This document shows, one piece after another, positions 1-64,000 of a DNA stretch of 64,000 bases. Origin of the DNA: Vampirovibrionaceae bacterium NZW_1234. GTDB taxonomy: Bacteria > Cyanobacteriota > Vampirovibrionia > Vampirovibrionales > JAGQHJ01. Below the pieces are notes generated by a model. The model was not told where the DNA came from. It was given only the letters and a program-made list of their open reading frames with translations, and searched no databases. The stretch covers positions 64,001 to 128,000 of the forward strand of contig JBGUGD010000009.1 of the NCBI GenBank assembly GCA_041697335.1. Direction: 5' to 3'. Position numbers and translations under genes: made by a program. The stretch's first letter is position 1, and every line of letters begins with the position of its first letter.

Positions 1-1884
1 GCAGGTCAAGTCGGAAATAACGTCGGAAATGCCGTTAATTTCCACCACCACGGTGCCGGTAATGGATTGAATTTCATTGATTTTCACATGAATATCCTGG
101 GTGGCTTCCTCCACTTGTTTGGCCAGTTCCTTGACTTCATTGGCGACAACGGCAAAGCCTTTCCCGGCCTCTCCGGCATTGGCGGCTTCAATGGTGGCAT
201 TCAATGCCAGCAGGTTGGTCTGGGAAGCAATGCCTTTAATCAGATCAATGACCTTGCCGATGGCTTCGGCGGATGAATCCAGCTTCTGGACAATGGCCTT
301 GCTGCTGTCCACGGACTGCTGGGCCGCAATGGCAAAGTTGGCCGCTTTGCCGGTGTTCTGGGAGACCTCGATGAGGGAGCAGGACATTTCCTCAATGGCA
401 GCGGCAACCGAGGAAACCGAGGCGGAAATATCAGCCGTTGCCGTTGCCATGGCAGACATGCCCGTGGACAAGTGCTGCGTTACCTCGCCGATAGATTGGT
501 TATTGGCGGCAATTTTCTCGCTGGCCTTAAACAGCTGCTGGATATTCACCGACGATTCTTCCACGGCAACCGACACCGTTTTGAGGTTATCGTTGCATTG
601 GTGGGCCAGTTCCGAGGCAGTCATAGACAAGTGGGACATTTCGCCCGAGGCCTGTTCCATTTGCGAAGAGGTGGCCGACAGTTCTTCGGACGATGAGACA
701 ACGGACTGGGCATTTTGCTTAATCTCCAGCACCATGCGTTCCAGGTTCCGCACCATCTCGTTTAATGACCGCCCGAGCTGGCCGATCTCATCCTGGCGAT
801 CCAGGCTGGTGTGATGGGACAAGTCGCCCTGGGCCACATGCATGGCCACCGTCATACATTCCTGAATGGGCGGGACGATGCTGTTGGTCAGGTAATACAT
901 CGCAAAGCCGACAAAGACCAGGGTTAATAGGGCCACCCCGACGGCAATCCACAGTTCCGTCGTAAAGTGAGCCTGTTCACTGGAGACGATGTCCTTCAGA
1001 TCGGCGGTCAATTGCGTTTCAACCTCTCTGAGGCTGTTGATATAGGTGGTGGCGGCGGAAAACCAGGTGGCGGAATCGACATTGAAACGACCGCCGGTTC
1101 CGTTGATCAATGCGATTTCTCGGAATTCCTTGACTTGTTTCGCTGCGCCAGTGGCCATTTGCTGGTTAAACAACAGGTTTTGTTTCTGTGAAGCCATCAG
1201 GGTAAAGGTTTCCAGATAGGTTGCTTCTTTGCCAATGACCGAGATTACGTTTAGGAGGTGTTCCGGGGTCATGGTGTCGCTTTTGAATGCGGCAGCCAGA
1301 AGGGCCCGGCTTCGTCCGGCGTTTTCCTTGCCACGCAGCAGGGTCACGTAGCCCCGCAAGGTGTTGACCACCTTGGCATTGGGTGTAAATTTGGAAACCA
1401 CCTCGATGGAATCCAACATATCGGCATTCAGCCGGGTATAGAATGCGATGGCCTCTTTGGCCGTCCATTCCTGCCGATCCACTTTTTCACGCACCTCCGG
1501 CAGTTGTTTCAGGGAGGCCTGTATGGACGCTAAGGGCTTCTCCAGTTCGGCACTGTAGCCATGCGAATCGAAGCGGCCCAGGAATGCCGTTAATGTCTGT
1601 AGGGCCTTATCTGCCTGCTGGCGCTGTTCCTTCAGTTGCTCCTGGCTTTTGGCATCCTTCGCGGTGAGATACAAGCTGCTGAGGCCGCGTTCTTTTTGTG
1701 TTTCATGCATAAACTGGCTCAGATGAATGCTGAGATCCGAGAGCGTGGCGACCGACTGCATATTGTGCAGTTTCACGGACTTGTCCACAATATCGGTGAG
1801 GGCGAAGTAAATTAAACACAGCAAGGGAAGCAATAACAGATAAAGGAATTTATGACTGAGTTTGGCGTCTTGAATCCACTTCAT
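1..1884 (-). CDS. Methyl-accepting chemotaxis protein with periplasmic NIT (nitrate/nitrite-sensing) domain; runs off the window edge
   Basis: Frame read by hand and open from ATG 1884 to base 1. N-terminal TM, NIT motifs [14 protein letters not shown] and KENAGRSRA, second TM, HAMP, then MCP signature [37 protein letters not shown]. Confidence 0.93.
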
Positions 1885-2611
1885 GCGTTTGTCCTTCTGT
1901 CTCGTCGTTCGTCATACGGTTCTCGTCACGTATCCTAAAATTTTTCAGCAACAGACTGCATCCTCTGGGCAATGGAGAACGATACAGCCCAAAACCACGG
2001 CCTACCTTATGAAACACAAGAATCCGAACTCGAAACCCAAGTCCCCAAAAGACATTCCTATCCCCTCTCTACCAGAGGGTATACGTGTAGGGGGCTGCCC
2101 TTCTCACCGGATTCCAAGACTCATCCCTGACTCTTAACGGCCTTTGCTAATGGGGTCCTTGAGAGATCGGATTATAGTCTGCCTATCGATTGTTCTATCT
2201 CAGGATGACATCCTGCTCAAAATGCTTGTCATGGTTTTATTCCTGAAAAATATGCACTATGAAAAGAAATAGGGTTACTTTAATGTTCCTTGTTGCCGAA
2301 CGGATTTAATCTGACCAGTATCAATGTTGAAGATGCCTACATATAGTCAATTACAGCGATAGAAACATTAAAAAAGCCTTAAGAATAAAGGGTTTGAGAC
2401 AAATTAGTATATAATAAAGATATAATTAAATAGCTTGGGAACTCGACCCGCCATGCGTAAAATAGCGGAAAACCGCGTGAAAATCGCCAAAATTCAAAAT
2501 TTCAGCCTGAACAGCAACCCATTGCAGCATTGCTTGATGGCTGAAATGCAGGTTTTGAGGGGTTTTTCAGGGTTGAGTCCTTTGAGCCCACCGGGGCAAA
2601 GGCGGGGAAAA

Positions 2612-2716
2612 TCACGCGCGTTTCACGCGAATTCACGGCGTGAATTTGAAAAACACGCGCGTGAATTGGGCCAAATCACGCGAAAACACGCGAAATTCAC
2701 GCGCAAGAACACGCGG
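2612..2716. repeat. Array of (T/A)CACGCG heptamers spaced about 10-12 bp apart
   Basis: Copies at about 2612, 2623, 2633 (variant), 2653, 2676, 2686, 2697 and 2709, plus inverted CGTGA copies; intergenic. Confidence 0.75.
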
Positions 2717-2741
2717 CGCGAGACCCCAAGGAGCGGCATAC

Positions 2742-2772
2742 AAAAACGCCGTCCTATAGAAGAGGACGGCGT
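2742..2772 (-). terminator. Rho-independent terminator of infC-rpmI-rplT
   Basis: acgccgtcct/aggacggcgt stem with a T-tract on the minus strand, just after rplT. Confidence 0.8.
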
Positions 2773-2797
2773 CTTGAAAAAGAGTAGTCAGCCCTGG

Positions 2798-3157
2798 TTA
2801 CGCAGGAAGGGCCTCTTTGGCCTGCTGGGCGATTTTGGCAAAGGCGTCTTTGTCACGCACAGCCAGGTCGGCGAGAAACTTGCGGTTCACGTCGATGTTG
2901 GCCCGTTTCAGGCCGAAGGAGAATTGGCTGTAGGACAAGCCGTGCAGACGGGCTGCTGCGTTGATGCGGGTAATCCACAGACGACGCAGGTTCCGGCGCT
3001 TGTTGCGGCGATCGCGGTATGCGTATTTCAGGGACTTCATGACCGCTTGGTTGGCGACCTTGAAGAGTTTGCTGCGAGTGCCACGGAAGCCTTTAGCGAG
3101 CTTCAGGACTTTCTTGTGGCGCTTGCGGAGGACATTTCCACGTTTAACCCGAGACAT
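2798..3157 (-). CDS. rplT: 50S ribosomal protein L20
   Basis: MSRVKRG...[12 protein letters not shown]...[13 protein letters not shown]. Confidence 0.99.
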
Positions 3158-3193
3158 GTTCTATCTAGACCTCAATTTCAGGGTATCAAAAAT

Positions 3194-3412
3194 CTATTTA
3201 TGGATGTATTTGAGATACGGAATCTCATCCAGGATTTTAATGGCATTACCGGAATAAATCTCGATGTTGCCTTCCAAGCGACGCTTGCGTGCGGACGATT
3301 TCTTGGAGTTCAAGTGACCGCGCCCTGCCTGACCACGGACCAGCTTGCCTGTCCCGGTCAGTCTGTAGCGTTTAGCGCCCGCTTTATGGGTTTTCATTTT
3401 GTTCTTAGGCAT
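3194..3412 (-). CDS. rpmI: 50S ribosomal protein L35
   Basis: KMKTHKAGAKRYRLTGTGK; lies between infC and rplT. Confidence 0.97.
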   Translation of the reverse strand: MPKNKMKTHKAGAKRYRLTGTGKLVRGQAGRGHLNSKKSSARKRRLEGNIEIYSGNAIKILDEIPYLKYIHK

Positions 3413-3429
3413 AACTCCGACTGGGGCTC

Positions 3430-4005
3430 CTATTCAGGATTCGAACTACTCTTTTTCTTCCCGGGTGAGAGGATGGTAATGATCTGTCTGCCTTCCATCT
3501 TCGGAGGCGATTCGACAACACCCGAGTTTTCCAAGTCTACAACAAACTTATTTGCCAGGTCAAAGGCCAAATTTGAATGTTGTACTTCACGGCCCCGCAG
3601 TCGGATGGTGAGCTTGAGCTTATGGCCGTGATTAAGGAAGTCTTCGGCCTTTTTGCGCTTGACCTCGTAGTCGTGTGTATCAATGCGCACACCCAGTTTG
3701 AGTTCTTTGACTTCAACGTTGTGTTGTTTTTTCTTGGCCTCGCGGGCTTTTTTCTCCCGCTCAAATTTAAACTTGCCGAAATCCATCAACCGAACCACAG
3801 GCGGCGACGAGTCCAAACTCATAATAATGAGGTCAAGGCCTCGTTCGGCGGCAATCTTTTCCGCTTCAGCCCGGGAGACGACGCCGAAGGATTCATCATC
3901 GGCAATCAGGCGGACTTCCGAAGCCCGGATCTTGTCGGTCAGCAGTTGGGGGCCTTTATCAGCGGATTTGGGGTTGGATTGGGGGTTTTGGGATGATGGT
4001 TTCAT
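3430..4005 (-). CDS. infC: Translation initiation factor IF-3
   Basis: IRASEVRLI, PPVVRLMDFGKFKFE, IDTHDY, RLRGRE motifs; canonical operon. Confidence 0.98.
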   Translation of the reverse strand: MKPSSQNPQSNPKSADKGPQLLTDKIRASEVRLIADDESFGVVSRAEAEKIAAERGLDLIIMSLDSSPPVVRLMDFGKFKFEREKKAREAKKKQHNVEVKELKLGVRIDTHDYEVKRKKAEDFLNHGHKLKLTIRLRGREVQHSNLAFDLANKFVVDLENSGVVESPPKMEGRQIITILSPGKKKSSSNPE

Positions 4006-4499
4006 ACCGTTTGTGTCTGTTTCCTCCGGTTAGGGTCAATAAGGGTGAGCGACAGATGCTCGAAATAAAACTACATTATATTACACGAGTTTATCAATCC
4101 CCGCTATGGGTCGACCTTCTTCGTTTGATGGATTCTCCGGGCCGGTGGCGGGAAACGGCGGTCTGGCCGGAAAGGGGGTGTCAAAACATGAGTTTCTCAT
4201 GGTGACGTTTTCGGCATAATGGGGTAATCCGCCAACGGAATCCGGGCAATATGAAGAAATATTACAAAAAGGGTATCAGGACCCGGTCCGGCTATCAATA
4301 GAGACGATTGATGGATTTAGTACATCTGAAAGCATTTTGACCGACCCCACCGGCCAGGGTAAAGAACGTACTCAAAAAAGTGGCTCAGGAAAACAATGCT
4401 TTACTTTATGAACTCCCATGGCTTTGGTACAATACCAACCATCGGGGACCTATAAAGAAGTCGATGATACCCTCATCTAAGAAGGACAGACGAACCAAG

Positions 4500-4628
4500 A
4501 TGACGTTTTTGGTTGAATCCATTATTCAGTTTCTCCTGCTGCCTTATCGGGTGATCAAGGCCATGAAGACGGCCTACCAACAGTTCACCCAAAGCCTGGC
4601 CAAGCCCAGACCCCTGGGTCTTCTGTAA
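4500..4628 (+). CDS. Possible 42-aa small protein
   Basis: AAGGA upstream, TACAAT near 4429, hydrophobic N-half MTFLVESIIQFLLLPY; no recognisable homology. Confidence 0.3.
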   Translation: MTFLVESIIQFLLLPYRVIKAMKTAYQQFTQSLAKPRPLGLL

Positions 4629-4885
4629 TTCCCGGGTTGGTAATTCCCATTTAGGTTGGCCGAGAAACCCATATCCATTACATTGCCCGTGGCATCCCGC
4701 CGGGAGCTTTTTCAATGCTACAATTGGCGCAGGAGTAAAGCCTCATGCTTTTCTCTTGAGGGCTTCTTGGGTACAATACCCCTATACCCGGCCCTGCGGC
4801 TGTCGGCAACGCATTCGGACACAAACCGGGTTTGGCTCGCGTAAAGCGGCAAACCCCAAGGAAGGTCATCCCAAAAGGAGTCACA

Positions 4886-5722
4886 ATGGTCCTGCAATCT
4901 GGAAAACTCGGCATTATTGGAGCGGGCGTGATGGGTCAGGCCCTTGCCCGAGGCATGCTGGCCACCGGCGTGGTTGAGGCCAACCAGCTCTGGGCGGCTG
5001 CCCGAACCGAGGCCACTTGCCGCAAAATTACCGAAGACCTGGGAATTGCCGCCGTCACCGATTACAAGGACCACTTGGCCGACACCGACATCCTGCTCCT
5101 CTGCGTCAAGCCGTCGACCGTCGACAAGGTCCTGGCTAATCTTAAAAAGCACAAGCTGTCACCCAAGACCCTGGTGATTTCCATCACGGCAGGCACCTCC
5201 ATTGCCCATCTGGAAGACACCCTCGCCCAAAGCAACCCGGTTATTCGGGCCATGCCCAACACCCCCTGCATCGTGGGCCAGGGGATGACCGTTGTCTGCC
5301 CCGGTACCCACGCCACCGCCGAGGATCTGCGCAAGGCCCTCAACATCTTCGAGGCCGTCGGGCAGTGCATGGAACTGGAAGAACTTCATTTTGACGCCGT
5401 GACCGGCCTAAGCGGCAGCGGTCCGGCCTACCTCTTTCTCATCATCGAAGCCCTGGCCGATGGCGGGGTCCGTGTGGGCCTGCCGCGGGAAGTGGCCTTG
5501 AAAATCGTCAGCCAGGTGGTCCTCGGTGCTGCGACCATGGTCCAGCAAACCGGACGCCACCCGGCCTCGCTGAGAGACGATGTTACAACCCCAGCCGGCT
5601 GCACCATTGGCGGCCTTCTGATGATGGAGGACGGTAAGATCCGCTCGGTCCTGGCACGGGCCGTCGAGGAAGCCGCACAAATCGCCGGCCAATTGGGGCG
5701 CCATGAGACCGGCAAGTCATAA
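4886..5722 (+). CDS. proC: Pyrroline-5-carboxylate reductase
   Basis: GIIGAGVMG Rossmann motif, RAMPNTP, SGSGPAY, TTPAGCTIGG; AGGAG RBS before ATG 4886. Confidence 0.97.
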   Translation: MVLQSGKLGIIGAGVMGQALARGMLATGVVEANQLWAAARTEATCRKITEDLGIAAVTDYKDHLADTDILLLCVKPSTVDKVLANLKKHKLSPKTLVISITAGTSIAHLEDTLAQSNPVIRAMPNTPCIVGQGMTVVCPGTHATAEDLRKALNIFEAVGQCMELEELHFDAVTGLSGSGPAYLFLIIEALADGGVRVGLPREVALKIVSQVVLGAATMVQQTGRHPASLRDDVTTPAGCTIGGLLMMEDGKIRSVLARAVEEAAQIAGQLGRHETGKS

Positions 5723-5749
5723 GACACATTGATTGAAGGGAGAACCGAT

Positions 5750-6958
5750 ATGATGTTGAACCAAAGCACCACCACCCAAGACTACATTGCGCTTGAAGAA
5801 CAGTACGGCGCCCATAACTACCACCCCCTGGACATCGTCATTGAACGCGGCGAAGGGGTGTGGGTGTACGACGTGGACGGCAACCGCTACATGGACTGCT
5901 TAAGCGCCTACTCCGCCGTCAACCAGGGCCACTGTCACCCCAAAATTGTCCAAGCCCTCAAGGATCAGGCCGACAAAGTGACCCTGACCTCCCGGGCCTT
6001 TCGCAACAGTCAATTGCCCCTCTTTTATAAGGAATTGACCGAGCTGACCGGAACCGAGTCCGTGTTGCCCATGAACTCCGGCGCCGAAGCCATGGAAACC
6101 GCCATTAAGACCGCCCGCAAGTGGGGCTACAAGGTCAAGGGCATCCCCGAGAACCAGGCCGAAATCATCGTCTGCGAAAACAACTTCCACGGCCGCACCA
6201 CCACCATCATCAGCTGCTCCACCGAGCCCCAGTATAAAGATGGCTTCGGGCCCTTCACGCCCGGCTTCAAAATCGTGCCCTTTGGCGACATCGAGGCCCT
6301 GAAGAAGGCCATCACCCCCAACACCTGTGCCTTTATGGTCGAACCCATCCAGGGCGAAGCCGGTATCCTGATGCCCCCGGACGGCTACTTGAAGGCGGCC
6401 GAGGACGTCTGCAAGGCCAACAACGTTCTCCTGGTCATGGACGAGGTTCAAACCGGCCTGGGCCGTACCGGCAAGCTCTTTGCCTTCCAGCACGAAGGCG
6501 TCACCCCCGACATCATCGTCATCGGCAAAGCCCTCTCCGGCGGCTTCTACCCGGTTTCTGCGATGCTGACCTCCCGGGCCATCATGTCCGTCTTCCACCC
6601 CGGCGATCATGGCAGTACCTTCGGTGGTAACCCCCTGGCCTGTGCCGTCGCCCGGGCTGCGCTCCAGGTCATCGTGGACGAGGGCCTGGTCGCCCGCTCC
6701 GAGACCTTGGGCAACAGCTTCCTGGAGAAGCTCAAGACCTTGAAGAACCCCCATATCAAAGAAGTCCGTGGCCGTGGCCTCTTCATCGGCATCGAGCTGG
6801 ACACCAAGGCGCGCCCCTACTGCGAAGCCTTGAAAGCCCAGGGCTTGCTGTGCAAGGAGACCCACGAAAACGTCATCCGAATCGCTCCGCCTCTGGTCAT
6901 CACCGAAGAAGAACTGAACTGGGCCTTCGAACGCATCCAGAACGTCCTGGACGCCTAG
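5750..6958 (+). CDS. rocD: Ornithine--oxo-acid transaminase
   Basis: [60 protein letters not shown]. Confidence 0.97.
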
Positions 6959-6975
6959 ACTATTACCCCATTCCC

Positions 6976-7010
6976 AACGAGGCCCCTGTTATCCGACAGG
7001 GGCCTCGTTC
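6976..7010 (+). terminator. Terminator hairpin after rocD
   Basis: aacgaggcccctgt/acaggggcctcgtt 14-bp stem. Confidence 0.7.
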
Positions 7011-7122
7011 GTTACCAACGCCCTGAGCCGATCCGACCGACCCTGTCTTTACAGCGATCTCAGCATGGGGCATAATCATGCCTAGAGGTTCGGGCTAGAG
7101 GTTCGGGAATGAGGATACGAAC

Positions 7123-7650
7123 GTGAGATCCCCAGGGAGAGTGTCACGACATGGGTTCATGGCTATGGTGGGCCTCATCCTGCTGATGGTGCTCGTGTCA
7201 CCCCACGCAACTGCGGAAGAAGTCTTCATGGTCAAATTCCCCAAGACCTTTCCGGTCCCCACCCGAATGCTTGAAGCGGACGGCGTCGGTGGACGCTATG
7301 TGACCTCCAAAGATCGGGGCGCTCAAGTCTGCATGGTGGCATGGAACCGCATCCCCGATGCGGTTCTGAAGAAGAAGACAGCCGAGCAGATCCTGAACGA
7401 CGCGGCCAAAGGTGGGGTGGGCCAATTCGAAAAGCTCCTGGAACGGGTGACCCCCATCTCCCTGCAGGGCCATCCCGGACGCTATATCGAACGCCAGAGC
7501 CTCCAAAACGGCATGGACGTCTTCTTCGTGGACAAGGTCATTTACAAAAAACCCCGCCTCTACCAGGTGGTCTACATTGGCACCCGCAAAGCCGACATGC
7601 GGGCTCCCGAGGTGCAGCACTTCCTCGAGTCATTCCGCTTCAAACCTTAA
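7123..7650 (+). CDS. Secreted hypothetical protein (PsbP/DcrB-like fold possible)
   Basis: Signal peptide ending ATA-EE; C-terminal RLYQVVY...FLESFRF pattern. Confidence 0.6.
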   Translation: MRSPGRVSRHGFMAMVGLILLMVLVSPHATAEEVFMVKFPKTFPVPTRMLEADGVGGRYVTSKDRGAQVCMVAWNRIPDAVLKKKTAEQILNDAAKGGVGQFEKLLERVTPISLQGHPGRYIERQSLQNGMDVFFVDKVIYKKPRLYQVVYIGTRKADMRAPEVQHFLESFRFKP

Positions 7651-7748
7651 GGTTTCATTAGAATCCCAAAAACCGGGGCAAAAAATCCCGTCCGTGGTTT
7701 TTATTCATGTACCCAGAATTGGTAGAGGAACACTGAGGAGGGAACCCG

Positions 7749-7949
7749 ATGACCCAAGATTTCGATTTCAGCCAACTTGAACGCTTGCACTCCGACGAGG
7801 CCTGGACAATGGCTGAACTCATCCATCTCCAGAAAGAGCCCGGCTTTTCACGCAAGGATTGGGATTCGGATAGCCCGGCCCCTCGCGCCATCTACCGCGA
7901 CGTCGATTTGAGCTGGATGCCCCCTGTGCCCGAACTGTGCGTGCATTAG
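7749..7949 (+). CDS. Small hypothetical protein
   Basis: Strong GAGGAGGG RBS; 66 aa; fills the gap before the proA stop. Confidence 0.55.
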   Translation: MTQDFDFSQLERLHSDEAWTMAELIHLQKEPGFSRKDWDSDSPAPRAIYRDVDLSWMPPVPELCVH

Positions 7950-7972
7950 ACTGAACGAACTCCTAAACGGAA

Positions 7973-9286
7973 TTAGACGTCCAGCCGGGTGTGCTTGAAC
8001 GCCGTGGCGTTTTCGCCCACATAGTCGCTGACCCGTTGGCCGTCCCCGCGAAGCTTGTACTTGTAAATCACCAATCCCTCTAGACCCACCGGACCTCGGG
8101 CATGGGTTTTGGCAGTGCTGATACCGATTTCAGCACCAAACCCAAAGCGAAACCCGTCGGCAAAGCGAGTGGAGGCGTTGGCAAACACGCAGGCCGAATC
8201 AATGTGGTTGAGGAACTGCTCAATCACCGCTGGATCCTGGGCCAGAATGCTGTCGGTATGATGCGAGCCGTAGGTGTTGATGTGGTCAATGGCTTCGGCA
8301 ATGCCGGACACGACTTTGACGGCAAGCGTCAAGTCGCCGTATTCCGTGCGCCAATCGTCAACCGTGGCGGTGTCGATGGACTCGATATAGGTGCGGCTGC
8401 GATCACAACCGCGTAACTGAATGCCCACCACGCTGGCCGCCAGATAGAACAGTGGCAGGAACTTGGGTGCAATCTCGGCATCAACCAGGAGGGTTTCAAG
8501 TGCATTGCATGCAGCCGGATACTGGGCTTTGGCATCAATCACGATGTCCACGGCCTTGGACAGGGCAGCGCTGGTATGAATATACATGTGGCACACACCA
8601 TCGGCATGACCCATCACAGGGATCTTGGTCGAGGCCATAATGGACTGGACCAACTGATTGGACCCGCGGGGAATGACCAGATCGACATACTGATGGTAGG
8701 CCAGCATTTCCTGAACCGCTTCCCGGCTGTCCAGCAGTTGGGCCCAGGCCTGGGGCAGAAACTCGAACTGTGGCGTCACCTCACGCACCAGCTGCATAAA
8801 GGCGTGGTTGGAGTGATGCGCTTCCTTGCCGCCTTTCAGGACCACGGCGTTACCACTCTTCAAAGTCAAGGAGAGGATCTGGGGAATCACATCCGGGCGG
8901 GATTCGAAGATGATGCCGATCACCCCGATGGGGACTGACACCTTCTCCAACACCAGGTTGTCATCCAGAAGCGTACGGGATTGCACCTGTCCGGCAGGGT
9001 CGGCGAGCTGAATGACGTCGCGGATACCCTGGACCAGCTGGCGGAGCTTGCTTTCATCCAGCTTCAGGCGTTGATACAGACTCGGGGCAATCTTGCCCTC
9101 CTGCTCGGCCAGATCCTTGGCATTGGCTGCCAGCAGCATGGGGATGTTGGCGTCAATGGCCGATGCAAAGGCTTCCAGAACCTGGTTCTTCTGGTCCGTG
9201 GTCAACGTGGCCAGCTGATAGGAAGCTTCCCGACTGGCGCGCAGCAAGGGTTCAATGGCGGGGGCGTGAGATTGGGGCAGGTTCAT
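7973..9286 (-). CDS. proA: Gamma-glutamyl phosphate reductase
   Basis: GIIFESRP, IPRGSNQLV, CNALETLLV, NASTRFADG, HARGPVGLEGL. Confidence 0.98.
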   Translation of the reverse strand: MNLPQSHAPAIEPLLRASREASYQLATLTTDQKNQVLEAFASAIDANIPMLLAANAKDLAEQEGKIAPSLYQRLKLDESKLRQLVQGIRDVIQLADPAGQVQSRTLLDDNLVLEKVSVPIGVIGIIFESRPDVIPQILSLTLKSGNAVVLKGGKEAHHSNHAFMQLVREVTPQFEFLPQAWAQLLDSREAVQEMLAYHQYVDLVIPRGSNQLVQSIMASTKIPVMGHADGVCHMYIHTSAALSKAVDIVIDAKAQYPAACNALETLLVDAEIAPKFLPLFYLAASVVGIQLRGCDRSRTYIESIDTATVDDWRTEYGDLTLAVKVVSGIAEAIDHINTYGSHHTDSILAQDPAVIEQFLNHIDSACVFANASTRFADGFRFGFGAEIGISTAKTHARGPVGLEGLVIYKYKLRGDGQRVSDYVGENATAFKHTRLDV

Positions 9287-10443
9287 GAGAGTGGCTCCAG
9301 ATAGTCTTGATAAATGACCAGGTTGTCCCGATGGATGACTTCGTCGCTTTCGGCTGCAGGCAAAATGCCAGGTATTTCCCGGCTTTGGAGGCCCTGAATC
9401 TTGCGGGTGTCCTCGGCGCTGAAGTTGGCGAGACCACGACCGATTTCGTCTCCCTCCGGGGTCTGGATGCTGACGACCTGACGGGCCTGAAAATCCCCTT
9501 GGACCTGGGTGATGCCGCTGGGCAACAGACTCGCATGGCGGTTAATCAGGGCGGCTTTGGCCCCGTCATTAATGACAATCACGCCGCTGTATCCGGAGGC
9601 CAGTCCCAGCCAGCGCTTCTTTCCGGACATCCCGCCCTGGGCCAGGATCAGGGTGCCCACATCGGTATTGTCGGGGTTAAAGATGCGATGCAGGACATTC
9701 GGTTGGGTGCCCGAGGTAATCAGGGTATGAACGCCACTGATGGCGGCCATTTTGGCGGCTTCGATTTTGGAGGCCATGCCGCCTCGTCCCATTGTCGATT
9801 TGCCGTTGGTTTCAATGGCCTTGAGCGGCTCAAAGCCCTCGATTAAACGGAGCTTCTCGGCATTGGGGTTAAGGCTGGGGTTCTCCGTGTAGATGCCATC
9901 CACATTGGTCAGGATAATCAGGAGATCCGCGCCAAGCTTGCCGGCCACAATCGCCGAGAGCTTGTCGTTGTCGCCAAAGCTGCTGGTCTGGTTCTCTTTC
10001 AGCTCCGCTGTGGAGACGGTGTCGTTCTCGTTGATGATGGGGACAACCCGGTAATCCAGAAGGGTTTCCAGGGTGTCACGCAAATTCAGATAGCGTTGGC
10101 GGTCCTCGAAATCCAGGGAGGTGAGCAGAAGCTGGGCCGTCACCAACTGGTATCGGGAGAAAAGCTCCCGATAGATGTCCATCAGCAGATTCTGCCCCAC
10201 CGCGGCACATGCCTGCTTTTGAGACAGGCTTAGGGGGGCATGACCCAGTTTCAACGCTTGTCGCCCCAGGCCTACGGCACCGGAAGAGACAATCAAGATT
10301 GACTTGCCCAGGGCCACCAGTGCGGCACACTCTTCCACCAATGCCGCCAGACGGGCATAGGCCAGTGACCCATCTTCCTGAACCAGAATCTGGGTGCCCA
10401 ATTTGATGACAATGCGGTTGGCCTGGTGTAGTTTCTCGTGCAT
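9283..10443 (-). CDS. proB: Glutamate 5-kinase with PUA domain
   Basis: IVIKLGT, SSGAVGLG, NENDTV, FGDNDKLSA, GGMASK, SLLPSGI. Confidence 0.98.
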   Translation of the reverse strand: MHEKLHQANRIVIKLGTQILVQEDGSLAYARLAALVEECAALVALGKSILIVSSGAVGLGRQALKLGHAPLSLSQKQACAAVGQNLLMDIYRELFSRYQLVTAQLLLTSLDFEDRQRYLNLRDTLETLLDYRVVPIINENDTVSTAELKENQTSSFGDNDKLSAIVAGKLGADLLIILTNVDGIYTENPSLNPNAEKLRLIEGFEPLKAIETNGKSTMGRGGMASKIEAAKMAAISGVHTLITSGTQPNVLHRIFNPDNTDVGTLILAQGGMSGKKRWLGLASGYSGVIVINDGAKAALINRHASLLPSGITQVQGDFQARQVVSIQTPEGDEIGRGLANFSAEDTRKIQGLQSREIPGILPAAESDEVIHRDNLVIYQDYLEPLS

Positions 10444-10631
10444 CAGGGGTTGGTGTCGGGGGGTTGAGGGACCGTTTGATTGCTATCAGTATATCAGGAA
10501 TCCGCCCAAGCGAGCGTCATGGGTCCGGCAAATACATGCACGACAGACGTGAGGGCCTTCGGAGGGTTGGGTTTAGAGTTGCCTGAAATATGGTATAGTG
10601 AGCCTATACGGGTGATTTGAGGCAACAACCG

Positions 10632-11414
10632 ATGTTGAGACACATGGTGCATTGCGCACTGGCCATGGGCATAATCTGGGGTTTGAGTGGGGGAGCGGTC
10701 CCGTTGGCCGAGGCCAAGGCACCATGGCAAGAGGCCCAGGCGAAGGCGGAGCAACTGGATCTTGATGGGTTGAGCGAGAAAGCCGTGGCCCTGTATCAGG
10801 CGACTCTGCGGGAATACGAGTCCAAGGATGCAGAAACAGAGCCTAAGAGCGAATTCCTGTCGATGTATATCAGTCTGGCCTATCTGCTGGAGCAGATGGG
10901 ACGCCCAGCGGAAGCCATTCAAGTCTATGACCGGGGCATCGCCTTTGCCGAAAAGCACCAGCTGACCGAAGGCATTGGCCTGATGCAAATGGCCAGCGAT
11001 ACCTATGGCGACTTGGGCGACAAAGCCAACCAGATTGCCTATTGGGAGCGTTCGCTGGTTTGGGAGGAAAGCGAAATGGGCGCAGCGCATCACACCGTCG
11101 GCAATGACCAGAAGCGTCTGGCTCGTCTCTATAAAGAGGACAATCAGTGGGAGAAGTATGAAGCCCTTCTTAAAAAGATGATTCTCGTACGTCAGGGCCT
11201 CCAGGATGCCAACCGGATTTCCGTTGTCGGTCCCTTGATTGATTTGGCAGAACTCTATAGCCAGCGCCAGGATACCGTCTTGGCCCGTCAGTATTACGAA
11301 GAGGCGATAAAAGCCATTCACAAGGCCAAAGAAGACTATCCCGACGATATTCGGACCGAGATGATTCTGCCGTATGAAGCCACCGTACAAGAGGCCCTGG
11401 CGAAATTGCCCTAG
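10632..11414 (+). CDS. Secreted tetratricopeptide-repeat protein
   Basis: Signal peptide; TPR-like helices LAYLLEQMGRPAEAIQVY and LAELYSQRQD...ARQYYEEA. Confidence 0.75.
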   Translation: MLRHMVHCALAMGIIWGLSGGAVPLAEAKAPWQEAQAKAEQLDLDGLSEKAVALYQATLREYESKDAETEPKSEFLSMYISLAYLLEQMGRPAEAIQVYDRGIAFAEKHQLTEGIGLMQMASDTYGDLGDKANQIAYWERSLVWEESEMGAAHHTVGNDQKRLARLYKEDNQWEKYEALLKKMILVRQGLQDANRISVVGPLIDLAELYSQRQDTVLARQYYEEAIKAIHKAKEDYPDDIRTEMILPYEATVQEALAKLP

Positions 11415-11581
11415 ACTTGCCTTCAATCGCTCAATTCGGTCTCGGTTGATGGTATTGACGCTGTGATCTCAAAGCGGCGTTGCTTGTTTCCATGTTAATA
11501 AGGAATTAATGCATCTTTTCTTGCATGATTGTTTTTATAACTAAACAAGGGAGCCATCAGGTTCCCCAAAAACAGAGCGAT

Positions 11582-11956
11582 ATGACGTACATTGCTTCAT
11601 ACGGGAGGAATCGTAGGATGGGTGATCTGGATCCGGCAAGTTACGTGCCGCAAGGCGTTAAAGATTATGGAAACCGGGTGCTCAATGGGGGCTCGCTTGA
11701 AAAACGGGCTGCTGAAACCAGTGCCTATGTTGCCAGTAATCCGGGTTTCCTGGATAAGAACTTTGGCAAAGCCGGGTATCAGCTGTCTCGTGCGGGGCAT
11801 GACCCGGTTTGGGCCGCCGGTCGTTCGGCCGAATATCTCTATGACAAAGGCGAGTCCGCCGTCCGGACAGTGGCAGAAACCGGCAACAATATCACCAACA
11901 GTTTCGGCAAAGGGGTGATGAATGCCGTGGATACCATATCAGGCTGGTTCCGCTAA
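11582..11956 (+). CDS. Hypothetical protein downstream of the shared promoter motif
   Basis: ORF; GTTTTTATA at 11531 favours a start at 11582 or later. Confidence 0.6.
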   Translation: MTYIASYGRNRRMGDLDPASYVPQGVKDYGNRVLNGGSLEKRAAETSAYVASNPGFLDKNFGKAGYQLSRAGHDPVWAAGRSAEYLYDKGESAVRTVAETGNNITNSFGKGVMNAVDTISGWFR

Positions 11957-11973
11957 TTAAGCCCGCCAGAGCT

Positions 11974-12825
11974 TTAGCGGCCTGTCTTTTTCGGCACTCG
12001 ATAGCTCCCTTCCATGGCACCGTAGTCCACTCGGATCCCCTGGATTCGATTACCCAAATGCCGAAACACCGGGAGAAATTCAAGAAGGCCATTTAGCGAG
12101 AGGATTCTCGCCAGAGTGCCGGGATCATCGCAGAATTTAAGGCCCACCTCATTTAAACGATAAGGTTTTTCCTGTTTCCGCCGGGCCAGGTCAACCCGAT
12201 GATCCACCAGTTCTGTGAGCTGCCAGCCTTTGCCCGGGTTGCCGACATGGTAGCGGGCAATATCCCAGACGGGTTTGTTCCTTAGAAAGAGCCCAACGGC
12301 CCCTTCTCTATAGGGATTATTGTCCAGTTGTGCCGCATAGATGGCCTGATCAACCGCTTCGCCCCAAGGGTTATCCCCGGCTTGCAAGGCTTGCAGGAAT
12401 AACTCCCGCCTCATCTTTCGCTCCACTTCCTGTTTCGGTCGGAAAATCTTCAAGGCATAGTCCTTGGAGCGGGTTGAAAGCTTATAAATATGGCCAAACC
12501 CGCCTTTGCCCAAGTGCCACAGGGTAACCGGCTGATCGCTCAACCGGGCGGTCATCTGCCAGGGCCGCCGTTGGTTTAATGTATCCGCAAGGGTATCGAT
12601 GGCTTCCAATGTTCGACGATCCGCTTCCGGTGACTGTGTAGAGGAGGCAAGATCTTCAGGGAGTTCTCCCAAGTAAGGATCCTGCTCCTTTTCAATGTCG
12701 TGTTTGAGAGTGCTTTCCAGCTCATATCCCATCATCAGACGTTTTTCTGCTGCCTGGGTGGCTTGTACACCCTGAAACCGCAGGCGATAATCACAAGCGG
12801 AGAAAGAAGACACGGATACTGTCAT
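11974..12825 (-). CDS. Minimal protein-kinase-like protein
   Basis: LGKGGFGHIYKL (Gly loop), YALKIF (VAIK-like Lys), IRVDYG (DFG-like); ends soon after. Paralogue of the N-domain of 53000-54793. Confidence 0.7.
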   Translation of the reverse strand: MTVSVSSFSACDYRLRFQGVQATQAAEKRLMMGYELESTLKHDIEKEQDPYLGELPEDLASSTQSPEADRRTLEAIDTLADTLNQRRPWQMTARLSDQPVTLWHLGKGGFGHIYKLSTRSKDYALKIFRPKQEVERKMRRELFLQALQAGDNPWGEAVDQAIYAAQLDNNPYREGAVGLFLRNKPVWDIARYHVGNPGKGWQLTELVDHRVDLARRKQEKPYRLNEVGLKFCDDPGTLARILSLNGLLEFLPVFRHLGNRIQGIRVDYGAMEGSYRVPKKTGR

Positions 12826-13085
12826 ATCAACCCAACCTCAGTTCCTGATTAACCCAGGTTGTTATAAAGAAGGCTCAAGATGAATTTGTGTCAGAGTATG
12901 ACGTTTTATATCGTCCTGGAGGAGATCTTGTCTCTCATCGCGCTGAAACTTCTGTCTTAATCTTTTCTTTCCAGGTCTTAAATTAGTCTTAAGCTTGATT
13001 AAACACTATCACAAGGATCGCGAGAGAGGGTTTTATGCCCATGTCTCCGGGAATGATTTGTGAGAAGGACCTTATTGGAGGACAT

Positions 13086-13919
13086 ATGGCGATCGATGTG
13101 AATCAACGTGCGGCAGCACAGTTTATGAACCCTCTCTGGAACCCTGCCGCCAATGCCAATCAAAAAGGTGGTGTTAATAGTATTGATGCCGGGAATGTTG
13201 CTGCTGCCAATGGTGGTGTGAAGCCCCAGGCCGGTGATCCCAGCAATCCGGATACGTCCAAACCCAATTTAACCGCGTCCATGTTTGACAAAGGCCATGG
13301 CAATGAGTGCGGTCATTGCACGTCGGCGGCCAAAATTGCCTTTGTGAACAAAAATGGTCGCGAGCCCCAAACGGCTGAAGAAGTGGAACAGGCCGAACAG
13401 GAAGCTGACAAGGAAGCCGAACTGGATGCCGAAGACAAGCGCATTAACGATGAAGTGATGACCCACGAGATGGCCCATGCCTCCACGGCAGGGGAAGACG
13501 GGGGTGCCATTGTCATTGACAAAAAAGCGGATCACAAAGCCGGGGTCCGTGGGGCAGCCGGGCACGTACCGGTCAAAGTCAAGGATCTGGATCCCAGTAA
13601 TCCGGAAGCCGCAAAAGCTAGTGCCGACAGGGTTCGTCGGGCGGCTTTGGCCCCGGGTGAACCGTCCGGTCAGGATTATGCTGTTGCCGCCATGGCCAGC
13701 CAAAAGTTGGCCCAGGCCAATGATGCTGTCAGCAAGAAACAGCAGCGCGAGCGCCAACAGAAGGACAATCCCGAGACGGCCCAGCAGCCCGGCCGTTTTA
13801 ATCCCAACGGTAATGCCGTTGCCAATGCCGGGACGCCCAAGGCCAATCCTTTCAGCGGTTCTGGTCAGAACCCATCGGGCAATGGGAACCCCTTTGCCAA
13901 TCGCTCGATGAGCGCCTAA
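13086..13919 (+). CDS. SprA-related family protein (HExxH, putative metalloprotease)
   Basis: EVMTHEMAH...GHVPV...VRRAALAPGEPSGQDYAVA; GGAGG RBS before ATG 13086. Confidence 0.8.
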   Translation: MAIDVNQRAAAQFMNPLWNPAANANQKGGVNSIDAGNVAAANGGVKPQAGDPSNPDTSKPNLTASMFDKGHGNECGHCTSAAKIAFVNKNGREPQTAEEVEQAEQEADKEAELDAEDKRINDEVMTHEMAHASTAGEDGGAIVIDKKADHKAGVRGAAGHVPVKVKDLDPSNPEAAKASADRVRRAALAPGEPSGQDYAVAAMASQKLAQANDAVSKKQQRERQQKDNPETAQQPGRFNPNGNAVANAGTPKANPFSGSGQNPSGNGNPFANRSMSA

Positions 13920-13939
13920 TAGTCGATATTAAGATTGAC

Positions 13940-13974
13940 AAACAGGCGTGATTCCAGAGAATCACGCCTGTTTT
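13940..13974. terminator. Bidirectional terminator
   Basis: aaacaggcgtgattc/gaatcacgcctgttt between convergent genes. Confidence 0.8.
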
Positions 13975-14008
13975 CTAGATTTGATACCTGCGTTGCCGGG
14001 ATGACGGG

Positions 14009-14503
14009 TTAAAAATTGCGCTTAAGGCCGTATCGGGTGTCTCGGCTCGGACGTTCAGGTTGCTTAAGCTTGATTTCCTGGGGTTGGGGTTTGCCTGGAG
14101 AGGGGGGGGACTTCAGCTGTGGTTCTTCAGGGGTGTTCTGAATCACCTCTTCGATTTTGGTGATTAATTCGGATTCACACTTCATACAGTGGGTGGCTTG
14201 CTTGAAGTAGACGGTGGCCCCGCACTGTTTACAGGTGCGTTTCTCTTCCTGCTGCGGAGGCTGAACATCCAGCTTGCATTCGTGATACAGCATCGTGACA
14301 TACAGTGCTTGGGTATCAGCGCCCTCTGCGATCTGGCTGGCGTGCTGTTCCACGGACAATGAGGGATTATTGCGCATAAAGCGTCGAATGCGTTGGCATG
14401 CGCTGTCGCAGTCAATGACGCACTCCCTGCACATGACCGAATAACGCCCTGTCCCTTCCGGGGTAAAGGCTCGTGTACAGGATTCGCAGCGCTTAAACTC
14501 CAT
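14009..14503 (-). CDS. YvyF-like flagellar operon zinc-binding protein
   Basis: CxxC...CxxC, RIRRFMRNNP, HTH-like IAEGADT, then a second CxxC...CxxC pair. Confidence 0.65.
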   Translation of the reverse strand: MEFKRCESCTRAFTPEGTGRYSVMCRECVIDCDSACQRIRRFMRNNPSLSVEQHASQIAEGADTQALYVTMLYHECKLDVQPPQQEEKRTCKQCGATVYFKQATHCMKCESELITKIEEVIQNTPEEPQLKSPPSPGKPQPQEIKLKQPERPSRDTRYGLKRNF

Positions 14504-14678
14504 AGGATATCAATTGCCCTGTTATCTCTTAAAATCGGTGCCCAGTGAAACGTCTCTGATGTATCGGACAGTCTGGGTTGGACTTTAGCAATATTGTCGA
14601 TTTGTAACGGGTTATGGATTTGTCTCAAGGGTCCTTCTATAATCCTCTTACGTGCACGTTGTTAAGATTCGGACGGTT

Positions 14679-15464
14679 ATGCATCCTATATTCTTTCATC
14701 TCGGTCCTTTGACGCTTTATGCCTATGGTGCCTTGGTGGCTTTGGGCTTTTTAGTCGGGTCGATTTGGGTGGCTCGCCGTGCACAACGGGCGGGGGAAGA
14801 CGTTGATACGTATTTGCAGTCTATTTTTTGGATTATCATTGCCGGATTTACCGGTGCACGCTTGCTCTATGTGATTTACTATCCCGATGCCTATCTGGCC
14901 GATCCGTTGCGCATGGTGTTGGATCGGGGTGGCCTTGTCTGGTATGGCGGCTTGGTGAGTGCTGTTCTGGCCTCGTTGGTGTTTGTAAAAATCAAGCGGT
15001 TATCGTTGCCTAAGTTTGCCGATATCCTGTCCGCACCGGCGGCGATTGGCTTGGCTATTGGTCGTGTCGGGTGCTTTATGACCGGCTGTTGCTATGGCAA
15101 GCCGACGCATTTGCCATGGGCTGTTCAGTTCCCACCCGGGCACGAAACCCATCCCTTACATGTGCATCCCACCCAGTTGTACGAAAGTCTGGGCTTGCTG
15201 GTGTTAATCATACTCCTGCAATGGGCTTATAAGCACAGTAAAACGCCGGGACTCACTGCATGTCTCTTTTTCGTAGGCTATGGCATCCTCCGTTTTCTCA
15301 TCGAATACCTGCGGGGGGATGTGGTTTTCTGGGTGGCCCATGTGTTGACGGCCTCTCAAGTTTTCAGCCTGGTGGGAATCTTTCTGGGACTTGGGCTAAT
15401 GCTGATGCTGCGCCGCAAGCCCAATTTACCCTCGCTCGGATTGCCCGAGCATCGATCGGCTTAG
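14679..15464 (+). CDS. lgt: Prolipoprotein diacylglyceryl transferase
   Basis: GARLLYV, GGLVWYGG, IGRVGCFMTGCCYG, HPTQLYES, RFLIEYLRGD. Confidence 0.96.
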   Translation: MHPIFFHLGPLTLYAYGALVALGFLVGSIWVARRAQRAGEDVDTYLQSIFWIIIAGFTGARLLYVIYYPDAYLADPLRMVLDRGGLVWYGGLVSAVLASLVFVKIKRLSLPKFADILSAPAAIGLAIGRVGCFMTGCCYGKPTHLPWAVQFPPGHETHPLHVHPTQLYESLGLLVLIILLQWAYKHSKTPGLTACLFFVGYGILRFLIEYLRGDVVFWVAHVLTASQVFSLVGIFLGLGLMLMLRRKPNLPSLGLPEHRSA

Positions 15465-15491
15465 GCGTTTATCAGAAAGTAAAAATAACCC

Positions 15492-16127
15492 TTATCCGTG
15501 AAATGCGGATTTTAAGAGCGGTAAAATGCCGTTCAAAACGTACTGCACGCCAATACACAGCAGAATAAAGCCCATAATCCGGGTAAAGGATTTCATCATG
15601 GTAGTGCCCACGCGACGGGCAATAACCTGGGACAGGCGCATGGTGATGTAACAAAGGAAGGTCACCAGGGCAATGACGAGAAAGATGATCAGGTAATGCA
15701 GGCTGGATTTTGCATCGGTGGTCATGCCGATGATGACCGCAATGGCCCCAGGGCCGCTAAGTAAGGGCATGGCCAGGGGTGAAAAGGCAATATCGTCCTT
15801 TTCTGCAGATTCCTGCTGCTCTTCGGGAAGCAAACGATCTTTCTTCTGGAGCATTTCCACGGCCGAGCCCACGATCATCAAGCCGCCCGCGATACGCAGA
15901 CCTTCCAGGGAAATCCCGAAAAACTTGAGAATCAGGCTGCCTGCCAGAAAAAAGACAAGCAGGATACAAAAAACATACAAGCTGGCACGTTTTGCGGTGG
16001 CAACTCGTTGCGCCGGGGAATAGCTGGCCGTGATGGTGGCGTAAACCGGAACCGCCAACAACGGATCCACAATGGAAAAGAGCGACACAAAAGAGCCGAG
16101 GAAAAATAGAAACGCCTCATGGAACAT
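15492..16127 (-). CDS. MarC family membrane protein
   Basis: SIVDP, FFGISLEGLRIAGG, PLAMPLLSGPGAI, RIMGFILLCIGVQ. Confidence 0.93.
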   Translation of the reverse strand: MFHEAFLFFLGSFVSLFSIVDPLLAVPVYATITASYSPAQRVATAKRASLYVFCILLVFFLAGSLILKFFGISLEGLRIAGGLMIVGSAVEMLQKKDRLLPEEQQESAEKDDIAFSPLAMPLLSGPGAIAVIIGMTTDAKSSLHYLIIFLVIALVTFLCYITMRLSQVIARRVGTTMMKSFTRIMGFILLCIGVQYVLNGILPLLKSAFHG

Positions 16128-16202
16128 GGCAAACCACCTTTTTGGACGCGAGTTTTGGGAAGCTAGGGACTTTCGTCCATTGTAGCAGAGTTTGCTTATC
16201 GC

Positions 16203-17027
16203 TTAAAGGGCCGCCGCGGTGGTGACGCTTAAAATTTCCTGTTGGATTTTGCCGTTGGATCCCACGACGTCAATGCATCGCTGACTCAAGTCGACTTTAC
16301 GGCCGTATAGGTCAGACACCTGGCCTCCGGCTTGCTCGATCAGAAGAATCCCGGCGGCAATATCCCACGGGGCCAGACGAAGCTCCCAGAAACCGTCCAA
16401 ACGGCCACAGGCAACATAGGCCAAGTCCAATGCGGCCGCACCGGGTCGGCGTATGCCATGGGTTTTGCGCAAAAACTGGGAGTGCAGTTCAATATTGCTC
16501 TTGCTGGCGTCCTGCTCTTTGACGTCATAAGGGAAGCCCGTGGCCAGAAGTGACTTGGACAGGGACTCACACGCACTGACCTGAATGGGGGTGCCGTTTC
16601 GCATGACATCGCCTTTATGGGTGGCGGTAAACATTTCGTTTTTGAAGGGGTCATAGATGACACCGGCCTGTACCTCCCCGTCTTCCACATAGGCAATGGA
16701 TACCGCAAAATGGGGGAAGGCATGGGTGTAATTCGTTGTGCCGTCCAGTGGATCCACAATCCAGGCCCGGGTCAGGTCGATGGTATTGCCGGCCACAAAA
16801 CTTTCTTCGGTGATGAGGGTGTCCTCGGGACATTCTTCGCGAATGACATCCCGAATGAGTTCATCGCACTCGGTATCAACCTGGGTGACCAGATCGGTTT
16901 CGCTGGATTTGGTGCGGATGTTGAGGAGCGTGCCGTAGTGGGCCATAATGACACTGCCGGCCATCCGGGCGGCGCGATGGGCCAAACGAAGTCGACTGTC
17001 GAGGGTCAGGGTCCGAAGTGTTGGCAT
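16203..17027 (-). CDS. suhB: Inositol monophosphatase family protein
   Basis: DLVTQVD, WIVDPLDGTTNY, GAAALDLAYVACGRLDG, WDIAAG. Confidence 0.93.
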   Translation of the reverse strand: MPTLRTLTLDSRLRLAHRAARMAGSVIMAHYGTLLNIRTKSSETDLVTQVDTECDELIRDVIREECPEDTLITEESFVAGNTIDLTRAWIVDPLDGTTNYTHAFPHFAVSIAYVEDGEVQAGVIYDPFKNEMFTATHKGDVMRNGTPIQVSACESLSKSLLATGFPYDVKEQDASKSNIELHSQFLRKTHGIRRPGAAALDLAYVACGRLDGFWELRLAPWDIAAGILLIEQAGGQVSDLYGRKVDLSQRCIDVVGSNGKIQQEILSVTTAAAL

Positions 17028-17055
17028 CTGTTTATCACCGTATAATAATGAGACT

Positions 17056-18057
17056 ATGGCTTTATTTAACATCAAACATGTTCCCATACACAGTCGAGTG
17101 ATGTTAGCCCCCATGGCGGGGGTGACCGACGTGGTGTTTCGATCCCTGGTGCGGCGATGGGCGCCTCAGTCCTTGATTTGCACCGAAATGATCAGCTCCA
17201 ACGGTATGGTGATTTCCAAGCAGCGCAAGGCTCGCATTTTAGACCATGTGGACAGTGATCACCCGATTGCCTACCAGTTGGCCGCCAATAAACCCGAGAT
17301 ACTGATCGAGGCCGCCAGGCAGATTATCGAGGATCACAATCCCGAAACCATTGATTTGAATATGGGTTGTCCGGTGAAAAAGATCACGGGCAACTTCGAG
17401 GGCTGTGCCCTGATGCGTGAGCCTGAACACGCCCAGATGCTGATTTCTTCTCTGGTCAAGGAAATTGAGACCCCTGTGACCGTCAAGTTTCGACTGGGAT
17501 GGGATCACGACAGCATGAATTATCTGGATTTCGGCAGACGGTGTGAAGATGCCGGGGCCGGGATGGTGGTGCTTCATGCCCGAACCCGATCTCAAGGCTA
17601 CCAGCCGGGCTGCAAATGGGAGGCCTTTGGCGAATTAAAGCAGGCGCTCTCGATTCCGGTCATTGCCAACGGTGATATTCGTACAGCCGAAGAGGCTCGT
17701 CACGTAATTGAAACCTACGGCGTGGATGGAGTGATGCTGGGACGGGCTATTCAAGGGCAACCATGGTTGATTGGCCAGGTTCATCAGTCCTTGGAAACAG
17801 GGCAGCCTGTTGAAGAATGGCCTCTGGCGGATCGGCTGGCTGTGGCGCTTGAGCATGCCGAGTTGCTGTGTGAGTATCGGGGCCAACACCACGGCATTCG
17901 CGAAATTCGCAAGCACCTGACCTGGTATTGCCAGGGCTTCCCCGGAGTTCGCTCAGTGCGCAATCGGCTGACCCAGGTCAACACCTTGGACGATGTGAAG
18001 CAGATCTTTGATGAGCTTCTCAACCCCGACGATGCGGATTTTGCCATCGCGATCTAG
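17056..18057 (+). CDS. dusB: tRNA-dihydrouridine synthase B
   Basis: LAPMAGVTD, IDLNMGCPV, VTVKFRLGW, HARTR, IANGDI. Confidence 0.93.
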   Translation: MALFNIKHVPIHSRVMLAPMAGVTDVVFRSLVRRWAPQSLICTEMISSNGMVISKQRKARILDHVDSDHPIAYQLAANKPEILIEAARQIIEDHNPETIDLNMGCPVKKITGNFEGCALMREPEHAQMLISSLVKEIETPVTVKFRLGWDHDSMNYLDFGRRCEDAGAGMVVLHARTRSQGYQPGCKWEAFGELKQALSIPVIANGDIRTAEEARHVIETYGVDGVMLGRAIQGQPWLIGQVHQSLETGQPVEEWPLADRLAVALEHAELLCEYRGQHHGIREIRKHLTWYCQGFPGVRSVRNRLTQVNTLDDVKQIFDELLNPDDADFAIAI

Positions 18058-18189
18058 CCCCGGACGATTCGTTTTGTTCTGTTTGTAACAATTGCATCCA
18101 AACGCCTATGGAAATGACGCCCGACCGTGAGACACTGGGGTGCATTCGTCAGCCCAGACAAGAAAGACACGCGCGAAGGAGTTGCTTCC

Positions 18190-18483
18190 ATGGAGACCTT
18201 GAAAGAGCAGATTTTGACCCGCTTGAATGATTCATTCCAGGCGATGGTCGATGACGAGATCCCGCAATTGCTGAACGAGATTCTGCAAGAAGGGTTGCCC
18301 ACCGAGGTGTCCGAGGAGAACCCGCTGGTGGCGATTTATGCAGCCAATATCAAGTTGACCACGGCGTTAATGACCCGGTTGTGCGGCATTATGATGGAAT
18401 CTGTCGCCGAGGAGCTGGCGCAGCTTCAGCCCGGCAATACCACACCGCCGGTGAATGCCTTTGCAACAGGTCTGAAAAAATAG
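18190..18483 (+). CDS. Hypothetical protein
   Basis: AAGGAG RBS before ATG 18190; helical acidic 97-aa ORF. Confidence 0.65.
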   Translation: METLKEQILTRLNDSFQAMVDDEIPQLLNEILQEGLPTEVSEENPLVAIYAANIKLTTALMTRLCGIMMESVAEELAQLQPGNTTPPVNAFATGLKK

Positions 18484-18495
18484 GATTGCCTGGTA

Positions 18496-19989
18496 TTAGA
18501 CGCCTGCCGGAATGCCCTGCTTGGGGAAATATTCCTGCCAACGGCGGGTGACGGTATTCCGGGTTGTTTCGTCCATCGTGATTTCGTCGGGCCATTCTCG
18601 ATCAAATCCTTCCGAGGGCCACTTAACCGTGGCATCGATACCCATTTTGCTGCCGTAGGCCCACATGGGGCAGGCATGATCCAGAATATCCAAGGGGCCA
18701 TCCACCATCATTGTGTCTCGTTTGGGGTCGGTGTTGTTAAAGACCCGCCAGGCGACATCGGACAGGTCATGGACGTTCACGTCTTTGTCCACAATAATGA
18801 CGTACTTGCTGAACATCATTTGCCCAAAGCCCCAGACACTGCTCATGACTTTTCGGGCATGGCCGGGGTAGCGTTTGTCGATGCTGAGAATAACGCAGTT
18901 GTGGAAGACGCCTTCAGCCGGAAGGTTCATGTCCACCACTTCCGAGATAAAGAGCTTTAGCAGTGGCAGAAAAATCCGCTCTGTGGCTTTGCCCAGGTAA
19001 TAGTCCTCCTGGGGCGGCTTGCCAACAATCGTGGTGCAGTAGATGGGGTTGGCGCGGTGGGTCATTGCCGTAATATGGAAGACCGGGTAATCATCGGCCA
19101 GACTGTAATACCCGGTGTGATCGCCAAAGGGGCCTTCCCGGCGAATCTCATCCAGGCGGACATAGCCTTCCAGAATGATTTCGCTTTCCGCCGGAACTTC
19201 CATATCAATGGTTTTGCATTTCACCATTTTGACCGGCTCCCGATGGAGAAACCCGGCAAAGATCATTTCATCAATCCCTGGCGGCAATGGGGCCGTGGCA
19301 CTGTAAATAACGTGGGGCGGGGCACCGAGGGCCACAGCCACTTCAATGCGATCTTTTCCGGCCCGACGGGCGTTTTCGTAAAGGCGATTGCCATCATGAT
19401 GTTTGTGCCAGTGCATCCCGGTAGAGGAATTGGAATATTTCTGAAGCCGATACATCCCCGCATTACGCTCTCCAGTTTCCACATCCTTGGTAAAGACCAC
19501 GGGCATGGTAATAAACGGACCACCATCATCCGGCCAGCAGGTTAAAATCGGCAGTTTGTCCAGCATGGGTTGCGACGGATCCGTAATCACCACTTCCTGA
19601 CAGGGGGCAGACCCTTTGATTTGGCGGGGCAAAAATTGATTGAGTTCCGCCAGCTTGGGCAGCATCATCACTTTGTCCAGCAAAGAGGACGGCATGGAAG
19701 GCTTCACAAACTCCGTGATGCGTCGCTGGACTTCTTCAAAATGCTCAATGCCCAAGGCCAGTTTCATCCGCTCGAAGGAGCCCATGGTGTTAATGACGAG
19801 CGGCATATCGTAGCCTTGAACCGATTCGAAATAGAGGGCTTTGTTGGCCATGCCCTGATTCTTACTGACGCGATCCGTGATATCGGTAATTTCCAAATCA
19901 GGCGAGACTGGAACCTGAATCCGGGTTAGTTCGTCTTGCTGATCCAAGAGGTCCAGAAATTGTCGTAAATTCTTAGGAGGCGTGGCCAT
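18496..19989 (-). CDS. UbiD-family (menaquinone biosynthesis-type) decarboxylase
   Basis: RNAGMYRLQ, EGPFGDHTGYY, GKPPQED, KMGIDATVK. Confidence 0.93.
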   Translation of the reverse strand: MATPPKNLRQFLDLLDQQDELTRIQVPVSPDLEITDITDRVSKNQGMANKALYFESVQGYDMPLVINTMGSFERMKLALGIEHFEEVQRRITEFVKPSMPSSLLDKVMMLPKLAELNQFLPRQIKGSAPCQEVVITDPSQPMLDKLPILTCWPDDGGPFITMPVVFTKDVETGERNAGMYRLQKYSNSSTGMHWHKHHDGNRLYENARRAGKDRIEVAVALGAPPHVIYSATAPLPPGIDEMIFAGFLHREPVKMVKCKTIDMEVPAESEIILEGYVRLDEIRREGPFGDHTGYYSLADDYPVFHITAMTHRANPIYCTTIVGKPPQEDYYLGKATERIFLPLLKLFISEVVDMNLPAEGVFHNCVILSIDKRYPGHARKVMSSVWGFGQMMFSKYVIIVDKDVNVHDLSDVAWRVFNNTDPKRDTMMVDGPLDILDHACPMWAYGSKMGIDATVKWPSEGFDREWPDEITMDETTRNTVTRRWQEYFPKQGIPAGV

Positions 19990-20042
19990 CGCGTCAATGT
20001 CCTCTAGCTATTACAACGGGCGGGTATCGAGTACGATATAAG

Positions 20043-21017
20043 ATGATTATGCGAAAAACACACGCCATAAACAAACGCTTCCCTTTCAGGCCTGGCCTTC
20101 GTTGGTTGCCATGTCGAAAAGGGCTGGGCGTTGTTCTCGTCTTGATGCTATCTGCATCCGCCCTGGGGCCGGTGTTGGCTCTGGAGCCGGGTGCCCGCTA
20201 CGAACTCCCCGGGCTGAGCCATCCTGTTGTGCGTGGTGTGCAGGGGGTGTTGGGATTGAACAAACTGGCTGGGTGGATTGGGGCCAAGGCCATCGAAAAG
20301 GAAATCCATAAAAAAGTGAGCGGTGACATTGATGTCCATCTGGAGCCCTATAGCGGTTTGGATCTGACCACGGGCAAAGCCAAGCATCTTCGAATCAAGG
20401 GCCACGATCTGCTTTACGACAAGGCCTTCTATGTGAGTGACTTTTTATTGCGGACCCGACGGGAAACACCGCTCTGGATTAATCTGGACACGGGCAAGCT
20501 GCAACGGGCGGTGGATGCTGACATTGAATTGCGCTTGACCGATTCGGATTTCAATCGCAGCTTTCAAACCAAAGAGGTCCAGCGGATTCTAGGCAATATC
20601 AAAGTTTCCTTGCTGGGTGGAGAGCCTCAGCGAATTCAAGTTCTGGAGCCTGCAATTGCTTTTTCCGAGGGAAAACTCCATTTTCAGGCTCAACTGGGTC
20701 TGGTTGGAGGGCCATCCGTAAGCAAAATTCCCTTAAATGTGTCAACCGGCCTGGCCTATGACCCCAAAACCGAGTTGATTCAACTTCAGGATCTGCAGTT
20801 GGCCCCGCTGCCAGGGGTGAGCGATAACACCGGTATTCAGGCTCTGGTGACACAGGCGCTTCAAAAGTACCTTAAACCCTCGAAACTGGTGCCTCTGAAA
20901 GGCGGAAAATTCAACCTGAACGATGTGGCGGTGGTCGACAATGCTGTATCGCTGAGAGGACAGGTCACCCTGTATCCGCCCTCCTCCACCTCGTCAACTC
21001 GTGTGAGTGTGCGGTAG
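20043..21017 (+). CDS. DUF2993/LmeA-like exported protein
   Basis: Signal-like N-terminus; DLTTGKAKHLRIKG and LTDSDFNRSF patterns. Start uncertain. Confidence 0.55.
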   Translation: MIMRKTHAINKRFPFRPGLRWLPCRKGLGVVLVLMLSASALGPVLALEPGARYELPGLSHPVVRGVQGVLGLNKLAGWIGAKAIEKEIHKKVSGDIDVHLEPYSGLDLTTGKAKHLRIKGHDLLYDKAFYVSDFLLRTRRETPLWINLDTGKLQRAVDADIELRLTDSDFNRSFQTKEVQRILGNIKVSLLGGEPQRIQVLEPAIAFSEGKLHFQAQLGLVGGPSVSKIPLNVSTGLAYDPKTELIQLQDLQLAPLPGVSDNTGIQALVTQALQKYLKPSKLVPLKGGKFNLNDVAVVDNAVSLRGQVTLYPPSSTSSTRVSVR

Positions 21018-21053
21018 AATAAGAGAGATATCGTTCAGGGAATCGGCCTCCTT

Positions 21054-21617
21054 ATGAAAACCAACAAAACCACGCTAATCTTGATTTTAAGTGTCATCCT
21101 GTTGATGATCGGTGCCGTATGGGTTCTGCGTCCTCAATCCGATCCGTCGGTAAAGCCTTGGATGCAGGCGACAACCAGCCAAAATGCGGCTTTGGTATAC
21201 TTTAGCAAAAGCAAGGGTAGTGACGTCGTGACGGAAGCGGTTACCCGCCCCTGGCCTTCACCGCCGCCAACCGATGATGCCCAGCGTGTGTCCTACGCCG
21301 TGACCGAACTGTTAAAGGGCCCCTCTGAAACCGAGCAGGGGAATGGCTATTCGTCTGAGATTCCTCAAGGCACCAAGCTGTTGTCGGTGACACAAGCCAA
21401 GGACAGTATTCAAATTAACCTTTCTCCCGAATTTACCTCGGGGGGCGGTTCAAACAGCATGCTGCAGCGGTTGCGGCAGTTGTCCAAGACCTTGGTGTCT
21501 GCCTCTCATAAGAAACCCGTCTATCTCAAAGTCGATGGCCAACAGGTCGAGGTTTTGGGTGGGGAGGGGCTGTCTGTGCCTCAGCCGCTGACAAAAGATC
21601 CGGATATTACGCAATAA
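21054..21617 (+). CDS. GerMN domain protein
   Basis: N-terminal TM; ELLKGPSETE, SEIPQGTKLL, NLSPEFTSGGGS. Confidence 0.88.
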   Translation: MKTNKTTLILILSVILLMIGAVWVLRPQSDPSVKPWMQATTSQNAALVYFSKSKGSDVVTEAVTRPWPSPPPTDDAQRVSYAVTELLKGPSETEQGNGYSSEIPQGTKLLSVTQAKDSIQINLSPEFTSGGGSNSMLQRLRQLSKTLVSASHKKPVYLKVDGQQVEVLGGEGLSVPQPLTKDPDITQ

Positions 21618-21765
21618 CGTGGGCGGCATCTTCGTTCCTTAGATGATAGTGGCTCGGAAAATCCTCTGTTAATAGGATGAGCACGGCCGCAAGACGCGGG
21701 ACACTAGAGGTCAGTATGGCCCGGTATGTGCCTGAATATAGGGCCTGATGTCTAAAGGAGTGATC

Positions 21766-22377
21766 ATGTTTAATCGGCCTATCCCAGGCGGGGTGAACGA
21801 GGACGACACCATTGAATCCATAGCGGATCGGCCTGACCTGTGCCATAAATGCGGCCGATGCTGCCGGTCGGCGACAACGTTTAATTCATACAAGCGTCTG
21901 TTGGAAATGGTCGAAGAAGGCAACCAGGAAGCCATCGACTTTCTAGAGATTTTTGAGCCGTTTCCGTCCCTGGATGAGGCCCGCAAAGTGGTGCCTGAAC
22001 AGGTGGAGCGTGTAATTGAAATTGTAAAAGAACGCGAAGACATGAAACTCGAAGAGCTCACGTTCTATCACTGTCGCTATGTGACCGAGGAAGGGTTGTG
22101 CGGCATTTATGAACGTCGGCCCCGGTGTTGCAAGGATGCTCCTTATAACGGCTGGTCCGTTATGCCCCCGGGATGTGGCTTTGAAGGTTGGCAGTTTGAG
22201 CAGCGCGAAAAACAAAAGGCCGATATTCGCAAGCTCAAGGAAGTGCAGTTTCAAATGGAAATGCTGTCCCCGGACGGGGTTCATATGCCCACGCGCAATA
22301 TGACGTTGGACGATCTTCGTGCGTCCATTAACGAAGCCATTGCACCGTGGAAGAACTATGGCTCCGAGCACTGGTAA
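21766..22377 (+). CDS. YkgJ family cysteine-cluster protein (CxxCxxCC; FliB-related superfamily)
   Basis: CHKCGRCC...CRY...CGIYERRPRCC...PGCG; AAGGAG RBS. Confidence 0.85.
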   Translation: MFNRPIPGGVNEDDTIESIADRPDLCHKCGRCCRSATTFNSYKRLLEMVEEGNQEAIDFLEIFEPFPSLDEARKVVPEQVERVIEIVKEREDMKLEELTFYHCRYVTEEGLCGIYERRPRCCKDAPYNGWSVMPPGCGFEGWQFEQREKQKADIRKLKEVQFQMEMLSPDGVHMPTRNMTLDDLRASINEAIAPWKNYGSEHW

Positions 22378-22420
22378 TGATATGGATGTTGATAATTGAT
22401 ATTAAAGAAGAGGCCACGGT

Positions 22421-23005
22421 ATGACCGAGGATTTGGAACAACTTGAAATCGATGCTATGAAAGAGGCCAACGACTTTTCCGGTCTTGGCCAGAAATTGCG
22501 CGAGTTGTTCAAGCTTCCCCAGCATTTATGTAAGACCCGGGGCATGTGCTGCAAGGTTGCGACCTTTAAAAGCAACATGTCTTATGAACAGTTAAAAGCC
22601 CTGGCCGAGTCCGATGACCCTAATGCCAGCAACGCCCGAGAGTTTTTAACGCTCTTTATTCCCTTTGAAACCGAGGAAGAAGTTCGCGCCATTGCCCCCG
22701 TTTTTGTAGATCGGGTTAAAGAGGCCGACCCCGAAAAAGCTGATGCCGTCAGCTTTTTCCACTGCCGTTTTGTCGGTGATGACGGGCGCTGCATGATCCA
22801 TGAAGACAGACCCACAGGCTGCCGCATTTACCCGTTCCCGCATGAAAAAACCATCTACCACCCCGGCTGCGGCTTCGAGGAAAAGGGCTACGAAAACATG
22901 CGAAAAATGAACGACATCACCGAATTTTTTAATCGCAAGCTCAAGGAACTGGAGGAAGAAGCTCAATCGCTGGAAAGCCAGATGGATGAGGACGAGAGCC
23001 TGTAA
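22421..23005 (+). CDS. YkgJ family cysteine-cluster protein, paralogue of the upstream gene
   Basis: CKTRGMCC...CRF...CMIHEDRPTGCRIYP...PGCG. Confidence 0.85.
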   Translation: MTEDLEQLEIDAMKEANDFSGLGQKLRELFKLPQHLCKTRGMCCKVATFKSNMSYEQLKALAESDDPNASNAREFLTLFIPFETEEEVRAIAPVFVDRVKEADPEKADAVSFFHCRFVGDDGRCMIHEDRPTGCRIYPFPHEKTIYHPGCGFEEKGYENMRKMNDITEFFNRKLKELEEEAQSLESQMDEDESL

Positions 23006-23176
23006 ATATAATATATTGTTTTTTGAACAATTAGGTATTTATCACGTGAAAATGTTCCTGCGTAATTTGTTCTTGACAGCGCTATATCTCTCTTAGGGAC
23101 TGCTTAACCGCATTTAGTATAATAATTGGTTTATAACTTTAAAAAAATAAAAATTGTTAACGTTATTCACAGAATA

Positions 23177-23210
23177 ACACCATTTCTCTTAAGAAATTTT
23201 TTATACCTAT
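23177..23210 (+). promoter_or_regulatory. Copy of the recurring bipartite promoter-like motif
   Basis: ACACCA-N14-TTTTTTATA-ccta-T, 43 bp upstream of ATG 23249. Confidence 0.55.
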
Positions 23211-23248
23211 AGCAGAGAATATTACGATGTAAAGCGGGGGAATTACGA

Positions 23249-24448
23249 ATGGGTTTATCCAGCTTGGCTGTAGTCTTGGGGATTATCAATCAGATTTATG
23301 CGATTGATTTTCAAACCAACGCGCTTTATCAACAGAAATTTGCTATTGCAAAATTTGCACAATTGATGAACCAGAATAAGATGTCTGCCTACATGGCTAA
23401 AGAAGGGCAGATGGTTAAGTTCCAGGTCTTGGATATGAGTGGCGATGTTCCGGTGATTGTTCAAAATCGCTTCCGAAACTCCAACTCTGTGTTACGTGCC
23501 GCGGCTGCCAATAATACGGCACCTGGACAACCAGGTCACCAAATTTTCCAAAATCATCGGGCTGAACTGTTTAGAAGCAACGGAGTGAACGATACTCGTC
23601 GTTTCCGTCCGGATGGAACGGTTGAAAGTGGTGAAATCCGTGTAGGTAGTGTTGTTGTCCCAGCGACTTATGCGGCTTGTACGACTGAGGAGCAGCGTGA
23701 AGCGTTCCGCAAGGTTCGTCACCTGGAAGATGTTGCTCGTGCCCGTGCACAAACCCAATTGGGTGAGAATTATTACTATAGTCAGAACGCCAATGGTGTG
23801 AGTAACACTGATCTATTCTTAGGCCGAGGCGAGGTACGCGATGACTCGTTCCTGGTGTATGATGCCAGTGGTCACTTGACACCTCCGGGCTTCTTGCCGA
23901 TTACGGATCAGTCTCGTGCAGCCTGGGCCAACGCATCGGCTTCGGATATTTTCCATCCGAACGTGGGAAGCAATGCTCACGCGGCTAGCGATGGTGAAGT
24001 TGAGGATGTTTATCGGGGTGTTGGAGGGGCACCTGCAACACCACAAGCCAGACGGGATGCCTTCAACCGGCTTGCCGGGCTGGAAGATGGAGCAGTTCTT
24101 AATGCTGCGGGTGGTGCTGGTAACGAATTTGTTGCCTTGGCGGCAAAATACGGCCTACCTGCAAACTGTACGGCTCAGCAGCTTAGACAAGCGATTACGA
24201 ACGGGATTCGTCAGAACCGTCGTGCTCAGTGTCCAACCGCTAAGAAAGGCGAGTTGATGCTGGATAAGAAACAAGCCGAAGAACTGGCCAAAGCGTATCT
24301 GGAAGCTTTGAACCAGATGGAAAAAGAAATTGATATGAAGTTGGAAACCTTAAAGTCACAGCGTGCTGCTCTGAACTCGCAGAAAGAAGAATATCAGAAG
24401 TACGTATCTGAAGGCATTAAATCCAGCTTTAAGAATAACTACGCATAA
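23249..24448 (+). CDS. Hypothetical protein with helical N- and C-termini and a variable middle
   Basis: 399-aa ORF with RBS; C-terminal coiled coil EKEIDMKLETLKSQ...IKSSFK. Confidence 0.85.
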   Translation: MGLSSLAVVLGIINQIYAIDFQTNALYQQKFAIAKFAQLMNQNKMSAYMAKEGQMVKFQVLDMSGDVPVIVQNRFRNSNSVLRAAAANNTAPGQPGHQIFQNHRAELFRSNGVNDTRRFRPDGTVESGEIRVGSVVVPATYAACTTEEQREAFRKVRHLEDVARARAQTQLGENYYYSQNANGVSNTDLFLGRGEVRDDSFLVYDASGHLTPPGFLPITDQSRAAWANASASDIFHPNVGSNAHAASDGEVEDVYRGVGGAPATPQARRDAFNRLAGLEDGAVLNAAGGAGNEFVALAAKYGLPANCTAQQLRQAITNGIRQNRRAQCPTAKKGELMLDKKQAEELAKAYLEALNQMEKEIDMKLETLKSQRAALNSQKEEYQKYVSEGIKSSFKNNYA

Positions 24449-24458
24449 CATATTAAAT

Positions 24459-24491
24459 AAAGGCCTACAGGGGAATACCTGTAGGCCTTTT
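24459..24491 (+). terminator. Rho-independent terminator
   Basis: aaaggcctacagg/cctgtaggccttt(t). Confidence 0.85.
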
Positions 24492-24740
24492 CAGCAAACA
24501 AAGCTATTAATCTATAGCAGACCGAGTTATAGGAGAAATTTGAAAGTAAAAATACAAATCTGAAATTATAAATCTAGAAAAAGCCTTTTAAAGCTAAATA
24601 TCGTGGTTTAAACTTTTAAACTAAAGTTTATAATGTGTGTAAAAACAAATAAATAAATGATTATTAAAAGAATATTAATAATCGAATAAAAACTGGTTTT
24701 ATACACATAGGGGTAATGATTTTTAAGGGGGGTATACACA

Positions 24741-27431
24741 ATGTCAGGTATTGGTATCAGGGGGTTTGATCCGACGGAGCCTGTATTATTCGGGCCTGAT
24801 GGTGACATGCCAGTACGTGGACGTCGGCCTGCGGAACCATTTGTTCCTCGGATGGGCATGACTGTATACCGTCCAATTGACCCAATGACAGGGTTGCCAA
24901 GAGCAATTCCTTATATACCTGTTCCTGTGGCTCCTCCATCTGAACCAACTGGCACTTCGGGTCCAGCTTCAGTTGATGGAATGAACTCGGGCGTTAGTTA
25001 TGATGATTTTTATGCTCTACCTCCAGCACCTACTCCCGTCGGTAGCTCTGGAGCATCCGGCACAAGTGGTGCATCTGGTGCAAGCGGTGCCTCAGGTACA
25101 AGTGGTACAACTAGTCCGGTAGTCCCTGCCACTCCAACTAATCCAGACGCCATTAATTATGACGATTTTTATGCTGTACCTTCAGCACCCACTCCCGTCG
25201 GTAGCTCTGGCGCATCCGGCACAAGCGGTGCATCCGGCACAAGCGGTGCATCCGGCACAAGTGGCGCATCCGGCACAAGTGGCGCATCCGGCACAAGTGG
25301 CGCATCCGGCACAAGCGGTGCATCTGGAACAAGCGGCGCATCTGGAACAAGTGGCGCATCCGGGCCGGTAGCCCCAGCCACTCCAACTGATCCAGACGCC
25401 ATTAATTATGACGATTTTTATGCTGTACCTCCAGCACCCACTCCCGTCGGTAGCTCTGGCGCATCCGGCACAAGCGGTGCATCCGGCACAAGTGGCGCAT
25501 CCGGCACAAGTGGTGCATCCGGTACAAGCGGTGCCTCTGGAACAAGCGGTGCCTCTGGAACAAGCGGTGCATCCGGCACAAGTGGCGCATCCGGGCCGGT
25601 AGCCCCAGCCAATCCAACTGATCCAGAAGCCATTAATTATGACGATTTTTATGCTGTAACGCCAGCACCTACTCCCGTCGGTAGCTCTGGCGCATCCGGC
25701 ACAAGCGGTGCCTCTGGAGCAAGTGGCGCATCCGGCACAAGCGGTGCCTCTGGAACAAGCGGCGCATCCGGCACAAGTGGTGCATCCGGCACAAGCGGCG
25801 CATCCGGTACAAGCGGTGCCTCTGGAACAAGCGGCGCATCCGGCACAAGTGGTGCCTCTGGAACAAGCGGCGCATCCGGCACAAGTGGTGCCTCTGGAAC
25901 AAGCGGCGCATCCGGACCAACAACGCTTGCTGTCGGTGGCATAAACTATACTCTAGAGGTTGGTAGGCCTTTAGCCGGGACATCGGTTAATTTAACTGCA
26001 GATGATGTCACTAAACTGCGTGATGAAACACGCCAAGCTGCAAATTGGACTCGCTTTGAGAGTCTCGTTAATGATAGAGGCAATCCGTCGAAGATTGCAG
26101 AACTGAATACCTTTTTAGAGGGGTTAAGTCCAGCGGAACGACGTGTTTTGATGGATCGACTTGAAAAGCAGCTCGCCGATCGAGAAACGCCCAGTGCTGG
26201 AACACCTGATCAAAACCTGAGAAGGGTTGCTGCTCTTGGTTTGCCGTCTAGTACTTGGATTCGAATGAATGCTGGATTGACCTATCAGCCCAGTAATACA
26301 GAATGGGCCGTTAAGGATATTGTTGAGGGCCGATATCAACATAATCCGGCGAATTTAGGGGAATCCAGAGCTGCTATTGATCGTGCATCGCAGCTGTACC
26401 AATATCTGCAGACCTTGAAAAATGGTAATCCTGAGCAGAGACGTTTATATGATTCCATTATTGCTTCATACCGGAGCCAGCCTGGAAAAGCGTCTGCAGA
26501 TTTAGAAGCCGATTTAATAACGAATCAACGAAATTATTTAAATTGGTTAAATACGTCGACGACCATTAGTGCTACAGATCGGAATGCAGCTGTTACACAG
26601 CTTTTTGCGGGGATGCCGGCTGCACAGGCAAATCTGATTACAAATCCGCAAATCGATGGTGCTCGTGTTTCTGATCAAACTCTATTCCAAAGAGGTAACG
26701 AAAAGACAGCAACAGCGAATACCGGTGATAATGCATTCCTAGATAGCTCAGGATTCTATGCGGTTTCTCGCTGGACGAATTATGATAATCCAACACAACA
26801 TGCGGCCTTGCAACAAGAACGAGCTGCTTTAAGGGCACGTTTGGCAGGAGCTCAGTGGGACACCTTACCAGATCAAGGCTTGGATCAAGCTGGCTTTGAG
26901 ACTTGGTTAAATGCTCAAAATGATAATGTTAAGAACTTTGTTCGGGATTATCATACTTACTTGCAAGGCCAAGGGGTCACTGATGCAAATGAACGAAATC
27001 GCAGAATTCGCACATTATTCCTATCTCTCAAAATGAATGAGGTTCCGACTCGGGAAGATGTACAGGCGATTTTGGAGAAACCACACCTTGCATTACCCAA
27101 CATTACTGCAGAGAACCTAAATCAAAACTATACATCCAATAGTGTTTGGGACAATAATGCAACAAATCGCACACATGTAAGAAACCACTTAGTTACTTTA
27201 GGAGCTCGTTTTAATGATCTGCCAGGCGAGAACCTCACTCCAGAATTATTTAACACGTGGTTAAATAATCAAAATGCTCAGGTTAAACGCTTTGCAGAAT
27301 CATATAGAGCCTATTTGAGGACTTTAACGACTGGATCTCCTGCGAGACCTTTAACAAATGAGCAGATAGAAAGAGCTCTCCGTGCCTATTTCCTGTCATT
27401 AAAGTTGGAAACAATGGCTCCGCGTAGCTAA
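24741..27431 (+). CDS. Large hypothetical protein with four YDDFY + collagen-like (Gly-X-Ser)n blocks and a duplicated C-terminal domain
   Basis: 896 aa; (GASGTS)n tracts; two copies of LP..L....F.TWLN.QN..VK.F...Y..YL...R..FLSLK near the C-terminus. Confidence 0.88.
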   Translation: MSGIGIRGFDPTEPVLFGPDGDMPVRGRRPAEPFVPRMGMTVYRPIDPMTGLPRAIPYIPVPVAPPSEPTGTSGPASVDGMNSGVSYDDFYALPPAPTPVGSSGASGTSGASGASGASGTSGTTSPVVPATPTNPDAINYDDFYAVPSAPTPVGSSGASGTSGASGTSGASGTSGASGTSGASGTSGASGTSGASGTSGASGTSGASGPVAPATPTDPDAINYDDFYAVPPAPTPVGSSGASGTSGASGTSGASGTSGASGTSGASGTSGASGTSGASGTSGASGPVAPANPTDPEAINYDDFYAVTPAPTPVGSSGASGTSGASGASGASGTSGASGTSGASGTSGASGTSGASGTSGASGTSGASGTSGASGTSGASGTSGASGTSGASGPTTLAVGGINYTLEVGRPLAGTSVNLTADDVTKLRDETRQAANWTRFESLVNDRGNPSKIAELNTFLEGLSPAERRVLMDRLEKQLADRETPSAGTPDQNLRRVAALGLPSSTWIRMNAGLTYQPSNTEWAVKDIVEGRYQHNPANLGESRAAIDRASQLYQYLQTLKNGNPEQRRLYDSIIASYRSQPGKASADLEADLITNQRNYLNWLNTSTTISATDRNAAVTQLFAGMPAAQANLITNPQIDGARVSDQTLFQRGNEKTATANTGDNAFLDSSGFYAVSRWTNYDNPTQHAALQQERAALRARLAGAQWDTLPDQGLDQAGFETWLNAQNDNVKNFVRDYHTYLQGQGVTDANERNRRIRTLFLSLKMNEVPTREDVQAILEKPHLALPNITAENLNQNYTSNSVWDNNATNRTHVRNHLVTLGARFNDLPGENLTPELFNTWLNNQNAQVKRFAESYRAYLRTLTTGSPARPLTNEQIERALRAYFLSLKLETMAPRS
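24999..25917 (+). repeat. Nested coding repeat: 18-bp GASGTS units inside four larger units
   Basis: ggcgcatccggcacaagt-like 18-mers; large units start at YDDFY codons 24999, 25158, 25407 and 25638. Confidence 0.95.
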
Positions 27432-27446
27432 CGAAATGAAGATAAT

Positions 27447-27482
27447 AAGAGCTCTTTGTGCAGAATGAACAAAGAGCTCTTC
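27447..27482 (+). terminator. Terminator hairpin
   Basis: aagagctctttgt/acaaagagctctt. Confidence 0.7.
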
Positions 27483-27698
27483 TACTGTTTATAAATTACT
27501 CGGCTAGAAAAATATAAGGTTAGAGCTAAGAGGGAGGAAAGCTTGAATTGATTTTTGTCAAATAATAGAGTTTTTAGTGCTATATGCCATTATGTTAACT
27601 TTTGTTTCATACGTAACATCAAAAATATTAATATTGTTTTTATATTTGTAAGACTTATATAGTGCTAGGGTAATTTCCGTCTCGGAGGACATGGTACG

Positions 27699-28514
27699 GT
27701 GACATTTAATACAATATTGTTAATGACAGTCCCGATGGCTGTCGGCCAAGATCCTGACACGCCAAAGAGGCCAAGCCAGGTAGATAAGATAGAACCTTTT
27801 CCAGGCGGAAATAATGAAAATCTAGTTATCGGTGGTATTCCCGGGGGAAAGACGGGGACACCGTTTAAACCGGGACAGGTTAAAGTGGATGATACTAGAG
27901 GCACAGAAACAGGTTCAGGTGGTTCGCCGGGAGGTACTGGTGGATCAGTTTTTAAGCCAGGTCAAGTTAAGGTTGATGAAACTCGTGGTACTGAAGTAAA
28001 ACCGCCTATCCCCCAGCCTGCAGTTTATACACCACCGGCAGGGTTTTCCATGGATGTTGCAAAGGCAAATAGCCTGAGCTACCCGCCCCCAAAAAGGCCA
28101 TATGATCGTGGCGATATGAACTCTGAAAGTTATTACATTGCACGTAATCGCCCGAAGAATGAAGCTTTTGTGAAGCAGCTTTATCAAATGATTCTGGGGA
28201 GAGATGGTTCTCCAGGAGAAATCAGTGGTTGGAGCTCACGGTTAGATTCAGGTGAATCTGCAGATATGGTTCTTGCAGAGTTTTTGATTTCTGATGAATT
28301 TAACCAGAAATATCCAATGAGTAATGAAGAATTTGTAAAAAACGTTTATCGAATCTACTTACGCCGTGAAGCTGATCCTGAAGGGATAGCAGGATGGAGT
28401 GGAAAGGTTAATAGTGGTGAATTATCTCGAAAAGACTTAATTAAAAATATACTTCAATCTGCAGAATTCAGAAATAATGTACTTTTGCCAAGGTTACGAA
28501 TGTTGACTAGATAA
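27699..28514 (+). CDS. Array member 1: leader + 2 FKPGQVKVDD motifs + DUF4214-like domain
   Basis: GTG start after GGAGG; NEAFVKQLYQMILGR...NEEFVKNVYRIYLRREADPEGIAGW...QSAEF. Confidence 0.85.
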   Translation: MTFNTILLMTVPMAVGQDPDTPKRPSQVDKIEPFPGGNNENLVIGGIPGGKTGTPFKPGQVKVDDTRGTETGSGGSPGGTGGSVFKPGQVKVDETRGTEVKPPIPQPAVYTPPAGFSMDVAKANSLSYPPPKRPYDRGDMNSESYYIARNRPKNEAFVKQLYQMILGRDGSPGEISGWSSRLDSGESADMVLAEFLISDEFNQKYPMSNEEFVKNVYRIYLRREADPEGIAGWSGKVNSGELSRKDLIKNILQSAEFRNNVLLPRLRMLTR

Positions 28515-28614
28515 TAAGCGGAATTTGGCCAAGTCAAGTCTATGGCCATCGTCAATCTCATCTCGTAGTGATTTTAAATTCTTATACAGCTAGGTTTATG
28601 GAGGTCGTTGGATA

Positions 28615-29496
28615 ATGAATATTTCACCTGTAATGTTATTGGGCTTGCCATTTGGAGCGCCGCAAGATCCTAATACGCCGAAGCCGCCTAGCAATACAAA
28701 AAATATTGACGACAGTAGTGGTAATGAGTTTGGGGTGCCAGGGGCAACAACTCCAGATAAGAAACCGAATCATTATTTTAAGCCCGGTCAAGTTAAAGTA
28801 GTGGATTCAGGGGGAACAGAACCCAATGCTTCGAAATCCAACGGACCACCCTCAAAAAGTATATTTAAGCCGGGTCAGGTAAAAGTGGATGATTCTCGTG
28901 GGTCCGAGAAGGGAGTGCCCACTAAGGCCCCTGTGGTTTCTACTCCTCCATCTAGGAGCATCGATTTGGAATCTGCAAAGCGTTTAAGCTATCCTCCCAT
29001 CAATATTTGGGCTCTTAATTCTCTACCTGAACCATATAATTCTTTTGTGCAAGGAAATACCAAATATTTAGTTGAAAAATGCTTAAATAACTTTTCGAAG
29101 CAAACTTTTTTGGAAATCCAAAATAAAAAATTTGCAAAAGATGTCTACCAGCTATTGTTGGGCCGGGAAATACAGCCTTGGGAATTAGAGGCACGTGCCA
29201 ATCAATTGCAAACCGGTGAATTTACTCCGGAAGACTTAATAAAGGCGGTTCTCATTTCGGATGAGTTTAACCAGAAAAACCCAATGAGTAACGAGGAATT
29301 TACCAGAAGCCTATATCGGCTGATTCTACAACGAGAAGCGAAACCAAATGAAGTTTCTGGTTGGGCTTCCGCATTAGACTCAGGTCAGGTTAGTCGCAAG
29401 CAGATGATAGAAAAATTTCAGCAGTCCAGTGAATATCTTAGTGATGTAGCCTACCCAAGGTTTAAGGATGAAATAAGCCGTTATTCATTCTTGTAA
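28615..29496 (+). CDS. Array member 2: leader + 2 motifs + DUF4214-like domain
   Basis: FAKDVYQLLLGRE...NEEFTRSLYRLILQREA...QSSEY. Confidence 0.85.
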   Translation: MNISPVMLLGLPFGAPQDPNTPKPPSNTKNIDDSSGNEFGVPGATTPDKKPNHYFKPGQVKVVDSGGTEPNASKSNGPPSKSIFKPGQVKVDDSRGSEKGVPTKAPVVSTPPSRSIDLESAKRLSYPPINIWALNSLPEPYNSFVQGNTKYLVEKCLNNFSKQTFLEIQNKKFAKDVYQLLLGREIQPWELEARANQLQTGEFTPEDLIKAVLISDEFNQKNPMSNEEFTRSLYRLILQREAKPNEVSGWASALDSGQVSRKQMIEKFQQSSEYLSDVAYPRFKDEISRYSFL

Positions 29497-29557
29497 TGAA
29501 CAAAAAGAATTTTGATTACATTGGTTATTTACGGATAAGACACAGGAGACAATAAAA

Positions 29558-30079
29558 ATGAGCGTTACTAGTGTTTTACTTTTCGGAACACCATTGGCAA
29601 TTGGACAAGACCCAAATACACCAAAGCGTCCAACTCAAACAGGCACGATTGACCCGGATGCAGGTCGTGATAGTAATCCAGTCGTTGGCCCGGGAACAAC
29701 AGGGACACAAAACAATGTGTTTAAGCCTGGGCAGGTAAAAGTTGATGATAAACGTGGGACGGAGGTCACGGGTGCATCTTCCGGAAATTCGCCTCAAACG
29801 GTGTTTAAGCCAGGTCAAGTAAAAGTAGATGACACGCGCGGGACCGAAGTTGTAAAAGCACCGGTCGTAAATGTCCCTGCACCAACGGCCCCAACACCTG
29901 CAGTGACGTACTACCAACCGGTAAAAACCACAGATCCCGATGATGAATTGGTTTATGATGATACTTGTGGTAATGACGTCTATTATACCCGTCGTCAATT
30001 GCGAGAGAAAGAGGAAGCTATTCAGCGCGCACGCCCAAATGACACACCTCCAAGCTCTGATCCCTATGACAACTACTAA
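29558..30079 (+). CDS. Array member 3: leader + 2 motifs + DPDDEL.Y.D.CGND tail
   Basis: AGGAG RBS; shared leader GQDPNTPKRP. Confidence 0.85.
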   Translation: MSVTSVLLFGTPLAIGQDPNTPKRPTQTGTIDPDAGRDSNPVVGPGTTGTQNNVFKPGQVKVDDKRGTEVTGASSGNSPQTVFKPGQVKVDDTRGTEVVKAPVVNVPAPTAPTPAVTYYQPVKTTDPDDELVYDDTCGNDVYYTRRQLREKEEAIQRARPNDTPPSSDPYDNY

Positions 30080-30142
30080 CAGCTCATATAAAGAAAGACA
30101 CACGTAAATTAAATTGATAATTCGTAGGAGGACAACGATATA

Positions 30143-30664
30143 ATGAGCGTTACGAGTGTTTTGCTATTTGGGACACAGCTCGCAATTGGACAAGACCCAA
30201 ATACACCAAAGCGTCCAACTCAAACAGGTACGGTTGACCCGGATGCAGGTCGTGATAGTAATCCAGTCGTTGGCCCGGGAACAACAGGGACACAAAACAA
30301 TGTGTTTAAGCCTGGGCATGTAAAAGTTGATGATAAACGTGGAACGGAGGTCACGGGTGCATCTTCCGGAAATTCACCTCAAATGGTGTTTAAGCCAGGT
30401 CAAGTAAAAGTAGATGACACGCGCGGGACCGAAGTTCTGAAGACGCCAATTGGCGATACTCTGAGACCAACAAAGCCAACATCTGTGGTTAATAACTATC
30501 CACTGGTAATAACCACAGATCCTGATGATGAATTGGATTATACTGACTCCTGTGGTAACGATATTTACTTTACTCGGCGTCAGGTACGTGAAAAATGGGA
30601 AGCTGTTCAACGGGCAAGAGCAAATAGCAGACCCTCAAGCTCTGAATCCTATGACGACAATTGA
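30143..30664 (+). CDS. Array member 4: recent duplicate of member 3
   Basis: Near-identical DNA over the first about 290 bp; same tail family. Confidence 0.85.
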   Translation: MSVTSVLLFGTQLAIGQDPNTPKRPTQTGTVDPDAGRDSNPVVGPGTTGTQNNVFKPGHVKVDDKRGTEVTGASSGNSPQMVFKPGQVKVDDTRGTEVLKTPIGDTLRPTKPTSVVNNYPLVITTDPDDELDYTDSCGNDIYFTRRQVREKWEAVQRARANSRPSSSESYDDN

Positions 30665-30731
30665 ATACTCAAGTAAGAGACGAAAATAACTTGAAGAAAT
30701 TAATTGGATAGAATATGGAGTAAATTGGAAA

Positions 30732-31154
30732 ATGAGCTTTGGAACCATAGCAATGATGTCATTAACAACCACATTACCTTGGAAGTTTATTCCAGAAGAT
30801 ACGCCAAAGAGAGAAAGTAATGCCAATAAAATTGAAGATACCAGTGGCAATGGAACACAGACAACAGGATCGTCTTCTGGGGGTTCTTCTAACAACTATT
30901 TTAAACCAGGTCAAGGGAGAGTAGATGATACCCGCGGAACAGAAGTCGCGAAGACAGGTACTGCTGCAAAGCAACCATCATCGGCAGTATCAACGAGCAA
31001 CAGCGAGTCTTTGTTTGCTGAAAAAGAAATTATGATTTTATGGGGAGTTAATATGAAGGTAGTTTATTTTAATGCTCCTATTAAAAGCGTTCCTTCTTCT
31101 ACGGAGCAAAACCCTGAAATTCCTAAGTATCTTCGTGACTTACATGGCCTGTAA
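30732..31154 (+). CDS. Array member 5: leader + 1 motif + unique tail
   Basis: MSFGTIAMM...DTPKR...YFKPGQGRVDDTRGTE. Confidence 0.8.
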   Translation: MSFGTIAMMSLTTTLPWKFIPEDTPKRESNANKIEDTSGNGTQTTGSSSGGSSNNYFKPGQGRVDDTRGTEVAKTGTAAKQPSSAVSTSNSESLFAEKEIMILWGVNMKVVYFNAPIKSVPSSTEQNPEIPKYLRDLHGL

Positions 31155-31260
31155 ATATTCTTTTACCCAGTAGTAAGAGTTTTCTATTCTCTATTACCGA
31201 TAACTACAATATACAAGGTATGAATATCATTATTTCGCAAAACTAAGGAGGAATTGGACA

Positions 31261-31776
31261 GTGACATTTGGAACCATTGCAATGATGACACCTTGGAGTT
31301 TCGGTCAGGATCCGGATACGCCAAAAAAAACCAGTAATGCTAAAAATGTTGATGATTCTGGTGGCCTTGGCACCTATTTTGGAGGTAATTCAACCGTTAA
31401 TCCTGGTGGAAGTAACGCAACAAGTGTATTCAAGCCCGGTAAAGTCAAGGTTGATGATGCCCGGGGTACTGAAACGAAAGGGGCAACCCCTGGAGGAGGA
31501 GGTTCTAAGTCGGTATTTAAACCTGGTCAAACAAAGGTTGATGATACTCGGGGGACTGAAGTGAAGACTCCGCCCGTGGTAGCTAAACCTGCAACTCCTT
31601 CTGAGGAAAAAAAGGAACCTTATAATCCTGGTTATCGATCCGAGTCAGAACCACCACCAGGCTACTACTGGGATTACAGTGACGTTGTTGCTGGCGGAGG
31701 GGGGCCTGATTTGAAACCTATTCCTGGGTATCGTCCTTCTGCACCTCCGCCTGAGTTTGATCCGAATGATTTTTAG
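31261..31776 (+). CDS. Array member 6: leader + 2 motifs + PP.GYYWD.SD tail
   Basis: GTG start after AAGGAGG; tail shared with member 11. Confidence 0.85.
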   Translation: MTFGTIAMMTPWSFGQDPDTPKKTSNAKNVDDSGGLGTYFGGNSTVNPGGSNATSVFKPGKVKVDDARGTETKGATPGGGGSKSVFKPGQTKVDDTRGTEVKTPPVVAKPATPSEEKKEPYNPGYRSESEPPPGYYWDYSDVVAGGGGPDLKPIPGYRPSAPPPEFDPNDF

Positions 31777-31791
31777 TCATCTTCGCTAGCC

Positions 31792-31839
31792 TTAAAAGTG
31801 ACAATGCAAGGTGTTTTGCCTTGCTTTTGTCACTTTTAA
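31792..31839 (+). terminator. Hairpin/terminator after member 6
   Basis: ttaaaagtgacaa...ttgtcacttttaa. Confidence 0.6.
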
Positions 31840-32079
31840 CTTTAATCCTGGTCTATAATAGCTATGCTTTATGCAATCTGTTTTTATAAGATGCATTGTT
31901 TTTTGCTATGAGATTGAACATATTTTGTTCTGTTCTAGAAATAGAGTGCTATAAAGTCCTTGAACTTAATGAGCATAAGTATTTACATTCTCACAACATT
32001 TCCGAATTACTTGTTTTAAAGCAAATAATAGCTCGTTTTACAGATTGAGGGTAGTATCTAATCGCCTAAGTTAGGGGTT

Positions 32080-32976
32080 ATGAGTATGATTTATTTAAAT
32101 ATAGGAACTTGGATGCCTACACTGGTGTCTGATCAAGAGAAGCAGAAACGTCATAGTTCGGCAAAAAATATTGATGACTCAAGTGGTTCTGATGCAAAGA
32201 CCAGCGATAGAGGAGCACAATCTTCAGAGAAACCAAAAACGGCTTTTGGCCCTGGTAAAGTTAAAGTGGATGATAGTTCCGGGATGCAAAAAAAACAAGA
32301 TGAAAAGAGGGCAACTGATAAGACTAAAAACTATTTTCGGCCAGGAAAAGTGAAAGTTGACGATTCTCGTGGTACAGAGAAAAGTCAGACCAGCAAGGAT
32401 GATAAGTCCAAAAGCTATTTTCGGCCAGGAAAAGTCAAAGTTGATGATTCACGTGGTACAGAAAATACAAAAAAAGCAGAGCCAAAGGTTGTTGTAAAGA
32501 CAACAGAGGTTAAGGTTACAGAGCAAAAGGTTAAGGCTGTATTTGATACTTTGGAAAAGGTCAATTTTACTAATCTTTATGGTAAGCGCAGCGATCGGTT
32601 AGACCCAACCAAGACGCCAAACCCCGATATGGTGATGGCACTGAAGGCACTAAAAGATGTTGGGTTTGATCCTGGTCTTCCCTATGATAAACAACCACCA
32701 GCTGCGCAAGAAATGATTCGACGGCTCCGCGATAAATATCGTAACCAAGAACGCTCCATTGACGATGACACAACAGATTCGGTCTATAACCGGATGTCTA
32801 GGGAACATCGTAAAAGAACGACTGATGAGGAAATTCGTCGCATGCTTTATCGAATGTATTCCAGCCATACTTTACAAAGTGAACGTCGGGAAGCCGGCTT
32901 TGATACGGATTATTGGGGTAATCATCTAGATTTTATTCCAGATAAGCAGGTTCTGGGTTACCGGAGTAAATATTAA
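32080..32976 (+). CDS. Array member 7: Lys-rich, 3 motifs + unique helical tail
   Basis: SSAKNIDDSSGS; YFRPGKVKVDDSRGTE twice plus one degenerate copy. Confidence 0.85.
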   Translation: MSMIYLNIGTWMPTLVSDQEKQKRHSSAKNIDDSSGSDAKTSDRGAQSSEKPKTAFGPGKVKVDDSSGMQKKQDEKRATDKTKNYFRPGKVKVDDSRGTEKSQTSKDDKSKSYFRPGKVKVDDSRGTENTKKAEPKVVVKTTEVKVTEQKVKAVFDTLEKVNFTNLYGKRSDRLDPTKTPNPDMVMALKALKDVGFDPGLPYDKQPPAAQEMIRRLRDKYRNQERSIDDDTTDSVYNRMSREHRKRTTDEEIRRMLYRMYSSHTLQSERREAGFDTDYWGNHLDFIPDKQVLGYRSKY

Positions 32977-33179
32977 ACTTAATCCTGATTGCCGCTTGCA
33001 ATGTACAGATTTGATTTTGCTTAATAGTATATCTTTGTATGTGCAATGTATTTACTTTGTCGCAATATATGATTACAATATGGCACGAAATGTCTTAATA
33101 AAGTTTTTATAATTATAGGTTTAATTAAGTGCCGAATTGGCAATGTGTTTAGGCAGTATAATTTTGAGGGACACTGGAC

Positions 33180-33983
33180 ATGGGATACGGAAATTTAATA
33201 TCAAAAGTAGGTGCTTATGCGATAGGGCAGAGTGAAGTAACACCTAAATTACCAAGCTCTGCAGGTAAGATCTCAGATAGCAGTGGTTCTGAAATTGGGC
33301 TTGGTGGCGGCTCATTTGAAAAGCCAAAAGTGCTGTTTAAGCCAGGGCTTGTTAAGGTAGATGATGTCCGTGGAACAGAAATTCCAACAGCTAAGGCACC
33401 TGAGCCAAAGGAGCCTGCTACTCCTCCAACACCGCCGGCGCAACCGACACGTTATTCCTCACAGGCTGAAATGCGTCGAGATTTTGACCAAGTCTTGGAT
33501 AGACTGACTGCAGGTGCAAACTTAAAGGGAAGTAATGAGTTTCAAGGGAACCGGGGTGATCGAACTCGCTTTGTTCAGGCCGCTGGGGCATTAGAAAGTT
33601 TACAGCCCGGAGGTACATTGAATGAAACAACACGTAGTAATTTGACGTATCTCGGCTTTACTAACGATGATATTGATCGGATGCAAACTGATGGCCGTTA
33701 TCGTAATCTGACGCGTAGGATTTTAACCTATATCGACCAAAACTGGGGTGATAGTGGAACTAGCGGGGTTAATTATATAACTGATGATAATGGTAATGAG
33801 GCCAATTGTGGTGGATGTATTTCAGATAATGACTTGTTAGGACTGCGTTATGGTGGTACATCTAATCCACCGTTATTCAATGATAGAGGCATATTGTTTT
33901 GGGACTCCAGCTATAACTATAACGGCAACGCTGATAGACATCATAAGGCCCTGATTGATACTCTTCATAAAAATTGCCTTTAA
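33180..33983 (+). CDS. Array member 8: leader + 1 motif + unique globular tail with CGGC
   Basis: MGYGNLIS...PSSAGKISDSSGSE; LFKPGLVKVDDVRGTE. Confidence 0.85.
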   Translation: MGYGNLISKVGAYAIGQSEVTPKLPSSAGKISDSSGSEIGLGGGSFEKPKVLFKPGLVKVDDVRGTEIPTAKAPEPKEPATPPTPPAQPTRYSSQAEMRRDFDQVLDRLTAGANLKGSNEFQGNRGDRTRFVQAAGALESLQPGGTLNETTRSNLTYLGFTNDDIDRMQTDGRYRNLTRRILTYIDQNWGDSGTSGVNYITDDNGNEANCGGCISDNDLLGLRYGGTSNPPLFNDRGILFWDSSYNYNGNADRHHKALIDTLHKNCL

Positions 33984-33992
33984 TATCGTATT

Positions 33993-34023
33993 ACTGGGTG
34001 AGCAATTCAATTGCTCACCCAGT
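33993..34023 (+). terminator. Near-perfect palindromic hairpin after member 8
   Basis: actgggtgagcaatt-c-aattgctcacccagt. Confidence 0.65.
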
Positions 34024-34159
34024 TCGTATCAGTCAAAATCAATAATAATAATAACTTGGCGGCTTTAATTCCACCAAGTCAAAACGGTGTGGCTCTGAGA
34101 CTATATGAAAAAACAGACTTTTAAGTCAGGTAAAATTGTAAAAAATTGCTTACGATTTC

Positions 34160-34193
34160 TCACAAAATTCCTTAAGAAAGTTTTTATATTAAT
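34160..34193 (+). promoter_or_regulatory. Consensus copy of the recurring bipartite promoter-like motif
   Basis: TCACAA-N14-GTTTTTATA-ttaa-T; near-identical context (ccttaagaaagtttttatatt) at 35269-35302. Confidence 0.65.
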
Positions 34194-34259
34194 AGACCCA
34201 CACGATGATGTTTATTAATTATGGCACTGTGGACAATAAGATTTTAGAGGACAAAGGAC

Positions 34260-34826
34260 ATGGGATTCGGAAATATTGCAATCATGACAGGTGCAATGGC
34301 CTTGGGCCAAAGTCCTGATACTCCGAGCCGGCCGAGTTCTGCCGGAAATATTAGTGACAGTAGCGGTTCGGAAGTCACATCTAGTGGCAGTGGCGCGAAG
34401 TCTACAGGAGCCCAATCAGGTTCTCCATTTCGGCCAGGTCAGGTAAGAGTGGATGATAGCCGTGGTACAGAAGTAACATCTACTGGTGGACCTGGAGGCA
34501 AACCTACTGCGTTTAAACCGGGCCAAGTACGGGTCGATGATACTCGTGGAACCGAGGTCAGGAATAATAATAATCCTCCACCGGCAGTATTTACACCGCC
34601 GTCACCCCCTCCAATAGTGGAGCGTCGGCTTATTTTGACTAACCAGAATTGTTGTATCGGTTGCCACCCGAGCGCACCTTCTTATCGGGGTGTTGCTAAT
34701 CCAGGGTTTGGTTCTAATAGAGATATGCCAGACTTAAGCACATTCTTTAACCAATCTCGTCGTGGTGCTAGTCCATCACGCTTAACAGATGACGAAATAA
34801 GGGCGCTCTTGGCTCCAAAGCGTTAA
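34260..34826 (+). CDS. Array member 9: leader + 2 motifs + cytochrome c-like tail (CIGCH)
   Basis: CxxCH at 34653-34667, later DMP and LTDDEIRALL. Confidence 0.85.
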   Translation: MGFGNIAIMTGAMALGQSPDTPSRPSSAGNISDSSGSEVTSSGSGAKSTGAQSGSPFRPGQVRVDDSRGTEVTSTGGPGGKPTAFKPGQVRVDDTRGTEVRNNNNPPPAVFTPPSPPPIVERRLILTNQNCCIGCHPSAPSYRGVANPGFGSNRDMPDLSTFFNQSRRGASPSRLTDDEIRALLAPKR

Positions 34827-35371
34827 TTATAGCTATTTCAGCTTTGAACGTTTGCCAAAATAACTTGTTTTTCACTCAAAATTATTAATGAAATTAGTTG
34901 AGCAAGAAGTTTTTCAATTAGATTGAAAAACTTCTTGTTAGTTCCGGCTGTATCTATAAAGTGTCCACGCATTTAACATTTCAGGTTATGAATTTTTGAG
35001 TAGTATTCAATTAAAGCTCCCCTTTAACTAATGCTTGTTCGAGTTTTCTAATTGATCCAGTTTTAAAGGGGTATTTTCTACGGGAAGAAATTCAATGTTC
35101 TATAAAAAAGTTCTCGCATTATTTCTAAAGTAAAGTGTTCTGTGCTGATGTTCGTTGCTAATTTAGCTTGCACTCAGGCCAATGTTTGCAGTTTAAGTAT
35201 TGCTTTCTAGAGAGGATAACGTAAAGAGTTGATGCAATTTATGAATGTAAAGTTTGAGTTACAGAAAAGCATAAATTACCTTAAGAAAGTTTTTATATTT
35301 ATATATACAAATATGGCATAGGTTAATAAGACTAGGTTAATGGACAATAGGACTTATGGAGGTCTGTGGAC

Positions 35372-36007
35372 ATGGGATACGGAAATATTGCAATTATGAC
35401 AAGTTCTTTGGCGATGGGGCAAAATGCTGATACTCCCCGTCGTCCGAGCTCTGCTGGAAACATTAGTGACAGTAGTGGTTCGGAAGTCACGTCTGGTGGT
35501 GGCGGTGCACAATCTGCTGGAGGCCAATCAGGTTCTCCATTTCGGCCAGGCCAAGTAAGAGTGGATGATAGCCGCGGTACAGAAGTAACATCTACCGGTG
35601 GAGCTGGAGGCCAATCAGGTTCTCCATTTCGGCCAGGTCAAGTTCGTGTAGATGATACTCGCGGTACAGAAAGAGCGAGTACTTCAGGTCGACAAGCTAC
35701 TGTACCATCATCTACTTTAACAACAACGCCTTCGTACTCTAGCTTCCCCAGTTATGGTGGCCCAGGCCCAGGTATGGTACCAGTGACTGTTGGTGGTTGG
35801 GGTCCTTATGGAGGAGGTCCTGCCGGAACACCAGGCATTGGTTCAGGCCCTCAAATTGTAGGTTATAGACCGGCCGGAGGCTACGGGGCCTATGGTGGTC
35901 CTGGTGGTGGTGGTTATACCGGCGGTGGCTACGGCTCTTATGGTGGTGGTGGCTATGGCTCCTCTGGTGGGGGGTATGGATCCTATGGCGGTGGCTTCCG
36001 TCGATAA
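35372..36007 (+). CDS. Array member 10: leader + 2 motifs + Gly/Tyr-rich low-complexity tail
   Basis: MGYGNIAIMT; GGYG repeats. Confidence 0.85.
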   Translation: MGYGNIAIMTSSLAMGQNADTPRRPSSAGNISDSSGSEVTSGGGGAQSAGGQSGSPFRPGQVRVDDSRGTEVTSTGGAGGQSGSPFRPGQVRVDDTRGTERASTSGRQATVPSSTLTTTPSYSSFPSYGGPGPGMVPVTVGGWGPYGGGPAGTPGIGSGPQIVGYRPAGGYGAYGGPGGGGYTGGGYGSYGGGGYGSSGGGYGSYGGGFRR

Positions 36008-36053
36008 ATGTTTATTGATGATTTAGGCTTATGGACAATGGAGGACAATAGAT

Positions 36054-36569
36054 ATGGGATTTGGTAATCTCGCATTAATCACAAGTGCTTATGCGATGGG
36101 GCAAAGTCCTGATACCCCACGCCGTCCTAGCTCTGCAGGAAATATTTCTGACAGTAGTGGAACAGAAATTGGTGGTGGCGGTAATGGACAGCAACCTGGG
36201 GCTGTTCCCGGGAATCCTTTCCGACCTGGGCAAGTCCGAGTTGATGATACCCGTGGAACGGAGCGGCCTGGTCAAGGCGGACCCGGCGGAGTATCTGGAG
36301 GCGCATTTAGGCCAGGTCAGGTAAGAGTTGACGATACACGCGGTACTGAAAGAAGACCGCCTGCTACTGTACCAACCACACCGACTACTACCTATTCAAG
36401 CTCAAGCTCAAGTACTAGCTCAGGAAGTGGTGAAGATTATAATAATCCACCTGCCGGATATTATTGGGATTTCAGTGACACTTGCGGTGGGCTGCCTACA
36501 TTAAGACCCATCCAAGGGTATCGTCGTACACCTCCTCCAACTTACGATGAAGATTGGTGTAACGGATAA
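36054..36569 (+). CDS. Array member 11: leader + 2 motifs + PP.GYYWD.SD tail
   Basis: MGFGNLALIT; PPAGYYWDFSDTCGGLPTLRPIQGYR. Confidence 0.85.
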   Translation: MGFGNLALITSAYAMGQSPDTPRRPSSAGNISDSSGTEIGGGGNGQQPGAVPGNPFRPGQVRVDDTRGTERPGQGGPGGVSGGAFRPGQVRVDDTRGTERRPPATVPTTPTTTYSSSSSSTSSGSGEDYNNPPAGYYWDFSDTCGGLPTLRPIQGYRRTPPPTYDEDWCNG

Positions 36570-36607
36570 AATACTCACTCACTTCATAATAATCGAATGT
36601 CATTATA

Positions 36608-36675
36608 TCTAGCCCAATGATTTTCAGCATTCAAACCATGCAACCTGGGGTGTTGTTCGTAATCATTGGGCTAGA
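36608..36675. repeat. 15-bp inverted repeat with a 38-nt spacer between members 11 and 12
   Basis: tctagcccaatgatt ... aatcattgggctaga. Confidence 0.7.
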
Positions 36676-36762
36676 CTTATTTAGAGAGCATTGCACATTT
36701 AGACTCACTATATTGGACAAAACGTACAGGGTTAATTTCTAGAAATAGAAGGAAAATTTGCT

Positions 36763-37380
36763 ATGGGTTACACGACAATAATTGATAGAGCCGTTCTTAG
36801 AGCCATTGGACAAGATGCAACCACGCCAAGACGACCAAGTGCTGCAGGAAATATTAATGATAATAGTGGTAGCGAGGTGAACTCTGGGAGTTTATTAATC
36901 CCTACAGGGGAGACTTCTCAAAATGTTTTCCGACCTGGAAAAATTGCAGTGGATGACACTCGTGGAGTGGAAGTCAATAAAAATGCAGTTTCTGGTTTAT
37001 CTAACAATTATTTCCGACCGGGGCAGGTAAAAGTAGATGATGAACGTGGAACGGAAGTCAATAAAAATGCAGTTTCTGGCTCATCTAACAATTATTTCCG
37101 ACCGGGGCAGATAAAAGTAGATGACAAGCGTGGGACAGAGGTTGTGGTTTCACCTGCTCTGCAGCCAGTGTCATCTACTGGAGTTAATCATGCTCCAAAT
37201 CTAAATGGAGTCCAATTTACAAACCATGTGCCAGGAACATTTGGGTTTGGGGGGGCTCCTCCTGGCTCCTTCGGAGGCCCTCCATTTGGACCCTTCTATC
37301 CGGGCTTTGCTGGAAATCCACATGGTTTTCACGGATCATCTTATGGTGGAAGCTTCACTGGAGGCTCGGTATATCGCTAA
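36763..37380 (+). CDS. Array member 12: leader + 3 motifs + Gly/Phe/Pro-rich tail
   Basis: GQDATTPRRPSAAGNINDNSGSE; three FRPG..VDD.RG.E copies. Confidence 0.85.
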   Translation: MGYTTIIDRAVLRAIGQDATTPRRPSAAGNINDNSGSEVNSGSLLIPTGETSQNVFRPGKIAVDDTRGVEVNKNAVSGLSNNYFRPGQVKVDDERGTEVNKNAVSGSSNNYFRPGQIKVDDKRGTEVVVSPALQPVSSTGVNHAPNLNGVQFTNHVPGTFGFGGAPPGSFGGPPFGPFYPGFAGNPHGFHGSSYGGSFTGGSVYR

Positions 37381-38033
37381 ATTATGGTTTTCAGCTGACC
37401 TGTAAATATGCTACTGAACTCAATCAGGTTAAGAGAACTAGCTACTTCTTGGTTTAAAATCCCGATAACAAAAGTTTTAGGTGGTTCTGACAGTATTGGG
37501 AGTGGATTATCATCCACTCCCTTAGCTTTTAAGACTTTTCTAAGTACTTCCTATCGATCTTTAAATAGTTATTAAAGAATGAGCTTTAAAGGAGTGTCCA
37601 GTATAAGCGTTTGCGTAGAAGCTGCATAAAATAGACTATGTATGATCAATTTTTAAAAAAACACTTTTTGAATCATTGTGTTACAAGCTATTAAAATTAA
37701 GAATTAATTAGTTTTTATATATATGGGGAAATTCTGAAAAATAACAATACAGAGTGAATGACGAGAAATATTAGAGGGAAATAGTATGTATTCAGCAGGT
37801 TTAACTTTGATCGATTTTAAAGGCGGCGTATTCTAACGCCTCCCTTTACATGGCAGCGTACTGTGCGTTTTTGCTTTGAAGTACGCTGCCCATATTTATT
37901 TTTCCAAATTGATTAAAATGCTCAGCGAGCTGCTGCACAGCACAGATAACGTGCTGGGTCTCAAGTTCGTAGGAAATCGAGATGAGCGAAACTGCGATAA
38001 AAAATTTGACACACGAGGGGGGTACTCAAACTT

Positions 38034-40535
38034 ATGCCAATGATTGGAGTAAATCCTTATTACGATGGATCTGCCAACCGAACTTTCGGTGGGAATGAAC
38101 CAAATCAGCCGTCAGCTCCAAGTTCGCCTTCCACTGGCTCCAACGCAAATTATGTAGATCAGGCCAGACAGGCTGAACTTCAAGAGCGTAATCGACGGTA
38201 TAACGCTCGTGGACAGTTCTATGAAGCCCAAAAGAAACGGGAAGAAAAGGGTTGGGCATGGTGGGCTAACCCGACTGTTGACATGGAAAGCCTGCAGAAA
38301 CGCCAGAACGAGGAAGCACAGAATTTACGTAACCAGGCTCCAGAGGTTAAACCTCAGAAAACCGGGTGGCAAAAATTCTGGAGTGGTGTTAAGTGTGCTA
38401 CTAACTTTGTGAAAGGTGCAACGGTTGGTTTTGTTAAGAAAACCTACCAAAGCATGTGCTGTGACGAGAACGGCAATTTTAGTTGGAAGAAAACTTTAAC
38501 CTCTGCGGCAGTTGTTGGTGTTGCTGTCGCTGCCTGCGCAATACCCGGTGTCGGACCTGTTATTTCAGCAGGTTTATTGGCATATGGCTTAGGCTCTTCA
38601 GCCATTGCTGTTGCTCAAAACGCTGCTAAAGTTTATGACTTGTACAGCAAAGGCGAGTACGAAATGGCAGAAGCAGCTGGTTATGAGCTAGGGGTGGAAA
38701 CCACCAATGCCGCAATGTGTTTCGCCGGTGGTATGCAGGCCCTCAAGGCAATGAAAGCAGCTCGTGCTGCTCAGGCTGCTCAGGCTGCCAATCGAGCCAC
38801 TTCAATTGCTAATCGGGCTGGAAAGCTTGCCAACTTAGCGGATGATGCCATTGCGATGTCTGACAAAGGCAAATTAATTGCAAGATTGCCTATTAAAGGT
38901 GGTGGCACAAAAGAACTGGATGTTCTGAAAAATATTACACGTGCTGCAGACAAAGCAGATGATATGCTTCCGATGGTCACTCGTGGTACACGCTATGCCA
39001 GAAATGGTTCTAGTATGGCCGATAAAGCCAAGTCTGCCGCAGAAGGCATGCGTAATTCGGCTGAAAGAGTTAAAGCTGCAGCTGACAAATTGAAAGATAT
39101 GGATAAGCTGCGTAAAGCGCAACAAGAAGCACGTCAAGCTATGAAAGACTTGGCACCAAAACTGAAGGATCAAAGAAGTACCATCACTCGACTGGAATCG
39201 CAGCTTAAATCTGCTACGTCCAAGTCGCAAAGAAGAACTATTACCAAGCAATTGGAAACTGCTAAAACGCAGGCTTCACAGACCAAAGCTCAAATGCAGC
39301 AATTGGGTGGTAAGCTCAAAGAAGCCAAGGCACCTATGCGGGAAGTTAAAGATGCGCTGCGTGAATACCAGGCTCACGCCCGTGATTTTGCTAAGGTGGC
39401 TCGCAAGTCTTCGAATCTGACCACACGATCCAATATGCAGTATTTGGCTCGCCAAAAGCAGGCAGGTTTTAGAGGTGGTTGGAAAAACCCGCTTAACTTG
39501 GTTGCAAGACCCTTGGCTCGCATTAAGAATGCCGGTATGGAAGTTCTTCGTGAAACCAAGCTCAGCATGGGCTTTAAAGTGAAGCCTCCTACAGGCACTG
39601 CTGAAGCTGCTAAGTCTGGCTGGAGATTGACCCGCTGGATGCCAAAACCCTGGAAATGGATGCGCAGCGGTAGCAAAATGGTCGATAAAATGACCAAGCC
39701 GAAGCCGCTCCGGGTTCCCGGTATTGATAAACCTAGAGGTTTCGATGCAATGAGTGCCGCTGAGAAAGCTGCCTTTAGACAACAACGGGCTGCACTCTAT
39801 GATCAGGCTCGCACGAATTTGACCGGTCGCAATGTTAAACTGGATCCTGTAAGACCGAAACCAGTCAGTACTAATCCAAGACCTACATCTCCGACTCCGG
39901 CGCCCAGCACAGTGGCTTCTCCGCCACCAGCACCTGCGGTCACTAATCCTGTTGCTCCGGTTGTTCGAGGAGGCCGTACCTTAACACCCAGTGAAGTAGC
40001 TCGTAATGCCAGAGTTCAGCAAGTGCGAGATGCAGTAGAAGTCGGTAAGCAATGGGTGTACAACAGAGCAACCAAAACCTGGAGTTGGATCTGGGGAGAT
40101 AAAAACAAACCCACTCAAATTGTGGGTGATACCCTTCCCAGAATCTTTACCAGCCCTAATTTGGCTACTCGTACCCAGGTTCGCTTGCCCTATGCAGTGC
40201 TTGCTGTCTCTGAAGGTCGTAACATGCTAGGTGTTGGAACCACCACGGATGAAATGATGGATCCCTTCCGGGCACCAAACGTGGAAAGATACGATCCTAA
40301 CGCTGCTCGGGAACAGGGTGACGATACTTCTGCTCCTGCAGGGATTCGTTACAGAAGCAATTACACGCCTGTTATCGAAGGAACTCCAGTTGCCACTGTT
40401 GGTGGAACATCTGTTCCTTATGGAACCTGGGTATCCTCTTACGATGATATGTATGGAAGTTACATTATGGACGATGTTCCAGGATCTTACACAGGAGGGC
40501 GAACTGCCGGTACCCGGTTCGCAACCAGTGGGTAA
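38034..40535 (+). CDS. Large hypothetical protein: hydrophobic hairpin + basic coiled coil + Pro-rich region
   Basis: 833 aa, no Sec signal; TLTSAAVVGVAVAACAIPGVGPVISAGLLAYGLGSSAIAV; long Ala/Lys helix. Confidence 0.88.
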   Translation: MPMIGVNPYYDGSANRTFGGNEPNQPSAPSSPSTGSNANYVDQARQAELQERNRRYNARGQFYEAQKKREEKGWAWWANPTVDMESLQKRQNEEAQNLRNQAPEVKPQKTGWQKFWSGVKCATNFVKGATVGFVKKTYQSMCCDENGNFSWKKTLTSAAVVGVAVAACAIPGVGPVISAGLLAYGLGSSAIAVAQNAAKVYDLYSKGEYEMAEAAGYELGVETTNAAMCFAGGMQALKAMKAARAAQAAQAANRATSIANRAGKLANLADDAIAMSDKGKLIARLPIKGGGTKELDVLKNITRAADKADDMLPMVTRGTRYARNGSSMADKAKSAAEGMRNSAERVKAAADKLKDMDKLRKAQQEARQAMKDLAPKLKDQRSTITRLESQLKSATSKSQRRTITKQLETAKTQASQTKAQMQQLGGKLKEAKAPMREVKDALREYQAHARDFAKVARKSSNLTTRSNMQYLARQKQAGFRGGWKNPLNLVARPLARIKNAGMEVLRETKLSMGFKVKPPTGTAEAAKSGWRLTRWMPKPWKWMRSGSKMVDKMTKPKPLRVPGIDKPRGFDAMSAAEKAAFRQQRAALYDQARTNLTGRNVKLDPVRPKPVSTNPRPTSPTPAPSTVASPPPAPAVTNPVAPVVRGGRTLTPSEVARNARVQQVRDAVEVGKQWVYNRATKTWSWIWGDKNKPTQIVGDTLPRIFTSPNLATRTQVRLPYAVLAVSEGRNMLGVGTTTDEMMDPFRAPNVERYDPNAAREQGDDTSAPAGIRYRSNYTPVIEGTPVATVGGTSVPYGTWVSSYDDMYGSYIMDDVPGSYTGGRTAGTRFATSG

Positions 40536-40543
40536 CTTGATAC

Positions 40544-40575
40544 AAAAAGCCTCATCCCAACGATGAGGCTTTTTT
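40544..40575. terminator. Bidirectional terminator
   Basis: aaaaagcctcatc/gatgaggcttttt between convergent genes. Confidence 0.85.
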
Positions 40576-41752
40576 AGTTCACATTGAGCGCTATTCGTGT
40601 ATCAAATTGACCACGTACTCGTTGATCCAAATCCTGAATTGTACTTAGGGAAGGACAAGAAGTGAGATCTTTTGCATGCAGGTTCATTACTTGTTCAATA
40701 AGACGAGGAATATCCATAAAGCCGATCCTGCCTTTCAAGAACGCATCCACGGCCAGCTCATCGGCGGCGTTTAGGACCACGGGCATGGTGCCGCCGATTT
40801 TGGCGGCTTGGCGGGCCAGGGCCAGGCACGGAAATTTATCGGGATCTGCTGGGTAAAGTTCAAGTTGGGAGAGCTGGGTCAGATCCAGGTGGAGGTCGGA
40901 ATCAGTGGCTGACCAGCGTTCGGGGAAGGTGAGTCCGTATTGCAGGGGGACCCGCATATCCGGCTGGCCGAGTTGAGCAATAATCGAGCCATCGTTAAAG
41001 GCGACGGCGCTGTGAATGATGCTTTGAGGGTGAACCACGACCTCAATCTGATTCAGGGGCATTTGAAATAGATGATGGGCTTCGATAATTTCCAGGCCTT
41101 TGTTCATCATGGTGGCTGAATCAATGGTGACTTTGGGGCCCATTTGCCAGTTGGGGTGCTGCAAGGCTTGTTGCGGAGTGACGGAGGCCAAGGCGTCGGG
41201 AGAAATACTTCGGAACGGGCCGCCAGAGGCGGTGAGATAGAGCTTGCGGACTTCTGTTTGAGGGGACTGGCATCCTTGCAGGCATTGAAAAATAGCAGAA
41301 TGCTCACTATCCAGCGGGACAATCTGATCCAGATACGGGGCGACCAGATGCCCGGCAACGACAAATGTTTCCTTGTTCGCTGTAAGGACTTTCTTCCCGG
41401 CCTCAAGGGCTCGAAGGGTCGGCAGTAATCCGGCAAATCCGGTAATGCCCACGACAACGATATCCACATCTTCATGGGTGACAATATCACAAAGGCCGGT
41501 TTCTCCCACAGCGATGAAGGGCAGGGGGTACTTCGAGTCGTGAGCAAGCTTATCGCGAAAGTCACCCAGAGCATTCTCATCTGCCACACAAACAAGCTGT
41601 GGTGAAAAGGCTTGAACCTGGTCTGCCAAAAGGGACGTATTTCGTCCCGCTGCGAGTGCCACAACCTGAAACGCCTGATGATAATGGGCCAGGATACTGA
41701 GTGTTTGTGTTCCGATTGACCCCGTGGAGCCAAGAACGGCGACTCGTTTCAA
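40574..41752 (-). CDS. dxr: 1-deoxy-D-xylulose 5-phosphate reductoisomerase
   Basis: LGSTGSIG, ANKE, PLDSEHSAIFQ, LTASGGPF, HPNWQMGPKVTIDSATMMNKGLE. Confidence 0.98.
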   Translation of the reverse strand: MKRVAVLGSTGSIGTQTLSILAHYHQAFQVVALAAGRNTSLLADQVQAFSPQLVCVADENALGDFRDKLAHDSKYPLPFIAVGETGLCDIVTHEDVDIVVVGITGFAGLLPTLRALEAGKKVLTANKETFVVAGHLVAPYLDQIVPLDSEHSAIFQCLQGCQSPQTEVRKLYLTASGGPFRSISPDALASVTPQQALQHPNWQMGPKVTIDSATMMNKGLEIIEAHHLFQMPLNQIEVVVHPQSIIHSAVAFNDGSIIAQLGQPDMRVPLQYGLTFPERWSATDSDLHLDLTQLSQLELYPADPDKFPCLALARQAAKIGGTMPVVLNAADELAVDAFLKGRIGFMDIPRLIEQVMNLHAKDLTSCPSLSTIQDLDQRVRGQFDTRIALNVN

Positions 41753-41770
41753 GGAAAGGTCCTCTTCAGC

Positions 41771-41983
41771 CTAGAGCTTGGACATCGCACCGCATGCGGT
41801 GCAGACATACTCGGGCTCGCCCCAGGAGTTCAGGCCCCGATAGACCATATTCTCACCACAGTGGCATTGCACGGTATCCTTGTTGGCAGCAATGCCTTTG
41901 GCATTTTCACATTGCGGGTTCATGCAGCGAGTACCGGTTTCCGTCTTGAGGATTCGGCCGTTACACAAAGTACATCTATCCAT
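41771..41983 (-). CDS. Small double zinc-ribbon protein
   Basis: GGAGG RBS; CxxC...CxxxxC...CxC...CxxC. Confidence 0.7.
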   Translation of the reverse strand: MDRCTLCNGRILKTETGTRCMNPQCENAKGIAANKDTVQCHCGENMVYRGLNSWGEPEYVCTACGAMSKL

Positions 41984-42086
41984 GGTGCAGTCCTCCATCA
42001 GCATTCGATTGAGCGTATCCCTTCTATTTTATCCAAGAGATACGCTATGCAACAGCGTCAGTTTTGTGTCCTGGACTGAGGCTGCT

Positions 42087-42653
42087 TTAAGCAGGAGGAT
42101 TCTCTAAGGCTTGCACGTTGCTCACTTCTCCTGCCACACGTGTGCCATCGCCCATTAAAATGCGTGTTGATGGGGGGAGTTGGCGTCTGATTTGAGTATA
42201 GAGGGCGTTAATCGCTTTGATAGTTTTTGCATTTTGGTGCGTATCGGACCCGCTGAAGCCGGATTGTATCTTGCCATTGAAAGACACATCGACATAGTCC
42301 TTGAATGCACGAGCCACACGACTGTCCAAGAACGTTTCAACAACCGAGTCCAGTACATCGGGTACGAGCAGATCAATCCGGTGCGGGCTGACACGGCTAT
42401 AAAACGCGAGCGCTGTGGGGGGCAGTAAGTCAGGCGTTTCAGTTAATGTTTGGCTCACCACATCTCGGCTTTCATCCACAATAGCTTTGGTAATGGTATG
42501 CACATACTTCTCGGCCGCAAAAAGATTGGTGGTATCTGGGCCACCGCCACGGCGTTGGAACTTTTGAAAGCCGGGTCGGGTCACATCGTATTTTGAATCC
42601 AGTCTGACCTGGAAGTGGGAACCAAAACGGAGTGAAGTCGGGGTCAGTGTCAT
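42087..42653 (-). CDS. Hypothetical protein with N-terminal SLRFG motif
   Basis: MTLTPTSLRFGS; AGGA RBS. Confidence 0.75.
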   Translation of the reverse strand: MTLTPTSLRFGSHFQVRLDSKYDVTRPGFQKFQRRGGGPDTTNLFAAEKYVHTITKAIVDESRDVVSQTLTETPDLLPPTALAFYSRVSPHRIDLLVPDVLDSVVETFLDSRVARAFKDYVDVSFNGKIQSGFSGSDTHQNAKTIKAINALYTQIRRQLPPSTRILMGDGTRVAGEVSNVQALENPPA

Positions 42654-42830
42654 CGTCTGTATCTTCCTATCGATTGTAATGTTCTAAATGAGTGGATCGG
42701 AGTGGTTGGGTCTTCTAATGAAGGCAGAAAATGATGACAAATTGCTTTTGGTAAGCAAAAAAAATTGATGGATAAAACGAAGCGAGCCGCTTACTTGCCA
42801 CTCGCTTCGTTTCTCAAGAGTCATTGTATT

Positions 42831-43421
42831 TTATGAGCGACCTTGGAAAATACTCTCCGGGGTTTTCAAGTACACACGTCCCCGCAGTTTATAGTTTTCC
42901 AGATGTTCCCGAGCATAGCGTTCGGCATCTTCCCATTGGCGGGGTGACAACTTGTCTTTCAGGCTGTTCAAGTGACCTTTGGCCTCAGGAACACCTTCTG
43001 AAGCGGCCAGGAGCATCAGGCCAACATAGGGAACCTTGTGGTGGGGCAGGCGATCCATGAGGGCGCCCATAATGTCCTCACCCAATCGAAGGCGTTTCAC
43101 AAATTGATAAAAACGTTTCGGACTCGACCGTTCATCCGGTTGATCTAGCATGAACCGAGCCAATTGGTACCGTGCTTCAGGAAAATCTGGCTCTTTGGCC
43201 AGTCCTTCCAACATGGCTTTGGCCTTTTCCAGATCACGCAGTTTCGGATTAATGGGGCCATGCGCAAATGCTTGGCCGGTTTCATACATAATGGCTTCTG
43301 ACAGTCGGCGTTGATTCGGGGTGCTTTGCTGTTCTACCGTCGCCGTCGTGTCGTCACCGCCATAAAGGCGCAGATAAGGACGATCACCGCCAAAGCGTAA
43401 AGACGAAGGAGGAATGTGCAT
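42831..43421 (-). CDS. Hypothetical Sel1/TPR-like protein with N-terminal SLRFG motif
   Basis: MHIPPSSLRFGG; RDLEKAKAMLE...PEARYQLA; AASEGVPEA. Confidence 0.7.
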   Translation of the reverse strand: MHIPPSSLRFGGDRPYLRLYGGDDTTATVEQQSTPNQRRLSEAIMYETGQAFAHGPINPKLRDLEKAKAMLEGLAKEPDFPEARYQLARFMLDQPDERSSPKRFYQFVKRLRLGEDIMGALMDRLPHHKVPYVGLMLLAASEGVPEAKGHLNSLKDKLSPRQWEDAERYAREHLENYKLRGRVYLKTPESIFQGRS

Positions 43422-44141
43422 CAGGGGTTCCTTTATTTCAATCTTCGTGAATAGAGATGTTGTAATGAGATATAAAACAAGGCAAAGGTCACAATTGCGT
43501 CCGACTCACATTTCCTGTTGAAGCGCTATTATTGCCATTAGGACCGGCCTTTTATGGTGGGTCGAAATCATGTGGATATGGAAAACCAAAAAGAATCTTA
43601 GGATTCCTGATTTACTAGCAAAACTAAAAAAACAGTTGTGTTTATATTTATACAAGCAATGATGATGGTGCCAAACACCTAAATTATGGGCTTGCGGTTA
43701 GATGGAAGTTATAGGCTGTGTACGAATAAAGAGTCTGTCAGAAGGATGCATATAAACAGATCTGCACGCTGTTTAGAATTGCCCCTCGATGACAATAACG
43801 ATTTCAACCCACGTGTATAATCCCACGGCATACGGTGATTGACCCATAGGTGCCAACACCCGTTGCCACAGGGACACATGCAACTGTAGACAATACCATT
43901 TTCTCTTCTTTCAAGAGAAAAACATTGTGTTGGCATGCAGTGGGATCACGCGCTCTGCAAATAAGAGAAAATGCAGGCGGGTCTTCACCTGCACGAAAAA
44001 GCAACTTAATTCAATGGGAAAGGAAAAACCAATGAGTTGATATGCAAGCGAATGACCCGAAAAACAAGGATAAAAGACGGTTATTAGGCGATATTCAGAG
44101 AATTATTCGGTAACACATAAGCTGGGAGGATTACTTAAGGT

Positions 44142-45584
44142 ATGAAAGAATTTGAATTTTTATTACCCCTGTATATGGATTTAAGTGTCTCGGGTTCAAG
44201 TGCAGCCTCGGGTGCATCCAATGTTGAGGCCCCCAAACGCAAGAAGCCCGAAGAGTTGCAGCAAACAACGGATTCTGTGGCAGAGTTGCCGGAATCGGAA
44301 ACGGATGATGCGTCAAAAGTATCAGAAAGTTCTGCCCAAATGCCGACAGGCGACTTTGACGATGCTATGGGCGATTTCGAAGAGGTCAGTTTAAAAGACT
44401 CAGCTGCACCCGAGGATGATACGACTGAAGTTAGTGATACCAGTGGTACGCCCGAGGATGATACCACGGAAGTCAGTGATACCAGTGGCACGCCAGAAGA
44501 TGACACAACGGAAGTAAAAGACACCAGTGGCACTCCGGAAGATGATACCACCGAAGTGAAAGACACGGGCAAACCGCCTGCTAAGCCAGAAGAAAAGGAC
44601 GATACGGCCCGAGCTGCCGAAAAAAAGGATAAACCTGCTACCAAGCCTGATGCAAAAGGTGGTAAGTTGGATCCCGAAAAATTACCAACGTTTAAAGATA
44701 TGAAGGGGGCGCCTCCGGAAGCTCGTGATTTAACCGATCAGAAAATTGATGAAAACAACGTTGGCGATGCCGCTAAAATGGCAAAAGACAAGGGTGTCGG
44801 TTTTAAAGGCGATGCTAAGGAAGTGGTTGCAAGAGCTACAGAGATGGTAAAAGCCGGTATTAAGAAAAACGAACAGCTTTTAGCCGCTAAAGGTGGTGGG
44901 GCTGGTAAGGATACAGCCAAACCGTCTGGTGATAATGCAGGTGGTCTTGGCAAAGATGGCGCCTCTGCCAAAGATGGTGGCGGTGGAATCGGAAGTAATG
45001 CTGGCGGAGAACCCGTTCGTTTCCCTCGTGAATTCTGGGGTGCCGGGCCAGACGCGGAAAATATCAAATCCCAGTTGGAGCAACAAGTTGGACCGCTGGT
45101 TGATCAATGTAATAAACTGGCGGATCAGGTTGACGGGGGCCAAGGTGCTAAAGGTAATGATAAAAAACCTGAAAACAAAGAGAAAGCCGGTGGCGGTGAA
45201 GGTGCGCCTCCAACGAAAGAAGCCAAGGGTAAAGAAGGCACCGGTGGTAAAGAAACCAAGCCCGCAGCCAAAGAACCCAGTCCATTCGCTCGGCGGACGG
45301 ATCTTAAGCCCGGTGAAAAACAGCCCTCTGTTGAAGACACGGCACGCCGCTTAAGAACGGAAGATCCCTCTGGTAAAAAACTCAATGAAGCTCTGGATGG
45401 TTTGAAAAAAGAAGATATTAATGGATTTAACCCCTTCAATAACGATTTGCCAAACCTCCAGCGATTATTACGGCAACGTTTACGAGATCTTCAAGCCAAT
45501 CCCACGGCGGAAAACCAGAAATTAATTGAACAAACTCGACAGAACCTTCGAGAAATAGATAATCGAATGCGTTCGGTTGCCTAG
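44142..45584 (+). CDS. Acidic low-complexity hypothetical protein with 4 x 14-aa PEDDTTEV.DT.G repeats
   Basis: 480 aa; 42-bp repeats at about 44409-44570; central domain paralogous to 47193-48437. Confidence 0.85.
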   Translation: MKEFEFLLPLYMDLSVSGSSAASGASNVEAPKRKKPEELQQTTDSVAELPESETDDASKVSESSAQMPTGDFDDAMGDFEEVSLKDSAAPEDDTTEVSDTSGTPEDDTTEVSDTSGTPEDDTTEVKDTSGTPEDDTTEVKDTGKPPAKPEEKDDTARAAEKKDKPATKPDAKGGKLDPEKLPTFKDMKGAPPEARDLTDQKIDENNVGDAAKMAKDKGVGFKGDAKEVVARATEMVKAGIKKNEQLLAAKGGGAGKDTAKPSGDNAGGLGKDGASAKDGGGGIGSNAGGEPVRFPREFWGAGPDAENIKSQLEQQVGPLVDQCNKLADQVDGGQGAKGNDKKPENKEKAGGGEGAPPTKEAKGKEGTGGKETKPAAKEPSPFARRTDLKPGEKQPSVEDTARRLRTEDPSGKKLNEALDGLKKEDINGFNPFNNDLPNLQRLLRQRLRDLQANPTAENQKLIEQTRQNLREIDNRMRSVA

Positions 45585-45629
45585 TTGTTCAACAGTCAAT
45601 GGAAATTATGAATGTGAAACAGGTTTTCA

Positions 45630-45692
45630 ACCTAGCGTAACTGTCGTAAACACTTACGAGACAACCCCCGACGCAAGTCGGGGGCTTTTTTT
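45630..45692 (+). terminator. Conserved 34-nt 3' element + terminator (copy 1)
   Basis: acctagcgtaactgtcgtaaacacttacgagaca, then cccccga/tcggggg stem and T-tract. Confidence 0.8.
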
Positions 45693-45995
45693 AGCGTTCT
45701 TTAGACTCTTTTTGGAAAACTTAAAAGACCCTTAAACTCACATCAAATCTAGCACAAGGGACTTCAAGGATTGTTTTTATACATTTAGAAAGACCTGATA
45801 TGAATAATGATACTAGGCTGTGTACGGTAAATTAACGAGTCAATTAAAACGAGCAGTGCTTTTAACACAATAGGAAGCACTCTGGTGTGTACCCGCTGAC
45901 TGTCGCCAGGTACGGCTTATGGTGCTAGGCATTGCCCGGCGTATCGTCAACGAGTCTCAAGGGCTGAGACTGAATGATATTCTAGGCTGAGAGGA

Positions 45996-46670
45996 ATGAC
46001 TACTATGATGAAGACCACATTCGAGTTTTTAACCCCAGTGTATAAAGTAGGGCTGCCCATCCTGTCCCAATCGGGTGCGGCAGGGGCCACATTTAAAAAA
46101 TTGTTGGAGGACACGCAAAAAAGTGCGCCACAGCAACAACCGGGTGCAGCGTCCCCGTTGGCGGGACCGTCTCAGGATACCCTGCAGAGTGACAACACAA
46201 ACCAAGTAAATCCCAGCGATGACGATGCCGATTTATTTGAAGCCCAAGGACAAGGCCCACAGGGTGCTGAGGATCCGGGCGCAGCTGAGCCCGCAGGTGA
46301 AACCGAGGGTACCCAGGGGAACCCAAACCCAACTGGAACTCCTGGTGAGGGTGATAATACGGCCAAGGGGACAGAGGGACCCAATGGGGCACAACAAGAA
46401 CAAGGCGACGCCCCCCGGAGCCTTCAAGATCTGGAGAAAGAGTACAAAGAGTTGGTCGATGGCTATGAAAGGCTTTCTCAGCAAGAGAAGGAAAGTCCCA
46501 CGGGCAAGCGGTTAGAACAAGTTCTCCGGGACATCGAGAAAAAACTTGAGGAAAAGCGAAAGGAAAAAGCCACTGGTCAACCTGGAGGCAACAACCCCCA
46601 AAATCCGCAGAACCCGCAAAATGCTGAAAACGGTCAAAATCAGCAACGTCGACAGCTCCAAGCATCCTAG
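45996..46670 (+). CDS. Gln/Gly/Pro-rich hypothetical protein with a coiled coil
   Basis: N-terminal FEFLTPVY matches FEFLLPLY of 44142. Confidence 0.8.
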   Translation: MTTMMKTTFEFLTPVYKVGLPILSQSGAAGATFKKLLEDTQKSAPQQQPGAASPLAGPSQDTLQSDNTNQVNPSDDDADLFEAQGQGPQGAEDPGAAEPAGETEGTQGNPNPTGTPGEGDNTAKGTEGPNGAQQEQGDAPRSLQDLEKEYKELVDGYERLSQQEKESPTGKRLEQVLRDIEKKLEEKRKEKATGQPGGNNPQNPQNPQNAENGQNQQRRQLQAS

Positions 46671-46680
46671 ATTTATTTTC

Positions 46681-46743
46681 ACCTAGCGTAACTGTCGTAA
46701 ACACTTACGAGACACCCCCCGATACCCATCGGGGGCTTTTTTT
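46681..46743 (+). terminator. Conserved 34-nt 3' element + terminator (copy 2)
   Basis: Identical 34-mer to 45630, followed by a cccccgat/atcggggg stem and T-tract. Confidence 0.8.
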
Positions 46744-47192
46744 ATCTGCACTGGTTTCAATTCAAGACGTCCCTCTAAGGGATTGACCCTCATTATCCAT
46801 GTGCTGAAAATGAACGTCAAACGCAGATCCTTAAGAGATTATTAGGATCGTCTTGAAACTAGCACAAACGAAATCTAAAACGATTTTATATTTATACAAA
46901 CAAACGAGCCAATCACATCATCAAGGTGAACTGCTGCTCAAACGTAGGCTGGTGAACAAGACAAGTTTTATTAAATCAGCTGTTGATGCATGCCGTGCTA
47001 CTTTGCCGTGAATGGCAAGATACTTCGGTGAATCTAGCTTCGTGAGGTCAATAGTTACGTAAGGAAATAACCGATGTCATAAGTCTTTATCGTGCGGTCG
47101 TGCGCAATCACGGTCCAGAGTGGGCTGTCGCGTGCGCTGTTGTGAGTCAAGTTATGTAAGTGTTTACGACAATACGCTGGGAGGAAAAACAA

Positions 47193-48437
47193 ATGGTTGC
47201 ATCAGGAATTACACGTCGACCGATACAGGGGCCCGGACAGGGCCAGCCAGTACAGGGTGCTGGAGCTAGTGGCAATTCTGGTATACAGGAAGGTACCCAG
47301 ATAAATATGACTGGCAACACAGGTGTTAATGGTGAAAACACACCTGAAGCTGTCAACAACTTAGCCTCGGATGCAGAAGGCCCTGAAGATTTTGATTTTA
47401 CTGGTTTAGAGGATGATAACTCTACGAATGGTGCTGGTAATGGACCCACAGCTGCTAATGGAGCCAGCGGACCTGCCGGAGCCTCTGGTGCTGCAGGCGC
47501 CAGTGGAGCTTCAGGTGCTGCCGGAGCTTCTGGAGCAAATGGTGCTCAACCTGCAAATGGTGCGGGTAATGGTCAACGTCCCACATTTAACGGAACCAAC
47601 GGACCCGAGGGGGCCCAGGATTGGACCGGTGAAGAATTCAATGCCAATAACATCGAAGAAGCCGGACAAGCCGCAAATGACAAAGGGATTGGTGTTCAGG
47701 GCGATGTCCAAGCCCAGGTAGCGGCAGCCGAGAAATTCTGTCAGGAAGCCATTGCACATAACCAGCGCTTGCTGCAACAGCTTGGTGGCGGCGGTGAAGG
47801 TGGCGACTCTGCCGGAGGTGCAGGTGTTGAAGGACCTGCCGGTGGCGTCGGTGAAACACCAAGTGCCGGTGGTGGTGAAGGTACCGATGGTGGTGGCGGA
47901 CTCGGAGGCAGTGCCGGCCAGCAGCCCGTAGATATTCCATCACAAGTCTGGAGTAAAACCGCTGATGGTCAAGACAACCAAGAAGGTATCCAGGCCCTGC
48001 AACAGGTCGTTCAACGCTACAAGCCCCAAAACGATCCGCTCGTTCAGCAGATCCGTCAGCGCCAAGGCGGCGGTGAAGCAGCTAATGGTGGTGAAGGTAA
48101 CAACGGGGCTCCTGCCAACGGGGCGAATGGAACTCCCACCAATGGAGCCAATGGCGCTAATGAAGTAAATCCGGCCGGTGGCGAAGGCAACCAAGATAAA
48201 CCATTAAATGAAATGTCTGCAGATGAAATTCGGGCACTGACGCCGGAACAGCTGCAAGCCAAGGAAGCTGAAATGGAAGAAGCCGGTACCGGTGCAACGC
48301 TTGATGAAGAGCAACAAGCTGCGGTTGAAGAAGTTCGATCCAGAGGCCAGCAGCCTACCGAAGAGGCTAACAATGGTGATAACCTGGTTCAGGGTAATTT
48401 CGACCAACAGCAGCCTCGTCGGGCCGTGAATGCATAG
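47193..48437 (+). CDS. Gly/Ala/Asn-rich hypothetical protein, paralogue of 44142
   Basis: GGAGG RBS; short G-X-Y tract; shared PTF..G...NN...A...A.DKG.G..GD domain. Confidence 0.85.
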   Translation: MVASGITRRPIQGPGQGQPVQGAGASGNSGIQEGTQINMTGNTGVNGENTPEAVNNLASDAEGPEDFDFTGLEDDNSTNGAGNGPTAANGASGPAGASGAAGASGASGAAGASGANGAQPANGAGNGQRPTFNGTNGPEGAQDWTGEEFNANNIEEAGQAANDKGIGVQGDVQAQVAAAEKFCQEAIAHNQRLLQQLGGGGEGGDSAGGAGVEGPAGGVGETPSAGGGEGTDGGGGLGGSAGQQPVDIPSQVWSKTADGQDNQEGIQALQQVVQRYKPQNDPLVQQIRQRQGGGEAANGGEGNNGAPANGANGTPTNGANGANEVNPAGGEGNQDKPLNEMSADEIRALTPEQLQAKEAEMEEAGTGATLDEEQQAAVEEVRSRGQQPTEEANNGDNLVQGNFDQQQPRRAVNA

Positions 48438-48537
48438 TCTGTTCTGATTCGTTTAATCCACTCTTTCAATATGTGAATGTAAGTTCGTAAGGAAGTAAAC
48501 CAGTATTCAAGCGTGTTGAACGCAAACACATACAGCC

Positions 48538-48564
48538 AACCCCTCGAGGCAACTCGAGGGGTTT
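48538..48564 (+). terminator. Rho-independent terminator
   Basis: aacccctcgag/ctcgaggggtt followed by tt. Confidence 0.75.
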
Positions 48565-48626
48565 TGGTCTTTGTCGTAAAATGTGAAAACAAACCGATTC
48601 CCTCAACCTATGGGAGATTGTCCGCC

Positions 48627-49220
48627 ATGAGCCTGTATCGCACCCTGGAATCCATGTTGCCTTGTGCCAAATGCGGCACCGAGCGCCACGTCACTGTTCA
48701 GTTCAATACCGGAGAAGACAACCTGGAGAGTTACCATCAGGGACAACTGGTCATGGGCGATCCCCTATTTTATCAGGGCGCATGCTTCCCGGCCCAGATG
48801 GAAGGGTACTGCGAAGCCTGTATTGGCTTACGGCGTCAGGAGGAGTACCGGGCCTTCTACCAGTGCTTAACGCAATTTGTGGCTGATGGGCGCTTAATGG
48901 TGCGTATGGGCAAACTGGTGCGCAAGTGGCTCAGCGCCGAGGAACTTCAACTCATCGGCAAAGCCCGGTTGGCCGATCTGCTGGCCAAGGGCAAACCTGT
49001 CCCTAACCCTTTTAGCGAACTCAAAGCCTTCGACCCCCTGTGGAACCGGGAGCCGTTAATCCAGGGTTCTCCCGAATATGTGGATTTTCTGGATACCATT
49101 ACGCCGATGATGAACAACGCCATGGCCGATGCCGGCTGGCCGCCGTTGGCCCTGATTCGCCGGGACATCCAGGTTTGTGTCGATGACGCCAAAACCTTGC
49201 AGGTGGCTTATATCAGTTAA
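48627..49220 (+). CDS. Hypothetical zinc-finger protein
   Basis: GGAG RBS; CAKC ... CEAC. Confidence 0.7.
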   Translation: MSLYRTLESMLPCAKCGTERHVTVQFNTGEDNLESYHQGQLVMGDPLFYQGACFPAQMEGYCEACIGLRRQEEYRAFYQCLTQFVADGRLMVRMGKLVRKWLSAEELQLIGKARLADLLAKGKPVPNPFSELKAFDPLWNREPLIQGSPEYVDFLDTITPMMNNAMADAGWPPLALIRRDIQVCVDDAKTLQVAYIS

Positions 49221-49231
49221 TGCCGTAAACC

Positions 49232-49888
49232 CTATTTCTCGCTGAACCCGGATTCAATGGCCCACACAATGGCTTCCGAGCGGGTATTCACCCCAATTTT
49301 ACTGTAAATGTTATACAAATGATTATGGACGGTTTTGGGGCTGACCATCAGGAGTTCGGCCAGTTGCTGGTTGGAGTACCCTCGGGTCAGGGCCGACAGG
49401 ACTTCCTTTTCCCGATCCGTCAGCGCATCGAAGATATCTTCTTTGGCCGTAAATTTTGCCGAATTCAGCTTTTCGGACAAATCGGCAGACAGATCCAGGG
49501 TCTCACCGGCAATGACCCGATGAATGGAGCTAATCAGTTCTTCAATCTGAACATCTTTCAATAAAAAGCCCTTCACCCCCAGATCCAGGAATTTCTTCAA
49601 CACCAGCGTGTCATCCTGATTCGTCAGCACAATAATCCGAGCCGCTGGCCATGCTGTCATAATGGCCCGGCTCGCCTCGTACCCGTTCACTTTGGGCAGG
49701 TTGATGTCCATCAGAATGACATCCGGCTTTAGCGCCAGTGCCTGCATAATGGCATCTTCCCCGTTGTCGGCTTCGCCACAGATCTCGATCTGTGAATCCG
49801 TGGCCAAGAGCTGCTTCAGTCCTTGACGCAAGATCGTGTGGTCATCAATCAGTAACACGCGAATGGCAGTTGTCTCTGTCATAGTCAT
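49232..49888 (-). CDS. NarL/FixJ-family response regulator (REC + LuxR HTH)
   Basis: IDDH, MDINLP, LLKD, LTDREKEVL...SPKTVHNHLYNIYSK. Confidence 0.95.
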   Translation of the reverse strand: MTMTETTAIRVLLIDDHTILRQGLKQLLATDSQIEICGEADNGEDAIMQALALKPDVILMDINLPKVNGYEASRAIMTAWPAARIIVLTNQDDTLVLKKFLDLGVKGFLLKDVQIEELISSIHRVIAGETLDLSADLSEKLNSAKFTAKEDIFDALTDREKEVLSALTRGYSNQQLAELLMVSPKTVHNHLYNIYSKIGVNTRSEAIVWAIESGFSEK

Positions 49889-51021
49889 TTGGCAATCGTA
49901 ATCTCCATACAGGCTCCATGACTGGCATTGTTGGCCAGAGAAAAAGTACCGGCCAATTCCTTGATCCGCTCTTTTAACCCGACCACACCCAGGTGGCCGT
50001 TTTGAACCAGGGTCTCATCCGACGGCATCACGGTCCAGGGCAACCCAATGCCATCATCCTGAATCTGAAATAAAAATTGCTCGGAGGTTTCCTCAATCAC
50101 CACATCAATGGTCTCGGCCTGACTGTGTTTAATACAGTTGCGAATTCCTTCCTGCAAGATCCGAAACAAGTGCAATAACTCTCGCTCATTGAATCGGGAT
50201 TCAAACCGCACATGCCCGTCCGTATCGGCTAAAGGCCGGTAATCCAGCATAATCCCAACCTCCGGGGTTTGCTGCCGGATCTTTTCGATAAACTGCTCCA
50301 ATGCGGGAATCAACCCCAGGGCGAACAAAGGCTCCGGTCTCAAGTCCCGACAAATCTGGCGTACCGTTTTCAGCGTCTCTCCCAGTTCCTGGCCGATGTT
50401 GCGAAGCTGCTCCTTCAGCTTATCCGACCCGCCGGAGTCGGCAATTTCCTTCTGGCACAACTGCAACTGAAAATTCAAAAACGTCAGCCGCTGGGCCAAA
50501 TCATCATGAAGCTCTCGGGAAATGTTCAGCCGCTCCGACTCAATATGCTCCTCATAGGTCATCAGCAACCGGTTCATTTCCTTGTTGACCGTTCCCAGCT
50601 TCTGGTTCAACTTCTGCATGTTCGTTTTCGTGTCGATCATCCACGGAATCCACTCAAAGAACCCGTAGGCAATCAGGGAAATCCCGCCGGTATAACCCAA
50701 AATTTTCTTTAAAAACGCCTGCTCCCAACTCCGGCCAAAGGGAATGTCCCAGCTCTGTAACACGGCCACCACGGGCGGATCATCCAGAATATCCACCCAG
50801 CTGCCAATCATCAGAAAACCCAGGCCCCACACAATCTTGGTCCACCCCACCTGCTTCATTTCCGGATACTTGATCTGGCAAATAATGGCAAATACAAAAA
50901 TGGCCGACACCACCAGCCCATGCACAATCTCCACCAAAATGGTTTCCATTTGCCAGACATTATCAAAATAAGCCAGCAACGCACCAAAGGCGATCAATAG
51001 AAAAAAGACCTTGAGATTCAT
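49885..51021 (-). CDS. Membrane sensor histidine kinase (HisKA_3)
   Basis: Several TMs; ERLNISRELHDD, QEGIRNCIKHS, DDGIG, GHLGVVGLKER. Confidence 0.95.
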   Translation of the reverse strand: MNLKVFFLLIAFGALLAYFDNVWQMETILVEIVHGLVVSAIFVFAIICQIKYPEMKQVGWTKIVWGLGFLMIGSWVDILDDPPVVAVLQSWDIPFGRSWEQAFLKKILGYTGGISLIAYGFFEWIPWMIDTKTNMQKLNQKLGTVNKEMNRLLMTYEEHIESERLNISRELHDDLAQRLTFLNFQLQLCQKEIADSGGSDKLKEQLRNIGQELGETLKTVRQICRDLRPEPLFALGLIPALEQFIEKIRQQTPEVGIMLDYRPLADTDGHVRFESRFNERELLHLFRILQEGIRNCIKHSQAETIDVVIEETSEQFLFQIQDDGIGLPWTVMPSDETLVQNGHLGVVGLKERIKELAGTFSLANNASHGACMEITIAK

Positions 51022-51205
51022 CGGGTGTCCAATCCAATCTTAGAAAGGGAAATAAGGGTGCATCCTCATTATACGGGAAGCCGGATAGAAAAAACCGACC
51101 ACTCTGTCAGAATGATCGGGGTTGTAAACGTTAAGGAGTTTTGGGGGTCAATTAGGTAAGGATTAAGGTAAGGAAACTTGATGAAGCTCTCGTGTGCTTC
51201 GATAC

Positions 51206-51622
51206 TCCCTATTCAACCAAACCCACACCCCACTGCCATGAGGAATCTTTCCCCACTTCCCTAGGTATTCTTTCCTATCTTCTCGTATGTTTGATGTATT
51301 TGTGCACATTATCAATAATGGGGGCCTTGCCCCCAAACCCCCACCAAAGGGCCACCTGGCCCTCTGGACACCCAACCGGGATAGTTAGGGAGGGGGCCTT
51401 TTCTAAAATATGTGACCTGGAGGTTTAAATGCCCCCTCCCTAACTATCCCACACGGGGTTCCAAGGGGCCGTAAGGCCCTTTGGCAGGGGTTTGGGGACA
51501 GCGTCCCCATTATCGACAGGGCGCACGGATACGGCAAACACATGGAGAAGATAGGAAAGAATACCCAGGGAAGTGAGGAAGATTTACTCAGGAAAGGGTT
51601 GATTGGTTTTGGTTGAATGGGG
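51206..51622. repeat. Long imperfect inverted repeat (about 190-bp arms) carrying REP-like palindromes
   Basis: Arm 51206-51397 pairs with 51431-51622, e.g. gggatagttagggagggggc/gccccctccctaactatccc and gtattctttcctatcttctc/gagaagataggaaagaatac. Confidence 0.88.
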
Positions 51623-51668
51623 ACAGTTGGACATAGCTTTACGTTACACAGCGAAGGAGTATTCACCG

Positions 51669-51995
51669 ATGATCACGTTGGACAATGTTTTAGCCGGGTT
51701 GACCCAAGGCTTGCAGGGCAATAATAAAGCTGGCGGTGGTCAGAGTGCAACCGCAAATCCGTTGGAAGGATTATTAAGTGGTGTTGTGTCGTCCTTGACC
51801 GGGCCGTCTGAGGATGTTGCCGAGATCGGGCCTCGCAAAGCCAAAGCGGCTAAATCCGAGAGCCAGCAACAGAGCGGTGGTTTGGTCAGCAATCTGCTGT
51901 CTCGGGGCAAGAGTTTGGCCATGACCGTTGCCGTTGGCCTGGGGTTGTATTATTTGGCAAAACGGTTCTTTTCGGGAAATAATGGCAATCAATAG
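51669..51995 (+). CDS. Hypothetical protein with a C-terminal TM anchor
   Basis: AAGGAG RBS before ATG 51669; LAMTVAVGLGLYYLAKR. Confidence 0.75.
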   Translation: MITLDNVLAGLTQGLQGNNKAGGGQSATANPLEGLLSGVVSSLTGPSEDVAEIGPRKAKAAKSESQQQSGGLVSNLLSRGKSLAMTVAVGLGLYYLAKRFFSGNNGNQ

Positions 51996-52047
51996 GCCGG
52001 ACTGGTTTTATTAGCAGTCTGCGACAAGATAGGAATTTGTAACGCTC

Positions 52048-52884
52048 ATGTACGGTCCCAGCTTGCTTCCCTATGTACTTCATTCCCAAGGCCCATCCGT
52101 GGGTTGGCAGAATGTGGTGGATCGATCCGCCGAACAGTATTACAGCTGGGGTAACATTAAGACCCAGATGGCGTTGAATTCGGCGGCGCAGTCCATGTTT
52201 AGCGATCGGGACAACCCGATGGGGGCAGCCGGAAGTGCTCTGGTTACCTATGGGGCGTTAACGGCAGGCGAAAAGTTTTTCGGGCTGTATGGCCGGATGC
52301 TGAAGCGTTTTTCGGAGAATCATCCCGGCTTTGCCGAGTTTCGAAACACGCACCCCATTATCGGCAATATCCTGGCCTGGGGGCCCGGCGTGGGGCTTGG
52401 CGTTGCAGGCGGGGCTGCGGCCTTTGCCGTTGGCCGAAGCATTCTGGCCAATGGTATGAAAGCCGGTGTATTTAATGCGTTGAATGCGAATCCGCTGGTT
52501 CGCACATTAGTTTTAGGAGGCATTCTGGTCGGTGGCCTGGCCACCTCGTTCCTGGGAATTTTTGCTCGCAAGGGCATTGGGGAATTGTCCGATTCGGGGA
52601 AAGAGTATCGCGAGGCCCGCAAGGTCAATCCGACCATGGCGCCGGATCAACTTAAGCAGTTGGTCAAGGCGACTCGGAACCAACGTATTTTGAATCAACA
52701 GCTGCAAGCCCAGGAAGAAACCCGACGCTCCCAGCTGGATCCTTTTTACAAGGCCCGTCCGGTCCAGCGTCAAGATGAGGTGGTTAATCCAAGACTAAAT
52801 CCGGCGCCGATGCAGACGATGTCCAATCAATGGCAATGGCAGCCTGCGGAGAGACCGGTATCTCGCCAGCTTCAGTGGGCATAG
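52048..52884 (+). CDS. Hypothetical membrane protein with Gly-rich hydrophobic helices
   Basis: GPGVGLGVAGGAAAFAVG; LVLGGILVGGLATSFLG. Confidence 0.75.
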   Translation: MYGPSLLPYVLHSQGPSVGWQNVVDRSAEQYYSWGNIKTQMALNSAAQSMFSDRDNPMGAAGSALVTYGALTAGEKFFGLYGRMLKRFSENHPGFAEFRNTHPIIGNILAWGPGVGLGVAGGAAAFAVGRSILANGMKAGVFNALNANPLVRTLVLGGILVGGLATSFLGIFARKGIGELSDSGKEYREARKVNPTMAPDQLKQLVKATRNQRILNQQLQAQEETRRSQLDPFYKARPVQRQDEVVNPRLNPAPMQTMSNQWQWQPAERPVSRQLQWA

Positions 52885-52999
52885 GGGTGATTATCCTGCT
52901 TCGGTGGGAATAAAAAATACAGTCTGTACGGGCAGGCATGAAAATCCTGTGACCGGTTTTTTTTAGGATATTCAAAAGTTTATCCTGAAAGGATTTCCT

Positions 53000-54793
53000 G
53001 TGGTACGCATTATGCTGTTCAGCAGGAACCAGGGGCCTCCGAGGCGTGTCGGCGTTGCTGCCGGTGGCGGTGTTGCCCCACGAAACGTGTTAAACCGGGT
53101 TGCGCTGCCGCATCCGGTCTCGCAACCTAGGGCTGAATCAGTACGCTTTGGCGGCGTCACGGGGACTCTGGCGGATCGTCACTGGATGTCTCCAAAAGCC
53201 TTTCAAAACCTGTTAAACATTGCCTCAACGCCCTACATTGGGCGGTTGCCTGACGCTTTGCGCCAGGCGGTCGAGGGCTCGCCCAAGCAGGTGTATCAGG
53301 CCCTGGATGAACTGGCACCGTTGTTGCGCAAGCTCCGAAATTGTGACACGGATGATTTGGCGTTTCGTATCGGCCCATCCAACGTCCCAGTGACCCTCCA
53401 CCAGATTGGCTCGGGCAGCTATGGGATTGTCTATCGCCTGACGGTCAATCAGCAGTCGTTTGCCTTAAAGGTTTACCACCACACCACGGAAGTATCTACC
53501 CATGGCTCCTATGGCGAAAGTGCGACGGGACTCTATTTTTCTCAACAAAACCTGAAGGATGTGGCCCGGTTTCATTTCGGCAATCCCAAGGCCGGGTGGG
53601 GGGTCTTCGAGTTGATTACCTCCGGGATGTCGGTCGCCACGCGAAAAGGCCAATCCATTAAAGCGTTTCCGGTTGTTTTGGAAGACGATCGGGATGTGAA
53701 TCGGATAAATGGCATCCGGGTCGACTATGGAGGTATTCTTAAAAGCAGTCAACGCCGAGAGAGGAAAAAACTCGGCGGGTATCCGCAGGCAACAGTCAAT
53801 CCAGACAGCGGGATCCAGGCAAGTAATCCGTCAAGACTTTATAACCTCCCCCAGGACGAACGCTATGAAGCTTTCCTGAAGCTCATGCAGTCGAAGCAGC
53901 CTTTCGCCCTTCTTGATGCGGTTTCTCAGATTGACAATTTGCCGGAGCAATGGCGCTATGAAGCTTTTAATCAGGCGATGCATACCGGGGAACAATGGGT
54001 ACAAGCCAAGGCGGCGTCAAAACTCTTCTGTCTGTCGCCTGAATTTAGGGTGGAAGCCTTTCGTCAAGCGATCCAAACCACCGACATCATGGTGCAGGCC
54101 AATGCTTTGTCGCAACTGAAGTGCCTCCCCACTGAATTTCGACAAGAAGCCTTCGAGTGGGGGATCAAAACCCACATCCCAGCATTGCAGTCTGTGGTTG
54201 CGTCTGAAATTTACAGTCTACCCGAAGAATTCATCAATACGGCCTTTCAACGGGCCATGCAAACCCGGGACCCATTGGTTCAAAGCAATGCTGCATTGGG
54301 GATATCTCAATTGCCCCCGGCCTTCCGGCACGATGCGTTTGAGCAGGCCATGCAAACCGAGGATCCGTCTCTTCAGGAGATCGCGGTTTCTCAACTATTC
54401 AGTCTTCCCAGTGAGGTTATTCCAACGATTTATCACCGCGTGATGCAGACCCAAAACCCCATGTTTCAGGCGAGTGCGGCGTCGCAGATCGGTGCGTATC
54501 CATGGACGTTCCGGCAAGACGCGTTTCAGCAGGCCATGAAAATTCAGGACCCGAGGGTGCAAGCCAGTGCCGCTTCTCAGATCTCCAGCCTGCCTCCCGA
54601 AGATCGGCAAGAAGCTTTTGAGCAGGCACTACAAACCAACAACCCGGATGTTCAGGCCAGTGCCGCAAGTCAAATCTATAGCTTCCCCAAGGCATTCAGG
54701 CCCAACGCAGTTCAGATGTATGCAGACGCCATGGCGCGTCATGGGGCGTTGCAGTGTGTGAAAGACCTGACCCTCATCACCGCTTCAGCCTGA
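53000..54793 (+). CDS. Minimal kinase-like domain fused to nine 31-aa HEAT-like repeats
   Basis: IGSGSYGIVY, FALKVY, DDRDVN, IRVDYGG; repeats LP...R..AF.QAMQT.DP.VQA.AASQ. Confidence 0.8.
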   Translation: MVRIMLFSRNQGPPRRVGVAAGGGVAPRNVLNRVALPHPVSQPRAESVRFGGVTGTLADRHWMSPKAFQNLLNIASTPYIGRLPDALRQAVEGSPKQVYQALDELAPLLRKLRNCDTDDLAFRIGPSNVPVTLHQIGSGSYGIVYRLTVNQQSFALKVYHHTTEVSTHGSYGESATGLYFSQQNLKDVARFHFGNPKAGWGVFELITSGMSVATRKGQSIKAFPVVLEDDRDVNRINGIRVDYGGILKSSQRRERKKLGGYPQATVNPDSGIQASNPSRLYNLPQDERYEAFLKLMQSKQPFALLDAVSQIDNLPEQWRYEAFNQAMHTGEQWVQAKAASKLFCLSPEFRVEAFRQAIQTTDIMVQANALSQLKCLPTEFRQEAFEWGIKTHIPALQSVVASEIYSLPEEFINTAFQRAMQTRDPLVQSNAALGISQLPPAFRHDAFEQAMQTEDPSLQEIAVSQLFSLPSEVIPTIYHRVMQTQNPMFQASAASQIGAYPWTFRQDAFQQAMKIQDPRVQASAASQISSLPPEDRQEAFEQALQTNNPDVQASAASQIYSFPKAFRPNAVQMYADAMARHGALQCVKDLTLITASA

Positions 54794-54880
54794 AACCGTA
54801 CCCGGCCTGCATTTAAAATGGCATGGCCTCACCCGGTTGATGAAGGTGCGACGTTCGGGCAAGGGTGGTAGGATGGGACC

Positions 54881-55909
54881 ATGATGCTTCGACGCCGTAT
54901 TTTAGCGCTTTTGATTCTCGTGCTTGGGTTGGCCGGGCAGGGGCATGTGGCCGCACAGAAATCGGATCAATCGGAGTTGGATCAAGCGGCCATGAAACAG
55001 GCCGTTTCCCACGAGGGATTGCGCGGGATGATCCACGGGGCCAATCCCGCCACCGGGGCCTATGTGCTGACCGTTCGTCATCCCCAGGATTTTTTTGACA
55101 GCATGGAGATTTCCCTGGTCCCCGCCTCGCCTGAAGTGCGACAAACCTTGGCCCGCTTGAAGCGGCATGACCAGGTTCGGGTGAAAGGCGCGTTTCTGAA
55201 TAATCCCTCTCCCCAACCACACCTTCAGGTCGCGGAGGTAATCCTGGAAACCCCATGGCAACCTTCAACCATGGCTTCGCCCAGCCGGAAAACCCTTGAA
55301 TCGAATATGCCTGCCACACTCCCGTCCTCTGGGGAACTAGTCGGCATCGTGCATGCCCTCCTGGAAGAGGGGCGGCTGTTGGTGGTCGAAGCCGGACAGC
55401 AGGTCTGGCCCGTGGTTGTGACTGATCCCGCATGGACACGTGATCTGTGGCGGGGGGATGGGATCCGGATGACCTACCGCACCCAGGGGTGGCCGCCTGA
55501 ACCCACGCATTTAATGTTGGAAAATCGTGCCGAAACCCCGCTGGTGGTTTTTGAGCGTTTGCAGATGGTGCATCAGAAACCCCTAACCCTCACCGGGGCC
55601 TTGGTCTTGTTTCCTCAAAGCCCGATTATTAACCGCGATGTCTGGGCCATTGAACAAACAACACCGGAAGGGCTCACCCGGTATTTTACGTTGGTCAATT
55701 TTGATGACCCCGATGAGTTTTCAAAAATCGATGCCCGGCTTCGCCGATGGTGGGACGCCGAATCGGCCACGGCCGTTTCCGGCCGGAACAAATTCATCAA
55801 CCCCAAACTCCTGATTCAGGCTTCCGGCGTGGCCAATATTGAATCGCCGAATCAGGCCAATCCCCAATTAACGGTTCGTGTTCAGCATCTTGTGAAAGTT
55901 CAAAAATAA
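54881..55909 (+). CDS. Secreted hypothetical protein (repeated OB-fold-like units)
   Basis: Signal peptide ending VAA-Q; LKRHDQVRVKG and LWRGDGIRM patterns. Confidence 0.7.
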   Translation: MMLRRRILALLILVLGLAGQGHVAAQKSDQSELDQAAMKQAVSHEGLRGMIHGANPATGAYVLTVRHPQDFFDSMEISLVPASPEVRQTLARLKRHDQVRVKGAFLNNPSPQPHLQVAEVILETPWQPSTMASPSRKTLESNMPATLPSSGELVGIVHALLEEGRLLVVEAGQQVWPVVVTDPAWTRDLWRGDGIRMTYRTQGWPPEPTHLMLENRAETPLVVFERLQMVHQKPLTLTGALVLFPQSPIINRDVWAIEQTTPEGLTRYFTLVNFDDPDEFSKIDARLRRWWDAESATAVSGRNKFINPKLLIQASGVANIESPNQANPQLTVRVQHLVKVQK

Positions 55910-55942
55910 AAATCACTCCGATAGAGTATCGGAGTGATTTTT
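55908..55942. terminator. Bidirectional terminator
   Basis: aaaaatcactccgata/tatcggagtgattttt. Confidence 0.85.
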
Positions 55943-55962
55943 TGTATTATCCTGAGAATCGA

Positions 55963-56763
55963 TTACATCGATTTTAAAGCGGCCGCCAGTGCTCTAAAGG
56001 CATCACGTTGTGTAAACTGGCTGGTGCCACCCAATAATTCATCCGGCTTTTCAGACATTTTCCGTTTCATGAATTTCAGATTCGTCTTTTCAATTTGCGG
56101 AATGTCTAAGCTATCAATATTAACCTTGTCCAGAACAAAGCCAATGACTTCACCCAGAATTTGATTGACTTGTTCATCGGTTGTGGCGACATCAAGTTGA
56201 GACTTTAATGCTTCAAGTTTGCTTTGATCAACATTACTCAGCCCACCTTTTTTCAGAATTGCATCGAGGGCTTTTCCGGTAAAGCTTTTTGTCTGAGCTT
56301 GATTGGGGCCATCGCCGTTTTCTGCCAGGAATGTGGCCTGGTTTTTAATGTCATCTGCAAGTTTGTTTGCTTCAGTCTTATTTTGTTCTTTAATCTGGCC
56401 CGGTGTTTTCGGTTTTTCCAAGCGCTCGTTTAACAGCTTCATCAGGTTTTTAATTTGTTCTTCTTGCTTTTTCATCTGCTTGGTCATGGCTTCCAACAAC
56501 TTGTTGGTATTACCGGTATTTAAAGCAATTTGCCCCAGAAGCATATCACCAATGCTGGGCATCCCGAAGTTGGGCATGCCGTTGGGAATTCCAAAGTTGG
56601 GGATTCCGCTGCCACCACCTGCGGTGGGAGTTCCGCCCAGAGGAATGGTGACCCCGGTTCCAGGGGTGTTGCCACCAAATGTCACCGATGAACTGCTAGT
56701 GCCATTGGCGTTAAAGTTAAAATTGAACGAAACTGTTGCAGCCGTATTAATACCGTTACTCAT
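55963..56763 (-). CDS. Hypothetical protein, paralogue of 59545-60432
   Basis: GGAGG RBS; shared C-domain GKALDAILKKGGLSN.D.SKLEALKSQL...DAFRALAAALK.M. Confidence 0.85.
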   Translation of the reverse strand: MSNGINTAATVSFNFNFNANGTSSSSVTFGGNTPGTGVTIPLGGTPTAGGGSGIPNFGIPNGMPNFGMPSIGDMLLGQIALNTGNTNKLLEAMTKQMKKQEEQIKNLMKLLNERLEKPKTPGQIKEQNKTEANKLADDIKNQATFLAENGDGPNQAQTKSFTGKALDAILKKGGLSNVDQSKLEALKSQLDVATTDEQVNQILGEVIGFVLDKVNIDSLDIPQIEKTNLKFMKRKMSEKPDELLGGTSQFTQRDAFRALAAALKSM

Positions 56764-57047
56764 AATCCCAGCCTCCAATATGTCCTTACTTAAATATCAG
56801 CACATTGTGTTACCTTGTATAAATATAAAAACAAGGTTAAGAGACTTTTTGATAGTTATTTTTAAATAGTCACGATTTTTAAAATTGTATATCTGATAGA
56901 CGACGTTCAGAATGCTTTTGAACGTAAAATACGGATCCAAGCGGGATTAAAAGCATGGGCATCAGAAGTGTCCTTCCACCGAAAAACCAGCACGCGATCA
57001 CCCATTTCGGGAACCTGAGAAGAGAGAATTGATGCGATCCCGGGGCT

Positions 57048-59255
57048 TTAAAGGTGAGATTTTAGAATGATCCGCGCATCAACCGATGAATTTCCAACTT
57101 CTCCTTCCGGTGTTGCCATATAAGGGTTGATATCCAATTCCTGAATTTCCGGACAGTCCATTGCCAAACAGCTTAATCGGATCATGGCTTCTTCCAGCCT
57201 GTTTAAATCAACAGCCGGCTTTCCCCGGTACCCTTTTAATATTTGGTAGGCCTTGATACCCTCGATCATTTCTTGGGCATCTTGTCTGGTTAATGGGGCT
57301 AATCGAAATTGAACATCCTGATCAATCGTTGTATAGATGCCGCCTCGACCAATCATCAACAATTTACCAAAATCCGGATCGTCTTTGATACCCAGAATAA
57401 TTTCTCTTCCTCTGGTCAGGTAGGCTTGAATCATAATCCCTTCACCGGGTTCGAAGTGTGTAACCCCATGGTGCGAAAGTTGTTCTCGCATGCTCAGAAA
57501 CCTGCTTGTCAGTTCCGCGTCATTTCGGATGTCGACTTGAACCCCGCCGATGTCGGTTTTATGAGTAATCGTTTTTGAATTTAATTTTAAAGCAAGGGGG
57601 TAGTTCAAGACTTGAGCTGCTTCTAAGGCCTCCTCGAGGGTTGTTACAACTTTAAAGGGTGCGGATTCAATGCCGTAGAGACAGAGAACATCCAAGGACT
57701 CGGATGTCGTCAGCAGGATCCTTTCTTCTTGCTTGACCTGATGAAAAATACGCTGAACCCGCTCCGTACTCACGTCTTTCATCGCAATCGGCTGAGCCTT
57801 AGGCCTCATTTGCCAAAGTCGATGTTTTTCAAGTGCCCCTAATCCGGTAATGGCTTCTTCCATAGATGCATATAACGCTAAAGGGGAAAGCTTGGCAGTT
57901 TTAAGTTCCTGATGGATCTGTGCAATATCCGATTCATGGGTCGAGAGAACGACTAACAGGGGTTTCTCAGACTCATTCTGCACAGCGGCAATCGCATTTG
58001 TTATCTCATGAAGTTGCATGTTCAGCAGTGGGATAATGGGCACAATACAGGAATCGACCTGCGGGTCTTTCAGAATAGCCAGTAGCGCCTGTTTATAATT
58101 CTCCAGGGAATCCATGGGCATGGTTGCCGTGGTATCGACCGGGTTTTTCTTGGATGCCGTCCTCGGCAGTAATTTTTCAAGCTGCTGATATGTATCCTCG
58201 CTAAACTGTGCCAAGACTAACCCCTGGTTTTGATGAAATGCGGGCTCCAACCGATCGGATCCCATAACCGCATAGCCGCCCGCGTTGGAGAAAATAGCCA
58301 CTCGATTTCCCGCGGAAGGTTTTGCATTTTCAAAGGCCTGAGCGGCGGCAAAGAGATCCGTTATCGTTCCAAACCGTTGTATGCCCGTTTGCGCACAGAG
58401 GGCATTAACGGCATCATCATTTCCAGCCAGAGAACCCGTGTGGGACTTTGCAGCCTGAGCACCGATACTGGATTTTCCCGCTTTAATTAATAAGACAGGT
58501 TTTTCTTTTGTGACCTCTGCGGCAGTATCTTTTATTTCGGCCAGGGAACGCCCCGATTCCATATAACCGGCAATATAAGCAACCTGAGGATCATGGTGCC
58601 AGAACTGAAGAAGTTGTTTCGGTCTCAAGTGCAATTCATTTCCCAGGGAAACGAACTGTGTTAAGCCTAAGCCCATTCGCTTGGCCTTATCAATAATATC
58701 AATGCCAACGGCTCCGGATTGTGAAAAGACGGCTCCTTTACCGATAGGTGGAGCTTGTTTTGCAAATGTCGCATTGAGCCGGATTGTTGGATCCGTATCG
58801 GCAATTCCCAGGCAATTTGGACCCACCAGGACCATATCGTATTTTTCAACGGTTTGCGTTACCTGTTCGGCCAGTGTGTTGCCTTGCTCTCCCAGTTCCT
58901 TGAAACCCGCAGAGATCACCACAACGGATGGGAGATGCTTTTGTCCCAGGATGTCCAGGATGTGCGGAACCGTTTTACTGGGTGTCATGATCAAGGCCAA
59001 ATCCACGTCGCTATCGGGTAGTTCCTCTGGCGTTGCGAGATAGGTTAACGGTTTTTTTGTGCCGTTACTGTGGTAGATGACCTCTTGGCCAGCGTATTTC
59101 GGGTTCACAGGATAAATTTTACCCGTGTACCCGCTCGAAACAATATTTGAAAGCAGGGCCTTCCCGACAGACCCTTCTGATTCAGAAGCCCCAATCACGG
59201 CGATTGAGGCAGGCTTTAAAAGATGTTGTAATTTCTCAATCGTTTCCATAAACAC
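57048..59255 (-). CDS. Acetate/acyl-CoA ligase (ADP-forming), fused alpha-beta
   Basis: IAVIGAS, GPNCLG, SQSGA, SHTGSLAG, HKTDIGGV, ELDINP; the start may be 59249. Confidence 0.92.
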   Translation of the reverse strand: MFMETIEKLQHLLKPASIAVIGASESEGSVGKALLSNIVSSGYTGKIYPVNPKYAGQEVIYHSNGTKKPLTYLATPEELPDSDVDLALIMTPSKTVPHILDILGQKHLPSVVVISAGFKELGEQGNTLAEQVTQTVEKYDMVLVGPNCLGIADTDPTIRLNATFAKQAPPIGKGAVFSQSGAVGIDIIDKAKRMGLGLTQFVSLGNELHLRPKQLLQFWHHDPQVAYIAGYMESGRSLAEIKDTAAEVTKEKPVLLIKAGKSSIGAQAAKSHTGSLAGNDDAVNALCAQTGIQRFGTITDLFAAAQAFENAKPSAGNRVAIFSNAGGYAVMGSDRLEPAFHQNQGLVLAQFSEDTYQQLEKLLPRTASKKNPVDTTATMPMDSLENYKQALLAILKDPQVDSCIVPIIPLLNMQLHEITNAIAAVQNESEKPLLVVLSTHESDIAQIHQELKTAKLSPLALYASMEEAITGLGALEKHRLWQMRPKAQPIAMKDVSTERVQRIFHQVKQEERILLTTSESLDVLCLYGIESAPFKVVTTLEEALEAAQVLNYPLALKLNSKTITHKTDIGGVQVDIRNDAELTSRFLSMREQLSHHGVTHFEPGEGIMIQAYLTRGREIILGIKDDPDFGKLLMIGRGGIYTTIDQDVQFRLAPLTRQDAQEMIEGIKAYQILKGYRGKPAVDLNRLEEAMIRLSCLAMDCPEIQELDINPYMATPEGEVGNSSVDARIILKSHL

Positions 59256-59488
59256 CCACTGCTTCTGTCACGCGACGCAAAATTGAAGAGCAGTATACCG
59301 CAATCCATCGATCAAGAACCTCTCCTATCGTTTTAGCCATCCTCTAGTATGGTCTAGCCCTGATTGCGATCAAAAAGCGTTGTTTAAGCAAACCAGGCGG
59401 CTTGTAATCGGACCCGGCGGTAATCTGATGATACGCTAAAAACCACCTGAAGCGAACTCCATATGGATTTTGCTAAAAGTGGAAATTG

Positions 59489-59521
59489 AAAAATCGCCCT
59501 GGAGATATCCAGGGCGATTTT
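59489..59521 (-). terminator. Rho-independent terminator
   Basis: aaaaatcgccctgga/tccagggcgatttt. Confidence 0.85.
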
Positions 59522-59544
59522 AGAACGATTTACCTGAGAATTAA

Positions 59545-60432
59545 CTACATTGCTTTTAAAGCGGCAGCCAGTGCTCTGAAGGCATCGCCCTGGGTCGAGC
59601 CGGCAGTCCCACCTAAAAGTTCATTGGGTTTCTCAGACATTTTACGCTTCATATATCTCAGATTGGTTTTCTCAATGGCAGGAATGTCCAAAGAGTTAAT
59701 ATCTACTTTATCCAAGACAAATCCGATAACTTGGCCCAAGATATCATTGATTTGTGCATCGCTGGTAGCAACTTCCAATTGGGATTTCAAAGCTTCCAAC
59801 TTGCTCTTGTCGGCATTGCTGAGTCCGCCTTTTTTCAGGATGGCGTCAAGTGCTTTGCCGGTCAAGCCTTTTGTTTGTTCAGTCGTTGGGCTGTCACCGT
59901 CTTTGGTCAAGAAGGAAGCCTGATTGCCAAGGTCTTCGGCTAAACGATTTCCTTCGGCTCTGTTATCGGCACGAATTTGATCCGGAGTTCTGGGAGCCGG
60001 AATACGCTCGCTCAGTAACCGGGTCAGATTTTCAATCTGAGTTTGTTGGGTTCTCAGTTGATTTTGCAACGTCGTCAACTGGGTGTTGGTGTTGTTGGTA
60101 TTGGTTGCAATTTGGCCCAACAGCCCCAACTGTGCCAGGTTGCCGTTATTCTGGTTGGTCAGCAATTGCTGAAGAATCGGCGATAAATCCGGGCTCGTGG
60201 TGGGCACGGTGACAGGAAGTCCTGCCATCATCGGCGGGAATGTGGGAATTCCCGTCGGAGCGCCACCAAAGGTAATGCCTGGAGTTCCGCTGCCACCAAT
60301 GGTGAACCCAGGGGCTCCACCCACGGTTGGCGTGAACGGAATCGTTACACTGCCGGTAGGACCACCGTAGGTCATCGACCCGGTTGCACCGGTAGGTCCG
60401 TAGTTAAACGTAACAGAAAAAGATGCGTTCAT
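59545..60432 (-). CDS. Hypothetical protein, paralogue of 55963-56763
   Basis: Gly/Pro/Thr-rich N-half, coiled coil, shared C-domain. Confidence 0.85.
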   Translation of the reverse strand: MNASFSVTFNYGPTGATGSMTYGGPTGSVTIPFTPTVGGAPGFTIGGSGTPGITFGGAPTGIPTFPPMMAGLPVTVPTTSPDLSPILQQLLTNQNNGNLAQLGLLGQIATNTNNTNTQLTTLQNQLRTQQTQIENLTRLLSERIPAPRTPDQIRADNRAEGNRLAEDLGNQASFLTKDGDSPTTEQTKGLTGKALDAILKKGGLSNADKSKLEALKSQLEVATSDAQINDILGQVIGFVLDKVDINSLDIPAIEKTNLRYMKRKMSEKPNELLGGTAGSTQGDAFRALAAALKAM

Positions 60433-60870
60433 AATGCCCAGCCTCCAAATGTGTCCTTAATCATCAACCCATACTATTGAGGGAGTGTATTGATATAAAA
60501 ACAACCCTCTGAATTTTTTTGATGAATTATTATTATTTTGTTAATATTTTATTAACAAATGATTAAAGAGAATTGCCAAAAGTCCTCGCTATCATTGATG
60601 TTTCCGCAAATTTCACATGGCTCCGTAACGGATCAGTTGGCCCCAAACCGAGGGTGTCCTGACATGCCATGAATCTCCTAAAAACAACCAGGATGCACCT
60701 TTCCTGGAGATGAGAGGGTTTTATGTTGTCGAAGAAAAAGACATAGCCTTCATGGGCACCCGATTTATAAAAGCCGGGACAGGCAAAATCAAATTGGTCA
60801 CAGCGTTTAGGTTTAATTTGACGGCATTTTGGGTATAAGAGGTCTGTAAAACCTTTTAGAAAAACAAGAA

Positions 60871-61116
60871 ACGAGTGACACAGACGAGATAGAAATGAGT
60901 AAAAACGAGTAAAAATTCAGATCTGATTTTTGCTCACTCAGCTCCCCCCAATGCGGAAAAACGCAACAGTAGACCCTTTCAGGCTGAATCCCAAAACATG
61001 GAAACCTGAAACAAACCCCCGTCTGTGGAGCAAAAATGAGTAGAAACGAGTCAATTCGACCTAAAACCCCAATCATCATAGAGTAGAAATGAGTAGAAAA
61101 GAGTAGAAACGAGTTA
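60871..61116. repeat. GAGTA(G/A)AA repeats with a 10-bp period
   Basis: GAGT at 61081, 61091, 61101 and 61111; pairs near 60895/60905 and 61036/61046. Confidence 0.75.
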
Positions 61117-61343
61117 AAAATCCAAATATGAGAGTGACGCATCTCACGAAACCCTCCCCCCCCTTACAAATAGATAGAACCCGGCAGATACCAGGTTCCT
61201 CGAATGGGCTCGTGTGATTGAGCCGCTTATTATAGGTGGGCAAAGAAACTCTTGGGAGGGATGTATTCTTCAGCCCTGGCCCGGTCTGGTAAATCAAGAT
61301 GCTCTCGACCGGGTGCTCCTCTCTCCTTCACTCTTCCATAAGT

Positions 61344-62909
61344 CTAAGGTTGCTTTTGAGCCATGCCTTTGCGGACACCATTGGCCAGTTCGGGGCGACC
61401 GTCTTTTTCCATCAACTCCGCCACGGAGCGCAGGAAGTCCAGAACCTGGTCGTTATTGGCGGGTAACCCGGCCTTGGGTTGGGCCACCGGCTGGCGCACC
61501 GGCGGGGTTCTATCCACCGTTCGTGATTGGCCGGATGCACTGGCTCTGGGGAGGGGTCGCTGAGGAGCGGCAGATTCTGCCGTTCCTTTAGCAGGAGCCT
61601 GCGGTCTTGGCGGACGGCTGGCCATGCTGTTGGCGGCGGGGGATTTTGCCGGACCTTTTTGATAGCGCTTCATGTTGTGGGTGCTTTCAACCGCCTGGCG
61701 CAAGTTAATGGACTGCTTGAGTTCCAAATCGATTTCCTGGCTGTCGCGACGCCGAGGTTCACTCACGGCGGGCAACGCTTGTTGGGCATATTGATGAATC
61801 GCCTGGGCACGGTTCACCAGGGGACGACTGGGTTGAACCGGTTCGAGTTCCGGATGATGGAAACCGCTTAACCCGACCGGGCGCTCGGTTTGTCTGGAAG
61901 TGTGCTGGATGCCAGCCTCGCTCATAAGATTCGGACGGCGCCGACGCCCTTGCGGACGCTTGCGCTTGGGACCAAAGAACGTATTGAGCACTGATGTGCC
62001 GGCAGCCCGATGGGGCCCGTCACTGGTCCGCAGTTTGTACCGGATAAAGAGTCCGAGGCTGAGAATCAGGGTGGAAAGACCCAGTATTCTAAACCACAGA
62101 CCTTTCCCGGCCAACGCAGGTCCAACAAGCCGACTGAGGTTGTTTAAAATATCGAGTCCACTACCCAAGGTTTCTTCCAGGGGGGAGTCTTCCGTGTTGG
62201 TTGTATCTTGTTCCGAGTAATCCAGCTTGCCCATGGGGGTCCGATCACCCAAATCTTGTATAGAGGCCATTGACGTGTTACCGGCATCCGGATCGGCACT
62301 GTCTAACACAGTGTCTGGGGATTCAGTGGGGGCAGATTCTGTTGCAGAAACGTCCGATGTGCTTTCGGATACCGTTGGTGCAGGTGCTTCTGTTGCCAGG
62401 GCTGTCATGGCAATGCCTTGAGCATCAGGCGACTTGACACTGGCTTGTGCCGCTTTGGGCGTGACGGATTGGGTCACTGGTGCGGTATCCGATTCGGAGG
62501 AAAACACGGGATCGATCTTTTGCACGGTCGGGAGTGGGGTTTTCCCCGAAGCAATGATCGGGTTGCCTAAGCCCTCGCCCCGAATGACCATACGAAGCCG
62601 ATTGCTGGACACAGGCTTCAGAATAACCTGTTCGATATTTTCGGCATTGGCAAAATCGGTGGGGATGCTGCGAGTCGGGTCTACGGAACTAATGTCGATG
62701 ACAATCTTGTCGGCGGACTGGGACACAATCTGGTAGGGTAGCCGGGTATCCGACTTGAGCGTGACCTTGGTTTCCAAACCGCTGGAGTCTAACACAATGC
62801 CTTGCAACCCTGTCATGGCAGCCCATCCCGTAACGCTGATACACGACAGAACAATCCCCAGGGTGGAAGCGCACAGCTGTTTCGTTGTGAAACGCATCAA
62901 ATTTGACAT
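61344..62909 (-). CDS. AMIN-domain single-pass membrane protein
   Basis: Signal peptide ending GWA; AMIN-like beta domain (KIVIDI...IEQVIL...LRMVIR); S/T-rich linker; TM; basic cytoplasmic tail. Confidence 0.7.
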   Translation of the reverse strand: MSNLMRFTTKQLCASTLGIVLSCISVTGWAAMTGLQGIVLDSSGLETKVTLKSDTRLPYQIVSQSADKIVIDISSVDPTRSIPTDFANAENIEQVILKPVSSNRLRMVIRGEGLGNPIIASGKTPLPTVQKIDPVFSSESDTAPVTQSVTPKAAQASVKSPDAQGIAMTALATEAPAPTVSESTSDVSATESAPTESPDTVLDSADPDAGNTSMASIQDLGDRTPMGKLDYSEQDTTNTEDSPLEETLGSGLDILNNLSRLVGPALAGKGLWFRILGLSTLILSLGLFIRYKLRTSDGPHRAAGTSVLNTFFGPKRKRPQGRRRRPNLMSEAGIQHTSRQTERPVGLSGFHHPELEPVQPSRPLVNRAQAIHQYAQQALPAVSEPRRRDSQEIDLELKQSINLRQAVESTHNMKRYQKGPAKSPAANSMASRPPRPQAPAKGTAESAAPQRPLPRASASGQSRTVDRTPPVRQPVAQPKAGLPANNDQVLDFLRSVAELMEKDGRPELANGVRKGMAQKQP

Positions 62910-63223
62910 TAGTCCACCTGCGCCTTTCTCTCTCGACTCTTTCTTTGACTTCGACACGAATGGCTCGCTCGATTTCATCACACCTATATTCTTAGGCTAA
63001 TGTATGGCGAGGAAGGCTTCATCGGTTGTTTAATGGAGTCGCCTCAATCTCCCCTCTCCGGAGGGGGAGTCGCGTGGATCATGGAAACCTGCCGAAGTGG
63101 TCTGAAAACCCTTCTGTAATGTCTGTTTTTGGTTTTCCAGGATTCCCGGGTCTCCGGCAAAAAGAGGAGTCCTGACGCTCGGGCTTCGGGACAGAATATC
63201 CTGTATAACCTGTATACAGAGTC

Positions 63224-63562
63224 CTAGGTGTAAATCGTAAAGGTCGGCGCCACATGATTGGCCAGGTCATGATTGACCGTCTCAATGCGCCGTTTCGAGA
63301 GTTCCGGGTTGGCCGGATCGTCGAGGGTCTTTTTTAACGCACGGTATTCCAGCGCCAACGGACCCGTCACGGTGTAATGGTAACGCCCGGAATCACCCAC
63401 CAATGCAGCGTCAAAAACTTCAGCCGGAATGCCGTTGCCTTCCAGGTTTTTGGCAAAGGCATCCGCAAGCTTGGGTTGCGCCTTTTTATCTGGTAAAAAG
63501 CAATACAAGGACCCGGTATTGAACCCGACGCGCTGAGCGCCCAGAGAACCAAATGAAAGCAT
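63224..63562 (-). CDS. Hypothetical protein starting MLSFG
   Basis: AGGAG RBS before ATG 63562. Confidence 0.6.
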   Translation of the reverse strand: MLSFGSLGAQRVGFNTGSLYCFLPDKKAQPKLADAFAKNLEGNGIPAEVFDAALVGDSGRYHYTVTGPLALEYRALKKTLDDPANPELSKRRIETVNHDLANHVAPTFTIYT

Positions 63563-63678
63563 CCGTACACATCTCCTAATCCCACGAACCCAACGTCTAA
63601 GGTTTGCATTAAAACCATTCACGGCCGATTGATGCTAGCGACGTGTTGTTGGAGAAATTATCCTCCGTTCCGATATGC

Positions 63679-63717
63679 CGAAACCGCCGCCATGCAGATG
63701 GCACGGCGGCGGTTTCG
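63679..63717 (-). terminator. Hairpin after the crotonase-like gene
   Basis: cgaaaccgccgcc/ggcggcggtttcg. Confidence 0.55.
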
Positions 63718-63740
63718 CTCAAATAGGTGAAGGTGGTCGG

Positions 63741-64000
63741 CTAGAGGCTTGCGCCACAAGCACCACAATGTTTGAATTGGGCAGGCAGGAAGGCCGTTCC
63801 GCAGCTTTGGCAGGACTGCACATTGGGCCCCCATAGAAACTCCGTGGATTCACCCGTTTCATGACGACGCCGCAGGGCGTCGTAGTCGATGGGGCGTTTT
63901 TCCACAAAGGCACGGGTGCCTTCAAAGGTTTCGTATGAGGTGTTGTGCAGGGTCAGCCAGTCCCGGGCATGGTTCACGGTAAGGCCCCAGGAGAGATCCC
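63741..64000 (-). CDS. C-terminal part of an enoyl-CoA hydratase/crotonase family protein with a zinc ribbon; 5' end outside the window
   Basis: DLSWGLTVNHARDWL...EGTRAFVEKRPIDY, then CQSC...CGAC. Confidence 0.7.
   Translation of the reverse strand, partial: DLSWGLTVNHARDWLTLHNTSYETFEGTRAFVEKRPIDYDALRRRHETGESTEFLWGPNVQSCQSCGTAFLPAQFKHCGACGASL

Follow-up and report, generated by a model that had tools for sequence, protein, structure and literature searches.

Twelve consecutive genes of an uncultured, non-photosynthetic relative of cyanobacteria (genome of 3.7 Mb, 94.75% complete) were found to encode a family of modular proteins, in which a constant head, predicted to be disordered, is joined to variable tails. 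The family is confined to one locus of one genome and is kept under purifying selection, and its sequences record the shuffling of heads and tails. Our leading interpretation, which we hold tentatively, is that these are lineage-specific exported or envelope-associated proteins, with the head serving as a common handle for sorting and docking. Export, docking and the location of the docking partner are steps that we infer.

The array was defined on the open reading frame list of the window, the whole 64-kb stretch of DNA analysed. The 12 frames with a common N-terminal head are all on the + strand and span exactly 27699-37380, as the preliminary description had it. When 30 nt upstream of each start were read, a purine-rich site of GGAG, GAGG or AAGG type was observed 6-14 nt 5' of the start in all 12 genes, which are the following.

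27699..28514, + strand: gene 1, 271 aa; motifs at aa 56 and 85; tail of two DUF4214 units
28615..29496, + strand: gene 2, 293 aa; two motifs, the first degenerate (FKPGQVKVVDSGGTE); DUF4214 tail
29558..30079, + strand: gene 3, 173 aa; two motifs; orphan tail of 76 aa
30143..30664, + strand: gene 4, 173 aa; young duplicate of gene 3, two motifs
30732..31154, + strand: gene 5, 140 aa; one motif, second repeat slot decayed; short orphan tail
31261..31776, + strand: gene 6, 171 aa; two motifs; Pro/Tyr-rich tail, also in gene 11
32080..32976, + strand: gene 7, 298 aa; three motifs, the first degenerate; orphan tail of 170 aa
33180..33983, + strand: gene 8, 267 aa; one motif; orphan tail of 200 aa with three Cys
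34260..34826, + strand: gene 9, 188 aa; two motifs; tail of 89 aa with CXXCH
35366..36007, + strand: gene 10, 213 aa from GTG; two motifs; Gly/Tyr-rich low-complexity tail
36054..36569, + strand: gene 11, 171 aa; two motifs; tail related to that of gene 6
36763..37380, + strand: gene 12, 205 aa; three motifs; Gly/Phe/Tyr-rich tail

The true start of gene 10 is probably the ATG at 35372, giving 211 aa and matching the length of the database copy. In the contig of one run this gene lacks 87 nt, equal to one repeat unit (35515->35603). For gene 7, a near-identical fragment of 162 aa (P0004) lies on a separate contig of 943 bp.

The head, about 100-130 residues long, carries four short conserved elements at fixed positions, namely a leader of about 16 residues, a P-[DN]-T-P-[KR]-[RK]-P-S box, an N-I-x-D-S-S-G-x-E box and a repeat motif present one to three times; a Pro/Thr/Ser-rich linker then leads to the tail. 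The leader is hydrophobic and uncharged, with no K or R within its first eight residues in any of the 12 proteins, and both boxes claimed beforehand were recovered in the alignments (as P-[DN]-T-P-[KR]-x-P-[ST] and I-x-D-x-[SG]-G). Residues 3-16 are hydrophobic and free of charge in 10 of the 12, charges falling inside this stretch in genes 8 and 12, and the best 10-residue hydropathy window ranges from 0.99 to 2.38, reaching at least 2.0 in five. The motif is a strictly conserved stretch of 15 residues, F-[KR]-P-G-x-V-[KR]-V-D-D-x-R-G-T-E, with Q at position 5 in its fuller consensus. By a six-frame search of the window with the expression F.PG.....[DE]..G.., 24 matches were detected, the number counted before, all of them in frame within the 12 genes (2, 2, 2, 2, 1, 2, 3, 1, 2, 2, 2 and 3 in order); elsewhere in the window and in the 3.7-Mb genome the motif was absent. 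The first copy begins at residue 53-59 in every gene, and the interval from motif to motif is 28-30 residues in 12 of 12 cases, although the Gly/Ser-rich spacers, constant in length, differ in sequence. At position 2 the 24 copies have K 13 times and R 10 times, and at position 7 K 16 times and R 7 times. As K and R are freely swapped at both positions, the pattern points to recognition of charge rather than to lysine chemistry.

No fitting family for the head was detected in Pfam, NCBIfam or PHROG, in agreement with the earlier impression that it has no name. The preliminary description had allowed for the motif being an already characterised Pfam repeat; no Pfam repeat matched it. The proposed profile search for taxonomic range, covering 1.84 billion representative proteins together with 60 related genomes and three collections of contigs, returned the family from this genome only. 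Within the genome, a search of 14,619 open reading frames with the leader gave 12 matches at E <= 8e-4, the next being at E > 0.7. Since no protein outside the array has this leader, it is not a general sorting signal.

Conservation of the motif at the protein level despite synonymous codon variation, as noted earlier, was borne out by codon comparison. Among 276 pairs of copies, pS was 0.77, and thus saturated, against a pN of 0.136, indicating that selection acts on the protein; the ratio is far below 1, whereas a dN/dS near 1 had been considered as the opposite outcome. For the heads, dN/dS was about 0.13 in both pairs whose dS was not saturated (0.02/0.15 for genes 3 and 4; 0.09/0.69 for genes 9 and 10), and the tails of genes 3 and 4 gave 0.27/1.10. 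Heads and also tails are under purifying selection, and the family is confirmed as real and maintained by selection. The heads of genes 3 and 4 are 96% identical and their tails 59%, and the contrast between a head dS of 0.15 and a tail dS of 1.10 is as expected from homogenisation or recombination of heads. The heads of genes 9, 10 and 11 share 71-81% identity but are joined to three tails unrelated to one another, bearing out the constant-head, variable-tail architecture proposed at the outset; the tail type common to genes 6 and 11 (40% identity over 67 aa, E 1e-13), on the other hand, stands on heads just 49% identical. Closely related heads with unrelated tails show that heads and tails were shuffled.

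The tails had been taken as mostly unrelated. This held for the four singletons (genes 5, 7, 8 and 9) but not for four related pairs, genes 1 and 2 (DUF4214), 3 and 4, 6 and 11, and 10 and 12 (Gly/Tyr-rich low complexity), so that about eight different small tail types are present. The DUF4214 tails were matched by Pfam PF13946 with E 7.5e-25 for gene 1 and 2.1e-18 for gene 2, and are 37.5% identical to each other. The gene 1 tail was modelled by AF2 as helical with pLDDT 81-93, and Foldseek assigned the model to the phycobilisome-linker fold (7sc8_BK, 1.9e-4; 3osj_C, TM 0.56). In the literature matches that mention DUF4214, the name was absent from titles and abstracts. Gene 7 gave only weak sub-threshold rows in Pfam (LPD39, E 0.018) and no usable Atlas match, and the sole match of the gene 8 tail in a search of 5.8 billion clusters was itself. 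The tail of gene 9 is a candidate small c-type cytochrome: besides CXXCH it has features that we take to be typical of such proteins, and its closest Atlas clusters are cytochrome c (score 0.87, which is no more than a lead). A BLASTP comparison with the cytochrome c of the same genome gave E 0.05. No Pfam (E <= 10), PDB or homologue match was obtained, and none of the model-based tests, which also included a PF13442 genome scan, recognised this tail as a cytochrome c. Genes for c-type cytochromes, and a maturation gene of CcsA type, are present in the genome.

In the AF2 model of the head (residues 1-148), block pLDDT was 36-59 and secondary structure was lacking, against 81-93 for the tail of the same model. 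The head is thus predicted to be intrinsically disordered, compatible with a role in docking or as a carrier of short linear motifs. Such a head might instead act inside the cell, the motif binding a multivalent cytoplasmic scaffold and bringing varied client domains to one body, with spacers between stickers as in the pyrenoid Rubisco-binding motif (PMC7673724) and the disordered cargo-loading domains of family 2 encapsulins (10.1101/2024.04.23.590730), so far as the accessible parts of these two reports describe them. One to three identical motifs with Gly/Ser-rich spacers of constant length in a disordered head would suit this arrangement, as would a leader whose weak hydrophobicity and lack of charge do not fit a textbook Sec signal, and the gene 1 and 2 tails have the predicted fold of phycobilisome linkers, organisers of a cytoplasmic super-complex. 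However, neither an encapsulin (PF04454) nor a BMC shell gene (PF00936) was detected in the 94.75%-complete genome, though PF04454 might miss shells of family 2; the locus contains no candidate scaffold gene; Pfam identified no enzyme among the cargoes; and Gly/Tyr-rich, Pro-rich and CXXCH tails would be odd clients for a cytoplasmic body. We regard this alternative as unlikely.

In the interpretation that we prefer, the leader would direct each protein to the cytoplasmic membrane or through it. The repeated motif, described as zwitterionic and hairpin-like, would then bind one common partner multivalently and at fixed geometry, and this partner may sit in the cell envelope or extracellular matrix of a mat-dwelling diderm bacterium. 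The tails would add differing properties (phycobilisome-linker-like DUF4214, Gly/Tyr-rich material, Pro-rich segments and possibly a haem-binding module). Cleavage by signal peptidase I follows the -3/-1 rule, and the [AS]-x-G that precedes Q at the close of the leader in 9 of 12 proteins, identified by eye from the alignment, fits this rule. The CXXCH tail of gene 9, together with the CcsA-type gene, hints at an extracytoplasmic location. Pro/Thr-rich linkers and Gly/Tyr-rich tails, both present in the array proteins, are typical of envelope and matrix proteins. Export is no more than plausible, since the leader is without the positive n-region of Sec signals; by its sequence it is not a classical Sec signal, and the ordinary secreted proteins of the same window do have basic n-regions. 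Against an envelope location stands the predicted DUF4214 tail fold, which is that of phycobilisome linkers, cytoplasmic proteins.

A 49-nt element, D9, precedes four of the genes, and terminator-like hairpins follow two.

27603..27651, + strand: D9 element before gene 1, 49 nt, A/T-rich
33070..33118, + strand: D9 element before gene 8, the reference copy
34147..34195, + strand: D9 element before gene 9, aligned with the other copies
35256..35304, + strand: D9 element before gene 10, aligned with the other copies
31806..31824, + strand: terminator-like hairpin after gene 6
37498..37521, + strand: terminator-like hairpin after gene 12, 10 pairs

The D9 family has four copies, 63-78% identical to the reference copy. 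It is a candidate promoter common to genes 1, 8, 9 and 10, and was counted as putative evidence of co-regulation. Terminator-like sites in the region were no more frequent than in shuffled sequence (14 versus 16.1), and the reading of the gene 6 hairpin as a terminator is therefore weak.

The neighbours of the array are as follows.

23249..24448, + strand: 399-aa protein; N- and C-terminal helices conserved, C-terminus ...FKNNYA
24741..27431, + strand: upstream neighbour, 896-aa collagen-like protein with Gly-Ala-Ser and Gly-Thr-Ser triplets
38034..40535, + strand: downstream neighbour, 833-aa protein with a hydrophobic hairpin and a coiled coil

The collagen-like protein (Pfam Collagen, 8.5e-27) has a GC3 of 0.349 and belongs to the same low-GC3 island as the array; a search of 30 relatives did not recover its C-terminal half. 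Homologues of the 833-aa protein were found in 3 of 4 genomes of the same family and in 1 of 13 of the f3 family, and the 399-aa protein is a conserved neighbour of this 833-aa family.

The two conserved flanking genes bear on another route of export, in which the array proteins would be substrates of a flagellar-type type III apparatus, effector-like or matrix proteins, the uncharged N-terminus acting as a non-cleaved signal and the disordered repeat region as a chaperone- or gate-binding domain. Type III secretion signals are not cleaved and are rich in S, T, I, N and G and free of basic residues, a composition that the disordered N-termini of the array proteins have. The 833-aa protein has what we take to be a translocator- or Inc-like layout, and the profile of the 399-aa protein matched the type III tip protein IpaD weakly (E 0.0018 against PDB). 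The two matching stretches taken singly, however, gave E 0.76 and 40, and the AF2 model of this protein was of low confidence (mean pLDDT 53), without a Foldseek fold match at E <= 0.001. The genome has two FlhA/SctV-family genes, FliPQR-FlhB, FliF-FliH-FliI-rod genes and three flagellin genes; both FlhA loci, however, are in flagellar contexts (rod, FliF, FliH), no injectisome-specific gene was detected in either, and no export gene adjoins the array. Short N-terminal motifs are also common to several other protein sets of the genome, [ST]LRFG occurring within the first 40 residues of 11 open reading frames, where 200 shuffles gave 1.87 on average and never more than 7. Type III signals have no testable consensus. 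We judge this route to be rather unlikely.

The suggestion that the repeat is a modification tag fared worse. If the genes encoded RiPP precursors, leader and repeated core or recognition motifs would serve a maturase elsewhere in the genome, with the tails as follower domains. A conserved leader and a short repeated motif with many K, D, T and E residues bear a superficial resemblance to multi-core graspetide or cyanobactin precursors, and two ATP-grasp peptide maturases are encoded in the genome. Both, however, flank precursors of their own on contig C30, with 6 and 5 cores of T-x-K-x-P-S-D type (NCBIfam NF033738, 2e-13 and 1e-19), and this real multi-core microviridin cluster is unlike the array. 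None of the 12 array proteins matched NCBIfam at E <= 0.1. The K/R exchange at both basic motif positions rules out lysine as a cross-linking nucleophile there, and the tails include a folded domain and are under purifying selection. By Pfam, no transporter or maturase was recognisable in the array, as stated earlier, or in the window, where protease and cyclase were likewise not detected; the sole ATP-grasp match, at 57048-59255, belongs to an acyl-CoA synthetase domain set (CoA-binding and CoA-ligase). Precursor function is thus very improbable.

Among known systems, the Salmonella SifA/SseJ/SspH group has a common N-terminal translocation domain with a WEK(I/M)xxFF region and differing C-terminal domains. 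The array resembles such effectors in a non-enzymatic constant N-terminus of about 100 residues, in C-terminal modules that vary and in having several paralogues per genome. It differs in that no sequence relation or injectisome was seen, in forming one tandem array, in the exact fixed-period repeat of the head and in secretion being putative. To DUF4214 and phycobilisome-linker proteins (PF13946) belong two of the 12 tails (genes 1 and 2), with no bearing on the head. In the pyrenoid, as set out in the accessible part of PMC7673724, a short and often repeated motif in disordered regions of otherwise unrelated proteins is an address or linker to Rubisco; the array likewise combines a short motif, disordered regions, otherwise unrelated parts and a putative common address, but that system is eukaryotic, with Rubisco as partner and scattered genes, whereas the array consists of paralogues at one locus with an unrelated motif. 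Family 2 encapsulin cargo, according to the accessible part of 10.1101/2024.04.23.590730, has disordered N-terminal cargo-loading domains with conserved short motifs, so that both have a long disordered N-terminus with short motifs ahead of a functional domain. Unlike this cargo, the array has a hydrophobic leader and non-enzymatic cargoes, and no shell gene was found. With microviridin and graspetide precursors, including the two on contig C30, it has in common a leader followed by a tandem short conserved motif; it differs from them in core consensus, in having no NF033738 match or adjacent ATP-grasp gene, in the exchange of K and R at basic positions and in large tails under selection. The mycoplasma Vlp/Vsp type comprises tandem families of variable surface proteins whose signal peptide is conserved. 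The array is similar in its tandem paralogues, conserved leader, internal repeats of possibly varying number and divergent remainders, but no lipobox Cys, basic n-region or phase-variation switch was seen, and its repeats are the most conserved part of the protein, whereas those of Vlp/Vsp are the variable part.

Between positions 27699 and 37380 of the window, we found 12 consecutive open reading frames on the + strand (genes 1 to 12; g1 to g12), each of 140-298 codons and each with a purine-rich ribosome-binding site 6-14 nt 5' of the gene (12/12). Alignment of the whole proteins (A1) and of their N-terminal parts (A2) indicated that all 12 carry a common head followed by a variable C-terminal tail. 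Four elements constitute the head.

Element 1: uncharged hydrophobic leader
Element 2: P-[DN]-T-P-[KR]-[RK]-P-S box
Element 3: N-I-x-D-S-S-G-x-E box
Element 4: 15-residue motif F-[KR]-P-G-x-V-[KR]-V-D-D-x-R-G-T-E, in one to three copies

The preliminary description had counted 24 copies of the motif, and a six-frame regular-expression scan of the window gave the same number, all in frame in the 12 genes. The first copy begins at residue 53-59 in 12/12 genes, and the copy-to-copy intervals (n=12) are 28-30 residues throughout, with spacers that are rich in Gly, Ser, Thr, Asn and Pro and unlike one another in sequence. In g5 the second repeat has been lost. A contig of sequencing run X5 joins position 35515 to 35603 and so lacks 87 nt, the exact length of one 29-residue unit in gene 10. 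Either repeat number varies within the population, or the assembler collapsed two units that share 90% identity.

Among the 24 motif copies (276 pairs), synonymous differences reached 0.77, which is saturated, against 0.136 for non-synonymous differences. No copy departs from F1, P3, G4, V8 or G13; D9, D10 and E15 are retained in 23/24 copies and R12 in 22/24, and K and R interchange at both basic positions. Such charge-patterned conserved residues with K/R interchange mark the motif as an element for recognition or docking rather than as part of a fold or catalytic site. Since dS was saturated in most gene pairs, selection on the head was estimated from pairs with unsaturated dS, giving a dN/dS of about 0.13 (g3/g4, 0.02/0.15; g9/g10, 0.09/0.69); for the g3/g4 tails the values were 0.27/1.10. 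A ratio near 1, which the preliminary description had named as evidence against its reading, was not found for the heads of these two pairs. The array is protein-coding and under selection.

By AlphaFold2, run on an alignment of only 12 rows that are all paralogues, residues 1-148 of gene 1 were modeled as a block with pLDDT 36-59 and without secondary structure, and the predicted complex of three head copies scored 0.03 against a mark of 0.42, which speaks neither for nor against self-association. The head is a predicted disordered string of short linear motifs at fixed spacing. Disorder and fixed pitch would agree also with an intracellular sticker-spacer tag. Against such a tag, which we regard as rather improbable, no scaffold or shell was found: neither PF04454 nor PF00936 had a match in the genome, which is 94.75% complete, with the restriction that family 2 encapsulin shells could escape the PF04454 model.

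Heads and tails were then compared separately. Among the heads, g8-g12 form a clade (49-81% identical), g3 and g4 are a young pair (96%) and older singles make up the rest; the tails are related as follows.

Tail pair g1 and g2: 37.5% over 184 aa
Tail pair g3 and g4: 59%
Tail pair g6 and g11: 40% over 67 aa, E 1e-13
Tail pair g10 and g12: Gly/Tyr-rich low complexity
Tail singletons: g5, g7, g8 and g9

Three unrelated tails are present on the heads of g9, g10 and g11, which are themselves 71-81% identical, while the tail type common to g6 and g11 is borne by heads just 49% identical. The earlier claim of a constant head with an exchangeable tail was justified by these combinations. Head dS was far below tail dS for both g3/g4 (0.15 vs 1.10) and g9/g10 (0.69 vs 1.84), which together with the mismatched pairings indicates separate histories of head and tail, via recombination or conversion.

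No named family had been recognized for the head in the preliminary description, and this was borne out in Pfam, NCBIfam and PHROG, the PHROG profiles giving 0 matches at E <= 0.01 among the 8/12 array proteins searched. The sole Pfam row on a motif was Permuted_GreAB-C, sub-threshold at E 0.095, which we read as a probable generic beta-hairpin likeness. Family membership was observed for tails only, and in 2/12 proteins: DUF4214 (PF13946; Pfam cut-off, 23.2 bits) matched gene 1 at 87.2 bits and gene 2 at 66.6 bits. Residues 151-270 of gene 1 were predicted by AlphaFold2 as a confident helical domain (pLDDT 81-93), the fold of which resembles phycobilisome linker domains by Foldseek (7sc8_BK, 1.9e-4; 3osj_C, TM 0.56; 2ky4). 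DUF4214 is mentioned in 10 papers of the literature searched, none of which has its function as a subject in title or abstract.

The tail of g9 carries a CXXCH haem-attachment motif, and its closest Atlas clusters are c-type cytochromes, at a feature score of 0.87 that serves as a lead only. Against the cytochrome c of the same genome, BLASTP gave E 0.05 with the alignment confined to the CXXCH region. Neither Pfam nor PDB gave any match at E <= 10, the tail was absent from the PF13442 scan of the genome at E <= 1, and a homologue search found none. Its identity as a c-type cytochrome is a candidate assignment. The g7 and g8 tails are orphans, the former without usable Atlas match and the latter without homologue in the search; those of g10 and g12 are of low complexity and Gly/Tyr/Phe-rich, and those of g6 and g11 are Pro/Tyr-rich. 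In the tblastn search of all tails against the genome, no paralogue was found beyond the array except for a weak DUF4214 match on contig C5. An array of polymorphic toxins or effector-immunity pairs was rejected, as no toxin family matched at E <= 0.1 (best, Ntox15, E 0.19) and the gaps within g1-g6, 61-106 nt, are too short for interleaved immunity genes.

A set of genes with a common leader could also encode RiPP precursors, and we consider this highly improbable. The 12 array proteins gave 0 NCBIfam matches at E <= 0.1, including NF033738, and the core T-x-K-x-P-S-D-x-[DE]-[DE] was not found in them. The window holds no RiPP-type ATP-grasp; both maturase genes of the genome lie on contig C30 beside their own precursors, and these C30 precursors, serving as the positive control in the same genome, matched NF033738 at 2e-13 and 1e-19. 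The C30 locus itself and related genes in a same-family genome are listed below.

L033 (locus on contig C30), 4165-5094 (-), 12197-12658 (-), 12874-13407 (-) and 13607-14515 (-): multi-core microviridin-type RiPP cluster
L028 (locus of genome G004), 13888-14982: homologous maturase genes near the homologue of the 833-aa protein

The maturases of the C30 cluster are two ATP-grasp proteins that match TIGR04187/04184/04185 at E 1e-31 to 1e-44, scores that do not reach the curated cut-offs. They flank the precursor open reading frames of 177 and 153 aa, which contain 6 and 5 tandem T-x-K-x-P-S-D-type cores, respectively.

The distribution of the head was next determined. Its own genome measures 3.70 Mb in 41 contigs and is 94.75% complete; the head profile matched there 14 times, always inside the array, and a leader-only HMM against 14,619 open reading frames detected the 12 array genes at E <= 8e-4 and nothing further below E 0.7. 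Profile A2 was found in 0/60 related genomes, which were taken from its family, order and class. A word search of 5.8 billion clusters gave only the organism's own proteins and P0004 (162 aa), which is nearly identical to part of gene 7 and is encoded on a contig of 943 bp; the exhaustive HMM search of 1.84 billion representatives gave 11 matches, each an own protein or P0004. There were 0 matches in the genome contigs collection and 0 in the viral contigs collection, and two metagenome-contig matches were rejected as off-frame chance matches in high-GC DNA. Four motif strings, searched as text, occurred in no paper of the literature covered. As far as these collections go, the family appears to be confined to one organism. 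The array is present in 11 public DNA runs, from hot-spring and microbial-mat metagenomes, and no RNA run was found among the public runs holding it. Contigs at least 99% identical cover 30/30 bins in run X1, 27 in X3, 24 in X5 and 15 in X9, although these runs may include the source sample and so are not independent support.

As to the organism, no photosynthetic reaction-centre gene was found in the genome, which encodes LptF/G and TonB, flagellar genes and flagellins, and c-type cytochromes and CcsA. VirB4 and phage sheath gave no match in it. For its Dxr, the nearest named relative comes from a metagenome-assembled genome of an 'uncultured cyanobacterium' (61% identity), with the next matches at <=50% identity and from many phyla.

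The surroundings of the array include the following features.

21748-24448 and 38034-40535 in the window, with L027:9397-14545, L028:7788-10524 and L029:9538-12323 in same-family genomes: conserved family neighbourhood
23249-24448, + strand: 399-aa protein of the ...FKNNYA family
24741-27431, + strand: 896-aa collagen-like protein without evident signal peptide
38034-40535, + strand: 833-aa protein
About 24000-40500 (G000:C9:88000-104500 in the genome of the window): low-GC3 island, GC3 0.29-0.40

All 12 array genes show GC3 of 0.29-0.37, where the genome averages 0.568 (sd 0.086; 1,631 open reading frames of at least 300 codons), placing every one in the lowest 1.3% of the genome. The bias extends to the upstream collagen-like gene (0.349) and to the downstream 833-aa gene (0.403), and GC3 is typical (0.60) in the CxxCxxCC genes just upstream of the island. 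These values fit a foreign origin, or a distinct mutation or expression regime. The conserved neighbourhood contains two CxxCxxCC (PF03692) genes, one or two ...FKNNYA proteins, in which the helices at both termini are conserved and the middle varies, and a protein that has a hydrophobic hairpin together with a coiled coil. A FliB-type name for the CxxCxxCC neighbours was discarded for want of an NCBIfam match. In the collagen-like protein, four I-N-Y-D-D-F-Y-A-x-P-x-A-P-T-P-V-G units are set apart by long Gly-Ala-Ser / Gly-Thr-Ser triplet runs, and its C-terminal half (500 aa) is helical with internal repeats. In genomes G003, G004 and G002, the 399-aa and 833-aa genes and the CxxCxxCC pair are neighbours, without array or collagen-like gene, in a comparison covering only four same-family genomes of 56-92% completeness. 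Since relatives keep these neighbours without the array, and a search of 30 relatives did not detect the C-terminal half of the 896-aa protein, it appears that the array and the collagen-like gene were added to a conserved locus in this lineage.

With respect to regulation, a 49-nt A/T-rich element is common to the upstream regions of g1, g8, g9 and g10, and hairpins were detected 3' of g6 and g12. This arrangement suggests several co-regulated transcription units in the array, though neither the promoter scan (31 against 32.7 in shuffles) nor the terminator scan (14 against 16.1) showed enrichment.

The profile of the ...FKNNYA family gave a weak PDB match, E 0.0018, to the type III tip protein IpaD. 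An IpaD-like identity of the 399-aa neighbour is a lead only: the per-stretch E-values are weak, the AlphaFold2 model has a mean pLDDT of 53 and Foldseek gave no match at E <= 0.001. The match bears on the proposal that the array proteins are substrates of flagellar-type type III export, which is also favored by the N-terminal composition, by the flagellar-type apparatus with two FlhA copies in the genome, by the translocator-like neighbours, and by further N-terminal motif families; we judge it a real though unlikely alternative, given the weakness of the IpaD evidence and the low-confidence model without fold match. To our knowledge, type III secretion signals have no sequence consensus. The genes concerned are as follows.

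G000:C2:99188-101164 (-) and C32:11558-13534 (-): FlhA/FHIPEP paralogues, one with FliP-FliQ-FliR-FlhB, the other with FliF, FliH, FliI and rod genes
42087-42653 (-) and 42831-43421 (-) in the window, and 9 elsewhere in the genome: open reading frames with [ST]LRFG within the first 40 residues
L029:1690-2676 (-): protein of genome G002 with the same motif
44142-45584 (+), 45996-46670 (+) and 47160-48437 (+): three acidic low-complexity orphan proteins

Of all occurrences of [ST]LRFG in open reading frames, 11/14 are N-terminal (shuffles, n=200: mean 1.87, maximum 7), and the proteins are otherwise unlike one another; at the N-terminus, [ST]LRFG is a putative signal for sorting or recognition. 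As for the acidic proteins, the first two have a common N-terminal FEF-[LI]-x-P-[LV]-Y, the first and third resemble each other in a region of 216 aa (33% identity), and contig C25 encodes a paralogue of the first.

The reading that we favor, tentatively, is that the head is a shared sorting-and-docking handle of envelope or matrix proteins. It is supported by the hydrophobic leader free of charge, by Pro-rich linkers, by the Gly/Tyr-rich tails and the CXXCH tail, by the collagen-like neighbour gene, and by [AS]-x-G-Q in 9/12 genes. On alignment reading, [AS]-x-G stands immediately before Q at residues 14-19 in all except g2, g5 and g7, so that small residues occupy -3/-1 of a candidate signal peptidase site. 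Against the handle, the leader is only moderately hydrophobic (best 10-residue Kyte-Doolittle mean 0.99-2.38, with 5/12 reaching 2.0; charges lie within the hydrophobic stretch in g8 and g12) and the basic n-region of classical Sec signals is missing throughout, with K or R in residues 1-8 of 0/12 leaders, while secreted proteins of the same window have it. In addition, no other protein of the genome uses the leader, the cytochrome reading of the g9 tail is unproven, and the linker family whose fold DUF4214 has is cytoplasmic.

A broader proposal, to which we give a small share of probability, is that the head would be the address label of an undescribed sorting and assembly route in non-photosynthetic relatives of cyanobacteria, combining uncharged signal, docking repeat and scaffold. 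The unusual uncharged signal at the N-terminus, which the flagellar-type export gate with its two FlhA copies may read, would be followed by the multivalent fixed-pitch docking repeat. Through this repeat, small interchangeable domains would be attached to a scaffold of the envelope or the cell exterior that is specific to the lineage, for example the adjacent collagen-like fibre; the [ST]LRFG and FEF-x-x-P-x-Y families might then be parallel labels of the same logic. The remaining probability goes to functions other than handle, type III export, sticker-spacer tag and RiPP.

If the head serves as a handle for sorting or docking, nature would have provided a compact combination of tag and linker without relative among about 15 billion predicted proteins, in a host from a deep, uncultured branch beside cyanobacteria whose cell biology is almost unknown. 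With 12 paralogues, saturated synonymous sites and a near-invariant 15-residue motif at fixed pitch, the array is a natural experiment, usable to identify the binding partner of a short linear motif and to follow the making of new proteins by tail swaps onto a constant head. Its value is limited in that the family comes from one metagenome-assembled genome of an uncultured organism and any function assigned to it is putative.

The architecture is of a known kind, a tandem multigene family whose members keep one N-terminal module and exchange their C-terminal ones. Variable surface-protein arrays are built in this way, as are effector families that have a translocation domain in common. The motif-addressed clients of pyrenoids (PMC7673724) or of encapsulins (10.1101/2024.04.23.590730) are further comparators. 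By sequence the family belongs to none of these kinds; it is an orphan, and its fixed-pitch repeat is unusually clean.
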